From contig CM075996.1 in assembly GCA_038087875.1 (NCBI GenBank), positions 6,326,001 to 6,390,000 on the forward strand: a DNA stretch of 64,000 nucleotides. Direction: 5' to 3'. Source of the DNA: Malacoraja senta (lineage: Eukaryota). A program made the translations under genes and the position numbers. This document shows, one piece after another, positions 1-64,000 of the stretch. The stretch's first letter is position 1, and every line of letters starts with the position of its first letter. The notes below the pieces were generated by a model. It did not search any database, was not told the origin of the DNA, and saw only the letters and a program-made list of their open reading frames with translations.

Positions 1-1162
1 ACATGTCCCATCTACACCAGTCCTACCTAATTCTTTTGGCCCATATCCCTCTAAACCTGTCCTATTTATGTGCTTGTCCACATGTTTCTTAAACGTTGGG
101 ATAATTTTAAATGCTTAAACATTTGTCGACACACTTCAATCAGTCTGCGAAATCCCAATGCCACTGATCCCGGATGTCAGTAACATTCAGGGAAGAGGAG
201 AGTAAGTGGTGAGTCTGAAGTTCCCACTTCAGGAATGCTGCTGGTCTCGCTCCCTTGTTTCCTTCTCTTTTATATCTTAAATGCATTTCTGAGATTGCTT
301 CCCTTTGGCCCTTTTTATTTCAATCTTAGCTAATTCACACTGCAAAACAAGAGGATGACAATCTAACCTTCCACTGCCTGGGACGTTTTATTATACGAAA
401 AGCACTAATCAATGAAAATTGTTGCTCTTTGTTCACAAGCCTGTTGTAAACGCTGCTTCTGCTGGCGATATAATACTACTGTCACCTCTATCTGATGTTA
501 CCCTGACTTCCCCAGGTATGGGCTTAGTTACTGGAAACAGCCACCGTCCATTTACCCACAAGTGGTGCTGCATTAACTTAGTGTGCTGCTCAATGTTGTA
601 GTAGAATATCAGTTAGGAACCTGAAGGGGAGAATGTTAGCATGAGTAGGTGGCTGTAACGGCCCTGGAATATCTCTGGATTTCAAGCCTGTTCCAATTGA
701 AAATCTTACCTATAAAGCCGATTTGCAGTTACATTCTCCCTGTCGGTGTTTGTAACTATAACCTTCCGATAAACTTCCAAAGCAATTAAGATTAAAAAAA
801 CTTGGCTTATGGCACCAACCCTGGTTTGGAGCTGATATTTCAGTAGTTATTAGACCCATTCTTTGATTACACTATTGGTTGATCATGAATGCCTGAGTTG
901 TTGGATTAATGTTTTGTTACGACCATCTGGAAAAGATGTCTCTACTTAACCGATGCTCTACTTACCGATGATTGTTACAAGATTGTCAGCGTAATCTACT
1001 CCCCTGTGTATCGCCCTGCACCGTTACACTCTGGCAAAGAACTTTTGACAGCAGTCTTTCTTATGTGCATCATATCTGATGTTTAGAAAGTGATTCTAAT
1101 TAATCTCATAAATCTCTTTTTCTTTCCCTCCCCATCCCGCAATGTGTCGTCTTCCATTTCAG

Positions 1163-1189
1163 AATACGATAGACTCTTTAAATATGCAG
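1163..1189 (+). CDS. CNOT3: CNOT3-like coding micro-exon (27 nt, NTIDSLNMQ)
   Basis: Pyrimidine tract + TTTCAG acceptor (AG 1161-1162) and GTGAGT donor at 1190; peptide matches recalled CNOT3 NTIDTLNMQ; phase 0/0. Confidence 0.85.
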
Positions 1190-1306
1190 GTGAGTGGCAT
1201 GGCTAATTTAGTTTGAAATGATTTTAGCTGAATGATTGTTGATTTATTTTTGAGCCTCTTGCTACACTGTTCGGATCAATGAAGGTAATCATGTTGCCCT
1301 TCCCAG

Positions 1307-1375
1307 GTTGATCTCTTTGAAAGTGAAATGGAAACATTGTCAGCGGTGACAAGGAAAAAAAAGGGTGAGAAAGAG
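1307..1375 (+). CDS. CNOT3: CNOT3-like exon (VDLFESEMETLSAVTRKKKGEKE)
   Basis: CCCAG acceptor, GTAGG donor; matches CNOT3 [23 protein letters not shown]; 69 nt, phase 0/0. Confidence 0.9.
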
Positions 1376-1717
1376 GTAGGAATAAGTGCTTTCATTCAGT
1401 TTACATGTTTATCTGGAACATATGTGCCTGTTATTGGATAATGTTGAGCATTTGTTTAATGCTTGTTACTGAAAAACCTGGTGCATACAACTTAAATTTT
1501 TGTTACTATGTATACTCAATTTCCTGCGAACACCCATGCAAACTTCTCGCTAACTCCTCAATTATATTACTAATAGTTGTGTTCTGCTACTCACATCCCA
1601 GCTACTGCGTGGTCTGAGTATGTCTCATATTCCTCTTGCCGTGTCACTCCGTATGCCCCTAGCATTCCTGTTTCTGTAATGTGTTGGGCAAGTCTCACTC
1701 CTGTTAACGGTTTACCG

Positions 1718-2223
1718 AATAGAAACATAGAAAATAGGTGCAGGAGTAGGCCATTCGGCCCTTCGAGCCTGCACCGCCATTCAATATGCTCATGGCTGAT
1801 CATCCAACTCGGTATCCTGTACCTGCCTTCTCTCCATACCCACTGATCCCTTTAGCCACAAGGGCCACATCTAACTCCCTCTTAAATATAGCCAATGAAC
1901 TGGCCTCAACTACTTTCGGTGGCAGAGAATTCCACAGATTCACCACTCACTGTGTGAAAAAAAAAAATTCTCATCTCGGTCCTAAAAGACTTCCCCCTTA
2001 TCCTTAAACTGTGACCCCCTTGTTCTGGACTTCCCCAACATCGGGAACAATCTTCTTGCATCTAGCCTGTCCAACCCCTTAAGAATTTTGTACGTTTCTA
2101 TAAGATCCCCCCTCAACCTTCTAAATTCTGGCGAATACAAGCCGAGTCTCCAGTCTTTCTTCATATGAAAGTCCTGCCATCCCAGGAATCAGTCTGGTGA
2201 ACCTTCTCTGTACTCCCTCTATG
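1718..2223 (-). mobile_element. CR1/HER1-type LINE, 5'-truncated 3' fragment
   Basis: RT C-terminal peptide RLGLYSPEFRRLRGDLIETYKILKGLDR; 3' stem GAAGGGCCGAATGGCC and (CTATGTTT)n tail. Confidence 0.88.
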
Positions 2224-4249
2224 GTACTCCCTGAATCGCTCTATGTTTTGTGCTGCACACTTGCTACTGTAAACTCCATGGTAAAGTACCCATGGAAAGA
2301 TTGTTGATCTTGTACAGTAATGCTTTCCGATTATTGATTCCCCATATACACCAACCTTCATTGTTTTAATTGTGGTCGTTTTGCTGTCAAGAAATATTTC
2401 CTTTTTATATTCTAGATTAAAAATGCCACAAGAATGTGTTGATATAGAATAGAAAATGTGTCTAATTAAAACATTAGAGATTAGAGAGATTCCTTTATTT
2501 GTCTAATTAAAACATCACCTGTAGTCCCTGCTGCAAACTCTGCCCATTTGTCATCATCCTTAATTCTTCTCTCCATCCACAGTCTTAAACAGAACCAGAC
2601 TATTAGCAATTGCAGGACCCTGCTAAACCCAAAGCTGCACTTCTTATCCATACATGCTATTCCTTTCATAGATAGCTGCAGTCATGATATTTCTCACCCA
2701 TCCCTGTCATCTCCAGACTGCGCTAAACCAGTTCTGTCCTTCTTTAAGTCAGCTCATCCAAAACTCTTCAGCCCATCATATCTGGAAACATCTCAAGAGC
2801 TTGCCCAGACACCTTCCAGGTTGCTGAATCCTCATGGGCCTGCAGCTTTGACACCGGATGTACAGACATTAAATGGAGCCAACAGCCAGAAAGGTCCCTG
2901 TTGATGAGCAGAGACAGGCTACGTTTTGTTTTTGCAAGCGCAAGCTTCGATTTAGGTGAGCACACATGGTCCAATTCTGGATGCATCGGAGTAGGTCAAG
3001 ATTAATGTCCAGAGCTTCCTGTGTCCTGCAAGAACTCAATAATAAACAAAAATACTGGGGACTCATCGTCAAATCAGCTGTCCCTTATCCCTTCAGCGGC
3101 CGGCTTTTCTCTCCAATACAACCCCAACACCCAACTTGTCATCCACACCCTTGTGCCCATTCTCTTTACTTCTCCTAATATTCTCATCACTCAACCCAAT
3201 GCACCCTGACTCTGTCAACGCAACCCATCCTTCCTCCCAATTCAAACTGTCCTCTTACCTCCAATACAATCCTGGGAGGACAAATGTGGGGGAGAGAATG
3301 CAATGTGGACTCAGCATCTTTGCCCCAATGCTGCTTTCTTGCCACCATATGTGTCCTCGCACTTCCCCCATCTCAGTATGTGCACACCACCAGGGGACCC
3401 ATCCCCATGTTCCCCCCTTAACACCTTGTCACTCATCCTCCTTCACCTAACCATTCCCCAAGATAAAATGTCTGATCACCCCGCTTAGCAACCTTCAGAA
3501 GAAAAGAGTGACCATTTTGTTCACAGAAGTAGATAGGGATTAATTTCCCTGTCAGAGACCTCTTATGAATAAATGGATCAGAGCGTGTGTCAGCATGGCA
3601 CCGTTATTGACATTCTCACCTTTGATTGTACTTCTGTGAAACCTTGTGTGTCATACATGCCTCTGAGTCAGAAACCTCAAGCAGCACAAACTGCTTCAGA
3701 AGCTTGTACTGAAAAGCTAATCCTGGCACTTTGTATTTTGAAAGAACACTCCTTTGCTGCAAGCACCACCTTTTGGATGTTAAACTCAGGTTCATGAGCT
3801 CGTCAGGTGAATGTAAAAAATCCCAAACCAATCTTTTGGAGTGTTATCGCCTCGAACAAAATTTATTTGCCATTCAACATGACTGAAATAAACCTTATCC
3901 TGTCCTTGTCACATTACTGATTATGGGAGGTTGCTGCGTGCAAATTAGCTGCCAGGTCTCCTGCATTACAACAACAGAGCCTAAATTTCCAAATGACTTA
4001 ATTTTATAATTTTTAAAAAATATATTTTTATTAGAAGCAATGTACAGTAGTATAAACCGCGACTTAATTTGTTGCAAAGCACTTGGAAACATACTGAAAG
4101 GAATGTGAAAGGTGCTGTAAAACTGCGTCTTTTTTTATTTTGTAGTGTGGGCTGCTCTTCTATGCCAAAGGCGCTATAGAAATACAATCTGATGGTATTT
4201 ATAGTCTGATTTAGTACCATTACCAAATCTATTGTAAAAACAAGAACCT

Positions 4250-4584
4250 TTAGTTTAGTTTTTAGTTTTAGCGATACAGCGCGGAAACAGGCCCTTCGGC
4301 CCAACGAGTCCACACCGACCATCGATCTCCGCACATTAACACTATCCTACACACTAGGGACATTTTTACACTTATACCAAGCTAATTAACCTACAAACCT
4401 GTACGTCTTTGGAGTGTGGGTGGAAACCGAAGGTCTCGGAGAAAACCCACACAGGTCACGGGGAGAAAGTACAAACTCCATACAGACAGCACCCATAGTC
4501 GGGATTGAACCCGGGTCTCTGGCGCTGCAAGTGCTGTAAGGCAGCAACTTTACCGCTGTGTACCGCTGTGTCACCGTGCCGCCC
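4250..4584 (-). mobile_element. HE1-type V-SINE, near full length
   Basis: tRNA-like head with box A/B, central GGTTTCCACCCACACTCCAAAGAC, CR1-like tail GGGCCGAAGGGCCTGTTTCC + (CTAAA)n. Confidence 0.85.
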
Positions 4585-4819
4585 TACACAATTACAATTA
4601 CAATTTTTATTTATTGCGGTACTTTTAATAAATGTGTTTTCAAACAGCTTTTAGATCGGCATTATGAGTGTTGAGCATACTGTCTGGTATGTCTTACGCA
4701 GTTTAAAAGATGCACCGTGACATTTCTGCCTGGCAGCCAAGCAACAGCGGATTATTCGCAGAGATTCCACCAAGGTTCCATGTCAGAAAGCCCCCTGCGA
4801 ATATGTCACGGGTGTGAGG

Positions 4820-5245
4820 CTGTGTCAATTTGGCACAGTTGTCGACACTGTCACCTTGGAATCAAAAGATTGTGGGTTCGAGCCGTTATCTTGGTACAAA
4901 CCTTGAGGCTCATAATCTTTGCTGACTCTTCAGTGTAAGACCACTTACTGGAGTGTCAGATGTGCTTGACAGGGTTCTGGGTGAGACATTAAACTGAATC
5001 AGCACCTCTCTATTCAGATAGCTATAAAATATACTACGGCACTTTGTGAAAACAACAGTGTCCTGGTAATATTTTATCCTTCAACCAACAACTCGAAAAA
5101 AAAATTAATTGATCGGTGTTATCACTGTTTGTGGGTTCTTGATTTATACAAATCAACCTTTGTATTTCCCTCTAAAATGACTGTAAATACATTTCTAAAG
5201 TCAGTAATTTGGCTGACGAATTGGATAGGGATCTAAATGCAAGCT
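4820..5245 (+). mobile_element. Old degenerate DeuSINE/SacSINE1-like element
   Basis: Colinear motifs GAGACATTAAAC, GTGTCCTGG..ATATTTTATCC.TCAACCAAC, CTGTTTGTGGG resemble the recalled Deu-domain SINE consensus. Confidence 0.5.
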
Positions 5246-5466
5246 GTTGTATTTTAATATGGTAGATTGCAAATCATCATTGATGGACTAACTGAACTTT
5301 GTTTCCCAGTCTCTCCACTAATGACACAAAATGAGTGAACGTACACTACTCTTGAAATAATAATTGGGGGCTGCTGATGATGGGCCTTCCGAGACTGGTT
5401 AAAAGATTTAAATACGATGATCCGATTGCTCAGCTTTTTATCTAATCCATGGAAATCCTCCTGCAG

Positions 5467-5686
5467 AAACAGGACAGGCTAGAAGAATTGAAGCATTACA
5501 TCGAGAGACACAGGTACCACATTAAAATGCTGGAAACTCTCCTGCGCATGTTAGACAACAGCACAATAGAAGTGGACCAGATTAAGAAGATCAAAGATGA
5601 CGTTGAATACTATGTTGATTCCTCTCAGGACCCAGACTTTAAGGAAAATGAGTTTTTATACGATGATCTTGATCTTGAGGACATAG
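5467..5686 (+). CDS. CNOT3: CNOT3-like exon, Not3 N-terminal helical domain ([31 protein letters not shown]...[19 protein letters not shown])
   Basis: CTGCAG acceptor, GTAAG donor at 5687; 220 nt; strong similarity to the Not3 domain of CNOT3. Confidence 0.96.
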
Positions 5687-7274
5687 GTAAGACTATTTTC
5701 AGCCAAATGACTAAACTACTTCAAACCAGCCAGTGGAAATTGTGTGTGAGCGTGCATGCGTTAACCTTGCCCACTGGTGGAAGATTTTAACATTATTTTA
5801 ACATTAACGTTTTGATTTTAACATAATAATTATATTATTGATTGTAATAATGAATTACAACAGCTTGAGTTGTAATTCAATGCCCTTTTTGTTGAACTGA
5901 TTTAATATATTTTATCTTTGTACCATGTAAAATGGCCAACAGGCTGTTGTTGTCAGTTGTTGTCAGTACTAGCAAGCAGTTTAGGAAGAAAAAGAGATGA
6001 TTGCTGGTAAATCACTACACGTGCTCAATATAGATGCTGCCTGTCCCGCTGAGTTACTCCACCATTTTGTGTCTACCTGTCAGTTGGCAGCTCATTTACA
6101 TTGCAATAGATTGAGATAAGGTAGCTTTGTAGAAAGTAGTATTGAGGCTTGGAGATATTTTACGACTTTAGTTTGTTAGTTGAGAGATACAGTGAGGAAA
6201 CAGGCCCTTCGGCCCACCGACCAGCAGTCCCCACACTAACACTGTCCTACACACATTAGGGAAAATTTACAGGTAGACAAAAGTGCTGGAGAAACTCAGC
6301 GGGTGAGGCAGCATCTATGGAGCGAAGGAAATAGGCAACGTTTCTTCAGACTTAATTTACAATTTTACCAAAGCCAATTGACCTACAAACCTGTATGTTT
6401 TTGGAGTGTGGGAGGAAACCAGAGCACTCAGAGAAAATCCATGCATACTGTTTGGTACGGGGAGGCCACGGGGAGAACGTACAAACTCCACACAGACAAC
6501 ACCCGTGGTCTGGATTGAACCTTGGTCTCTGGTGCTGTAAGGCAGCAACTCTTCTACTGCTCCACCGTGTGGCACAGAGAGAGAATGCAATATAAAGTTG
6601 GAGTACGAACAAAGGAATCAAAATTACAAGGGTTTGACAGATAAATTGTATGGTGTGCTGTTGGAAATGTTAGGTAACCTGTTTAAACTGAAGTAGCAAA
6701 TGCTGATATCAGCTAAACCATTTATTGAATGAAATAAAACTGATAGTGGTTGAAAAATCTGGATGTTAAATGTCAGGGGGATAATTGTAGTCAACATGTT
6801 CTCTATATGGGCAACAAAGAACTCAGCAGCTATTAGGAAAATTAATTTTCAGGTTACTATCAACAGAAACTCAAGATAATGTGCCAGATTAAGATTGATA
6901 GTTTAAGGAAGACTTCTAAACTTGCAAACAGCTGAGAAAAGGACTTTGAATTAGCTTATTTAGCTAGTTAATGACATGTTGAGTACAGCACTGTTGATTG
7001 GGTGTTATAAGAGTGTCTCTGACACTCCTATCAGGAGATTCCAATCAGGAGACGTTCAGGTGCTGCTAATTTAGCCCTGGGAGACTGGGGAGGGAAGGAA
7101 AGAAGGAAGGAAGGCAGGCAGGGAGTGTGGCTGGCTGGCCAGCCGGTCAACAGTGCTGAGTGAGGAGGGAATCCACCCTCTGCTCCTGCACCATCACAAT
7201 GCCTTGTCAGACATGGGCAGCAGCCTGACCAATTACACCTTTCGGTTTTAATAGACTTCATTCCATGTTTGCAG

Positions 7275-7417
7275 CACAAACATCAATCATGGCAACATCA
7301 CCAGCAAGCAACAGTAACAGCAATGTGGAAGATGAACTTTTTAACCAGTGCAACAGTACTCCCACCTCTACAACCTCAAGTTCTCCTGTACCCCTCAGTC
7401 CAGCCAACCCGTCCGTG
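7275..7417 (+). CDS. CNOT3: CNOT3-like exon ([10 protein letters not shown]...[25 protein letters not shown])
   Basis: TTGCAG acceptor, GTGAGT donor; phase 1 in, phase 0 out; contains the CNOT3 [11 protein letters not shown] motif. Confidence 0.92.
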
Positions 7418-8389
7418 GTGAGTAAATTCCATGTCCTTTGTGCTAAATGTGCCGATTCTGGTTTACAAGTCTTTGAGAGAAGAACTTGTCAAAATAATTG
7501 CAATGTCTCCTGGCTCGGCAAGGTCAGAAGGAATTGTCCATGATGCGGGGAAAGTCGAATGCTGATCCAAGTACTGGCTCGTACTGTAATTCATTGCTAT
7601 GTTCTCTCCAACTTGTGGTATCCGCCCACTGGATCATATCAGGTGGAGGATATATTTTGCACTGCATGTTTCTGGATTGTTGTGTCTCAGCTGGTAATGA
7701 GAGAGGCCTTGATGTCACAGACTGGGCAGGTCTGTTGCATTTGCTATTCCAGAGTAAGATGCTGGTCAAATACAGATTTTTGGTGTAAGACTATCTTCTA
7801 ATTTAAATATTTCAAGTTAGGATATTGCTCTTATTTTGAGGAAGTATTTCTGCTACTCTGGCTCTATCATTGTATCAGTGGCAATGTGCTAAGAGGTGCT
7901 TTTTTATGTGGCATTCATCTTGCTGTATCTTGGTTCAAATGATAATTGTTCAAGTCTTTGTTGTTGTATAACTGCATCACAGTCACGTTTATCAATTTAT
8001 TATGGGCTTTCTGCACTGAGGAAAGATTCGTAGAAGTCTCAAGCCGATCATGCAAACCAATGATTGAGTATTTATTTTGCACCTGCTACATGCTTGGGGT
8101 CTCCTTTCTCGGATCAATCTGGATAAATATCTTCCTGAGCACTATCTTACTGAAGGATTCTGAACAGTCCTGCCCTAAACTAGGGTACCATCTGATTCAC
8201 CTCTACCTCAATGGGTACATTGGACTTTATGTCTGAAACAGCTGTGCTACAATGCTGAGACCTTTATTCTGAACTCTATCTTTACCTTTGCCTTGCCTAT
8301 TGTACTTCAGTTTAGCCTGATTGTATTTGTGTATAGTGTTAATTGATTAGATAGCATGCGAAATAAAGCTTTTTACTGTACTTTGGATT

Positions 8390-8803
8390 GTCTCCTTGTC
8401 GTGGTGGAGAAGCTTGTGTGGACCTGAGATCCTGAGAGCGATGCCGTCTGGAGCTATGCTCCTGGTAGGGCCACCCATGGCAGTAAGGTGGAGGGGGAGG
8501 TCTCTGACAAAGAGCAATCCAACCAAGACCTCAATGGTGGAACAGGCGGAGGATGATGGCTAACCTTAGTGGAGCGTCACAATGGCTGGGAAGGCGGATG
8601 AAGGCTGCAGCAGAATAGGGTCTTCGGTCATCTTGGACTCCATACCACTGGATCCTAACCCAGATCTGTCAAGGACCTTGAGGTGGCTGTCTGTGCACCA
8701 GTCTCCCCACATTAAACAAAGTCACACACTGGCGTCTCCATATAGGGAATAGCATCGTGGAGATACCCATGGTCAGCCATGACCAAAGGGGGCTGAAGAA
8801 AGA
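8390..8803 (+). mobile_element. Short RTE-clade-derived element (5' UTR-like head + GAA tail)
   Basis: Starts CCTTGTCGTGGTGGAG...GATGCCGT...AGGGCCACCCA...CTGACAAA, similar to recalled BovB/RTE 5' ends; ends GAAGAAAGAA. Confidence 0.55.
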
Positions 8804-8929
8804 ATGGTACATGTGACAATAGACCTAAAACTACTTACATTTCGTAGAAAGGATGCACTGAATCATGGAATCATTGGAACGTTAAGCTATTTTTGTGCTA
8901 ATTTTTAAATACTTTTTTTTTTCCCTCAG

Positions 8930-8983
8930 GAAAATCATGAAGATGAAAGGAAGCGGAGTAGGTCGGACAGTGAAATGAGCATG
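8930..8983 (+). CDS. CNOT3: CNOT3-like exon (ENHEDERKRSRSDSEMSM)
   Basis: Long T tract + CTCAG, GTCAGT donor; resembles CNOT3 ENSEDDKKRGRSTDSEVSQ; phase 0/0. Confidence 0.9.
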
Positions 8984-9164
8984 GTCAGTCTGCTTTCAGA
9001 GTGGGCAAACTGCACTCTGTATTGTAAAGAATGTTTGTCATCAAATTCAGCTTGGGGCCCTGATTTGTGCCTTGCTGCGTAAAATCTGCACATTTGGGAA
9101 CTGCAGTACAAATGGAGCATAATCATCAAAATTTGTATTTACAGTATTTGTAGTCGTATAGTCT

Positions 9165-9400
9165 TTCTGCGTGGAAACAGACCCTTTTGCCCAACGTGCC
9201 CACAACGACCAACATATCCCATCTACACAAGTCCCACCTACCTGTGTTTGCCCCATATATCCCTCTAAACCTGTCCTATCAATGTATCTCTGTAAATGTT
9301 TCTTAAACGTTACGATAGTACTTACCTCAACTACCTCCTCTGACAGCTTGTTCCATACACCCACCACCCTCTGCATAAAAAGAATTACCCCTCGGGTACT
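9165..9400 (-). mobile_element. CR1-type LINE 3' fragment (tail type shared with HE1)
   Basis: Peptide QRVVGVWNKLSEEVVE; similar pieces at ~1-105, 19530-19895, 30340-30725, 45600-45980, 47085-47450, 59595-59950. Confidence 0.8.
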
Positions 9401-10019
9401 ATTTGTAGGGTTTTACTTCCCTGACAATTCACAAAGGGTTGATATAGATTTTCTCTGGGACAGCTCCATAGCTTGGTGCTGGGAGTACCACATTTTCCCA
9501 TTAGCCCTGAGGAAAATATCCACCTTTCATGTACTGCCTCTCTGATACATTGAAGCTTGCATTGCAGGGAATTGTAGCTCACACTGTCGGAGCTGCCAAC
9601 ATTCTGTCACGTCCCATAGTTTCTCATTATCTATGAAAATAAACCTGTATTATGCAAAGTATCGCAGGTGCTGAAAATCTGAGATGGCAGAATCACACTG
9701 AGTGTAAGATAGTCGGGTGAACTGTTGGGTCCATACTAGCCCTTTGAAGGAGCAATCTAGCTAGTCCTCCCCTGCCCTTTCCTCAAAGCCTAGCAAACTC
9801 TTTCCTTTCAGATACTTATCCAGCTCCCTTTTTAAGTGATACTATAGAATCTGCCTCCGTTACTTTCGCCAGTAATGCATTCTGCTCCTAATCATTTACT
9901 TGTTTTTTTAAAAATGTTCAAGCTCCTGTCATTTTAGGTTCTTCATTCCATGTCACCCAGTTCTTTATCCCCACCCCCCCCCCCCCCCCCCCCACCAGTG
10001 GGAGCAATCTTTTTATCTG

Positions 10020-10198
10020 GAGAAACTCAGTGGGTGCGGCAGCATCTAAGGAGCGAAAGAAATGGGCAACGTTTTGGGCCGAGGGTTTCGGCCCGAAACG
10101 TTGCCTATTTCCTTCGCACCATAGATGCTGCCGCACCCGCTGAGTTTCTCCAGCATTTTTGCCTACCTTCGATTTTCCAGCATCTGCAGTTCCTTCTT
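10020..10198. mobile_element. Palindromic PLE-terminus mini-element, subfamily B
   Basis: Inverted arms; flanked by a perfect 18-bp direct repeat GAGCAATCTTTTTATCTG (10002-10019 / 10199-10216). Confidence 0.75.
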
Positions 10199-10376
10199 GA
10201 GCAATCTTTTTATCTGCCTGTTTATACCTTTTGTGATTTCAAGATCCTTTATCAGCTCCCATTGCAACCACTTCTGTTCTGAGGCTTCTCCAGCCTCTCC
10301 GCAAAATATATCTTCTTGCTAAATATCTCCTGTACCCTTTAAAGCTTGAACATTATCCCCAAAATGTGGTAGGTTG

Positions 10377-10690
10377 GGCAGCACGTTGGCTCAGCGGTAG
10401 AGTTGCTGTCTAACAGTGCCAGGGACCTGGGGTTCGATCCTGACTACGGGTGCTATCTGTACGGGGTTGATATGTTCTCCCCGAGACCTGCGTGGGTTTT
10501 CTCCGGCCGCTCTAGTTTTCTCCCACACTCCAAAGATGTACAGGGTTTGTAGGTTAATTGACTTTGGTATAATTATAAATTGTCCTCCGTGTGTGTAGGA
10601 TAGTATTAATGTGCGGGGATCGCTGGGCGTGCGGCCTCGTTGGGCCGAAGTGCCTCTTTCCACGCTGTATCTTTAAACTTAACTGAACAG
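10377..10690 (+). mobile_element. HE1-type V-SINE
   Basis: Same head/V-domain/tail layout; further copies at ~6165-6575(-), 24484-24727(-), 25064-25362(+), 32241-32535(+), 50135-50457(+), 55805-56090(-), 58405-58688(-), 59180-59430(-), 60825-61120(-), 63210-63515(-). Confidence 0.85.
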
Positions 10691-11846
10691 AACAGGATAC
10701 AACACTGTAGTTGTGGCTAAAACAGCTTTTTCTAAAGGTTCATCATGACTTTGATCTTGTACTGCATGCCTCGATTTATAGTGCCAGGTATCCCAATGCT
10801 TTTTTAACCACCTAGTCAAGCTGGTGTGTCAAAGAAAAATGCATGTATGGACTCTAGAATTGTGCCCTCCAGCTTATGTTCTCATTTTTCCTACCAAGAC
10901 GTAACGCCTTTTTTGTTTGCGTTAAATTTCATTAAGGCTCATATGTTTATATCGTTGTGGAAAATTCTGCCAAGTACACCCAAGTCCACAGTCAGTACAA
11001 GAAAGTAAATCAGTGGTTTTAGTACTGATCCCCTGTGAATTCCACTGCACACTTCCCTCCAGTCCCAAAGCCAGGCTTACACTATTGCTGTTTCTAATTA
11101 TACCTTAGCCAGTTTTCTTTTTGGGCAGCCCTTTTTTTTTTCTCTCTGTTGTTCAGTCTTGGTCATAAGCCTATTATTTGGCACCCAATCGCAGACTTTT
11201 ATATAACACTTCAACTGCATTTCTGTTACTTCATCAAAAATAGTCAATTAGACACACTTTGCCTTTAAGAAATCTGTTCTGGCTTTCTCCATTAATGTGC
11301 AATTACACAAGTTAACTCTGTCCATGATTGTTTCTGGAACGTTTCTCACCTCCAAGATTAAACCGACTGACGTGCAGTTTCTGGGTTTATATATAACCGA
11401 TTTTTGATTGTGGGTGTAATATTTGCAGTCTTTGGGCACCACCCCTAATTCTGTAGATGTCAGAACCTCCGGTAGTTTCCTCTTTTCTCAGTGACCCAGG
11501 ACATATCCCTTCCGGGCTAGCTGTAGTACGCACTTCAGTTTTTCTTCAGAAATTCTTGTCCCATCCTGAATCATATTTACATCCTGCTTTAAGATTCCAG
11601 CAATAGCTTCTTCCTTGGTGGATACCAGTGTGTAAAGTGTTCATTTAAAGCTTACAACCCAATGGTATGAACATTTTATTCTCCAATTTTAGATAACTAA
11701 CCAACAAACAAGCCCTTCCCCTCCGCTCACACTTTTGCACCCCTCTCTTCCCTGTGCCAAACCTGGAAATGCACCTATTTTGCCCACAGTCCTATCCCCT
11801 TTTCCCCTTCCACCTACTGTATATCACTGCCTGGCTTCACACTTAA

Positions 11847-12474
11847 GTGCCTGTCCCACTTGGCTGTCATTTACGCGACAGGCTGGTAGTGACTGTCGCG
11901 CGACGGTGGCGTGCGTCATCATGCATCCGCACAGCCGTCTGGAGCGCGTGACGTCATTTGAAGATAGACACAAAATGCAGGAGTAACTCAGCGGGACCGG
12001 CAGCATCTCGAGAGAAGGAATGGATGATGTTTCGGGTCGAGACTCTTCTTCAGTCTGAAGAATGGTCCCGACCCGAAACGTCACCCATTGCTTCTTTCCA
12101 GAGATGCTGCCGGTCCCGCTGAGTTACTTCTGCATTTTGTGTCTATCTCCAATCGTCTTGGCCCCGCTCTGGGAGTAGAAGTGGGGGCGGATCCGGATCC
12201 GCAACGGCCGTGAGCCCCAGGCCGAGCTCGACGATCGCTTGCCTGCTTCTGCTGTTGGAGGTGAGACGTCCCACTTGGCCGTCATTTACACGACAGGCCG
12301 GTGGCGCGCGAAGATTTCGTGCAGAAAGAAATCCTGGAGCGCTGCACGATGCCGCGCGCAACTCCACACTCCTCCACGCCACTCCATGCGCCCGTCCCGC
12401 GCCACCCACACGCTACCCAAACGCTACCAGGTTGCGTAAATGGCGCGCAAATGACGGACAAGTTGGACAGGCCC
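11847..12474. mobile_element. MITE-like non-autonomous DNA transposon with a nested PLE palindrome (~11960-12145)
   Basis: Imperfect TIRs GTGCCTGTCCCACTTGGCTGTCATTT / AAATGACGGACAAGTTGGACAGGCCC; CpG-rich interior. Confidence 0.65.
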
Positions 12475-13861
12475 TTTATGCTGCCTCTCTCCTTATCTCA
12501 TTATCTCGCAGCCTTTTGTCATGGAGTCATGCCGCATGGAAACGGGTCCTTCGGCCCAACTTGCCCATACCAAACAAGGTGCCCCATCTACACTAGTCCC
12601 ACCTACCTGCGTTTGGCTCGGATCCATCTTTCTTATCTACCCGTGTCCTTTTATCTCTGGCCTTTGTGCGACCATCAAATCCCCATCGCCTGTCTCCACC
12701 TAGCACTTGCCGGATGTAGCCCTGTCTCCACCTCTCTTCCAGCTTTCTCCACCTCACTACAATCAGTCTGAAGAAGGGTCCCAATGAGTAATGTCAGTGT
12801 TCTCCAGAGATGCTGTCTGACCTGCTGAGTTACTCCAGCACTTTTATTTGGTGTAAACCAGCATCTTGTGGCCAAAGTATTGATTTATTTTCTCAAGCAT
12901 GCCCCCTACCTTCATGAATAGATTTGTTTTGGTCTCTGATCAGCCCCACCTCTTCCTTTGCACACTGTTCACGTGTCTACAGGATATTTTTGGATTTCCT
13001 TTTACTTTTACTGACAGCCTTTTATGCTTCCTTTGCATCTCATTTCTGTTTTCACTTCTCTTCTGGGTTTCTTATAATCGCCCCCAATTTCCAGCAGTAT
13101 TTCCAACCAGCCATCTACCATGCGCTCATTTATTCTCTGTTTTGATCATCCACGGCCTTAATTTCCTAACCCTGCTCCTTCACGGGAATGTACCTGGACT
13201 GTGGCAGACACCGCTCCACTTACAGGCCTTCCATTATTAGTTTTGCTTTGCTAGCTTGGGTTGTAATTCACCCAGGCTAGTTCTGTTCTCGCACAACTGA
13301 AATTGATACCGATCCAATTGATTGTTTTCCCCCTTGAACTGGTCTTAACTTTTCTATAAATATTCCGAGCATTTCTGATCTAATCTGTTTCTCATTCATG
13401 CTCCGTTGACTTGGCCATGCTCTTTTCCCAGAGCAAAATCCAGCAATGAAACCTTCCACATTGGGCCATTTTGATCAACAATTGCTCAAAAACAAAGTTC
13501 TCAACATAATTCGGCACCTACTTCTCCTCCTGTACTCCATTTTGTGTTGCAAGTCTAAATTTTGATAGTTGAAGTTCCCCAACCTTGTGGCCTTTGACAT
13601 TCTGGGCAATTTTTCTGCAAGTTTGCTCTTCATCATAAACAAAATCGCTCATCAGGTTAGGCATTGATTGTGGCTGAGAAACACTATTTCAGTTTCATAT
13701 TTTATAAGGATTTGTTGCTTTGGTGATTTTAGTGTGTATATTTGGAGACACAGTGGGGGAAGGGTGATAGGAATGGTCTGGGGCACCAAGTGAATGAAAT
13801 GTCTGTTTCCTCTCCGTTTGCCATGTATTCACACATTTATTTCTGTTTTTTCCACCCTCAG

Positions 13862-14034
13862 TCCCCTGCAAAAGTTCTTAGCAGCAAGACGCATCATGGT
13901 AACAACCTCCCTCCGTCCATTTCTATTTCTCAGAGTGCGCAGGGGTCGATCACCACAAAAACGCCGACCCTGCCCTCGAATGGATCCAGCAACGGGGGAA
14001 ACAAACTGCTACAAACCAGCAAAAGCTACACTCT
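13862..14034 (+). CDS. CNOT3: CNOT3-like linker exon (SPAKVLSSK...KSYT)
   Basis: CCCTCAG acceptor, GTAAGT donor; begins SPAK as in CNOT3; phase 0 in, 2 out, compatible with next exon. Confidence 0.85.
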
Positions 14035-15419
14035 GTAAGTGCAGACACCTCAGTGAGGACACATAAGCAGCGAGTTTAACTCTGCTTCTGGCAATGGCAT
14101 GAAATATCTTGTTCTTTAACATAAGCTTTGTACAGTACGGTGAAAATACTTGATGTTTCTGAAAGAGTTCTGTATAACTCTTAATGAAGGAGAGCGAATA
14201 CTCTGGGCCAAATCAAATGGTTTTGTTAAAAGTTTACTTTTTGATTCAATGGGTGGTTTTCTCACTACAGCATCAAAAGCTGAAAAAATGATTCCCTCTG
14301 ATCTAAACTGAGTGGATATTGTTATCTGAGGTGCCACTTCAGTGATTTAGTGGCCATTGTACTTATAAGAAGTAATGTACATGTACACAGCTTAACTTTC
14401 TTCTTTCAAAGAGTTCCTTAACTATTCATCTTTGCTTTCTTTGGGATCTTGGGTCTAAAGTGGCTGCTGTGTAACGTTGAAAGTTAACAGCCCTACAGGG
14501 TACAGACTGTGCCCAGTGGAATGAATGCATTCCATTTTTACAGACGTCCATAAGTTATAAACTACACAAAAATCACTCCGGTAATCGTGCCATCACAGCA
14601 TTGTAATGAATAGCATCAAAAGCACACAAGACTGATTTTTTTATTTTAAACATGATGTAAAGAAATTTCTTAAAGTGGAGGGTTGGGGAGGGAAACGGGT
14701 TTTGCTGTTCATATGAGCTGCCATACGTCGGACTTTAGAATTTAATAATATGAGCTTACGGAGTCCGTAAGCTGTGCTTTTGGAGCCTGTGGAAGGCCTG
14801 TAACCAGAAGTGTATCGAGGGAAAATAAGTGCACTGTTCAAACAAAGCACCTTACATTGCCAGAGGTTCTGAAGCCAGTCAGACTAATAATTAATAGGTG
14901 TAGAATAGTGTAATTTGAATGTTGCTGGACCATTGATCTAGAGTTTGAATTCCACCCTGGCAGTTTTGTGGTTTAGATTTAAGCATCCAGAATTTGGATT
15001 TTTTTAAAATAATAGTGATCGTAAAAATACTTGGTGATTAAAACCATCTGGTTAATTATGTTCCCCAGGGAAGGAAATTTGTGACACGTACTCAGTCTGA
15101 TTTGTTTGAGATTCCGGAATTGCGAATGTCGTTGATACCAGACTGCCTCCTTAATTCAGGGGATTTTAGGGATGGACAATTTGCCAGTAATGTTCTCATC
15201 CCATGAATGAATAAATAAATGGCCGCCTTTTTGCCGTCATGTTTACGTCCAAAGAGAAGGTTTAAACATTCAGCCCAGTTCTTACTGTGGTTCTGGCAAG
15301 TGTTTGGGTATATCTGGGCCCAAAATACAGAACTATTTCACTAGAGACTAAGTTGGTTGCTTCAAAGGACATCTGAGGTAGGGGTAGTTCTGTGATACAG
15401 TTGGAGTATATTCTAGAAG

Positions 15420-15908
15420 AAAAGACAAAGTGATGGAGTAACTCAGCGGTCGGGCAGCATCCCTGGAATACATGGGTAGGTAAAGTTTCAGGTCGAGACC
15501 CTTCTTCAGACAGATTGTGTTATTTGGGGGTGGGGGGGGGAGAGAAAGCTGGAAGAGATGTGGGGTGCAACAAAGTCTGACAAGTGATAGGTGGATACGG
15601 GGGGGTGGGAGGCAGTTTTGGTTGGCAGGTGGTTGGACAAAAGCTAGAGATGAAAAGACAAAAAGTGCGATAAGGATAGAGGAGGCATGAATTGTCAAGC
15701 CAGACGACGGAATGTAGGCATAAGGAGATGGGATGGGGGCGGGGAAAAGAGAAATGGGTGTGTATCTAGATGGGACACAGGGACGAGGGAAACATGGGAG
15801 GTGGAGGCGGTGCTTGTAGGTTAGTTACCGAAAATTGGAGAATTCAGTGTTTGTAACTCCAGAGATGCTGCCTGACCCGCTGAAATCTGCAGTTCTTTGA
15901 TTCTGCAC
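15420..15908 (-). mobile_element. Penelope-like element 3' region with short inverted terminus
   Basis: Same terminal sequence as at 52990-53140; purine-rich 3' UTR on +; flanked by TATATTCTAG direct repeat. Confidence 0.65.
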
Positions 15909-17052
15909 TGGGATATATTCTAGTGATCAGGTTTATTTATTGGGAGCAGCTGGCCTGTCTGTATTGTGCCTTCAATTAATATATACACGCTCGCACGCAC
16001 ACTGAATGTATGCACGCCGTGTTCTAGAGTTACAGAAGCTTAGGAAATGTCCAGGGGAGCCTGTTCGCTTTCCTCAGATTCACGTTAGCTTCTGTTTGAT
16101 GGGTGCAGAGCAGCGATGTTTGCCAGGTCACCCACCTGTTAGCCAACAATATACGGGGCGAAAGAGGAATGGAAAGTAAAAGGGTAAATGGCTATGGTTT
16201 ATGGAGTTATATGGTTTAATTAACAATAATCACTGGTGAAAATGTTTGAACTCTGCTTCCTATTTGGTGGCCCTCACTTTCCTGTGTAACTCTGCCTGAT
16301 ACCCATTCTTGCTGAGCTGTTGGTGTTAGTGTTGCCTTCCTTGCATGAAGAGTTTGTACGTATTCTCTAAAATAATTCATGAGACTGATTTGGGAAATAC
16401 CCCAAAATGGTTTTGTTGTTTAACCTAATGCAAGAGAAGTAAATATCAGGGATTGTAATAATATTTTGGGGCTTTTTTCTGGTGACTTTCTAAAACCCTC
16501 AAACGCAATTAGTAAGCCAGAGATTGCTGCCGTAATCCGTTCCGGGGATTGAGTTTCACCGTGCTTTAAAACTTTTTTTATTTGGCTTCAAATTTGAGGA
16601 TAATTTCTCAGCGTTGAAGCTGAGGGGTGAGCAAAACTTGGTGTCTTCAATCAGAACGAGGGAGAATTCACCTCAGTATTAGGCCCATGTGGGGTGATGT
16701 GCGTAAGCAATTCTTGCAGACTGGAAATTTAGAAAACTCTTCAAACTGTTGAGGTGGTTGAAAAATGTTGTTCTCCGAAGATGTTAAACATCACCGATCC
16801 AATATAATGGATTCAAGATGCAAATCACCTGTGTCATACATGTTCAGCAGAACATCATTGATGGACTAAAGATCTATTTCTAAGAGGTGGCTTCATGTAA
16901 TTTAGCGGGAATTTGAATGGACTTGGGAGGCGGCTGGAGCTACAGCCTGGATCCATCTCAGGAAGAGACATGCCGTGATGCTCTTGTTCAGATTGGTTCA
17001 ATGATTTGAGGAAATGGGTGTCACTGAAGATTTTCTCATACCTATTTTCCAG

Positions 17053-17195
17053 GACGCAAGGGACGAACTCAGTTTCTGCCTATGCAGCTGCAGTGGCAGC
17101 GGGAACCACCACAATCAACACCACCAGCTCATTCCAGTCAAGACCTGCCAATGCGGTGCCCATTCCCACCAGCAAGCAGCAAAATGGGACTGCAA
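17053..17195 (+). CDS. CNOT3: CNOT3-like linker exon (TQGTNSVSAYAAAVA...KQQNGTA)
   Basis: TTCCAG acceptor, GTATGT donor; phase 2 in, 1 out; SAYAAAVA and KQQNG resemble CNOT3 APYAQAVA and KQNG. Confidence 0.85.
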
Positions 17196-18869
17196 GTATG
17201 TAATACTGTCCACTTGCTCTGCACTTGTTCTGTCATGGGGAATAGTGGTGCAGATTTGGTGGGGACAAGGTGGCGCTATGTCTTTTCCACCGACCCTGAG
17301 GCCCAATTTTGTCTTGCATCAAATCATTTTGGAATAATCTACGCAGGCATGGGTTAGATTCAGAGTGGACATCCATCGCTCTGCTTCAGTATTGGGCCTC
17401 AGTCGCAGCTTCAAGTTAAAACTCTAACTGGCGTAAAGTTGGCAGTATCACTTGGGGAGGTCGCAAGTGGGCTGTGGTGCTTCTTCAGGGAGGGGTTATG
17501 GAGGAGTCTTATTGAAGCACAGTGATGGGGGCTTCTTTACATTGCATCTGATCCATGCTGCACCTCGCTTTGAGTATGTGGTAAATGACTAAAAAGTGCC
17601 CACATTTTTCTGAATTGAATGTACCGAGTGCATTCGTTTCTGAGGCAGAAGATGGCAAGTTCAAACATTTCTGAAAGTTTATCTGATTTAGGTTTTGCCA
17701 TTATTGTTTGTAGGAGCTTTCTATGTTCAGTGGCGATCATGTTACCATAATCCTGCAATTGCACTAACAAAAAAAATGGTTAACTGTCTGTGAACATTTT
17801 TTAAAATTGAGATTAATAAAGATATGATTATAGAGCTGGATAATGGTGAAGAGGATGCAGAGAAGCAGGGGATGTAGATGAATGGCTGAGGACATGGCAG
17901 ATGGGGTATAATATGGGAAATGTGAGACACCATCTTAAGAGATGATTTTTGTTTAAAAGGTGCTCAGAGGGATCTGATTGTCCTTGTATATGAATCTCTC
18001 AAAGTAAATATACAGGCACAGCAAGCAATTAGCAAAGCAAATCGTATGTTGGATTTAATTTTGCTGGTGGAGTTGAGTATATCTTGCTCAAATTACATGG
18101 GGCACTAAATAGACCAGAGCTAAAAAGGTATAGAGTATAAATAAGCGCCTGGAATTGCAGATGCTGGTTTACCAAAAATGAACAGTGCTGGAGTAACTCA
18201 ATGGGTAGGGCAGGATTTGTAGAGGACATGGATAAGTGACGTTTTGGGTGGGACCCTTCTTCAGACTGAAATGTCCTCTAGAGATGCTGCCAGACCCGCT
18301 GAGTTACTCTAGCACTTTGTTCTTTTAGATGTGAGGATGGCGCTCACTCTGGTTATACTGTCAAAAAGCAGGGGTCACGGTCTCAAAGTAAGTGCTGGCA
18401 ATTCAAGGCTAGTGAGAAGAACCAGCTTCACCCAGAAAGTGGTGAATCTTTGGAATTCTGTCCTCGGAGCGCTCTGGAGACGCGATTGCTGAGTATATTC
18501 CAGACACTGGTCAAGAGGTTCTCAAATATTAAGGATATGGAGTTAGTGCATGCAAATGTTGCAGTAAAAATTCCAGCCATGATCTTATTTAGTACCAGCC
18601 ATGAAGGGCTGAATGCCCTAATCATATTTCTTTACACAAACTCAACATTTTTCAACAGCCTTAATTAGAAACAAAATTTGTTCTCCCATTCACAATAATT
18701 TGAGTGATCATATGGTAACTAGCTCACTACCTTGTCATAAAGGCTCATAGTGTGTCCCAGATGTTGCTACTGAGTCTGTGTGTCACTGCATTTTCTAATT
18801 GCATCATCGTTGCATTTATTTGTGGACAAACTTCGGGATATGCTGCTAAAGTTGAATTATGTTTTTCAG

Positions 18870-18978
18870 GTTACAGTGCTGTTGTCGCTGAGAACAGTGT
18901 GGAACATCAAAATAGCTACAGTCTTCCCTCCAGTACAAACAGTCAGCCGAGTGGCACCACACCCATCCAGAATAATGT
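18870..18978 (+). CDS. CNOT3: CNOT3-like linker exon (SYSAVVAENS...IQNNV)
   Basis: TTTTCAG acceptor, GTGAGT donor at 18979; SYSAVVA resembles CNOT3 SYSSVVA; phases fit both neighbours. Confidence 0.87.
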
Positions 18979-19012
18979 GTGAGTATCTCAGTCTGTTATA
19001 TCCTTCAGTGGT

Positions 19013-19220
19013 TAGACACAAAGTGCTGGAGTAACAGGACAGGCAGCGTCTCTGGATAGAAAGAATGGGTGACGTTTTGCGTCGAATCATCTCAAGAAGG
19101 GTCTCGACCTGAAATGTCATCCATTCCTCCTATCCGGAGATGCTGCCTGTCCCGCTGAGTTACTCCAGCGTTTTGAGTCTATCTTCGGTGTAAACTGGAA
19201 TCTGCAGTTCCCTCCTCCAC
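19013..19220. mobile_element. Palindromic PLE-terminus mini-element, subfamily A
   Basis: Inverted arms; 15-bp flanking direct repeat ATATCC(T/G)TCAGTGGT (18998-19012 / 19221-19235). Other copies ~25828-26050, 28524-28697, 28955-29125, 31110-31295, 34875-35085, 56482-56698. Confidence 0.75.
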
Positions 19221-20424
19221 ATATCCGTCAGTGGTGCTGTGGGAAACTACCAGAGGCTCATTGAGCGACTCTGTGCACTGTGGTTCTGCAAACCTTCCAA
19301 TGTTGTTGTCCCCTTCCCCAATCTGGCCAGTGCTCGCTAAAAATGATCAAAGAATACTAGAGTTTTGGAGGTCCCAGCTCTTCAATTCCGTGACACAGTT
19401 GTTGGATTAGGAACTGAAAGAGGTAACAGATGTCAAATCATACTGGCTGTTGAAATACATTCCAATATGTTTCGTGAAATAAAAACAAGTCAGGCACCAT
19501 CTGTGGAAAGCTATATTTCTCTAGCGCTCCGAAGGCTTGCGGAAGACCTGATGGAAGTTTACAACATTATGACAAGCATAGATGGGATAGGCTGAACCTT
19601 TTTCCCCCAAGGTGGAAAAGTCAAAGAGTAGAGGACATAGCTTCAAGGTGAGAGGGACAAAGTTTAAAGGAGATGTGCGGGACAAGTGTTTTTTGCTGCA
19701 CAAAGTGGTCAGTGCCTGGAAGACGAGGGTAGACACGATATTGGCATCTAAGAAGCTTTTAGATTGGCACTTGGGTATGCAGAGAATGGAGGAATATGAA
19801 TCGCATGCAGGCGAGGAGATTAGCTTAACTTGGTATCTCGTTCAGCACGGACATTGGGGCCGAAGGGCCTGTTCCTGTACTGTTATGTGTTCTATTTTTC
19901 AGATTGATGCCCTTCATTACAACTCCGAGGTCTGATAATATGGAACTTTATTCCCTCCCCAGCAGTTGCCCAACCTCCCAAATCTCTCTTTATTTCACGT
20001 TTACAACATTTATACTTCTGCTTTGTAATTTATGGGCTGTCAGCTTACTTTAAAACCTCAGTTCATTTGCTGATGTCCATTGAGGGGAAAAAAAACTGCT
20101 TTCTTAATCCCTTCTGGTCTACAGTCTTGTGCTTATGTGACACCGTAATGGTGGCCTGGCAGGCTACTGTTTGTTAACGTGATGTTGTAGCTGCTGCTTT
20201 GTCAGCGTCCTCCGAGCAGATTTACAAAAGTACATTTGCTGTCCTTAAATTTGACCACTTTCAGGTTTTCTGGTGAATTCGGGGCACCTTCCCAATAAAG
20301 TGAACAAAGCATAGAACTAACTGTTCAGGAAAGTTAAATAATTTCACCAGACTAGTTTGTGTAGATTGGTGTTAATGTGACGGCATCTTGTATTTTATTG
20401 TTTTTATGAACCTCTGTTACACAG

Positions 20425-20581
20425 GAAAGAGACGGTCAGTGTGTCTGTAGCTATCACGACAAGCATCATCCCTGTACTGGCAGCCAGTCAGGTCAACACA
20501 CAAGCCTCCAACTTTTCTGATCTTAAACCAACACCAGCCATGATGAATGGACCCTTGCCGTTTGTCTCACAGGAGCTGAAG
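20425..20581 (+). CDS. CNOT3: CNOT3-like linker exon (KETVSVSV...MMNGPLPFVSQELK)
   Basis: ACACAG acceptor, GTACGT donor; open frame; C-terminal NGP..F...E.K as in CNOT3; phase 2 in, 0 out. Confidence 0.85.
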
Positions 20582-22516
20582 GTACGTACAGATTAAAATG
20601 GGCGGGTGAAGTGCTTCCACCTTCGTCCCTCTCTTGCTGTCCTCAAACACTGCAGTTCAACAGTATACAGTTGGTGTCTATTGGTTACTGGAATTCTGAC
20701 AAACCCATGTCTGCTTTAAAGTGGCTTTTGTGAGGCAATATTGATGCCTGTTTCTTACAGTAATTTATACAAGGCACAACACAGCACTTCTGAGTTTAAT
20801 TTTGTACGTCCACCCTCAACGAATGCCTATATCACATTGTTCATGTTGATGTCATCCTGCTATGTGCAGTCCTGTTACTACTTGTTGGTGCAACTGACTT
20901 TGATAATTGGACCCTTGGGGTGATTCAGGAATTAGTCAATGAGTACACCTCTCCAGCAGTAGCCAGTACCATTAGAAGGTACAATATCTCCATTTTGTCT
21001 TGTCTGGCAGCTTCCTTCATCTCTATCACAATGGTGCAAAATAATTGAAGGTGAAGATTAATGGTTTTATGTGAGACAATTCGTGTTCGCATTTGGCTGA
21101 TGCATACGAGGTCAGGCCTGTCTGTTTGCAAAGCTGTTCTTTTAATTTCAAACTGATCGCACTGTTTGGTAGCTACATTAGAATAGATATTCTGAAGATT
21201 GGTTCTTGTTTTGAATTAATGTTGCTACCCACACCTAATTTTATAACTCCTGAATAATTGCAGTAAACTTGCGAGAAGCATAAGAACTAAATCTTTAAAT
21301 TTGATTTTGGTCCCAAAACAACCCACAAAATATTGTTACAATTTCAGATAATTACAATGAATGTCATAGTTTTGTTTACTGGTACTTATGCAAAGATTTT
21401 TTTTCTTCTTGAAGTCATTGTTCATGTTACAGGCAATTGTAGATGGCTTACTTGCGCGACAAAATACAAATATCGTTCAAATATAGTAGAGGGGACAAGT
21501 GTCATTATTTTGTTTGGGGACTTCCAAAGCTGGTTTGTCTGTTATTACAAATGTCTCAAGTACCAAGCAGGGTGCAGTGCCTTGGGGTCTGTTATTTTGA
21601 AGTATAATCCTGATGTACTGAGGACTTGTTGTGCCAATGAGATGGTGTTCTAGCTAAGCCTTTGAAGCATGAAACATTACAGTTTTACCGTATCTGTGAG
21701 GACTGCAAATAAAAACCTGACACAGGTTTTTGTTTGAAAGGCTAAGGACTGTTGGTTAGAATGTTCTGGTTGGTTACGTCACAATCTGTACTGCTCAGAG
21801 GGTTGCAGTTTGAAGGTAAACTCCAGTTCATGCCCAACTTACTGCTGCTTCAAATTGGGTTTTTCCCAGTGTCTATCACAGCTTTTTGCAGCAAAGGCTT
21901 GATGGTTTGTCTCATCTTTTCCATGGGAAAATTAGTGGGGTTTTCAATTGAATGTGTGATCCTTTTAATTTAACCTTTTACTGTCCATCCTGCCCTACTC
22001 TTGTTTTCGATGTTCTATCTTGCTCACTTCATTATTTGTGAGAATTCCTAAGTACTCTTAGATCACAGAGTTCTTGAAATGTATTCTTTATCTCGGCAAG
22101 AAGTGATGTTATTGCCAAGGTTTGGCATTTAGCTTTGGAGCAGTTACTTTATTTCGGCATTCATTAAAAGCTATTATCGCCAATTTATTAGTGCGTTCAC
22201 CGGAGTCAAAGTTTTGGGTTTAACTTTATGTACAGAGCTCGGTTGTATAATCTAGGCTGACATTCTATTGGGGTGTTGTTGCAGATCACATTGAACCAAT
22301 GACTATCATCTGGGCATACAAGGCCTTGGAGCACCTCTCAAAGCCCAGGGGAATCCTAGTTGTTACCCCTCCCTCAAAGTGCAGCTCTGTTGTATCTGAA
22401 CTGCTCTTGATGGGATCTCGGTGTGTGCTGAAAGCCATTTAGATGATGCATTGTATGCAAGGCAAATGTTTGGGATGTCTTTGTATTAACATTGTTTGGT
22501 TTTTCTATACATGCAG

Positions 22517-22619
22517 CCGGCTCCAGAGACACTCAGCTCTTTAAAAAGTATGGCAGAACGAGCAGCTGTGAGTGCAGGATTGGAAGAGCAAGTCCAGTCT
22601 TTGCATTTGAACGAGAGAG
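22517..22619 (+). CDS. CNOT3: CNOT3-like exon ([34 protein letters not shown])
   Basis: TGCAG acceptor, GTGAGT donor; [12 protein letters not shown] identical to recalled CNOT3. Confidence 0.93.
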
Positions 22620-24282
22620 GTGAGTGCCTGCAGACCTATATTCCTGTAATAGAAACATAGAAACATAGGAAATAGGTGCAGGAGGAGGCAATTCAGCACT
22701 TCGAGCCAGCACCGCCATTCATTGTGATCATGGATGAACGTCCCCAATCAATAACCCGTGCCTGCCTTCTCCCCATAATGGTGTTTGTAGAACTCCAGAT
22801 GTACTTTGCAACAGTCGTATGGGAATATGGGTGCCAAAATCTTTCATTCAATGGTAAACTATTAAGAGTTTAGTTTAGTGTAGAGGTACGGTGCAGAAAC
22901 ATGCCCTTTGGCCCACCGAGTTTGCACCGACCAGCAATCCCCGATTTATGCCACAAGTTGACTGGCGCTTTTCAGGCTCGGGGATGGTTTTGCAGTAATC
23001 GACCTCTTCACCGGGGACAGAGGTTGAAAATTGACCCGAGTTTCATCCCTAATCACTGACCAGTCATTACTGGTAAACCCGCTGAATATCCAGGACCTAG
23101 AAATGTTTGAGGAGGAAACCAAAGTTGTAGTGCGTGTGTAAAACCTTGATCAAGTCAGTGATGGAGTGTTCAGAGCACGAGAAAACTGAGGGAAGCAATG
23201 TTTGCTATGCATTAGGTCGGTCTTCCAGAGAAGATTCCAATGATATCCGCACCCGGTCTACTTGGTTGCCCTTAGATGACACCTTGTGACTTGTACAGCC
23301 CTCCTGATGCTATCTATATTTGAAAGAAGTAATGTTCACCTTAAACTCACTGAACTGTCAACTGGATCAAAGCAGCCTTTATTAATCTGAACAAATGGGA
23401 CTCAAGGGTTGTAATTGCTTTATTATTCACATGTGTACCAAGATAGTGAAAAGCTTTTGTTTGTGTGCAGTCCAATTAAATCAGATAATACTATGAATTA
23501 ATATAATAGAGCCATACACAAATATACACCAGGTAGAGCAATGAGAAAAATACCAAGGGGCTGGATGTAGTTTTCAGCGTTGTAACGGTACAGTTTGAGG
23601 AAAAAGTCTAATGCCAATTAGGTAGGTTGGACAATTGGGACTATACCCTAGTTTATGGGAGAACCATTCGGAATTCTGATACCATAGGGGAACAAGCTGT
23701 TCCTGAGTTTGGTGGTACATGCTTTGTACCCTCTCAACAGGAGCGGGGAGAAGAGGGAGTGTTCGGTGTGAAAAAGTTATGTGATGACTTTTATGTTGGC
23801 TGCTTTCGTGAGGCAGTGTGACAGTGTGGAGGGGAGTTTTGTCTGTGTAATGGACTGGGATACAGCCGCACCTAAGCAATTTCTTGTGGTCTTGGGCAGA
23901 GCTGTTCCAGAACTGGGATTAAAAGGAGGCAAATGGCGCAGAACGCTACAGCCAAGAGGCTCAAATGAAATAGTTGCCCACTTCTGTTGCAACTGTTCCA
24001 ATACCTTATGTGTTGGAAAATCCTCCAATTATTTTACTGAAAGTTTCATGTTGACCAGATAATAGGCCAGATAATCACCTAGCACCCAAATATATGGGGG
24101 GAAATTCCAGCTGAGGTAACCTCGTACATTTGGGCATCACCAGCGTTAAATAAAATTGCAATGTGAGGTATTCCTGATCATTGATCATTCCTGATGCATG
24201 CAGAGCGCAAGGGTTTCATCCTTCACAAGAGGGCAGACTTGGATCTAAATCTCATTGAACTTACTCATACTTTAGACTTTAA

Positions 24283-24478
24283 AGGGCTTGTCCCACTCAC
24301 GCAATTTTTTCGGAGACTTGCCGGCACCCGTCATTGTCACAGCAGGTCGCCGAAAATTTTCAACATGTTGAAAATCCAGCGGCGACCAGAAAAAGGTAGT
24401 CTCTTTGGGCAACTACTCACGACCATACAGTAGTCACCCCGCGACTCCCGAGAAAATCTCGTAAGTGGGACAAGCCCT
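24283..24478. mobile_element. 196-bp MITE with TTAA flanks
   Basis: TIR AGGGCTTGTCCCACT(C/T)ACG at both ends; TTAA at 24279-24282 and 24479-24482. Confidence 0.8.
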
Positions 24479-25423
24479 TTAAGGTAGTGTGGAAACGGGC
24501 GCTTCGGCCCACCGAGTCAGCGCAGACCAGCGATCACCCCGCACACTAGCATTATTCTACACACTGGGGATATTTTACAATTTTACTGATGTCAATTAAT
24601 CTACAACCCTGGACGTCTTTGGAATGTGGGAAACCCAGGTGGTCACAGGGAGAATGTACATACTCCATTCAGACAGTCTCTAGTGCAGTAAGGCAGCAAC
24701 TTTACTGTTACACCACTGTACTGCCCTGTGCCTGCTGTCTTTCATTTCCAGGGCATACTTCATGTTATTTAGAGTCTGCTGGTCCATATGATGAACAATG
24801 CCTTGTGCAGTGGTGAAGTTTTGTCTGATGCTATCCACTGTTGTTCAGTTGGTCTGGCTGCACGGTTAACCTTCGTTCAGTCCGCACTCTATTCATCTGC
24901 CTCTGGTACATGAGGCTTGAGCTCTCGTACTCAAAGCTCACCATGGAGTGGAGATCTGACCATTGATGGTCAGCAGGGATTGTTCTGGCCTGCATTCATT
25001 CTAAATCATCCTGAAGGAGGGTCGGGTAATACTGATACAATGGAATGAGTAAGATTAATTAATGGGCGGCGCAGCGGTAGAGTTGCTGCCTTACAGCGCC
25101 AGAGACCCGGGTTTGATCCTGATTATCGGTGCTGTCTGTACAGAGATTGTACGTTCTCCCTCTGACAGCGTGGGTTTTCACTGGGTGCTGCGGTTTCCTC
25201 CCACACTCCAAACACGTATTCTTTTGTAGGTTAATTGGCTTAGGTAAATATTGTAAATTGTCCCCAGTGTATAGGGTAGTATTAATGTACGGGGATTTGC
25301 TGGCCGGCACAGACTCGGTGGGCCGAAGGGCCTCTTTCCACGCTGCATCTCTAAACTAAACTTTAAAAAATAATAAATGTTGTGGGTTCTGTTTAATATG
25401 CGTTGTGTTTTTTTGTTCTCTAG

Positions 25424-25622
25424 TTCTCCTCACCACCCCATCATCGCAGAGCAACTCGATGACATCTACTGTTCCGCAAACAACAGAGGTTCATCTTCAG
25501 CCTATGCTGGGTGTGTGCCCACTCAGCCCAGTGCATCTATCCAAGGACCAAGAATACCAGCTGCACATGGTGGAATCAGCGTGGCTACACATGCCTCACC
25601 CGTCGGACTCTGAGAGAATACG
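25424..25622 (+). CDS. CNOT3: CNOT3-like exon, NOT1-anchor/connector region (...LGVCPL...[15 protein letters not shown])
   Basis: TTCTCTAG acceptor, GTCAGT donor; LGVCPL and [12 protein letters not shown] motifs. Confidence 0.95.
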
Positions 25623-26489
25623 GTCAGTAGTCACTCGTGGGCAGGATGATAAATTCGGGGGGGAAATGAGAAGATGAATTTCCCACATAGAAATAATGAA
25701 TACGGGTTCAAACAGTGAACTGTACATTTTGTATTTTGAATCTCAACAAATCCATTTCCCAGCAATACTAAAATACTACGAAAACTGAAAATACCTCAGC
25801 CAGCCACTGGGCAGCATATGTGCAGGAAGGAACTGCAGATGCTGGTTTAAAGCGAAGATAGACACAAAATGCTGCAGTAACGCAGCGGGACAGGCAGCAT
25901 CTCTGGAGAGAAGGAATGAGTGACGTTTCGGGTCGAGACCTTTCTGAAGAAGACCCTCCATCCAGAAGGAATGGGTGACGTTTCGGGTCGAGACCCGAAA
26001 CATCACCCATTCCATCTCTCCAGAGATGCTGCCTGTCCTACTGAGTTACTGGAAAGCATATTACCTTTTGGGCTTTAATCTCAAATCACATTTATGAAAT
26101 TAGATTTCTTTCATTAATAGCGTACAAAGAAACCACTTAAATATTCTTGGTTGCACAGTAAACCTAAAGCCTGATTATGTCAGTAAAACAACTTTAGACA
26201 ACCAGAAATCCTGCTATATGTGTTCGGTTTATAAAATAAACGTTGACTTGTTCAACAAATTAAGTCAGAGCTGGGAATAATGTTGGTGAAGCTGTTCTAT
26301 TGTTCCAGTGGGCAGGTTTAACTTGAGTGCTACCTCAACCAAGTTACATGGCCCATTAAGCTGTAGCACATTTGATTTTGTGGATAAAAATATTATGGAT
26401 TTTCTATTTTCTCCAATGGGCTAGCAAGGCCGAGAGACAGTATTTTAAGTATGTTGCCGCAGATTGATGTGATGTGGGAGAGATAAGAT

Positions 26490-27345
26490 AAGACAAGATA
26501 AGACTTTATTAATCCCCTTATTCAGGGGAAATTAAGATGTCCTTGCAGCACACTAATAAAAATACAACATAGTGTTCAAAAAGAAGTTCAACACAAAAAC
26601 ATCCCCCCACAATGGTTCCCACTGTGGGGGAAGGCACAAAGTCCAGTCCCCATCCTCATGTCCACCCAGAGTCGGGCCCACTGAGGCCTCCACAGTCCCG
26701 CCACGGCGCCCGATATTCTCGCCCAGGCTCCGGGATGTACCGTTCAGCGTCGCAGCTGGCCGCTCCACAGAACCGCAGCTCCACGATGTTACCATCGGCG
26801 GTCCCAGCATACTGGAGTCCCAGCGTGGCGACCCAGGAAAGGCATCGCCTGCTCCACGACAGCGCTCCAGCGCTGCACCGCCGCCAAAGCCGATGTTCTG
26901 CGCCGCCGCCAAAGCCGGTGTTCTGGCCAGGTCCCCTTGGGGAAACGTCTGCGCAGCCGCCAAAGCCGGTGTTCTGGCCAGGTCCCCTCAGGGAAACGTC
27001 TGCGCAGCCGCCAAAGCCGGTGTTCTGGCCAGGTCCCCTCAGGGAAACGTCTGCGCCGCCGCCAAAGCCGATGTTCTGGCCAGGTCCCCCAGGGAAACGC
27101 CGCTCCAGGACCCGCTGGTAGGCCGCAAGGACAGGTCGAAGGCGCTGCTCGGAGGAAGACAACCCCTCCGACCAGGTAGGGACTCGAAAAACAGTTTCCC
27201 CCTTCCCCCCCCACCACCCCCCACACATAAAAAGATTAGGCCCCCTGACTACACACTAAACGTACTAAAAATAATAAAAAAGAAGGGAAAAAGACGGACA
27301 GCTGCAGGACAGGCAGCCGTTCAGGACAGCGCCTCCTCCGGAAGG
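26490..27345 (-). mobile_element. GC-rich non-autonomous retroposon-like insertion
   Basis: On -, ends AATAAAG + (TCTTA)n tail; CpG-rich body contrasts with AT-rich intron; family unassigned. Confidence 0.5.
26898..27099. repeat. 51-bp tandem repeat, ~4 copies
   Basis: Unit CTGCGC(C/A)GCCGCCAAAGCCG(G/A)TGTTCTGGCCAGGTCCCC...GGGAAACGT starting at 26898, 26949, 27000, 27051. Confidence 0.95.
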
Positions 27346-27880
27346 CGCTGGAGGTGATTTGATTTTAAGCGTTGCACTTGAATAGAGATGTATGAACATG
27401 GTGTGTGTGTGTATGTTGTGGAATCTCGGCTATTAAGGATGTTTGATGTAATTTATTTTGCCTCCTTGTGTTTGTAATTGACTTCATATTTTTGACCACA
27501 CTGATCAGCTGTAGACAAAATGGAGAGCGTTTGCTTTTTGCGGAGTTGAAGTTGGCTGGGAGTTTACTGCTGTCGGTCTTGTGTGACTTGATGGTTTATT
27601 TTTGTGTTCCCACAGACATCGTGCAGGCTACAGAGAGGCGTTATAGACCACCCCTGTTTAATTTAACAATGCACCCCCAACTGTTGACCTTGCCATTGAT
27701 ACCAGTATTTTGATAGTGTCACTCGGTTTAGTCTGTGGTTACAGCATTGTCCAAATCCATTGATTTTTTTTTGTGAGCTAGAATGGTATTTTACTAGTTG
27801 TACATTAGCATTGGTTAGTCAATTCCAGGATTTCTCATTGTTTCTGAAGAAAATGTTTGATTTTTTTCCCCCCACTGCAG

Positions 27881-28013
27881 ACACTACCTCCCTCGTAATC
27901 CATGCCCCACGCCGCCTTATCACCATCAGATACCCCCTGTCCATTCGGACACACTGGAGTTCTACCAACGATTGTCCACAGAAACACTCTTCTTTATTTT
28001 CTACTACCTAGAG
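27881..28013 (+). CDS. CNOT3: CNOT3-like exon, start of NOT box ([16 protein letters not shown]...[19 protein letters not shown])
   Basis: CTGCAG acceptor, GTGAGT donor; near-identical to the CNOT3 NOT-box peptide. Confidence 0.96.
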
Positions 28014-31000
28014 GTGAGTATTCATGGATTTGTGGAGTTGTGCTGCATGGAAACTTCGGTCCAAATCATCCATGCCGATAAAGATTTAAACTAATCCCAT
28101 TTAGCCCATATTCATCTAAGCCTGTTGTATCCCTGTATGTGCCCAAATAATATTTGCATGTTATAATTATACCTCCCTCTGGCGCCTTTTTCAATAGACA
28201 ATAGGTGCACAAGTCTGCCATTCGGCCCTTCGAGCCAGCACTGCCATTCGTTGTGATCATGGCTGATCATCCACACTCAATATCCCGTTCCTGCCTTTTC
28301 CCCATATCCCCTGACTCTGCTATCTTTAAGAACTCTATCCAACGCTCTCTTGAAAGCATACAGAGAATTGGCCTACACTGCCTTCTGAGGCAGAGAATTC
28401 CACAGATTCACAACCCTCTGTGTGGAAAAGTTGTACGTACTCGCTCCTCCCCGCGTGGAAATACTTGACTTCAGATCCCTGTTAATCCTTTGCCCTAGTT
28501 CTGAGCAGTACAACTATTCTGTAGGGAGCAACTGCAGATGCTGGTTTAAACCGAAGATGGACACAAAAAGCTGGAGTAACTCAGTGGGTCAGGCGGCATC
28601 TCTGTCTGAAGAAGGGTCTCAACCCGCAATGTCACCAATTCCTTTTCTCCAGAGATGCTGCCAGAACCGCTGAGTTACTCCAGCTTTTTGTGTCTGTCAA
28701 CCATTCTGTAACAAGGCAATGAAGTGTTCAGGTTTCAATTTGCAAACGTGCTTTGGATTCATACTTGGAATAAAATGGAAATTAGGTTCAGTTTTAACAG
28801 CAGGTCGAAGCAGTTCAATGCTGCCCATTTATTAGAGCTTCACATTGTCCTTGGGATCACCTTTACCAGAACTTTGCACTGGATTTGTATCCTTGCACTG
28901 GGCCGTTAATCCAATCTGTGGGCCCCACCACATAGTGGGCTCCAGATTAAAGTGTGTAGGAAGCAACTGAAGATGCTGGTTTAAACCAAAGACAGACATA
29001 AAGCTGGAGTAACTCAGCGGGACAGGCAGCATCTCTGGAGAGGAACGGATGACGTTTCGGGTCGAGAAGAAGGGTCTCGACCGAAACAAAACCCATTCCT
29101 TCACTCCAAAGATGCTGCCTGACCAGATGAAAGTGCGTTTGTTTGGTCATTGCAAGGTGGGATGTAGTTCACCTGCCCGCACTCACCTAGCCTTGCGCGG
29201 GTAGAATGGGCGTTTTGGACCCGTGCACCTCCAAAATAAGTCTCCTCTTTTGAGAGGAGATAGGCATATGGGGAGAGAAAATTGTTAACACAGAAAGTAG
29301 GTGCAGGAATAGGCCATTTGACCCTTCGAGCCAGCACCGCCATTCAATAAGATCATGGCTGATCATCCAGAATCCTTACCCTGTTCCTGCTTTCCCCCCC
29401 ACATCCCTTATGGGGAATAAAATAAAAGGTTCTATCTCCACAAGATTATTCCTGGCTTGGAACGTGTGTGTGCCAAGTACATGTCACACAGCTGTTCCTT
29501 TGAGTAGCATTCCAGGCTTCGATGGTCTGCCAGGTGGAATTAATCTGAATGGCTTGCCTTGTTTCTTGTGGTCCCCTGTAATGAAGTGTGTACTATAAAT
29601 TAGGAAAAGGCAGTGTAAACATCTGGTGTGCCTGCACTATTTACTTGCTCGGTACGTCCCCTTGGCCACTGCTCAGAGTGCTTCAAGATTAAGCATTAGT
29701 GCAGGGGATTCTGCTTAAACGTGAAAGATTCCGGCAATGCCAGGGATCTTTGGGTCGTGCATCATGGAAGCAGGCCCTTCGGCCCATTGCATCCGTGCCG
29801 ACAGTCAAGTTGTCATCTGCACTCTTGTTTTCCCCATCATTACCCTGGAAATATCTTGCAGGCTGTGACTGTTCAGCCTGGGTGATGTTGGGGATAGTAC
29901 CACGTTGCATCCTTGGACCTATTGTTCTGGGAATAATTTACAGCGAGCAACAGTTCGGCAATGGCTGAACTCGGAGGAGCTCCACAGGCTCTGACTGACC
30001 TGACACTTTTAATGTTTACTGAGTTGTAATGTGCTCTATTCTTGCAATGGCTTAATTATGAAAAGCAAATTCCCCAATTGTTCATGAAAGATTTCCGTTC
30101 TTGCAAATGGATAATGTTTTTCCTCCAATGGCCTATGTAAACACAGCAACTGAGCTCTCGTGCCTGAAAAATCGAGTGTTATTCTGAATTTATACTGAGG
30201 TAGTTGTGTAGTCAGAAACTGTTGTTGGACTCCAGGCGATTTTGGGCGGGGGTGAGGGGAACAAGCCTTAGTTAGCAGTCGCTTTCCAGTAATCCCCACT
30301 GAGGTGGCACAGTGTAATCATAACCCCATACATGAAAAAACCCAGCTCCAGAGCATAGGAGGATGAGGGGTGACCTTATAGAGGTGTACACAATTGTGAA
30401 TAGATTGTTTAAACGTAGTGTCTTTTGCCCAGGGTAATAGAGATCCAGAGGGCTTATGTTTTAAGGTGGGGGCAGGAGTGAAGATTTAATCGGAACCTGA
30501 GGGGTAACTTTTTTACACAAAGGGTGCTGGGTATCAGAAATGAGCTGCCAGAGCCAGTTAAGGCAAGTACTATCGCAACGTTTAAGAAACATTAAGGCAG
30601 GTCCCTGGATAGGATAGGTTGAGGGATATAGGCCAAACGCAGGTGGGTGGGGCTAGTGTAGATGGGACATGTTGGTCGGTGTGGACAAGTTGGCTTAGTT
30701 TAGAGGCTGTATGGACTCTCTGACTCCTGCACTTTGCCAGTGAAGTGTGCAATTATATCCCAGAGGGGATTAAGACCTTGTAAAATAGTTAAGAAAAGGG
30801 AAGCTGGTGTTTTTCTTAGCTGACACGATTGCGGAGAGATTCACTAGGTTTCCAAACGTACAAAGCATTTTGTTGATAAAATAGGGTGAAGCTGAATCCT
30901 ATAGCAGGCTTGGTAACCAGATAACAGATTTACAGAAATTAGCAAAATAATGGGAGAGGAAATGTTGTTTAACAGTGAGGTCTGGTATTCTGGGATGCAT

Positions 31001-31413
31001 TGCTGGAAAGGGAAGTGGACACAGATTGTGTCAATAAGTGAATAGGATTGATGCTTAAAATGTGATGGGCTGTTGGGAAAGAGTAGTGGGAATGGAACAA
31101 ATTAGAGATTGTGTAGGAAGGGACTGCAGATGCCGGTTTACACTGAAGATAGACACAACTGGAGTAGCTCAGCGGGTCAGGCAGCATCTCTGGAGAGAAG
31201 GAATGGGTGGCGTTTCGGGTCGTCCGAAACATCACCCATTCCTTCTCTCCAGAGATGCTGCCTGTCCCGCTGAGTTACTCCAGCATTTTGTGCCTAAATC
31301 GGAGCTTGTGGTCGAAGAGCTAAGGTGGCTGCTTTTACTGTGCACTTCTGCAAACTGTTCTTGCTCTGGAGTCTGATGCTTTTTTTTCCTTTTTTTCCCC
31401 TCCTCTTTACCAG

Positions 31414-31538
31414 GGGACCAAGTCCAGTATTTGGCTGCTAAAGCTTTGAAGAAACAGTCCTGGAGGTTCCACACCAAGTACATGATGTGGTTCCAGAGAC
31501 ACGAAGAGCCAAAAACAATCACAGACGAATATGAACAG
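31414..31538 (+). CDS. CNOT3: CNOT3-like NOT-box exon ([41 protein letters not shown]), 1 nt short as assembled
   Basis: Strong pyrimidine tract + CCAG, GTACAG donor; conserved peptide in frame from 31425; only 11 nt where 12 are needed before it. Confidence 0.9.
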
Positions 31539-33424
31539 GTACAGATCCGACCGGCATTCTCAGTCTGTCAATAAAACTTAGTTGATTATCCTTTGTAGAC
31601 TAGGAGACCTGGGATCGCTCTGCATTAGTGTTTCAAGTGCCCTCGGGACTCGGTGCCAGCCTGGCACACTTTCCAGACTATTGGCTGTTACTCCTATTAA
31701 TTACCCGATACAATTTCAATTCACTTGTTTAAAGATGTCACATGTTTGCATAACAACATTCTCATTGAATTAGAGTTTGAAGGGAGTGTGGGCAATGGGT
31801 GCCTGGCGAGCTGGACTCCTAGCTGCCACGTCTTCCAAAAGATCAGTGGATTACAAGAATTTTACTGTTAACTGTAGCCTTAATCGACACATGTGAAGGA
31901 AACTGCCTGGCTTTGCAGCAGCTTTGCACTCTTGTGTTGCTGCACTTATCCATAACCTGCAAACTAGTTCAGAAAGGCTGGGGTCATAGATGCAATTAGG
32001 GTCGGGGAGGTATAATAGGTGGTAAAATTAGTAGCTTTGGATGGGGTGGATAGGAATTGGATCCATCACCACAAAAAATAGTAAAGGACATATTTTACCG
32101 GAGGGGGGGGGGGGGGGAATAAGAGTTGAGTTGCTGCAGGAATGTACTGTCTGAAAGTTTGGCGGAAGTAAATTTCAAGTTCCAAAAGTGAATTGGGGAG
32201 AAATGCTCTTGGAAAAGATATCCAGGGTAGTGAGCAGAGATAGGGTGGCACGGTGGCGCAGCGGTAGAGTTGCTGCCTTACAGCGCTTGCAGTGCCAGAG
32301 ACGCGGGTTCAAACCTGACTACGGGTGCTGTCTGTATGTAGTTTGTACGTTCTCCCCGTGACCGCATGGGTTTTCTCCGTGATCTCTGGTTTCCTCCCAC
32401 ACTCCAAAGATGTACAGGTTTGTAGGTTAATTGGCTTGGTATAAGTGTAAAGTGCTAATGTGCGGCATTCGCAGGTTGGCGCGGACTCGGTGGACCGAAT
32501 GGTCTGTTTCCGCGCTGTATCTCTAAACTACACTAAATATAGGGTAGATGCAAGCTGTTAGAATAGGCAGTGGTGTGAAGGGCTGAATGATTGTCTCCTG
32601 GTTCTGTAAGGTTCTGACTTGTACACTGTGCAATTTCTTACTAAATGGTGTTGACTTGTGTGAGTTGGATTGCAGACTGGGGCTCTGGCTGAGGGCTTAA
32701 GGCTTGGCTGCTTTTGCATTTAGTCTACTGTGACCTAAAGGTAGGTTTTGTACCTTCTGGTTGGGCACTGCAGTAGCCTCTGAGTTCAGGTAGCGACCTG
32801 GTATGTCCAAAGCTGCCCGATGTAAACTTTAGTTCCCCATCACAATGTCATCTTCACATTTTTTTTTAATCTGCATTTTTCCTGATACTGTAAACTATTT
32901 GAGGCTAATATGTTATGGTATTAATTCAATCCTCCTCCTACCTTTATCTCTCCTGTTCCCACTGCACTTAGAGTCTCTTTTACATCAATTGGGCTGGAGT
33001 TTACTTACTCAGCACCTAGCCTCTCATTATACTCTCAGTCTCAAGCAATATAGGTAAGTGATGTTGGCAGTTTCGCGCTGTGAAGGACAATGGAGAGGGA
33101 AAAGAGCAGATGCAAGTAGATTGTGCAGGTGGGTATGGCTTCTAGAGTATTGCCTATTAGGTGAGGCCCATTGCTTTTGTGTGTGCATTGAGTCTGATTT
33201 ACTCAATGTATCAGGTGGCACTGACTTGCCTTGCACTGTCTAAAGCCCAACCGTGGTATTATTGATAGCACTGTTTGGCAGTGGAATAATCAGCGCTCTT
33301 TGGAGGAAAATAAATGAGGAGTTGTTAAAAACAAAGCATTGAGTTGCAAACTGACAATTAAAATTGTAGGCACTGATTGTTGTTACCCAGGATGAAAGCC
33401 GTGTGAAGCAGTGTTTGCGTCTAA

Positions 33425-33547
<123 letters not shown>

Positions 33548-33840
33548 CCAGGAAGTATACACCCAGTGCCAGGGTGAGGTATGGCCCCCCGCGCTACTGA
33601 TTGAACCTCAGTAACCCAGTATCGGGCTCACAGTCTGAACACACCGGTGTTCTTGGAAGAGAGCTTTCGTTTAGAGACCTTGTACAATTTTGAGGAAAAA
33701 AAAAAGAAGAAAGAAATCAAAAAATGTTGTACATCATGTATTTTGTTCTAACCTGTGCATAAGATATTGTATTGGAAAATACTTTGTCAGGAATCTGTAC
33801 AGTTCTGCGTTTAAAAAGCAGTTAGTGCTTGTATGAAAAA

Positions 33841-33846
33841 AATAAA
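33841..33846 (+). terminator. Probable polyadenylation signal of the CNOT3-like gene
   Basis: AATAAA ~295 nt after the stop, preceded by several TGTA and followed by a U/GU-rich tract. Confidence 0.65.
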
Positions 33847-35120
33847 ACATTTTTCATGTATACTTAATGTTTATTTTGTGGCATGGTCCGAGTTTCCTTA
33901 TTTTATTGGCCATGAGGAATGTCACTGAAGTTCTGATAATCTTGCACTTTAGTGCTGGACTGATTTGTTTTTTTGGACTACTGGATATTAATGATGAATG
34001 AAACTTTATTGCCACGTGCGACATGTCACAGTGAGATTCTTTGTTTCGCAGAAACGCGTATGCGAATAGTCGCCCAATATCGGGTGTCGACAAAGTTACA
34101 AAGTATTTCAGCCCCCAGTGGTTCCCTTCATTCTCCCCCCCCCCCCCTTGTTCTCGGTGGCCCCATTACTGCCCTGAACGTTACGCAGCATAATTTTGTA
34201 GTGAGCCACAGTGTGTTTGAAGGCGGCGAGAAATAATACACAGGCGTTCCTGGCCTCGAACCCACCCAAGTTCCTGGCCCCTGGTGTTCCAGGCATACAC
34301 AGTCTGGAGACCCTGCCACACTCTAGATTCCCCCAGCTCCAGTCTCGCAGCCCACTCCTACTCTGCAACCCAGGTTCACACTCTGGAGAGAGTCGGGCAT
34401 TGACCCGTCGGGGTTTCTCAACTATCAGGATGTGGGATTACCAGTATTTTGTATTAGATTTCTGAAATAAGCTTTGTATTTCACTGTTGCAACTTCTATC
34501 TGTATATGTTCTGACGCCTCAACATTATTCTCTATTCGCATCTCGGGTGTTCATTCCTCTCTGTTCCCATTTATGCTGGATGAAATTTCAAGCCATACTG
34601 CAGTTCTGCTTACTTTTGATTAACTTTCCTGCCTCCCTCTGCTGCAGGGCTTCCTCTAATCTTACGCTAACAGTTAGTTAGTTGTCACGTGTACCGAGGT
34701 ACAGTCAACGGCTTTTGTTGCATGCTATCCAGTCAGCAGAAAGACAATATACGTGATTACAGTGTACAGATACATGATAATAAGGGAATAACATCAAGTG
34801 CAAGGTAAAGCCAGCAAATTCCAGTCAAGGATAGTCTTGAGTCTCACCAATGAGGTAGATAATAGTAAAAATGTGTAGGATAGAAATGCCGATGATGGTT
34901 TAAATCGAAGATAGACGATGCTGGAGTAACTCAGCGGGACAGGCTGCATCTCTGGAGAGATGGAATGGGTGACGTTTCGGGTCGAGACCCTTCTTGAGAC
35001 TGAAGGGTCTCAACCTGAAACGTCACCCATTCCTTCTCTCCAGAGATGATGCTGTCCCGCTGAGTTACTCCAGTATTTTGTGTCGAGATAGATAGTAGCA
35101 AGCCCAAGAGTTTTGGTTGG

Positions 35121-35328
35121 TTGGGGGGGGGGGTGGAGTTGTCATGAAAGGTTTTTCAGCATTCCAACGTTGGGGGAGAGTGGGATCATGTCCTCAGACA
35201 TTGTGTCTCTTGTCCATCCCAGTTTGGGGGGGGGGGGGGGTGGAGTTGTCATGAAAGGTTTTTCAGCATTCCAACGTTGGGGGAGAGTGGGATCATGTCC
35301 TCAGACATTGTGGCTCTTGTCCATCCCA
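35121..35328. repeat. Tandem duplication, ~107-bp period, 2 copies
   Basis: TGGAGTTGTCATGAAAGG...CTCTTGTCCATCCCA at 35134 and 35241, each preceded by a poly-G run. Confidence 0.93.
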
Positions 35329-36364
35329 AGGGACCCATAACCTTCAGCACAGCAGACACATAGGAACACTGCCATCTGCAGGTTCCCCTCCAAACTGCAC
35401 ACAGCCTTGACCAAATTACAACTAAATTTCTTCATTGAAGATAGACTCAAAGTGCTGGAGTAACTCGGGGACAGGCACCATCTCTGGGGAGAATGGTGAG
35501 GTGATGTTTTGGGTCAAGACCCTTCTGCCTGTCGCACTGAATGGCACCAGTGTTTTGTGTCCATCTTCGGTGTAAACCAGCATCTGCAGTGCCTTCCTAT
35601 CCATTTCCTCATTTCTGGGACAAAACTTTGGAACATTACCACCAATTATACCCTGAGAATACCTTCAGGATGGATAAGAGCGATTCAAAATGTCTCTCCA
35701 CTACTTGGGCAATTAGAGATGGGAAAATAAATGCTAGATCTGCCAGCTGCAATCAACTTGTTAGTGTAGGAAGGAACTGCAGGTGCTGGTTAATACCGGA
35801 GATACGCAGCAATGCTGAAGTAACTCAGCAGGTCAGGCAGCAGCTCTGGAGAAAAGAATAGGTGCTGTTTTGGGTCAGAATCCTTCAGACTGAAAGATAG
35901 CAGGGAAACTAGAGGCTAGAACAAATCAGAGCTGGCAACAGGAAGAGTGGAGTCCAGGAGTTACTTGAAATTGGAGAAATCAACGTTCATACTGCCTGGT
36001 TGTAAGCTGCCCAAGTGAAATATGAGGTGCTGTTCCTCCAGTTTGCATGTGGCCTCACACTGACAGTGGAGGAAGCCTAGGACAGAAAGGTCAGTTTGAG
36101 AAGGGAAGTTAACAAGTTTGACAACCGGGAGGTCTCGTAGGCCAAAGGTGGACTTTTAGTAACTATGCCATGGAAACTCGCCAGGTGTAGATGGGTTGCT
36201 GATCTGCCTGCACACTCTTCTGTACAGTTGTTGTTCTCCTTGCCTGTACCTGTGCCCTGTGCTGATGCATGGTGGTTGAGATTGGTGTGGTAAATAAGTC
36301 TTCATAAGAAAATGTTCTTACCTATTCAATCTAGCAACCTATCATAATTTGAGCATTTAACAGT

Positions 36365-36392
36365 CTGAAGAAGGGTCTCGACCCGAAACGTC
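36365..36392 (+). ncRNA. Minimal type-I hammerhead ribozyme-like motif in a PLE terminus
   Basis: CUGAAGA-A-GGGUC(UC)GACCC-GAAA-CGUC; identical cores at 46455-46482 and 56564-56591. Activity not shown. Confidence 0.6.
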
Positions 36393-36971
36393 ACCCATTC
36401 CTTCTCTCCAGAGAATGCTGCCTGTCCCGCTGAGTTATTCCAGCACTGTCTAACGCATCCCATGCCTGATTGTAACTAAATTGTCATATTTTCTCCTGTA
36501 ATGTAGATACCGCAGGTGAAGTAGTCGTTTGTCTATCGTTATTTTTCCCTATGAGTTCCTGGCAAGGCCAATTCAGAGAGCGGTGAAGAGTTAACCACAT
36601 TCCTGTGGGATTGTAATTACAACACGTCGGACTGGAGCGGATGTTGAATTCCTGAACGCTGGTGAACTACGCTGCCTTCAAGGCCGTTACGGGGCACTCA
36701 AAACCGAATGAAATCTTTAACTGTTTAATTATGGCCTGACTTGCGTTTTATATAAACATGCTATTTTTTATTCTTGTCCTCTGCTCTTATTTAACACCAA
36801 ATGCTGTTTGCTTTATAACTAATTTGCAGTTAAAGAATAAGCCTTGTTTTGGATATCTTAACGTAAAATGTCACCTTTAACCATGACGAGTTGTGCCTGC
36901 CCCGGGGCGGCACAGTGGCGCAGCGGTGGAGTTGTGGCCTTGCGAGACCCAGGTTCGATCCTGACTACGGG

Positions 36972-37379
36972 GCTTGTACACTCTGGAGTTTAGAAGGATG
37001 AGAGGGCATCTCATTGAAACATATAAGATTGTTAAGGACTTGACACACTAGAGGCAGGAAACATATTCCCGATGTTGGGGGAGTCCAGAACCAGGGGCCA
37101 CAGTTTAAGAATAAGGAGTAAGCCATTTAGAACTAAGAGGAGGAAACACTTTTTCTCACAGAGTGGTGAGTCTGTGGAATTCTCAGCCTCAGAGGGCGGT
37201 GGAGGCCGGTTCTCTGGACTTTCAAGAGAGAGCTAGATAGGGCTCTTAAAGATAGCGGAGTCAGGGGATTTGGGGAGAAGGCAGGAACGGGGTACTGATT
37301 GTGGAGATCAGCCATGATCACATTGATGGCAGTGCTGGCTCGTAGGGCAATGCCTACTCCTGCATCTATTGTCTATTGT
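36972..37379 (+). mobile_element. CR1/HER1 3' fragment nested in an HE1 SINE (host ~36905-37607)
   Basis: GLYTLEFRRMRGHLIETYK-like sequence, (CTATTGT)n tail, CTACGGG duplicated on both sides. Confidence 0.82.
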
Positions 37380-38154
37380 CTACGGGTGCAATCTGTGGAG
37401 TTTGCAGGTCTCCCTGTGACCAAATATAAAAAAGATACAACAAACAAAACAAACCCCCCCCCCCCTTTATTCCAGGGACGTGCAGATTTGTGGGTTAATA
37501 GGCTTCTGTAAATTGTTCCTAGTGTGTAGGACAGTACTAGTGTATGGATGTTCGCTGGTCGGCGCAGGACAAAGGGCCTGTCTCCGCGCTGTATCTCTAA
37601 ACTAAACACTTTGTGTGTGTTGTGAGAAACTTATTGTGCTTCCTGAATCAAACAATCGACATAATGCAGGCTAGTGTTCACTACCTGTAAGGCAGCAACT
37701 CTACCGCTGTGCCACCGTGCCGCCCTATAGCTCTGTATAAAGCTCCAAATGAACAGGTACTAAGGAACTATGTTTTAATCCCCCACTTGCAGCTCTGGTG
37801 TGCTTGAAAACGTCAAGCAGGGTGATATTTTTGGACATCTCCTCCTGCTCCGAGATTCCATGATGCTGAGAGAGAAAGAGTGAGGTTTAGCCACGTGTGA
37901 GATCTTCCCAAGATAGACACACAAATCTGGAGGTAACTCAGCGGGTCAGGCTGCATCTCTGGAGGAAAGGAATAGGTGACGTTTCGGGTGGGCAGAACTA
38001 AACAGGGCTGGAAACAGATAACTGGAAGGGTGGAGTCCATAATGCCCCAGTGTAATGCCCCTGGGGAAGATGTGCTAACAACAGGGATACAACAGTAGAA
38101 CTACTAGGACAACTAGGGTGGGAGATGGAGGGAGGGGGGGGGGGGGGGGAGTTA

Positions 38155-38295
38155 AAATGTTTGGCGACTGAGCGATTGTGTAGGCCAAGGTGGACTGAGC
38201 GGAGGTGTTCAGCGAAACAATCGCCAAGTCAGCGCTTGGTCTCGCCGATATATAGGAGCCCGCACCAGGAGCACCAGATACAGTAGACGAGCTTG
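38155..38295 (-). mobile_element. Penelope-like GIY-YIG endonuclease fragment
   Basis: Minus-strand translation SWCGLLYIGETKR*LGDCFAEHLRSV contains the YIG motif; other pieces at ~35960-36150(-) and 46150-46545(+). Confidence 0.78.
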
Positions 38296-40489
38296 GTCAT
38301 TAGGTCATAAGTGACAGGGGCAGAATTAGGCCATTCGGCCCATCAAGTCTACTCCACCATTCAATCATGGCTGATCTATCTCATTCTCCTGCCTTCTCCC
38401 CATAACCCCTGACACCCGCACTAATCAAGAATCTATCCATCTCTGCTTTAAAAACATCCATCGACTTGGCCTCCACAGCCGTATGTGGCAAAGAATTCCA
38501 TAGATTCACTACCCTCTGACTAAAGAAGTCCCTCATCTCCCTAAAGGAATGTCCTTTAATTCTGAGGCTGACCTCTAGTCCTAGACTCTCCCACCAGTGG
38601 AAACATCCTCTCCACATCCACTCTATCCAGGCCTTTCACTATTCTGTACGTTTCAATGATGTTCCCCCCTCATCCTTCCAAACTCCAGCGAGTACAGGCC
38701 CAGTGCCATCAAACGCTCGTAAATGTACCCTGCCTATTGCCTTTGAACAGCTTCCCCCACCCCACCCCACCCACTGGTGCTGATGCAGTCAAGGCACCCA
38801 GATCTAAACCCAAAAAGGAGTGCAGAGGACAACTGAAGTTTTGCTCTGCAAAATATTTTCACTGGTTAACGAGGGGTCAGTATTTTGTCACAGCAGTGAT
38901 TTTAATTAGCATGAAAATTTAGCGGGCTGGGAAATGGATTATGTTTTCTGTTATGGTACACCAGTTAATGTGTTACAGCTGTCCGAGTCCTTGTGTGTAG
39001 TTTCAGTTAAGAAAGAGTGCAGTTATTGCTTTGATCTCGAACTAGTGTATTAAATGTGGAAGTAATCCTTCAACAATTGAATGCTTAACCATTTTGTGTC
39101 CCATCATATATTCTGATGATCAAATGAACACTCAATTCCTCGACTTGTAAGTTCTTGCTAGTGTGCGGGGATCGCTGGTCGGCACAGACTCGGTGGGCCG
39201 AAGGGCCTGCTTCCGCACTGTATCTCCAAACTCAACTAAACTTAGCAGCTGTGGAAGGGCAAATTCCAGTAAGTTTAAGCCATGCCGAATCGGGTTATTA
39301 ATGAACTTCAAGTTTGATGTTACCAGGAGATGTTGTAGCGGCAGATTTTTATATCGTTCAAGAGATTACTCCCTCTAGCCGCTAAGTGGACCACATGGTT
39401 AAGGAGAATGTCGTTATACGCATCCGAGCTTACCGTCAGAGCCCTTCAGATCTTATTCACAGATAAATCTTCATAACACAGTCTTTTGATTAATAGATTC
39501 TTTATTGTTGATGAAAAACAATAAGGTACATCCAAACTTCTTCCGACTCGTACACTTTCATCTTCATCGAACTCCAGCTTATCGCTTTAAAGGTTAGAAA
39601 ACTCCTCGTGTCTCCGATACACATGGTCAAAGGGTATGCCATCCCCATGCTGGTCCAAACCTAATCACTAAGCTCCTGCGCAAGAAACTTAGCTCCAAAC
39701 ACACCATACATACGTCATAAATCCCACCCACAATATAATGGGCAGTCTAAAATTTAAAGACACATGCCATCATCAATGACACACAAAACAAACCACTTGG
39801 TCCCCATCCAATTCTCCAGAGATGCTGCCTGTCCCGCTGAGTTGCTCCAGCGTTTTGTGCCTATCTTCAGTTTAAACCAGCATCTGCAGTTCCTTCCTAC
39901 ATAGGAAGCCATCCGTTTTACTCCAGTTAAGAGCTCTTGATATTCCACTACCCTTGTGGTGGTAAATTTTATTCTCGGTGCCTGCCTTTACACGACAGGT
40001 GGTGCCCATGATATAGGAATTGGTCGGTGTTTCCAGTATCTAGCAATGAGCATTTATTGCCGGAACACAGCTTGCTGCTTCCGCACAGTGCTGCTACCAA
40101 TTTTCAAAAGTTGGTTTCTGAGCCGAGCTTGAAGTTGAAAAAGGGGACCGGAATCAGGCAAAAATTCACAAGCTTATTGAGAGTCGTAAACAAATGTTCC
40201 AGGGAGTAAATAATGGAGACTGCAACATTACAAGGAGACATTAAAGAAAATACTGAAATCTTGTTCAAAAAAATGGTATTGGCGTATGATTGTCACTTGC
40301 ACCGAGATGCAATGAAAAGCTTTCCAGTCAAAGACATACATGAGTACAATCACAAGACGACTTTAGATATTCAGTACAGAAACAGGCCCGTTAGCTCACG
40401 AGTCCACGCCGACCTGTGATCACCTCGTACACTAGCACTTTCCTACACACTAAGGATAATTTACAGATTTTACCAAGCAAACCCAAGTT

Positions 40490-41085
40490 CAAGTTCAAGT
40501 GAGTTTATTGTCATGTGTCCCTGATAGGACAATGAAATTCTTGCTTTGCTTCAGCACAACAGAATATGGTAGGCATTGACTACAAAACAGATCAGTGTGT
40601 CCATATACCCTTCTATAAATATATACACACATGAATCAATACACTGATAAAGTGCAAATAACAGTTAATTGGCTAATAAAGTTCAGTGTTTTGTCCGAGC
40701 CAGGTTTAATAGCCTGATGGCTGTGGGGAAGTAGCTATTCCTGAACCTGGTCGTTGCAGTCTTCAGGCTCCTGTACCTTCTACCTGAAGGTAGTGGGGAG
40801 ATGAGTGTGTGGCCAGGATGGTGTGGGTCCTTGATGATACTGCCAGCCTTTTTGAGGCAGCGACTGTGATAGATCCCCTCGATGGAAGGGAGGTCAGAGC
40901 CGATGATGGACTGGGCAGTGTTTACTACTTTTTGTAGTCTTTTCCTCTCCAGGGCGCTCAAGTTGCTGAACCAAGCCACGATGCAACCGGTCAGCATGCT
41001 CTCTACTGTGCACCTGTAGAAATTAGAGAGAGTCCTCCTTGACAAACCGACTCTCCGTAATCTTCTCAGGAAGTAGAGGCGCTGA
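40490..41085 (-). mobile_element. Rex1/Babar-clade LINE 3' fragment
   Basis: QRLYFLRRLRR...FYRCTVES.LTGCI..W...HPGH.L...LPSGRRYRS...RFRNSYFP; (TTGAAC)n tail. Related pieces ~23440-23910, 41270-41690, 43590-44020. Confidence 0.82.
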
Positions 41086-41719
41086 TGTGACTTGTACGTC
41101 TTTGGAGTGTGGGAGGAAACCGGAGCCCCTGGAGAAAACCCACCCTGGTCCCTGGCGCTGTGAGGTGGCAACTCTACCTCTGACCCAATGTGCCGCCCCT
41201 CTACAACAGTTAAGTGTGAAGAGAAAAATACTGGAGACCAGGAGATGGTATCACAGTATAACAGTGTTACAGTTAGAAGGTGCAGTTGTGAAACAGGTTC
41301 TAGGGCCACAATGAGGTAGGTTGAGAGATTGGGATTGCATCCTTGGCTTGTGAGAGAACCGTTCAGTAGCCTGACAACAGTAGGGAAGAAGCTGTTCCAG
41401 AATCGGGTACTAGTACGCGCTTTCAGGCGTTTATATTTTTGCCTGATGGGAGAGAGAAAAGGGAATGACTGGGGTGTACATGGTCCTTGATTATGTTGGC
41501 TGCTTTCCCGAGTCCGTGTGTAGTGTTGATGGAGTCGACGGAGGGAGCGAAAGAAAGAGTGGTTTTTTGATCAACATCTGCAACTCTGCAATTCCTTGCG
41601 GTCTTGACAGAGTTGCTGCCAAGCTGTGATTTATCCCGATAGGATGCCTTCCACTGTGCATCTTTACGAGGCATGCTGTTGGTGTGCTGTACTTTCAATG
41701 TGGTTGGCCCAAACAAATT

Positions 41720-42362
41720 GTAGACAATAGGTGCAGGAGTAGGCATTTCGGCCCTTCGAACCAGCTATTCAATGTGATCATGGCTGATCATCCACAATCA
41801 GTACCCCGTTCCTGCCTTCTCCCCATATCCCCTGACTCCGCTATCTTTAAGAGCCCTATCTAGCTCTCTCTTGAAAGTATCCAGAGAACCGGCCTCCACT
41901 GCACTCTATGAGGCAGAGAATTCCACAGACTCACAACTCTCTGTGTGAAAAAAGTGTTTCCTCATCTCCGTTCTAAATGGCTTACCCCTTATTCTTAAAC
42001 TGTGGCCCTAGGTTCTGGACTCTCCCAACATCGGGAACATGTTTCTTGCCTCTAGCGTGTCCAAACCCTTAATAATCTTATGTTTCAATAAGATAGCCTC
42101 TCATCCTTCTAAACTCCAGAGTATACAGGCCCAGCCGCTCCATTCTCTCAGCATCTGACAGTCCCGCCATCCTGGGAATTAATCTCGTGAACCTACGCTG
42201 CACTCCCTCAATAGCAAGAATGTCCTTCCTCAAATTAGGGGACCAAAACTACACACAATACTCCAGGTGTGGTCTCACTAGGGACCCTGTACAACTGCAG
42301 TAGGGCCTCTTTGCTCCTAGACTCAACTCCTCTTGTTATGAAGGCCAACATGCCATTAGCAT
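41720..42362 (-). mobile_element. CR1/HER1 LINE 3' fragment
   Basis: RT C-terminal region (LYR.LVRPHLEY-like) through the 3' tail. Confidence 0.85.
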
Positions 42363-45300
42363 TTTGGTGAAAACAAGAAAAAAAAGTGCTGGAGTAACTC
42401 GGTGGGTCTGGCAGCATTTCTGGAGAACGTGGGTAGCTGAAGTTTTGGGTCGAGACACTTCTTCAGACTGGTGGAACATAAACTTCCCTGCCATTGGGCA
42501 TAAGTAGAGCTCGTCAATGATTGTTGGCAAGAATCGTGAGAGATTTTACCTCAGACCTGAATTTATATAAATGATGGTATAAAATAAACCGAGTCAAAAT
42601 CAGTCCAGAAAGAATAATTATAATATATCTTAAAGGGAAAACAATATGATATTTGGGCTCCCATTTATATGACCATAAAGGGGGAACTCATCCTGATCAG
42701 GAGAAAACAGATAGGGTGTGTAGGAAGAAACTGCAGATGCTGGTTTACACTAAAGATGGACTCAAAATGTTGGAGTAACTCAGCGGGTCAGGCAGCATCC
42801 ATGGAGAAAAGGAATGGGGTGACGTTTCGGGTCGAGACCCTTCGTCACGGGATCGAGCTCTAGGGGCTAGTGGAGTCAAGGGATATGGGGAGAAGGCAGG
42901 CACGGGTTATTGATAGGGGACGATCAGCCATGATCACAATGAATGGCGGTGCTGGCTCGAAGGGCCGAATGGCTTCCTGCACCTATTTTCTATGTTTCTA
43001 TGTCAGACTGAGAGTCTGTACCTACTGAGTAGCAGTAACCGACTGAGACCCTGACTCTCAGTCTGAAGAAGGGTCTCGACCCAAAACATCACCCATTCTC
43101 ACTCTCCAGAGATGCTTGCCTATCCTGCTGAGTTACTCCAGCACTTTGTGAAAATAGACTGGGGGTGGACAATGTGGACAAGCATTGCTTTTATAATTTA
43201 TTTTAAACTTGTTTTACGCTCGCCTTAACTTGAAAGGTTTCCTGTGCAAAACAATGGAGATAGTTGAGAGTAGGCAAGACTTTTGCAGGGGTTTTCTGTC
43301 TGGAGCCTGCTGGAAATCGTGTGTGATCCCTGAGATATGCTGTCCCTTTCCTGCTCAGTGGGGCCCTCTAGTGTACAACGCGAGCTCTGCAGCAGCAAGC
43401 AAATTGAAAAGAATAGTCTGTATTCTACATGTCAAAGGCACTCTGATGGAACCTTTTGTGCAGGAAGGAACTGCAGATGCTGGTTTAAACCGAGGATCGA
43501 CTCAAAATGCCGGAGTAACTCAGCGGGACAGGCAGCATCTCTGGAGAGAAGGAATTGATGAAGTTTCAGGTCGAGACCCTTCTTCAAGTAAGTAAGTAAG
43601 TTTATTGGCCAAGTATTCACATACAAGGAATTTGCCTTGGTGCTCCGCCCACAAGTGACAACATGACATGCAGTGACAGTTACGAATGACTCAGAAAACA
43701 CTAACCATTAATAATAATGAAACATTAATGATAAAACACCATTGATCAAGCATGTGAACCAACAAAATACCAGATCAAAGGGAGGCTACAGATTTTTGAC
43801 TGTTGAGTAGAGCAACTACTCGTGGATAAAAACTGTTTTTATGTTTGGCTGTGGCAGCTTTGACAGCCCGGAGTCGCCTTCCGGAGGGAAGTGATTCAAA
43901 GAGTTTGTGGCCAGGGTGAGAGGGGTCAGAGATGATCTTGCCCGCTCGCTTCCTGGCCATTGCAGTGTACAGTTCGTCAATGGAGGGAAGGTTGCAGCCA
44001 ATAACCTTCTCAGCTGATCGGACAGCAATTCTACCGAAGCAGCGTGTGTGTGTGTTTGTTCAATATACATTCTGTAATTTGCAGCTACAAACATCTGAAT
44101 TGAGTTTGCTATGGAGTTACAGGGTTGGGAATCAAACCTGTAAATGACATGCAAGATGGAAATCTATGGCACTGGATAATTTCTGGACTGCCTGGTCTTC
44201 AAGTCACTTTATTTGTCACATACACATACAAGATGTACAGTGAAATGAAGGTGCCAATGCTTGCAGGATTTTGCAAAACAACAGAATAGAACAGAACCAG
44301 TATTTACATTAAAAAAAAGAAGACACAACAGTATTTACGCCCTGGTGAGATCAGAGTCTGATGGCCTGTGGGAAGAAACTTCAGAGAGTCTCCTGCACTC
44401 TCTACACTTGTCCCTGATTTCTAGCTGATGTTTTTGCGGAGGGGGGAAAAAAACAACGTGGCAAGACTTTAAGTGGGGCCACAAAGAAATGCAGGTGGTG
44501 GAAGGAGTGTCAGGGGTTATGGGGAGAAGGCAGGAGAATGGGGTTGAGAGGGAAGGACAGATCAGCCTTGACTGAATGGTGGAGTAGACTTAATGGGCCG
44601 AATGGCCTAATTCTGCTCCTAGAATTTATGAATCTAAGTGGGTCTCAGTGTGTGTCTGGCAGTAACTGTCGAAGAATTGTTTAAGAAGGAACTGCAGATG
44701 CTGGAAAATCGAAGGTAGACAAAAGTGCTGGAGAAACTGAGCGGGTGCAGCAGCATCTATGGAGCGAAGGAATTAGGCAACGTTTCGGGCCAAAACGTTG
44801 CCTATCTCCTTCGCTCCATAGATGCTGCTGCACCCGCTGAGTTTCTCCAGCACTTTTGTCTACCAGTAACTGTTCAAGGATTGAATAGGCAACTTTTTGG
44901 TTCGGGACCCTTCCTCAGGCTGTCTGTAGAGGGTCCCGACCCGGACTGTCGCCTGCCCTTTCCTTCCACAGATGCTGACAGACCCGCTGAGTTACTCCGG
45001 CACTTTGTGTTTCACCAAAGATTTAAAGTAGCTGTCAGTGGGATTAGAGGGGAGAAGAAGAGAGGTGGGAGGAGGAATATCTGCAGTGTAGGAGTTGGCT
45101 TTCACTCACTGCCTGAACGTGTAACAAACATCAAACCCTGATCATTACGACACAGTTACTTACTGGAGGTCAGGCCTTCTGCCGTAAATGGGGATAAGGC
45201 TCGGTCACACTTTATTACCTGGGGTAGACTCGATGGGCAGAGTGGCCTTGTTTACAAATTACCCGTGATTCTAAAGATAGGCTCAAAGTGCTGGAGCAAC

Positions 45301-48300
45301 TCAGCGGGTCAGTCAGCATCTCTGGAGAAAAGGAATAGGGAATATTTCTGGTCAGGACCCTTCTTTGGACTAAGGGGCCCAACCCAAAATGTTACCTGTG
45401 CCTTTACTCCAGAGATGCTGCCTGAGCCGCTGAGTTCCTCCGGCATTTTGTGCCTATTTTCGGTGTAAACCAGCATCTGCAGTTCATATGATCAGCCATG
45501 ATCATATTGAATGGCGGTGCAGGCTCGAAGGGCCGAATGGCCTACTCCTGCACCTATTTTCTATGTATCTATGTATCTATGTTCCTTCCTACACATATCT
45601 GATCTTATAGAGGTGTACAAGATCATGAAAGGAATAGATCAGGTAGACGCACAGAGTCTCTTGCCCAGAGTAGGGGAATCAAGAACCAGAGGACATAGGT
45701 TTGTTTAAGGTGAGGGGGGGGGAAAGATTTAAAAGGAACCTGAGGGGTAACTTTTTTACGCAAAGGGTGGTGGGTGTATGGAATGAGCCGCCGGAGGAGG
45801 TAGTTGAGGCAGGTTCTATTGCAATGTTTAAGAAACATTTAGGCAGGTACATGGATAGGACAGGTTTAGAGGAATACGGGCCAAACGTGGGCAGGTGAGA
45901 CTAGTGTAGATGGGACATGTTGGCCGGTGCGGGCAAGTTGGGCTGAAGGGCCTGTTTCCACACTGTATCACTCTAACACTGTATCAATGATTCTATGTCA
46001 GAGCAGGGCCACCTCTGCTCGACGCACAGACCAAGCTGCTGGGGAAACTGTCTGAGTTGCTGAGTTTCTCCAGTTGCACGTCTGCCACCCCAGATGCCAG
46101 CGACTGCAGTCTCTCATTTGTCTCCATTTCCACCTCGCGACACATTCCAGCGCAGCGCAGGCACCTCATACTTCGCTTGGGCAGCTTACAACCCAGCGTT
46201 ACGAATATTGATTTCTCTACCTTCAAGTGGACCCTGCATCCCCTCTCGCTAGTTGTCGCACTAGTTTCTCTGTGGTCCTGTTGAGTTTCTTTCTCTACAT
46301 AACTCGTTATCATCCAGCCCACAGCCAACAATGGACCATTGTGGGCTCCACTTTTCCTTGATCATCTTTACTATTTTGCATACCTTTCATTCATTTGTTC
46401 TACATCTCTCTACACCATCTATATCTGTCGTTTCCCTCTCTCCTGACTCTCAGTCTGAAGAAGGGTCTCGACCCGAAACGTCACCCACCACTTCTCTCCA
46501 GAGATGCTGCCTGACCCGCTGAGTTACTCCAGCACTTTGTGTCATACTTTCCTTCCTCTCCCAATTGACTGCATATCCGCGGAGATTGCCCTGAGCTTCC
46601 GTTACGCTCCGTCGCAGAGTCACTGTTGTGGATAAACCTGTTGACTGCAACGTCACTCTTGAGAGATGTTTCCAAAACAACACAGCCCTGCCTGCCAGGC
46701 ACAGCCTCCAGCTCTAGACTCACCTGCTGCTCTACACATAGTAAACACCTCCTGGTCCCAACCTGTTGTCAGGGTCACTGGCTCTCACTCAACACCTCCC
46801 GCAAGACTTCACAGACGGCTGTGGAGGCCAAGTCCATGGTTATTTTTAAGGCAGATATAGATTGGTTGTTGATCAGTACGGGTATCAGGGGTTATGGGGG
46901 GGAAGGCAGGAGAATGGGGTTAGGAGGGAGAGATAGATCAGGCTTGATTGAATGGCGGAGTAGACTTGATAGGCCGAATGGCCTAATTCTGCTCCTATCA
47001 TGTACAAACTGCACCACATCACCTCAGCTCCCAGCCACCAAGTTACTCTGCTTGATGGCAAAATCGTCAATCTTCTTAGACTCGTAGAGTCATACAGCGC
47101 GGAAACAGGCCCTTTGGCCCAATTTGCCCACACGACCTACAAGCCGCATCTACACTAGTCCCACCTGCCCGTCTTTGGCCCAGATCCTTCTAAGCCTGTC
47201 CTATCCATGTATCTGTCTAATTGCTGCTTAAGCATTGGGATAGTCCCTGCCTCAACGACCTCCTCTGGCAGCTCGTTCTATACGCCCACCACCCTTTGTG
47301 TAAAAAAAGTTACTCCTCAGGCTCCTATTAAATTGTTCCCCCCCTCACCTTAAACCTATGCCCTCTGGTTCTCGATTTCCCCTACTCTGGGTAAGAGACT
47401 CTGTGTGTCTACCCGATCTATTCCTCTCATGATTTTGTACACCTCTAGTGATGGTGTGCGGGGATTGCTGGTCAGTGGTTACTCGGTGGGCCGAAGGGCC
47501 TGTTTCCGGGTTGTATCTCTAAACTAAACTAAACTAAACATCCTTCCGATAATGCAAAACTGAACACAGAGGTGTACAAACTCTAAATATGGCCTCACCA
47601 ACGTCTTATATAACTTCAACATGACCTCCCAACTTCTATACTCAATATGCTGATGAATTTCTGTGTTGTATCTCTCTGTGACTATGAGATGCATTTGAGC
47701 AAATTGAAGAAATACTTTATCCAAGTGGGGACTTGACTGGTTTGCTTCGTTGACAAGGAAGTTTCTTTGTGTCAGTGTAAGCTGAGAATGGCCTGAGGAG
47801 GGGTGGTATGAGAAAGGGTGTGAGTGAGGCTTTTGTGGTGAATCAATTATCTTTGCTCCAAGCCTCCTCCAGCCTAGGCCGGGCCCGTGATGAAACTTAG
47901 TGGTTTGGGTGAGAGAATGATTAATAGGAGCAGAATTGGGCCATTCGGCCCATCAAGCCTACTCCGCCATTCAAAGGCGGCTAATCCATCTCTCCCTCCT
48001 AACCCCATTCTCCTGCCTTCTCCCCATAAACCCTTGATGCCCGTGCTAATATCCTGCTCCCTCAGAGCAAGAGTGGGCACGGTGATGGAGCCAGTAACTG
48101 AAGGCGCAGTGTTGGCTGCGTCCGATGTAAGATCAGGTACAAAGTGAGGACACGAGATTATTTAATATCTCAAACTACTGCAGTGAATCCTCAAGGGAGG
48201 CCCAGTGGGCACTTTGAACCATTTCCGCACTTGCTGTTAATCTGGGCCAACCTGAATGATAGCTCTTCCTTCGTTTCGAACGTTGTTTTTTGAAATGTAT

Positions 48301-48736
48301 GAGTGCACTACGTGAACAGCTCATTAATTGACCTGTCAGTTCTGGACGTGTCAATGCATTTAAACACAGACATTTCCTTCATAACAACGGGCGCGTTTAC
48401 TGGATTATGCAGTTGGGTGGATTGAAAACAACAAACGAGAAGGCACAAAGAGCTAGAGTAACTCAGCAGGTCAGGCAACATCTCTGGAGAAAAGGAATTG
48501 GTGACGATTCGGGTTGAGACCCTTCATCAGACGACACTAGCATCTGAAGTTCCCTCCGACACATAAAAGTTTATAGTTTAGTTTAGAGATACAGTGCGGA
48601 ACCATGCCCTTCGACCCACCGAGTCCGCACCGACCAGTGATCCCCACACGCTAACACCATCCTATACACAATGGGGACAATTTTACAATCATAGAAACAT
48701 AGAAAACATGGCTGATCTATCTCTCCCAACCCCATT

Positions 48737-49340
48737 AGAAACATAGAAACATAGAAAATAGGTGCAGGAGGAGGCCATTCGGCCCTTCGAGCCAGCACCG
48801 GCATTCATTGTGATCATGGCTGATCGTCCCCTATCAATAACCCGTGCCTGCCTTCTCCCCATATCCCTTGACTCCACTAGCCCCTAGAGCTCTATCTAAC
48901 TCTCTCTTAAATCCATCCAGTGACTTGGCCTCCACTGCCCTCTGTGGCAGGGAATTCCACAAATTGCACAACTCTCTGGGTGAAAAAGTTTTTTTCTAAC
49001 CTCAATCTTAAATGGCCTCCCCTTTATTCTAAGACTGTGGCCCCTGGTTCTGGACTCACCCCAACATTGGGAACATTTTTCCTGCATCTAGCTTGTCCAG
49101 TCCTTTTATAGTTTTATATGTTTCTGTAAGATTCCCCCTCATCCTTCTAAACTCCAAGCCTAGTCTTTTCAATCTTTCCTCATATGACAGTCCCGCCATC
49201 CCAGGGATCAATCTCGTGAACCTACGCTGCACTGCCTCAATCACAAGGATGTCCTTCCTCAAATTAGGAGACCAAAACTGTACACAATACTCCAGATGTG
49301 GTCTCACCAGAGCCCTACACAACTGCAGAAGAACCTCTTT
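48737..49340 (-). mobile_element. CR1/HER1 LINE 3' fragment inserted into an HE1 SINE
   Basis: ORF KEVLLQLCRALVRPHLEYCVQFWSP; SINE halves at ~48575-48690 and ~49345-49535. Confidence 0.85.
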
Positions 49341-52119
49341 ACTCATGCCAAGCTAATTATCCTACAATTCTGTGCACCTTTGGAATGTGGGAGGAAACCG
49401 GAGATCTTGGAGAAAACCCACGCAAGTCACAGGGAGAACGTACAAACTCCATATAGACAGCACCCGTGGTCGGGATCGAACCCGGGTCTTTGGCGCTGTA
49501 AAGCAGCAACTCTACCGCTGCGCCACCATGCCGCTTTAATCGGACATTACTGGACTTTATCTGGCACTAAAAGTTATTCCTTTTATCATTTATCTGTACA
49601 CTGTGGACGGCTCGATTGTAATCATGTATAATTCTTTCCGCTGACTGGTTAGCACACAACAAAAAGCTTTTCACTGTACCTTGGTACATGAGTCAATAAA
49701 CTAAACAAAACTACTGATCTTAAGCACCCGGGCCTCTGCTCCTTCTCTGCGCCAGTTCCCCATTCCCCTCTGTTCTCTGATCTTTCGACAATGTACCTGC
49801 TTCGTTCAGTATCCCCAGTGCTTTGGGCTTCACAAACCTTCAGGCCTGCAAATCCCAGAGACTCGGCATGCATGGAGAAAGGGTGCATTTGTTTGCTTGA
49901 TCGTTCGACTGCTGAGCCCTCTCTCCGCCTGTGCGGTGCCCGCAGGCAAGGATCAATCTGGGAATAGGACTTCAACCCAAACGCTAAAGCCACCAAAGCA
50001 CAGCGACCTCCTTCCTCCAAGCCCTGCATCTCCTGCACCCCAGCTAGATATCGCAGCCAAGACCAAAGATGCTCTATAATCTTTGGCCAAGACAGAGACC
50101 AGAACAAGAGGCAGGCTCTTCCTGAAACCGACATGGGCGGTCACAGTGGCACAGCGGTAGAGTTCCCGCCTTACAGCGCTTGCAGCACCGGAGACCCCGG
50201 TTCGATCCCGACTACTGGTGCTTGTCTGTACGGAGTTTGTATCTTCTCCCCTTGACCGTGTGGGTTTTCTCTGAGATCTTCGGTTTCCTCCCACAAAGAC
50301 GTGCGGGTATGTAGGTTAATTGGCTTGGTGTCTGTGTAAATTGTCCCTAGTGTGTGTAGGACAGTGTTAATATGCGGGGATAGCTGGTCAGTGCAGACTC
50401 GATGGGCCGAAGGGCCTATTTCCGCGCTGTATCTCTAAGCTAAACTAAACTAAACTCATCTGACATTTCATAGAAACATAGAAAATAGGTGCAAGAGTGG
50501 GCCATTCGGCCCTTCGAGCCAGTACCACCATTCAATATGATCGTGGCTGATCATACCCCGTTCCTGCTTTCTCCCCATATCCCTTGACTCCGTTAGCCCT
50601 CGGAGCTAAATCTAACTCTCTCTTGAAAACATCCAGTGAATTGGCCTCCACTGCCTTCTGTGGGGCTCTGAATCCTTTCCTTCACTCCCCCTTCGTCGAT
50701 CACCGTGCGAGGTTAAGGCAACAGCTCCTCAACATGACACGGCTTCCTTAACTTTGGTGCCGCTGTGGGGTTGGGATGTGTCGTGGACTTCTGTGTTTGT
50801 TCTTTTTTGTAAATCCTGATTTTATTTATTTATTTATCTATTTATTATTTATTTATTTATTATTTTTGTAACATGACTGTAAGGAAAATCCATTTCGTTG
50901 TCTCTTATGAGCTAATGACAATAAATTGAATACAAAAAATACAACAAATATATATATCCAGTGGGACTTTATAGCAGCGATACAGTTGAAACCCCAAACC
51001 ATTGATTGTACTCGCAAGCCGGCTGCCTGCCCCTTTTCCAGGGATTACGTCCGCGCCGGGTGGCACGAGGGAACGGCCTCACGCTGCCCACGGGCGCCCT
51101 GGGGGGTTTCGGGGGACCGCTGGGCACCGCGGGGGGGATGGAATGCATCCTCAATAAGGATGGGGAAATATAGAGTTGCACTTTAGTTTATTCTGTATTT
51201 GAGGATATTTGCTTTACTCTGCATTATGGTGGTGGGTTTGTTTGTATCCTTGTACTTACTGTACATATCATTTTTGTAAATAATTGATTAAAATGGTTAA
51301 GATGCGAATGGCGATTAAACCATCGTTAATTATCAACCAGGCTACTGTTGAATCCGCCAGTGATGAAACCACAACCTTCCCCACAGAGGAGAGGGCATCA
51401 ATGGACCTCGCTGTAACTGGGCGACTGGGCAACTTAAAACAGACCTCGGCTCTAATCAACATTTGTGGGGGGGGGGGAGGGTTACCGTGGTGACCAGATT
51501 TAGTGATCAAAGGCAGGTTAATACCAAAATAAACAGACGAGACTCAGTGGTCTGTGACCGTGTGGAATGATTAACTGAGAATATAAATGAGGCGCGTGAT
51601 GCGTGATGCACAATTTGGAAATGGATGTGTCATGGGCTCAGGCGGGCCCTTCTCTCTCCTGCCCCACTAACACGGCGCTCTGGCTATTTCCCTTCACCCA
51701 CCTGTAGCCAGTACTCGCCCCACCGCACTCAATGAAAGGCCTGGATAGAGTGGATGTGGAGAGGATGTTTCTGCTGGTGGGAGGGTCTAGGACCAGAGGT
51801 CGCAGCCTCAGAATTAAAGGGCGCTCTTTTAGAAAGGAGGTGAGCAGGGACTTCTTTAGTCAGAGGGTGGTGAATCTGTGGAACTCATTGCCACAGATGG
51901 CCGTGGAGGCCAACCAGTGGATAGTTTTAAGGCAGGTTGTTGATTAGAACGGGTGTCAAGGGTTTATGGGGAGAAGGCAGGAAAATGGGATTAGGTGGCA
52001 GAGACCCAGCCATGATTGAATGGCGGAGTAGACTCGATGGGCCAAATGGCCTGATTCTATGACTTGTGAACTTGTACAAGCTCGATAGAGTTTTCTGTGA
52101 CATGCCGAATCTCCTCAAA

Positions 52120-53145
52120 CAAAGGGTTTCCTCATTCTTTAGGAATGAGGGTTCCCCTCTCCCATCATTGATGAGGCCCTCACTCGTGTCTCCTCGGTAC
52201 CCCACAGCTCCGCCCTTGCTCCCCCTCCCCAGAGACAGAGTCCCCCTAGTCCTTTCCTTCCACCCCATCAGTCATTACATACAACACATAATCCTCCGAC
52301 ATTTTCGCCACCTCCAACGGGATCCCACCACTAGTCACATTTTCCCATCTCCACCCCTTTCCGTCTTCCGCAGAGACCGTTCCCTCTGCAATTCCCTGGT
52401 TAACTCATCCCTTCCCACCCAAACCACCCCCTCCCCAGGTACCTTCCCCTGCAGCTGCAGAGATGCAACACCTGTCCCTATACCCCTTCCCTCGACCCTG
52501 TCCAGGTACCCCAACAGTCCTTTCAGGTTAGGCAGAGGTTCACTTGCACCTCCTCCAACCTCATCCACTGTATCCATTGTTCAAGATGTGGACTCTCATA
52601 CAGCGACGAGACCAAACGTAGACTGGGCGATCGTTTCGCTGAACACCTTCGCTCAGTCCGCCTGAACCTACCTGATCTCCCGGTTGCCAAACACTTTAAT
52701 TCTCCTTCCCATTCCCACACTGACCTTTCTGTCCTTGGCCTCTTAAAGAGTGAGGCTAAACGCAAATTGGAGGAACATATTTTCCTTGGGCGTGCTATGA
52801 ATATTGATTTCTCTAACATCAAGTAACCCCAGCATTCCCTTTCTCTCTCTCTATCCCTCCCCCATCCAAGTCGCACCAGCTTCTCGTTCACACCCAACAA
52901 ACAGCTAACATGGCCTGTTTCCTTTATCGTTACTTTTTTGCATATCTTTCATTCATTGTCCTTTATCTCTCCACATCATCGTCTATATCTCTCCTTTCCC
53001 TTTAACCTAACTAGTCTGAAGAAGGGTCTCGACCCGAACCGTCACCCATTCCTTCTCTCCAGAGATGCTGCCTGTCCCGCTGAGTTACTCCAGCATTTTG
53101 TGTCTATCTTCGGTTTAAATCAGCATCTGCAGTTCCTTCCACCAC
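52120..53145 (+). mobile_element. Penelope-like element 3' half: Cys-rich linker, degenerate GIY-YIG endonuclease, 3' UTR and hammerhead-bearing terminus
   Basis: Peptides RVPLVLSFHP...FRRDRSL, GTFPC, FTCTSSNLIHCIHCSRCG..Y..ETKRRLGDRFAEH...PVAKHFN, MNIDFS; frameshifted; followed by CTGAAGAAGGGTCTCGACCCGAAC at 53016. Confidence 0.85.
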
Positions 53146-53557
53146 ACCCAACCCACTTGGATGTTATGGTGATGACGGAACTTGGATCGTCCGTCTCCAC
53201 GGTTGTCCTGGAGGTTTCAGGAGAGAAGGTTTCACCTTCTACGCGTTTCTTGGAGGAAGGCAATGGAAGCAAATAATGACATTCAAAGTGCTGGAGGATT
53301 TCAAAGATTAGACACAGTGCTGGAGTAACTCAGCAGGTCAGGCAGCATCTCTGGGTTTAATGGATAGGTGACATTTTGGGTCGGGACCTTTCTTCAGAGT
53401 CTGAGGAAAGGTCCCAACCTGAAATGTCACCCAGTCTGAAGAAGGAATAGTGGAATTTTTAAGGCAGAGATAGATTCTTGATTAATATGGGTGTCAGAGG
53501 TTATGGGGAGAAGGCAGGAGAATGGGGTTAGGAGGGAGAGATAGATCAGCCATGATT

Positions 53558-54070
53558 AGAAACATAGAAAATAGGTGCAGGAGGAGGCCATTTGGCCCTT
53601 CGAGCCAGCACCGCCATTCATTGTGATCAAGGCTGATCGTCCCCAATCAATAACCCGTGCCTGCCTTCTCCCCATATCCCTTGATTCCATTAGCCCCTAG
53701 AGCTCTATCTAACTCTCTCTTAAATCCATCCAGTGACTTGGCCTCCACTGCCCTCTGTGGCAGGGAATTCCATAAATTCACAACTCTCTGGGTGAAAACG
53801 TTTTTTCTCACCTCAGTCTTAAATGGCCTCCCCTTTATTCTAAGACTGTGGCCCCTGGTTCTGGACTCGCCCAACAGTGGTAACATTTTTCCTGCATCTA
53901 GCTTGTCCAGTCCTTTTATAATTTTGTATGTTTCTATAAGATGCCCCTTCATCCTTCTAAACTCCAGTGAATACAAGCCTAGTCTTTTCAACCTTTCCTC
54001 ATATGACAGTCCCGCCATCCCAGGGATCAATCTCGTGAACCTACGCTGCACTGCCTCAATCACAAGGATG
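53558..54070 (-). mobile_element. CR1/HER1 LINE 3' fragment, little decayed
   Basis: Intact 138-aa C-terminal ORF (QRRFTRLIPGMAGLSYEERLKRLGLYSLEFRR); very similar to the 48737-49340 copy. Confidence 0.9.
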
Positions 54071-57000
54071 CCCTTTGAATGGCGGAGTAGACTTGATGGG
54101 CCGAATGGCCTAATACCGCTCCTATACCTTATGACTTGATGACAAGGATCCGGACCCGAAACGTCGCCTATCCTTATTAATCATTTCCTCCAGAGATGCT
54201 GCCTGGCATGCTGCGTTACTCCAGCACTTTGGTATAAACCAGCATCTGCAGTTCTTTGTGTTGTGCGCGCTGGAGGAACTCAGCGGGTCAGGCAGTATCT
54301 GTGGGGGGTGAACGGGCAGACGATGTTTCAGGTCTGGATCCATTTCCATCCTGAAGCGACAAAATCGCCTGCCCATTTCCCTCCACGGATGCTGCCTGTC
54401 TTCCAACACATTGTATTTTGCTGAAGATTCGGAGTCTGCAGTCGCTTGTGTCTTTAGAAAATAACAAGATATTTTACAGAAATAAACATATCATGTGATA
54501 GTGTTGATGCTCCCAGACATCAGGTCCGCGAGGTCTGAACACTCCCCGGGGACAGTTCCCACAGAGTCTCCCTGGGGTACAGTTCTCCCTGGGTTACAAT
54601 TCCCCATTGTCTCTCCCCGTGTTACAGTTCCTGCTGGCTCTCTCTGGGATCCTGTTTAACTTAGTTTAGAGACAGCACGAAAACAGGCCCTTCGGCACCT
54701 ACTTGCCCAACATGCCCCCATCTACACCAGTCCCAACTGCCTGCGTTTGGCCCACAGCCCTCTCAACCTGTCCTATCCATGTACCTGTCCAAATGTTTCC
54801 TAAACGTCAGGATAGTGCCTGCCTCAACTATCCATGCCGACCATTCACGCTCGTTCTCTGCTATCCCACTTTCTCACCCACTCCCTACACACGAGGGACA
54901 ATTTGCAGACGGACAATTGACCTGCAAACCCGCACGTCTTTGGGGTGCGGGAGGAGGCCAGAGCACCCGGAGGAAACCCACGTGGTCATAGGGAGAACGT
55001 GCAAACTCCACCCAGGCAGCACCCGAGGTCAGGATTGCATTCGATTACCTTGGCGCTGTGAGGCAGCAGCTCTACCCGCCGCACCTTCAAACGGAATAAC
55101 AATTGGATTCGAGGCAATATTATACAAATATTTAAGTAATTTTTATTGCTGCTACAAAAATTGTTGAATTCCAGTTTGGCATACGAGAAATGCTTTAGAC
55201 TAGATAAATAATATTTACATTAAAGTTACACAGACAATGTACAGTTATACACGAGGCCCACTCAGCCTGACGGATTCTGATGCCAGGAAACATAGGTGCA
55301 GGAGTAGGCCATTCGGCCCTTCGAGCCAGCACCGCCATTCAGTGTGATCATGGCTGATCATCCTAAATCAGTACCCTGTTCCTGCTTTCTCCCCATATCC
55401 CCTGATTCCGTTAGCCACTTGATGTCTGTTAGGGAGTACAAGGTTTTGCTGGCGTTCAGTGCTGTTGGGTACTTGGGGAAAATAAAATGGTATCAGGAAA
55501 CGAGACAGCATAATCTGACAAAGAAACAAAGAGCCTGCAGGGGAATATATCTAGGTTAAGTGAGTGGGTGGGGGGGGGGGGGTGGGGGGGGGGGGGGAAG
55601 ACATTGGAGGATAGAATATAATTTGGGAAACTCTGCTTTGGTTGGAATGGAAAAATAGAATATTGCTTTAACTGGGAAAGATTACAGAATACTGCTGAAC
55701 AAAAGGCTCTCCCCTTCCTCACACACAAGACACAGGAGGGTAACACGATGCACTGCAAGTAATTAGGAAGGTCAATGGGATCGTTGTAGGTGGATGGAGG
55801 ATAGCTTAGTTTAGAGATACAGCGCGGAAACAGGCCCATTCGGCCCACCGAGTCCGCGGCAACACTATCCTACACACACCAGAAACATTTCTTTTTAACC
55901 ATTTATACCAAGCCAATTAACCTGCACGTCTTTGGAGTGTGGGAGGAAACCGAAGATCTCAGAGAAAACCCACGCAGGTCACGGGAGGTACGTACGAACT
56001 CCACACAGACAAGCACCCGTAGTGGGGATTGAACCCGGGTCTCTGGTGCTGTAAGGCAGCAGTTCTAACGACAAGCCACCCTGCCGCCCAAACAACTAAA
56101 TAACTAAATCAAATTCGGACACATTCTGAGCCAGCGCAGGCATGAGCTGGCTTGTTTTACTCGAGGAGCTGCAAGATATGAAGTTGGGATTCTTATCTTT
56201 TGACGCCTGGCGATTCTTTCTGGCGACTAGTATATTATCTGTAAGTACAACTACTAAACACATCTGAAATGCATACCTAAGATGTATCAAAGTGCTTCTG
56301 TATAATTATACCTATAATGTATTACTTATATAACATAATTATATAATATAAAATAATATATAATAACATATCATATAATGTGCACTTGGATAAGTATACT
56401 TGTACTGGACTTTATCCCCAAATGAATTTCACTGTACCTCGGTACATGTGACAATGAAGTTCCATTGATGGAAGTACCATTATAGACACTAAATGCTGGA
56501 GTAACTCAGCGGGACAGGCAGCATCTCTGGAGAGAAGGAATGGGTGACATTTCGGGTTGAAGTCTGAAGAAGGGTCTCGACCCGAAACGTCACCCATTCC
56601 TTCTCTCCAGAGATGCTGCCTGTCCCGTTGAGTAACTCCAGCATTTTGGCGACTATCTTCGGTGTCAATCAGCATCTGCAGTTCCTTCCTTCACAAGAAA
56701 GTACCATTGATAGGGCTTTATCCCACACTCTGCTTGCCTCCGATCTGGCAGATGAAGCTGTTCGAGAGTCTGCCTCATATAATCGCACCCACTTTGAGCT
56801 TGGCGGTGAAGCATGTGTAAAGGGTGGCGTTGGCAAGTTTGTGAATGTACCTTCAGTGTGCATGTCCTAGCTGGACACAAAACGCTGGAGTAACTCAGCG
56901 GGACAGGTGGCATCTCTGGAGAGAAGGAATGGGTGGCGTTTCGGGACGAGACCCTTCTTCAGACTGTTCAGTCTCGAAAGGGTCAGAAAGGTCTCGCCCC

Positions 57001-57700
57001 GAAACGTCCTGCTGCTTTTTCTAGTCCTTCTTCCCTGTGGCTATCAAACAGTACAACTCCACCCCCCACTTCTGTATGGGGGTAGACTGACCCTCCTCCC
57101 TCTCCTCCCCTCCCTCCCCAATCTTTACGCATCCTTTCCACTCGTCACTTTAATTTCATGTTTCATGTATCTTGTTGCGTTTTATGGACTTGTTGGTTTA
57201 TTTTCCCTCCTGGATAAATAAAGTTCTATCGCATGAAGCTGTAACTCGGAGCACAGGACCATTCAGCCTCTTGAGTCCGCTACGGCATTAACTGGTATGG
57301 CTCCAATAGCCAGCCATTGACATTGATGCCAAGAGTGTGGACAGAAGGTACATCGTTCGAACAGCGAGATCCCGAATGCCGATGATCTGATTCCTATTAT
57401 ACATCAAACCATTCATTCACTTTATCTTTTCAATGGTGACCTTGGATAAATAGAGGTGTTAGCCAGCTGAACACCTTGTGCTACAGTGCAATCAAGCATC
57501 AGGTAACCATGGAGCGACTGAGTCAACAGATTCATTGCATCAATAGTCGCGTGTCTTCAACACTGGTGAGGGAGGTGAGCGGGGTAATCGGCCGAGACTG
57601 GAGGGAACTGCAGGCGCCTGCGTCATGGCCGGTGGTGTCGCATGAAGTTCTGGGCTCGGGATGGGTTGCCCGGGTCTGTCCTGCACAGTCCATGAGTCCT

Positions 57701-57819
57701 CTAGAAGTTGGTCTGCCTGTTCTGGTAGTTGAGGTACGGGTCCTGCAGGAAGGGTGTCGGGTAGTAGCTGGACTTGGTCTGTGGACGAGGGATGGCGAAC
57801 TCGGCAGCACGGTGTACAC
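57701..57819 (-). CDS. GPRC5-like terminal coding exon (GVHRAAEFAIPRPQTKSSYYPTPFLQDPYLNYQNRQTNF*)
   Basis: TGTTGTAG acceptor; EFAIPR resembles GPRC5A EFSIPR; TAG at 57703-57701; frame is 1 nt off relative to the 59027 exon. Confidence 0.75.
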
Positions 57820-58790
57820 CTACAACACACAGGGTAGAAGCGGATTAGAGGCAGCAATAATGAATGGCCATCCTCCACACGTGGAACCAGGGCAGAAGCT
57901 AAATGCCCCATAGACTTGCACTAAATGTTATTCTCTTTAGCTGCATGCTGCCTTCAGGGATCTGCTGCCATTTCTCTGCTGATGTTTTTCCAAAGTGTGA
58001 ATAATATAAAGCTTAACCATTGTCATAAGCTCATTCATGAGGTCATAAGTGATAGGAGTAGAATTTGGCCATTCGGCTCATCAAGTCAACTCCGCCATTC
58101 AATCATGGCTGATCTACCTCTCCCTCCTAATCCCATTCTCCTGCCCTCTCCCTGCAACCTCTGACACCCGTACTAATCAAGAATCTATCTACTGTATCTC
58201 TGCCTTAAAAACATCCACTGGACTTGGCCTCCGCTGCCTTCTGTGGCAAAGAATTCCACAGATTCACCACCCTCCAACTAAAGAAGGTTGCAAAGAAGCA
58301 GTAACTCAGAGTGCAGGACCACTCAGCCTCTTGAGTCCATTAAGACATCAACTGGGTCGTGGATGATCGGAAGCAACTGCAACAAACACTGTTCCATTGG
58401 GGTATAGTGTAGTTTAGAGATACAGCGCAGAAGCAGCCCTTCGGCCCGCCGGGTCCACGCCGACCAGCGATCCCCGCGCACCAACACTATCCTATTACAA
58501 TTACAATGATACCAAAGCCAATTAGCCTAAAAATCCTCTATGTCTCCGGGAAACCGGAGATCCCGGAGAAAAGCCATGCAGGCCACGGGGAGAATGTACA
58601 AACTCCGTACAGACAAGGACCCGTGGTCAGAATCGAACCGGGACTCTGGCGCAGTGATGCAGCAACCGAGTGCCACCATGCCGCCCCTATAGCCCTTATG
58701 GTTATTAGGCACTTCCTGTCCTTTGCCCGACGAAAGCCCACTGATGCTGAGTGAATAGGAAGTGGACTATAAAGGCTGGAAGTGGGTTAA

Positions 58791-59007
58791 GCCCTGTCGC
58801 ACTTTCACGACCTAATTCACGACCTTTTTTACTCGTGGACATTTTTCATCAGGCTAGAAAAAACGCCCCGACCTACTTGATGCCACGAGTAACCACGACC
58901 TACCGACGGCCTCCCACGACCTACCTACGTGACGACCTCGCTGCGAGTATGAGTCAAGGGCAAACTCGGCTGAGGTCGCGAATTAGGTCGTGAAAGTGGG
59001 ACAGGGG
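58791..59007. mobile_element. ~217-bp MITE with ~35-bp TIRs
   Basis: CCCTGTC(G/C)CACTTTCACGACCTAATTC(A/G)CGACCT inverted at both ends; internal CGACCT sub-repeats. Confidence 0.8.
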
Positions 59008-59026
59008 TTATTAAGTGGGTACTTAC

Positions 59027-59097
59027 ATTGTTTTCCAAAGGGATGTTGCTGCTGTAGGCGGGTGAGGAGGCAATACTAGAACGACTCAAGGGGAATA
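59027..59097 (-). CDS. GPRC5-like small internal exon (VFPLSRSSIASSPAYSSNIPLENN)
   Basis: TTTTCCTCCACAG acceptor and GTAAGT donor on -; 71 nt, phase 1 in, 0 out, as recalled for the small penultimate GPRC5A/D exon. Confidence 0.75.
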
Positions 59098-62000
59098 CTG
59101 TGGAGGAAAATAAATGGGTGAGTGAAAGCTTAAAGAGTGTTTTTTGTAACCCATTCCAGTTGGGTTTCGTTTTTTTTCTAGTTTAGAGATACAGCATGGA
59201 GTCGGCGCCGACCAGCGATCCCCGCACACCAACACGGTCCTACACACAATCTACAAATTAACCTACAAACCTGTACATCTTTGGAGTGTAGGAGGAAACC
59301 GGAGCACCCAGAGAAAACCCACGCAGGTCACGGGGTGAATGTGCTAACTCCGTACAGACAGCACCCGTAGTCAGGATCAAACCCGGGTCTCTGGCGCTGT
59401 GAGGCAGCAACTATACTGCTGTGCCCCTGTGCCACCATTTACCAGAACCTCCCACCAATATCTTAACCCCTTTACACAAACAAACCCCCAACACCAATAC
59501 ACAACCGTGCAATCACCTCTACTCTTGTAGAAATCCCAAGGACGCCACTAGCACTCAGAAGAGACCAGACAAGAATTTCTCACCAACTACCAGTTTCATG
59601 TACAAAATCATGAGAGGAATAGATCGGGAATAGACGCACAGAGTCTCTTGCCCAGAGTAGGGGAATCGAGAACCAGAGGACATAGGTTTAAGGCGAGGGG
59701 AGAAAGATTTAATAACAATCTGTGGGGTCACTTTTTCACACAAAGGGTGGTGGATGTATGGAACGAGCTGCTGGAGGAGGTTGTTGAGGCAGGGACTATC
59801 ACAAGGTTTAAGAAACATTTGGAGAGGTACGTGGATAGGACTGGTTTAGGGGGTTATGGGCCAAACGCAGGCAAGTGGGGCTAGTCTAGACGGGGCATGT
59901 TGGGCAAGTTGGGCTGAAGGGCCTGTTTTTCACGCTGTATGACTCTAAGAGAAGTGAAACAACTCTTTGCAGTTTTAAAAAAAAATGAGGGGGGTCTGAT
60001 TGAAATATGTGAGATCTTGAAGGGGTTGGACAGGGTAGATGTTTGAGATGTTCTCAGTAGTGGGAGAGTCGGAAACGAGATAAAAGCTCCAATCATTTAA
60101 AGGAGGGATGTGTAGACATTTCTTTGTAGAAAGGGCGGTGGATCTCTGGAATTCCGTGGGTGGATAATTTGAAAGTATTTAGGGTGGAGATGGATGAGTC
60201 TACAGAAGATGGGAATTGAAAGCTAAATGGAATGGGCGTTGAGAAGGAGGGACTGGGACAGATCAGCCATGATCACATTGAAAGGCTGGAACTGGTTTGA
60301 GAGGCCGAGTGGCCTACTATCCTACTGGCTTTTTGGGTACTCCAATGGAAAAGGCAGACTCCAGTGATGTGTAGGACGGAACTGCAGATGCTGGTGTACA
60401 CTGAAGACAGACGCAAAGTGCTGGAGTAACTCAGGCGGGTCAGGCAGCATCGTCTGGAGAAAAGGAATAGGTGACGTTTCAGGTCAGAACCCTTCTTCAG
60501 ACTCTGAATGCAGAATGGAAACAGGCCCTTTGACTCCCTGAGTCCCTGTCAGCTCTTGATCACATGTCCCCACTAAAGATAGACATAAAGAGCTATGTTT
60601 CCATTTAGAATCATTTGCACTGGAATACCAATTTAATAATTCACAGCTGGGAGATTAAGTTTTGCATCATAAGTTAGCGATTCTTAGATAACATGGATAC
60701 ACACAGTTTCATTTATTTCAACATGATATTATTGTTCACTTATTTACCTAGCAACAGTGCCTTACATTCCACATTATCAAAACCATTCTATGGAGCAAGA
60801 ATGATCAACCTCTACCAACAATTCAGTTTACTTTAGAGAGACTGCATGGAAACAGGCCCTCCAGCCCACTGGGTTCATGCCAACCATTGATCACCCATGC
60901 ACACTGGTTCTATGTTGTCCCACTTTCTCATGCACTCCCTACATACTAGGGGGGCAATTCTATACAAGCCGATTAACCTACAAAGCCGTATATCTTTGGG
61001 AGGAAGCCGGGAGCACCCAAAGGAAACCCATGCGGTCACAGGGAGAACATGCAAACTCCACACAGAGAGCACCCAAGGTCAGGGTTGAACCCCGGGTCTC
61101 TGGCACTGTGACATCACGGTGACCTGGCATCAGGAGCACCCAGTGATCTGTTAAAACTACAAACGCTATCTAAGAGGAAAAATCCCGTCCTGAAACCATG
61201 TTGGACACAAAATGCCGGAGAAACTCAGCAGGTCAGACTGCTCAGTCTGAAGAAGGGTCCTGACCCAAAACATCACCGATCCTTTCTTTCCAGAGATGCT
61301 GCTTGACTCGCTGAGTTACTCCAGCATTTTGTGTCTATCTTTGGTGTAAACCGACATCCGCAATTCTTTATTTCTATCTATCCGTGTTCTCCTGAGATGC
61401 TGCCTGAGCTACTCCAGCACTCTGTGTTTTATTTTGAAAAACCAGCATCTGCAGTTCATTGTTTCTACTTAGAACGCCACTTAGAACTCAGCAAACTCCG
61501 AAACCATCCAGGAGTTCCACTGAGTCAGTGCACGGACCCGTCCCACATAGTGCAGTGGGTGAGGCTGCTGGAATCTAAGTAAAGATCCTAACGTCTCAAA
61601 ACTCTATAACGTTCTGAAGAAGAATCCTGACCCGAAACGTCACCCATTCTTTTTCTCCAGATTCAACCTGACCCGCTGCGTTACTCCAGCACTTTGTGTC
61701 TATCTCTAATATTATAGTCCGTGTTTTAGACGTCAGGGTTCAGTGATGAACCTGCCCCATTCACACCATGTATCGGAGTATCGGACAGAATAGCCAGGGA
61801 ACGCAAGGTCATAAGTATAGGAGTAGAATTAGGCCATTCGGATGTATTGTAGCCATTTGTATACGCATAAGGATACAATACACCTGTGTGTGTGTGTGCG
61901 TGTGGTCATAAGCGATAGGAGCGGAATTGGGCCATTTGGTCCATAAAGTTTACTCCGCCATTCAATCATGGCTGATCTATCTATCTCTCCCTCCTAACCC

Positions 62001-62679
62001 CATTCTCCTGCCTTCTCCCCATAACCCCTGACACCCGTACTAATCAAGAATCTATCTGTCTCTGCCTTCAAAATATCCACTGACTTGGCCTCCACAGCCT
62101 TTGCGGCAAAGAATTCCACAGATTCACCGCCCTCTGACTAAATGTTGCAGAGAAGAAACTGTATGGGACGGTATCATAGAAACATAGAATACAGGTGCAG
62201 GAGTAGGCCATTCGGCCCTTCGAGCCAGCACCGCCATTTAATATGCTCATGGCTGATCATCCCAAATCAGAATCCTGTTCCTGCTTTCTCCCCATATCCC
62301 TTGATTCCGTTAGCCCCAAGAGCCAAATCTAGCTCTCTCTTGAAAACATCCAGTGAATTGGCCTCCACTGCCTTCAGTGGCAGAGAATGTATCATTAACA
62401 ATCAGTGTAATTCTATAGCACAATAGGTTGATTAAACCTACCCTCATATCAAACCTCGATTCCCCTGCTCTGGGCAAGAGACTACGTGTGTCTACCCAAT
62501 CTAGTTCTCTCATGGTTTTGTACACCTCTATAAGATCACCTCTCATCCTCCTGCGCTCCAAGGAGTAGAGTCCTAATTTGCTGAACCTCTCCCTGGAGCT
62601 CAGGCCTTCGAGTCCTGGCAAAATCCTCGTAAATCGTCTCTGCACCCTTTCCAGCCTGGCAACATTGATCGGACTTCTC

Positions 62680-63210
62680 AATACGACATATGATGAAAGA
62701 ATGGGTCAACTGGGCTTGTATTCACTGGAATCTAGAATGATGAGAGGGAATCTTATAGAAACATATAAAATTCTTAAGGGATTGGACAGGCTAAATGCAG
62801 GAAAAATGTTCCCCACGTTGGGGGAGTCCAGAACCAGGGGTCACAGTGTAAGAATAAGGAGGGGAGGCCATTTAGGACTGAGATGAGGAAAAGCTTTTTC
62901 ACCCAGAGAGTTGTGAATCTGTGGAATTCTCTGCCACAGAAGGCAGTGGAGGCCAATTCACTGGATGTTTTCAAGAGGGAGTTAGATATAGATGTTAGGG
63001 GTAATAAAATCAAGGGATAAGGGGAGAAAGCAGGAAAGGGGTACTGATTTTGGATGATCAGCCATGATCATATTGAATGGCGGTGCTGGCTCGAAGAGCC
63101 GAATGGCCCACTCCTGCACCCGCTGGCAGGAGTAACCCCTGCTCCTACTGGCTCGAAGGGCCGAATGGCCTACTCTTGCACCTATTTTTCATGTTCCTAT
63201 GTTTCTATGT
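62680..63210 (+). mobile_element. CR1/HER1 LINE 3' fragment (next to oppositely oriented CR1 pieces ~61900-62665)
   Basis: YDERMGQLGLYSLESRMMRGNLIETYKILKGLDR and typical 3' tail. Confidence 0.85.
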
Positions 63211-63554
63211 TTAGTTTAGAGAAACAGGCCCTTCGGCCCACCGAGGCCGCGCCGACCAGCGATCCCCGGACATTAACACTATCGAACACACACTAGGGAC
63301 AATTTTTACACATACAACAAACTAATTAACCTACATACCTGTACGTCTTTGGAGAGTGGGAGGAAACCGAAGATCTCGGAGAAAATCCACGCGGGTCACG
63401 GGAGAACGTACAAACTCCGTACAGACAAGCACCCGTAGTGGGGATCGAACTCGGGTCTCCGGTGCTGCAAGTGCTGTAAGGCAGCAATTCTACCGCTGCG
63501 CCACCATACCGCCTTATGTCTATGTTTAGTATATTCTGACTTCTGGTCACTCAC

Positions 63555-64000
63555 CTCTGCCTGGCTCCTCATAGGCAAACATCTGGTTGTCCACGCCACC
63601 CAAGGCGACACTGCGCGGGTTCGGGGGCGCGCTCTCCATGGGTCCGTCTTCGGTCTTGGCCGGGCAGGTGATGTGGCGGAGCTGGGGGATGATGTAGAAG
63701 AGGAGGAAGACCCAGCCGTTGGCCACTAGGGCGATGCTGAGGGCGGGGTCGTCCCAGGCGGGGCTCCTGCCCAACGAGGCGTTGCCCCTCACCAACATGA
63801 CGATCCACACCACCCAGATGGCGATGGAGAGCAACATGGTGACAAAGACGTGCGCCCCGTACTTCTTCCACTTGGGGTACTGGCCGCAGAGGTGAACATG
63901 GACAGGATGAAGGTGAGGGCCATCAGGAACATGACGTAGATGAGCAGCATGGTGAAGCCGGCGCTGTTGTATTGGCAGGGGCCACCGAAGCTGACGATGA
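63555..64000 (-). CDS. GPRC5A/GPRC5D-like orphan class C GPCR, main 7TM exon (TM5-TM7 and start of tail; continues beyond window); -1 shift near 63891
   Basis: Translation LLIYVMFLMALTF...LCG..KWKKYGAHVFVTMLLSIAIWVVWI...WDDPALSIALVANGWVFLLFYIIP matches recalled GPRC5A/5D; GTGAGT donor at 63554 (phase 1). A versus D not resolvable. Confidence 0.9.

Follow-up and report, generated by a model that had tools for sequence, protein, structure and literature searches.

The 28-nucleotide motif repeated through the window (the whole 64-kb stretch of skate DNA that was analysed) is very probably the minimal type-I hammerhead of the terminal repeat (pLTR) of a Neptune-like Penelope element (PLE), and its dispersed copies would be by-products of retrotransposition. 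The assignment to the minimal type-I class, which an earlier note on this DNA had proposed, is supported at the sequence level by the sense orientation of the motif, its position in the pLTR 3' of the ORF, and a core that is conserved beyond its flanks. Most copies are broken or folded away and are therefore better read as copying fossils than as live RNA scissors. Coordinates of the features are collected in Table 1.

Table 1. Features of the window discussed in the text (strand: +, forward; -, reverse;., both arms of a pair)
Feature	Position	Strand	Basis or remark
Minimal hammerhead core	36365..36392	+	consensus of PMC4209133 Fig S3
Core C3-A9; extra A	36365-36371; 36372	+	motif 36365
Stem II, tetraloop between	36373-36376/36381-36384	+	motif 36365
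G12-A14; self-complementary ACGU; C17	36385-36387; 36388-36391; 36392	+	motif 36365
Predicted cut	3' of 36392	+	motif 36365
Helix I, 2 bp only	36363-36364 with 36393-36394	+	following pair is A.C
Solo, tail-less short PLE terminus	36362..36450	+	starts at AGT three bases 5' of C3
Near-intact motif, G10.1-U11.1 wobble	60473..60500	-	only descriptor match sense within an inferred intron
Longer PLE 3' fragment: ORF end 46153-46242, pLTR, perfect motif 46455-46482	46153..46549	+	tblastn, alignment
Head-to-head pair, perfect motif 56564-56591 (+) inside long hairpin	56482..56689	.	
Frameshifted PLE ORF 3' end: post-RT region, Cys linker, degenerate GIY-YIG nuclease	52087..52826	+	
Stop of PLE ORF remnant	52824-52826	+	
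Pyrimidine-rich pLTR, ORF stop to motif	52827..53012	+	C3 lies 190 nt past the stop
Reference unit: motif 53016-53043 (A15.1>C), body to ~53110, optional ~30-40 bp tail	53013..53140	+	
Diverged PLE fragment: ORF end 36131-35964, then degenerate unit 35891-35769	35769..36131	-	
PLE fragment: nuclease remnant 38294-38151, then partial unit 37989-37907	37907..38294	-	
Symmetric head-to-head pair, centred on base just 5' of core	12026..12082	.	CNOT3 intron
CNOT3	5446..33846	+	Pfam PF04065, PF04153
CNOT3 Not3 exon; NOT-box exons	from 5446; ~27881, ~31390, ~33449	+	
CNOT3 stop; AATAAA; further AATAAA	33545-33547; near 33841; near 35726	+	
Class C GPCR gene	57197..64000	-	Pfam 7tm_3 E 5.5e-6, below cut-off
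Class C GPCR 7TM exon; AATAAA	above 63550; near 57202	-	
Class C GPCR inferred last coding exon	~57820-57704	-	sequence only

The exact 28-mer was found at each of the three places where the earlier note had read an intact motif (36365, 46455 and 56564, all on the forward strand). With up to 3 mismatches allowed, 17 matches were recovered over both strands of the window and 0 in 100 dinucleotide shuffles, and the loose pattern CTGAWGA-N1-30-GAAACGTC gave 6 matches against 0.01 expected. The whole core was covered by 24 matches, 3 of them perfect, a high number for 64 kb in comparison with the genome totals of ~4,000 for coelacanth and ~9,000 for Xenopus reported in PMC4209133. Three forward-strand copies that had been described as near-intact lie where they were placed but do not bear out that description, each carrying a core or stem lesion: G10.1>U at 12055, A15.1>C at 53016, and two stem II pairs at 61614. 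The reverse-strand copies given as ~15485, 34972, 48503 and 56936 were present within a few bases, at 15482 (palindrome lost), 34971 (G5>C), 48503 (reading CUGAUGA; A15.1>U) and 56935 (U16.1>C and one stem pair). The best near-intact copy, on the reverse strand at 60473-60500, was absent from the earlier list.

Compared with the consensus of Cervera and de la Pena 2014 (PMC4209133), NNN CUGANGAH G...C GAAA-N-palindrome-NU H NNN, the window motif agrees everywhere but in the length of helix I. The 15 conserved positions occur in order (CUGANGA ... GAAA-N-N-U-H); as in the published motifs, CUGANGA is followed by one extra base, G10.1-C11.1 is present (here the commonest pair, in 25 of 40 copies), GAAA and NUH are in place, and 15.2/16.2 are palindromic without a helix III. 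The extra A after A9 (32 of 32 copies) and the self-complementary ACGU in place of stem III were both seen as the earlier note had described them; its short stem II is also there, as 4 bp (GGGU/ACCC) closed by a tetraloop and not as 5 bp with a 2-nt loop. This helix II lies within the class range of 3-7 bp with a loop of 3-10 nt, and variation between subfamilies sits in the loop while the stem is kept. The window copies further resemble the motifs of PMC4209133 in lying in a pLTR 3' of the ORF, in being mostly solo and in forming opposite-strand pairs; they differ in having pyrimidine-rich flanks where the published ones are AU-rich.

Helix I consists of two pairs, U-A and G-C, and is also 2 bp in the long copies at 46455 and 53016, so it is a family trait and not a truncation artefact, and the caution that only ~2 bp of stem I are visible was well placed. 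The RNAmotif descriptor of PMC4209133 specifies helix I of 3-7 bp, and no descriptor match in the window reaches 3 bp. The same paper accepts 2-bp forms from D. virilis, Culex and Oikopleura, and the short helix, with its U-A pair, therefore hurts the descriptor fit more than the class fit. Our own descriptor, which accepted helix I of at least 1 bp, was passed by five loci of the window (36365, 46455, 56564 and 53401 on the forward strand and 60500 on the reverse strand), all with a 2-bp helix I; at 2 bp it was passed by nothing in 30 shuffles.

The motif heads a repeat unit of ~100-130 bp, a piece of the terminal repeat, for which a profile built from window copies found 58 matches in 64 kb (~0.9 units/kb) and 0 in three shuffles. 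A tblastn search with one homologue located four ORF remnants, at 52087-52823 and 46153-46242 on the forward strand and at 36131-35964 and 38294-38151 on the reverse strand. A unit follows each remnant on the same strand, which places the motif in the pLTR on its sense strand. The 200 nt upstream of the solo unit at 36362 are common to no other window copy, and stem II is broken in both motifs of the symmetric pair at 12026.

For the ORF remnant at 52087-52826, the nearest proteins among 18 matches are from Leucoraja erinacea and Rhinoraja longicauda, followed by rays and sharks; these relatives include P0017, an 892-aa protein with RT and GIY-YIG. Pfam searches with the window's own degenerate ORF frames gave no match. 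According to Craig et al. 2021 (PMC8557442), Neptune and Nematis are marked by a C-terminal GIY-YIG that has CCHH residues and is preceded by a CX2-5CxxC linker. Both features were found here; the linker is visible across the frameshift at ~52450-52470 and is intact in the aligned homologues. We call the element Neptune-like on the strength of this Cys linker; the window contains no RT core. A subfamily with a UUCG loop, H17=U and 1.1=G (10018-10196, 44685-44866 and 6269-6344) occurs in the window only truncated within the core. Four annotated chondrichthyan proteins (P0001, P0002, P0007 and P0006) fuse a host domain to a PLE nuclease fragment, and the C-terminal peptide of P0006 resembles the motif read in frame, a hint of the motif in a shark.

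Greater conservation of the core than of its flanks, on which the earlier note had staked its reading, was observed: non-CpG core positions match the consensus in 327 of 343 cells, against 220/284 at free positions and 2522/2965 in the 3' flank, counted over copies that are not independent. Alignment edges bias the count for the 5' half of the core; the internal half, which is free of this bias, gave 180/190 against 1706/1932 (p=0.005). At no non-CpG core position is a variant common to at least 4 copies. Variants that common fall on the loop bases, on H17 (C>U in 9, never G; n=48), and on positions 1.1 and 11.4, where A>G retains U-G pairs. Given this dependence between copies, and two blocks of the flank (model positions 50-59 and 67-78) in which conservation is about as high as in the core, the conservation evidence is moderate. 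G12 is part of a CpG and has become A in 12 of 46 copies, a loss not below that of other CpG G (p=0.21). These patterns fit selection on master elements and neutral decay once copies have inserted.

In metagenomes, 14 loci were chosen by protein similarity alone, 6 of which had less than 240 nt of 3' flank. A sense-strand minimal hammerhead was found 3' of the ORF in 2 of the 14 (L001 and L003), with distances past the protein match of 413 and 1397 nt in the two loci; antisense strands and shuffles gave 0, and, where the 3' flank was longer (8 loci), the other 6 had no motif. Stems and palindromes in L001 and L003 differ in sequence and keep their pairing (15.1-16.1 palindrome AAUU in L001, AUAU in L003, ACGU in the window), and the helix I of L003 is also 2 bp, with a different, compensated sequence. 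A further locus, L016, was picked by pattern scan of genome contigs (2 loci found) and has the motif ~100 nt behind a PLE ORF 48% identical to its whale-shark homologue, with a helix I of 4 bp. Sense placement in the pLTR 3' of an RT/GIY-YIG ORF was found at the four window loci and at L001, L003 and L016. In an 8-row alignment both-sided changes occurred in 9 of 10 pairs and slid controls were far lower, a pair count that is illustrative only because the L001 row is misaligned and L016 was chosen by pattern. Both pattern scans of viral contigs returned 0 matches. The animal-type PLE ORF and hammerhead at L016:1501-2583 lie in a bacterial genome bin and are probably eukaryotic DNA. At L015:1501-1529, in a Treponema bin, CUGAUGA-stem-GAAAC-GUU occurs with one helix I pair and no PLE ORF nearby, and is possibly another hammerhead type or a chance match.

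The same evidence makes it scarcely credible that the motif resembles hammerheads by chance and belongs to some ordinary SINE or MITE-like repeat. Such a repeat would suit a unit that has no stable fold (z about 0), and the covariance-model check of the hammerhead reading came out negative: Rfam returned no hammerhead family above threshold and, with E up to 10, 22 matches without a hammerhead family among them, the best being spurious miRNA models on hairpins, which arise because inverted pairs of the unit fold back on each other. It would not explain the fixed place behind PLE ORFs at four window copies and three outside loci, the compensated pairs, or the empty descriptor background in the window shuffles, and ORF linkage together with covariation largely refutes it. 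An unlikely reading, though one with more on its side, is a vestigial ribozyme: in this lineage the motif would have lost cleavage and would serve the pLTR as a promoter, a protein-binding site or a template-switch element. Its helix I lies at the lower end of the length range and is less stable than the G-C helices of 2 bp listed in PMC4209133, the templates look uncut, hammerhead mutants of PAc insert normally with no RNA-seq reads ending at the site (PMC11167929), and Naiads spread without the motif (PMC8557442). Predicted folds point the same way: in its 89-nt context, stem II of the 36365 motif is ~1.5% paired, and the active form of its dimer is at -6.1 against -21.1 kcal/mol for the best, in a fold model that has no core tertiary contacts and was run with no known-active control alongside. 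An alternative pairing of the GGGU stem II strand with four bases past the cut site (36373-36396) is favoured in these folds; one subfamily changes A>G in both partner strands together, which could reflect a conserved off-state or two independent wobbles. Against loss of function, the changes common to subfamilies are ones that hammerheads tolerate (loop, H17 C>U, A>G at 1.1/11.4), and L003 has a 2-bp helix I of its own with a different, compensated sequence.

The window holds two convergent genes, CNOT3 and a class C GPCR gene that we take to be GPRC5-like. A third gene was sought in 33.9-57.2 kb and none was found in 150 of 171 frames of at least 55 aa, a search that small exons could escape. 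Two weak matches were rejected as a third gene: ALKBH8_N, in a frame that is presumably a LINE tail, and DUF5730, which was below the cut-off. A 71-nt candidate GPCR exon at 59027-59097 on the reverse strand has good splice signals and would put the inferred last exon in another frame; exon boundaries there would be uncertain or alternatively spliced. The three perfect motifs lie ~10 kb apart in the interval bounded by the poly(A) signals inferred for the two genes, on the strand opposite the GPCR gene, and are intergenic by the positions of these signals and the lack of a gene found between them. The motif at 36365 is sense to CNOT3, 2.5 kb beyond its first poly(A) signal. A complete motif was found in 0 of 11 sense matches in the CNOT3 region, and the earlier suggestion of potentially active motifs inside introns of the two genes does not hold. 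The wobble copy at 60473-60500 is sense in a GPCR intron, with its nearest same-strand partner half 15.7 kb off.

These placements bear on a further reading, that dispersed copies cut host pre-mRNA or read-through RNA, alone or paired, and so affect CNOT3 or the GPCR gene; we regard it as improbable. The density of the units would lend itself to this, read-through RNA is plausible at 36365, and head-to-tail unit joints, which public contigs place elsewhere in the genome, could supply dimers there. Complete motifs, however, amount to the five descriptor matches in 64 kb, and the perfect ones are widely spaced. On its own strand, the partner half closest to 36365 is 1.35 kb off and locked in a hairpin pair, and the CNOT3 introns hold no complete sense copy. 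Unit strand counts are unbiased (11+/11- in CNOT3, 3+/2- in the GPCR gene) and, with G12 unprotected, give no sign of selection for or against the copies. Likelier than cleavage, as an effect on the host, are the eight head-to-head unit pairs in CNOT3 introns (10017-31299), from which long RNA hairpins are expected that are possible ADAR or Dicer substrates. A CNOT3 intron also contains a GC-rich 51-bp tandem repeat in 4 copies (26873-27099), with long open frames on both strands, and just downstream of an inverted pair lies a 107-bp duplication of 98% identity (35123-35328) that is either recent or an assembly artefact.

How the copies were made can be read from their arrangement and breakpoints. 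Head-to-head arrangement was observed for 37 of the 58 unit matches, at 18 loci; exactly one arm is tailed (30-40 bp) in 14 of the 18 and both arms in none (0/18, p=0.013). This agrees with PMC8557442, which describes PLEs with an inverted copy and a tail on one side, and likewise with PAc (PMC11167929), where two internal RT start sites and two-strand extension are reported. The hairpin formed by the perfect motif at 56564 and its inverted partner has a predicted energy of -105.9 kcal/mol (z -15). The predicted cut site is crossed, with at least 8 nt on each side, by 47 of 58 matches, and 2 of 58 begin within 3 nt of it, so the template was uncut, or cut and rejoined (circular); the PAc template is likewise unprocessed RNA (PMC11167929). 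The upstream pLTR is kept in 7 of 58 matches. Among 51 short copies, 21 begin at one of the first four positions of the profile, 3-5 nt before C3 (short extensions judged by eye), which defines a hard 5' edge. Public contigs give the same picture: 371,479 of them (run X1) were aligned over 52700-53200, and their summed depth on the unit is at least 10x that on the upstream pLTR, depth not being copy number. Among the best-supported rows, loose ends are prominent at 53013, 53109-53111 and 53140, and opposite-strand and head-to-tail joints both use 53013, an edge that is sharpened by reference divergence just upstream. The loose end at 53056 is a subfamily difference.

We propose that in master-element RNA two pLTR motifs would pair, share a 4-bp helix III and cut after GUC. 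According to the literature, any cleavage by motifs of this class needs either a dimer, formed through the ACGU palindrome, or the element protein. Activity reported for the class is none for monomers and weak for dimers (PMC4209133); the PAc hammerhead showed no cleavage without protein (PMC11167929), and 1 of 9 Xenopus retrozyme dimers cleaved in Li et al. 2026 (10.64898/2026.07.22.740005). Reverse transcription of uncut RNA would have two internal starts, which lie ~95 and ~130 nt downstream of the core and give products without and with the tail, and would usually end at or within the motif. Solos of 100-130 bp would result, as would head-to-head pairs in which one arm is tailed. After insertion, copies would decay neutrally and be mostly inactive in host transcripts.

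The 5' edge may be an RNA 5' end at an initiator-like sequence, a 3' splice site, or a product of palindrome annealing. We tentatively put forward, as a possible though doubtful reading, that element RNA starts at the A three bases before C3, in an initiator-like TCA+1GT. RT primed at the 5'-proximal tail sites would then run off the RNA end, and 100-130 nt 'strong-stop'-like cDNA would integrate. The frequency with which short copies begin at this edge and the restart of public-contig head-to-tail joints at 53013 speak for it; against it, a YAG/T 3' splice site or annealing at the TCAG-T-CTGA palindrome would also give the edge. No GT-AG skip for an intron ending YAG/TCTGA was found among the best 15 of 768 joints, and no upstream exon is shared across the window solo copies. 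Annealing of cDNA at small palindromes in or before the core accounts for the symmetric pairs and not for solo copies. At four solo copies, the search for target-site duplications gave only 5-8 nt matches, away from the edges. The initiator consensus is YYANWYY, which L016 fits in the same register, without the AG there, and L001 and L003 do not fit. A DPE-like element was rejected as out of register with the putative start. In D. virilis, a 75-nt intron reaches up to helix I and transcription starts 46 nt upstream of this intron (PMC2377424), ~120 nt further upstream than the putative start in the window.

Among known systems, the PAc element (Poseidon, Anolis carolinensis; Frangieh et al. 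2024, PMC11167929) also has a hammerhead shortly upstream of two RT starts that define the tail and also uses uncut RNA as substrate. It differs in belonging to the Poseidon clade, with an ORF that begins inside the hammerhead, where the window element has the Neptune/Nematis Cys linker, and PAc was shown to cut with protein, whereas the window motif is a putative ribozyme. The Neptune PLEs of PMC8557442 share the linker before a C-terminal GIY-YIG and an inverted, adjacent, 5'-truncated copy with a 30-40 bp tail at one end; unlike them, most window insertions retain no more than the terminal 100-130 bp and begin sharply, immediately 5' of the hammerhead. Non-LTR retrozymes (PMC7229834; 10.64898/2026.07.22.740005) are likewise short, non-coding, pLTR-derived units with a type-I hammerhead; they form tandem arrays with a complete motif per unit, whereas the window units are solo or inverted, and nowhere in the window do two or more consecutive units of a tandem array each carry a complete hammerhead.

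The 56-motif alignment and Table S1 of PMC4209133 include no cartilaginous fish. A literature search on PLE hammerheads in sharks, skates and Chondrichthyes found no description of this family. Prior notice is possible in Lunse et al. 2017, which is reportedly on dimer cleavage, or among the hammerhead-bearing tandem repeats that Li et al. 2026 (10.64898/2026.07.22.740005) describe in one chondrichthyan genome. The hammerhead class is known and expected in any vertebrate PLE, and the motif alone is no surprise; the family is new to the literature found, possible prior notice aside, and stands out by its short helix I and informative breakpoints.

In the window, the breakpoints favour template RNA that had not been cut and an edge at a constant place immediately 5' of the core. 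Since a 2-bp helix I escapes the published descriptor, hammerhead counts in skates and rays may be far too low. An RNA start at the edge, if true, would be a single cause for the sharp 5' boundary, for the surplus of mini-copies and, with three upstream bases only, for the 2-bp helix I. On that reading, skate genomes would by extrapolation contain hammerhead-headed units on the order of ~10^5 intact and ~10^6 in all, undetected by the standard descriptor, and these would preserve as fossils how Penelope primes, runs off and joins strands. The role of the PLE hammerhead can be tested on a very large set of copies whose 5' and 3' breakpoints can be mapped.
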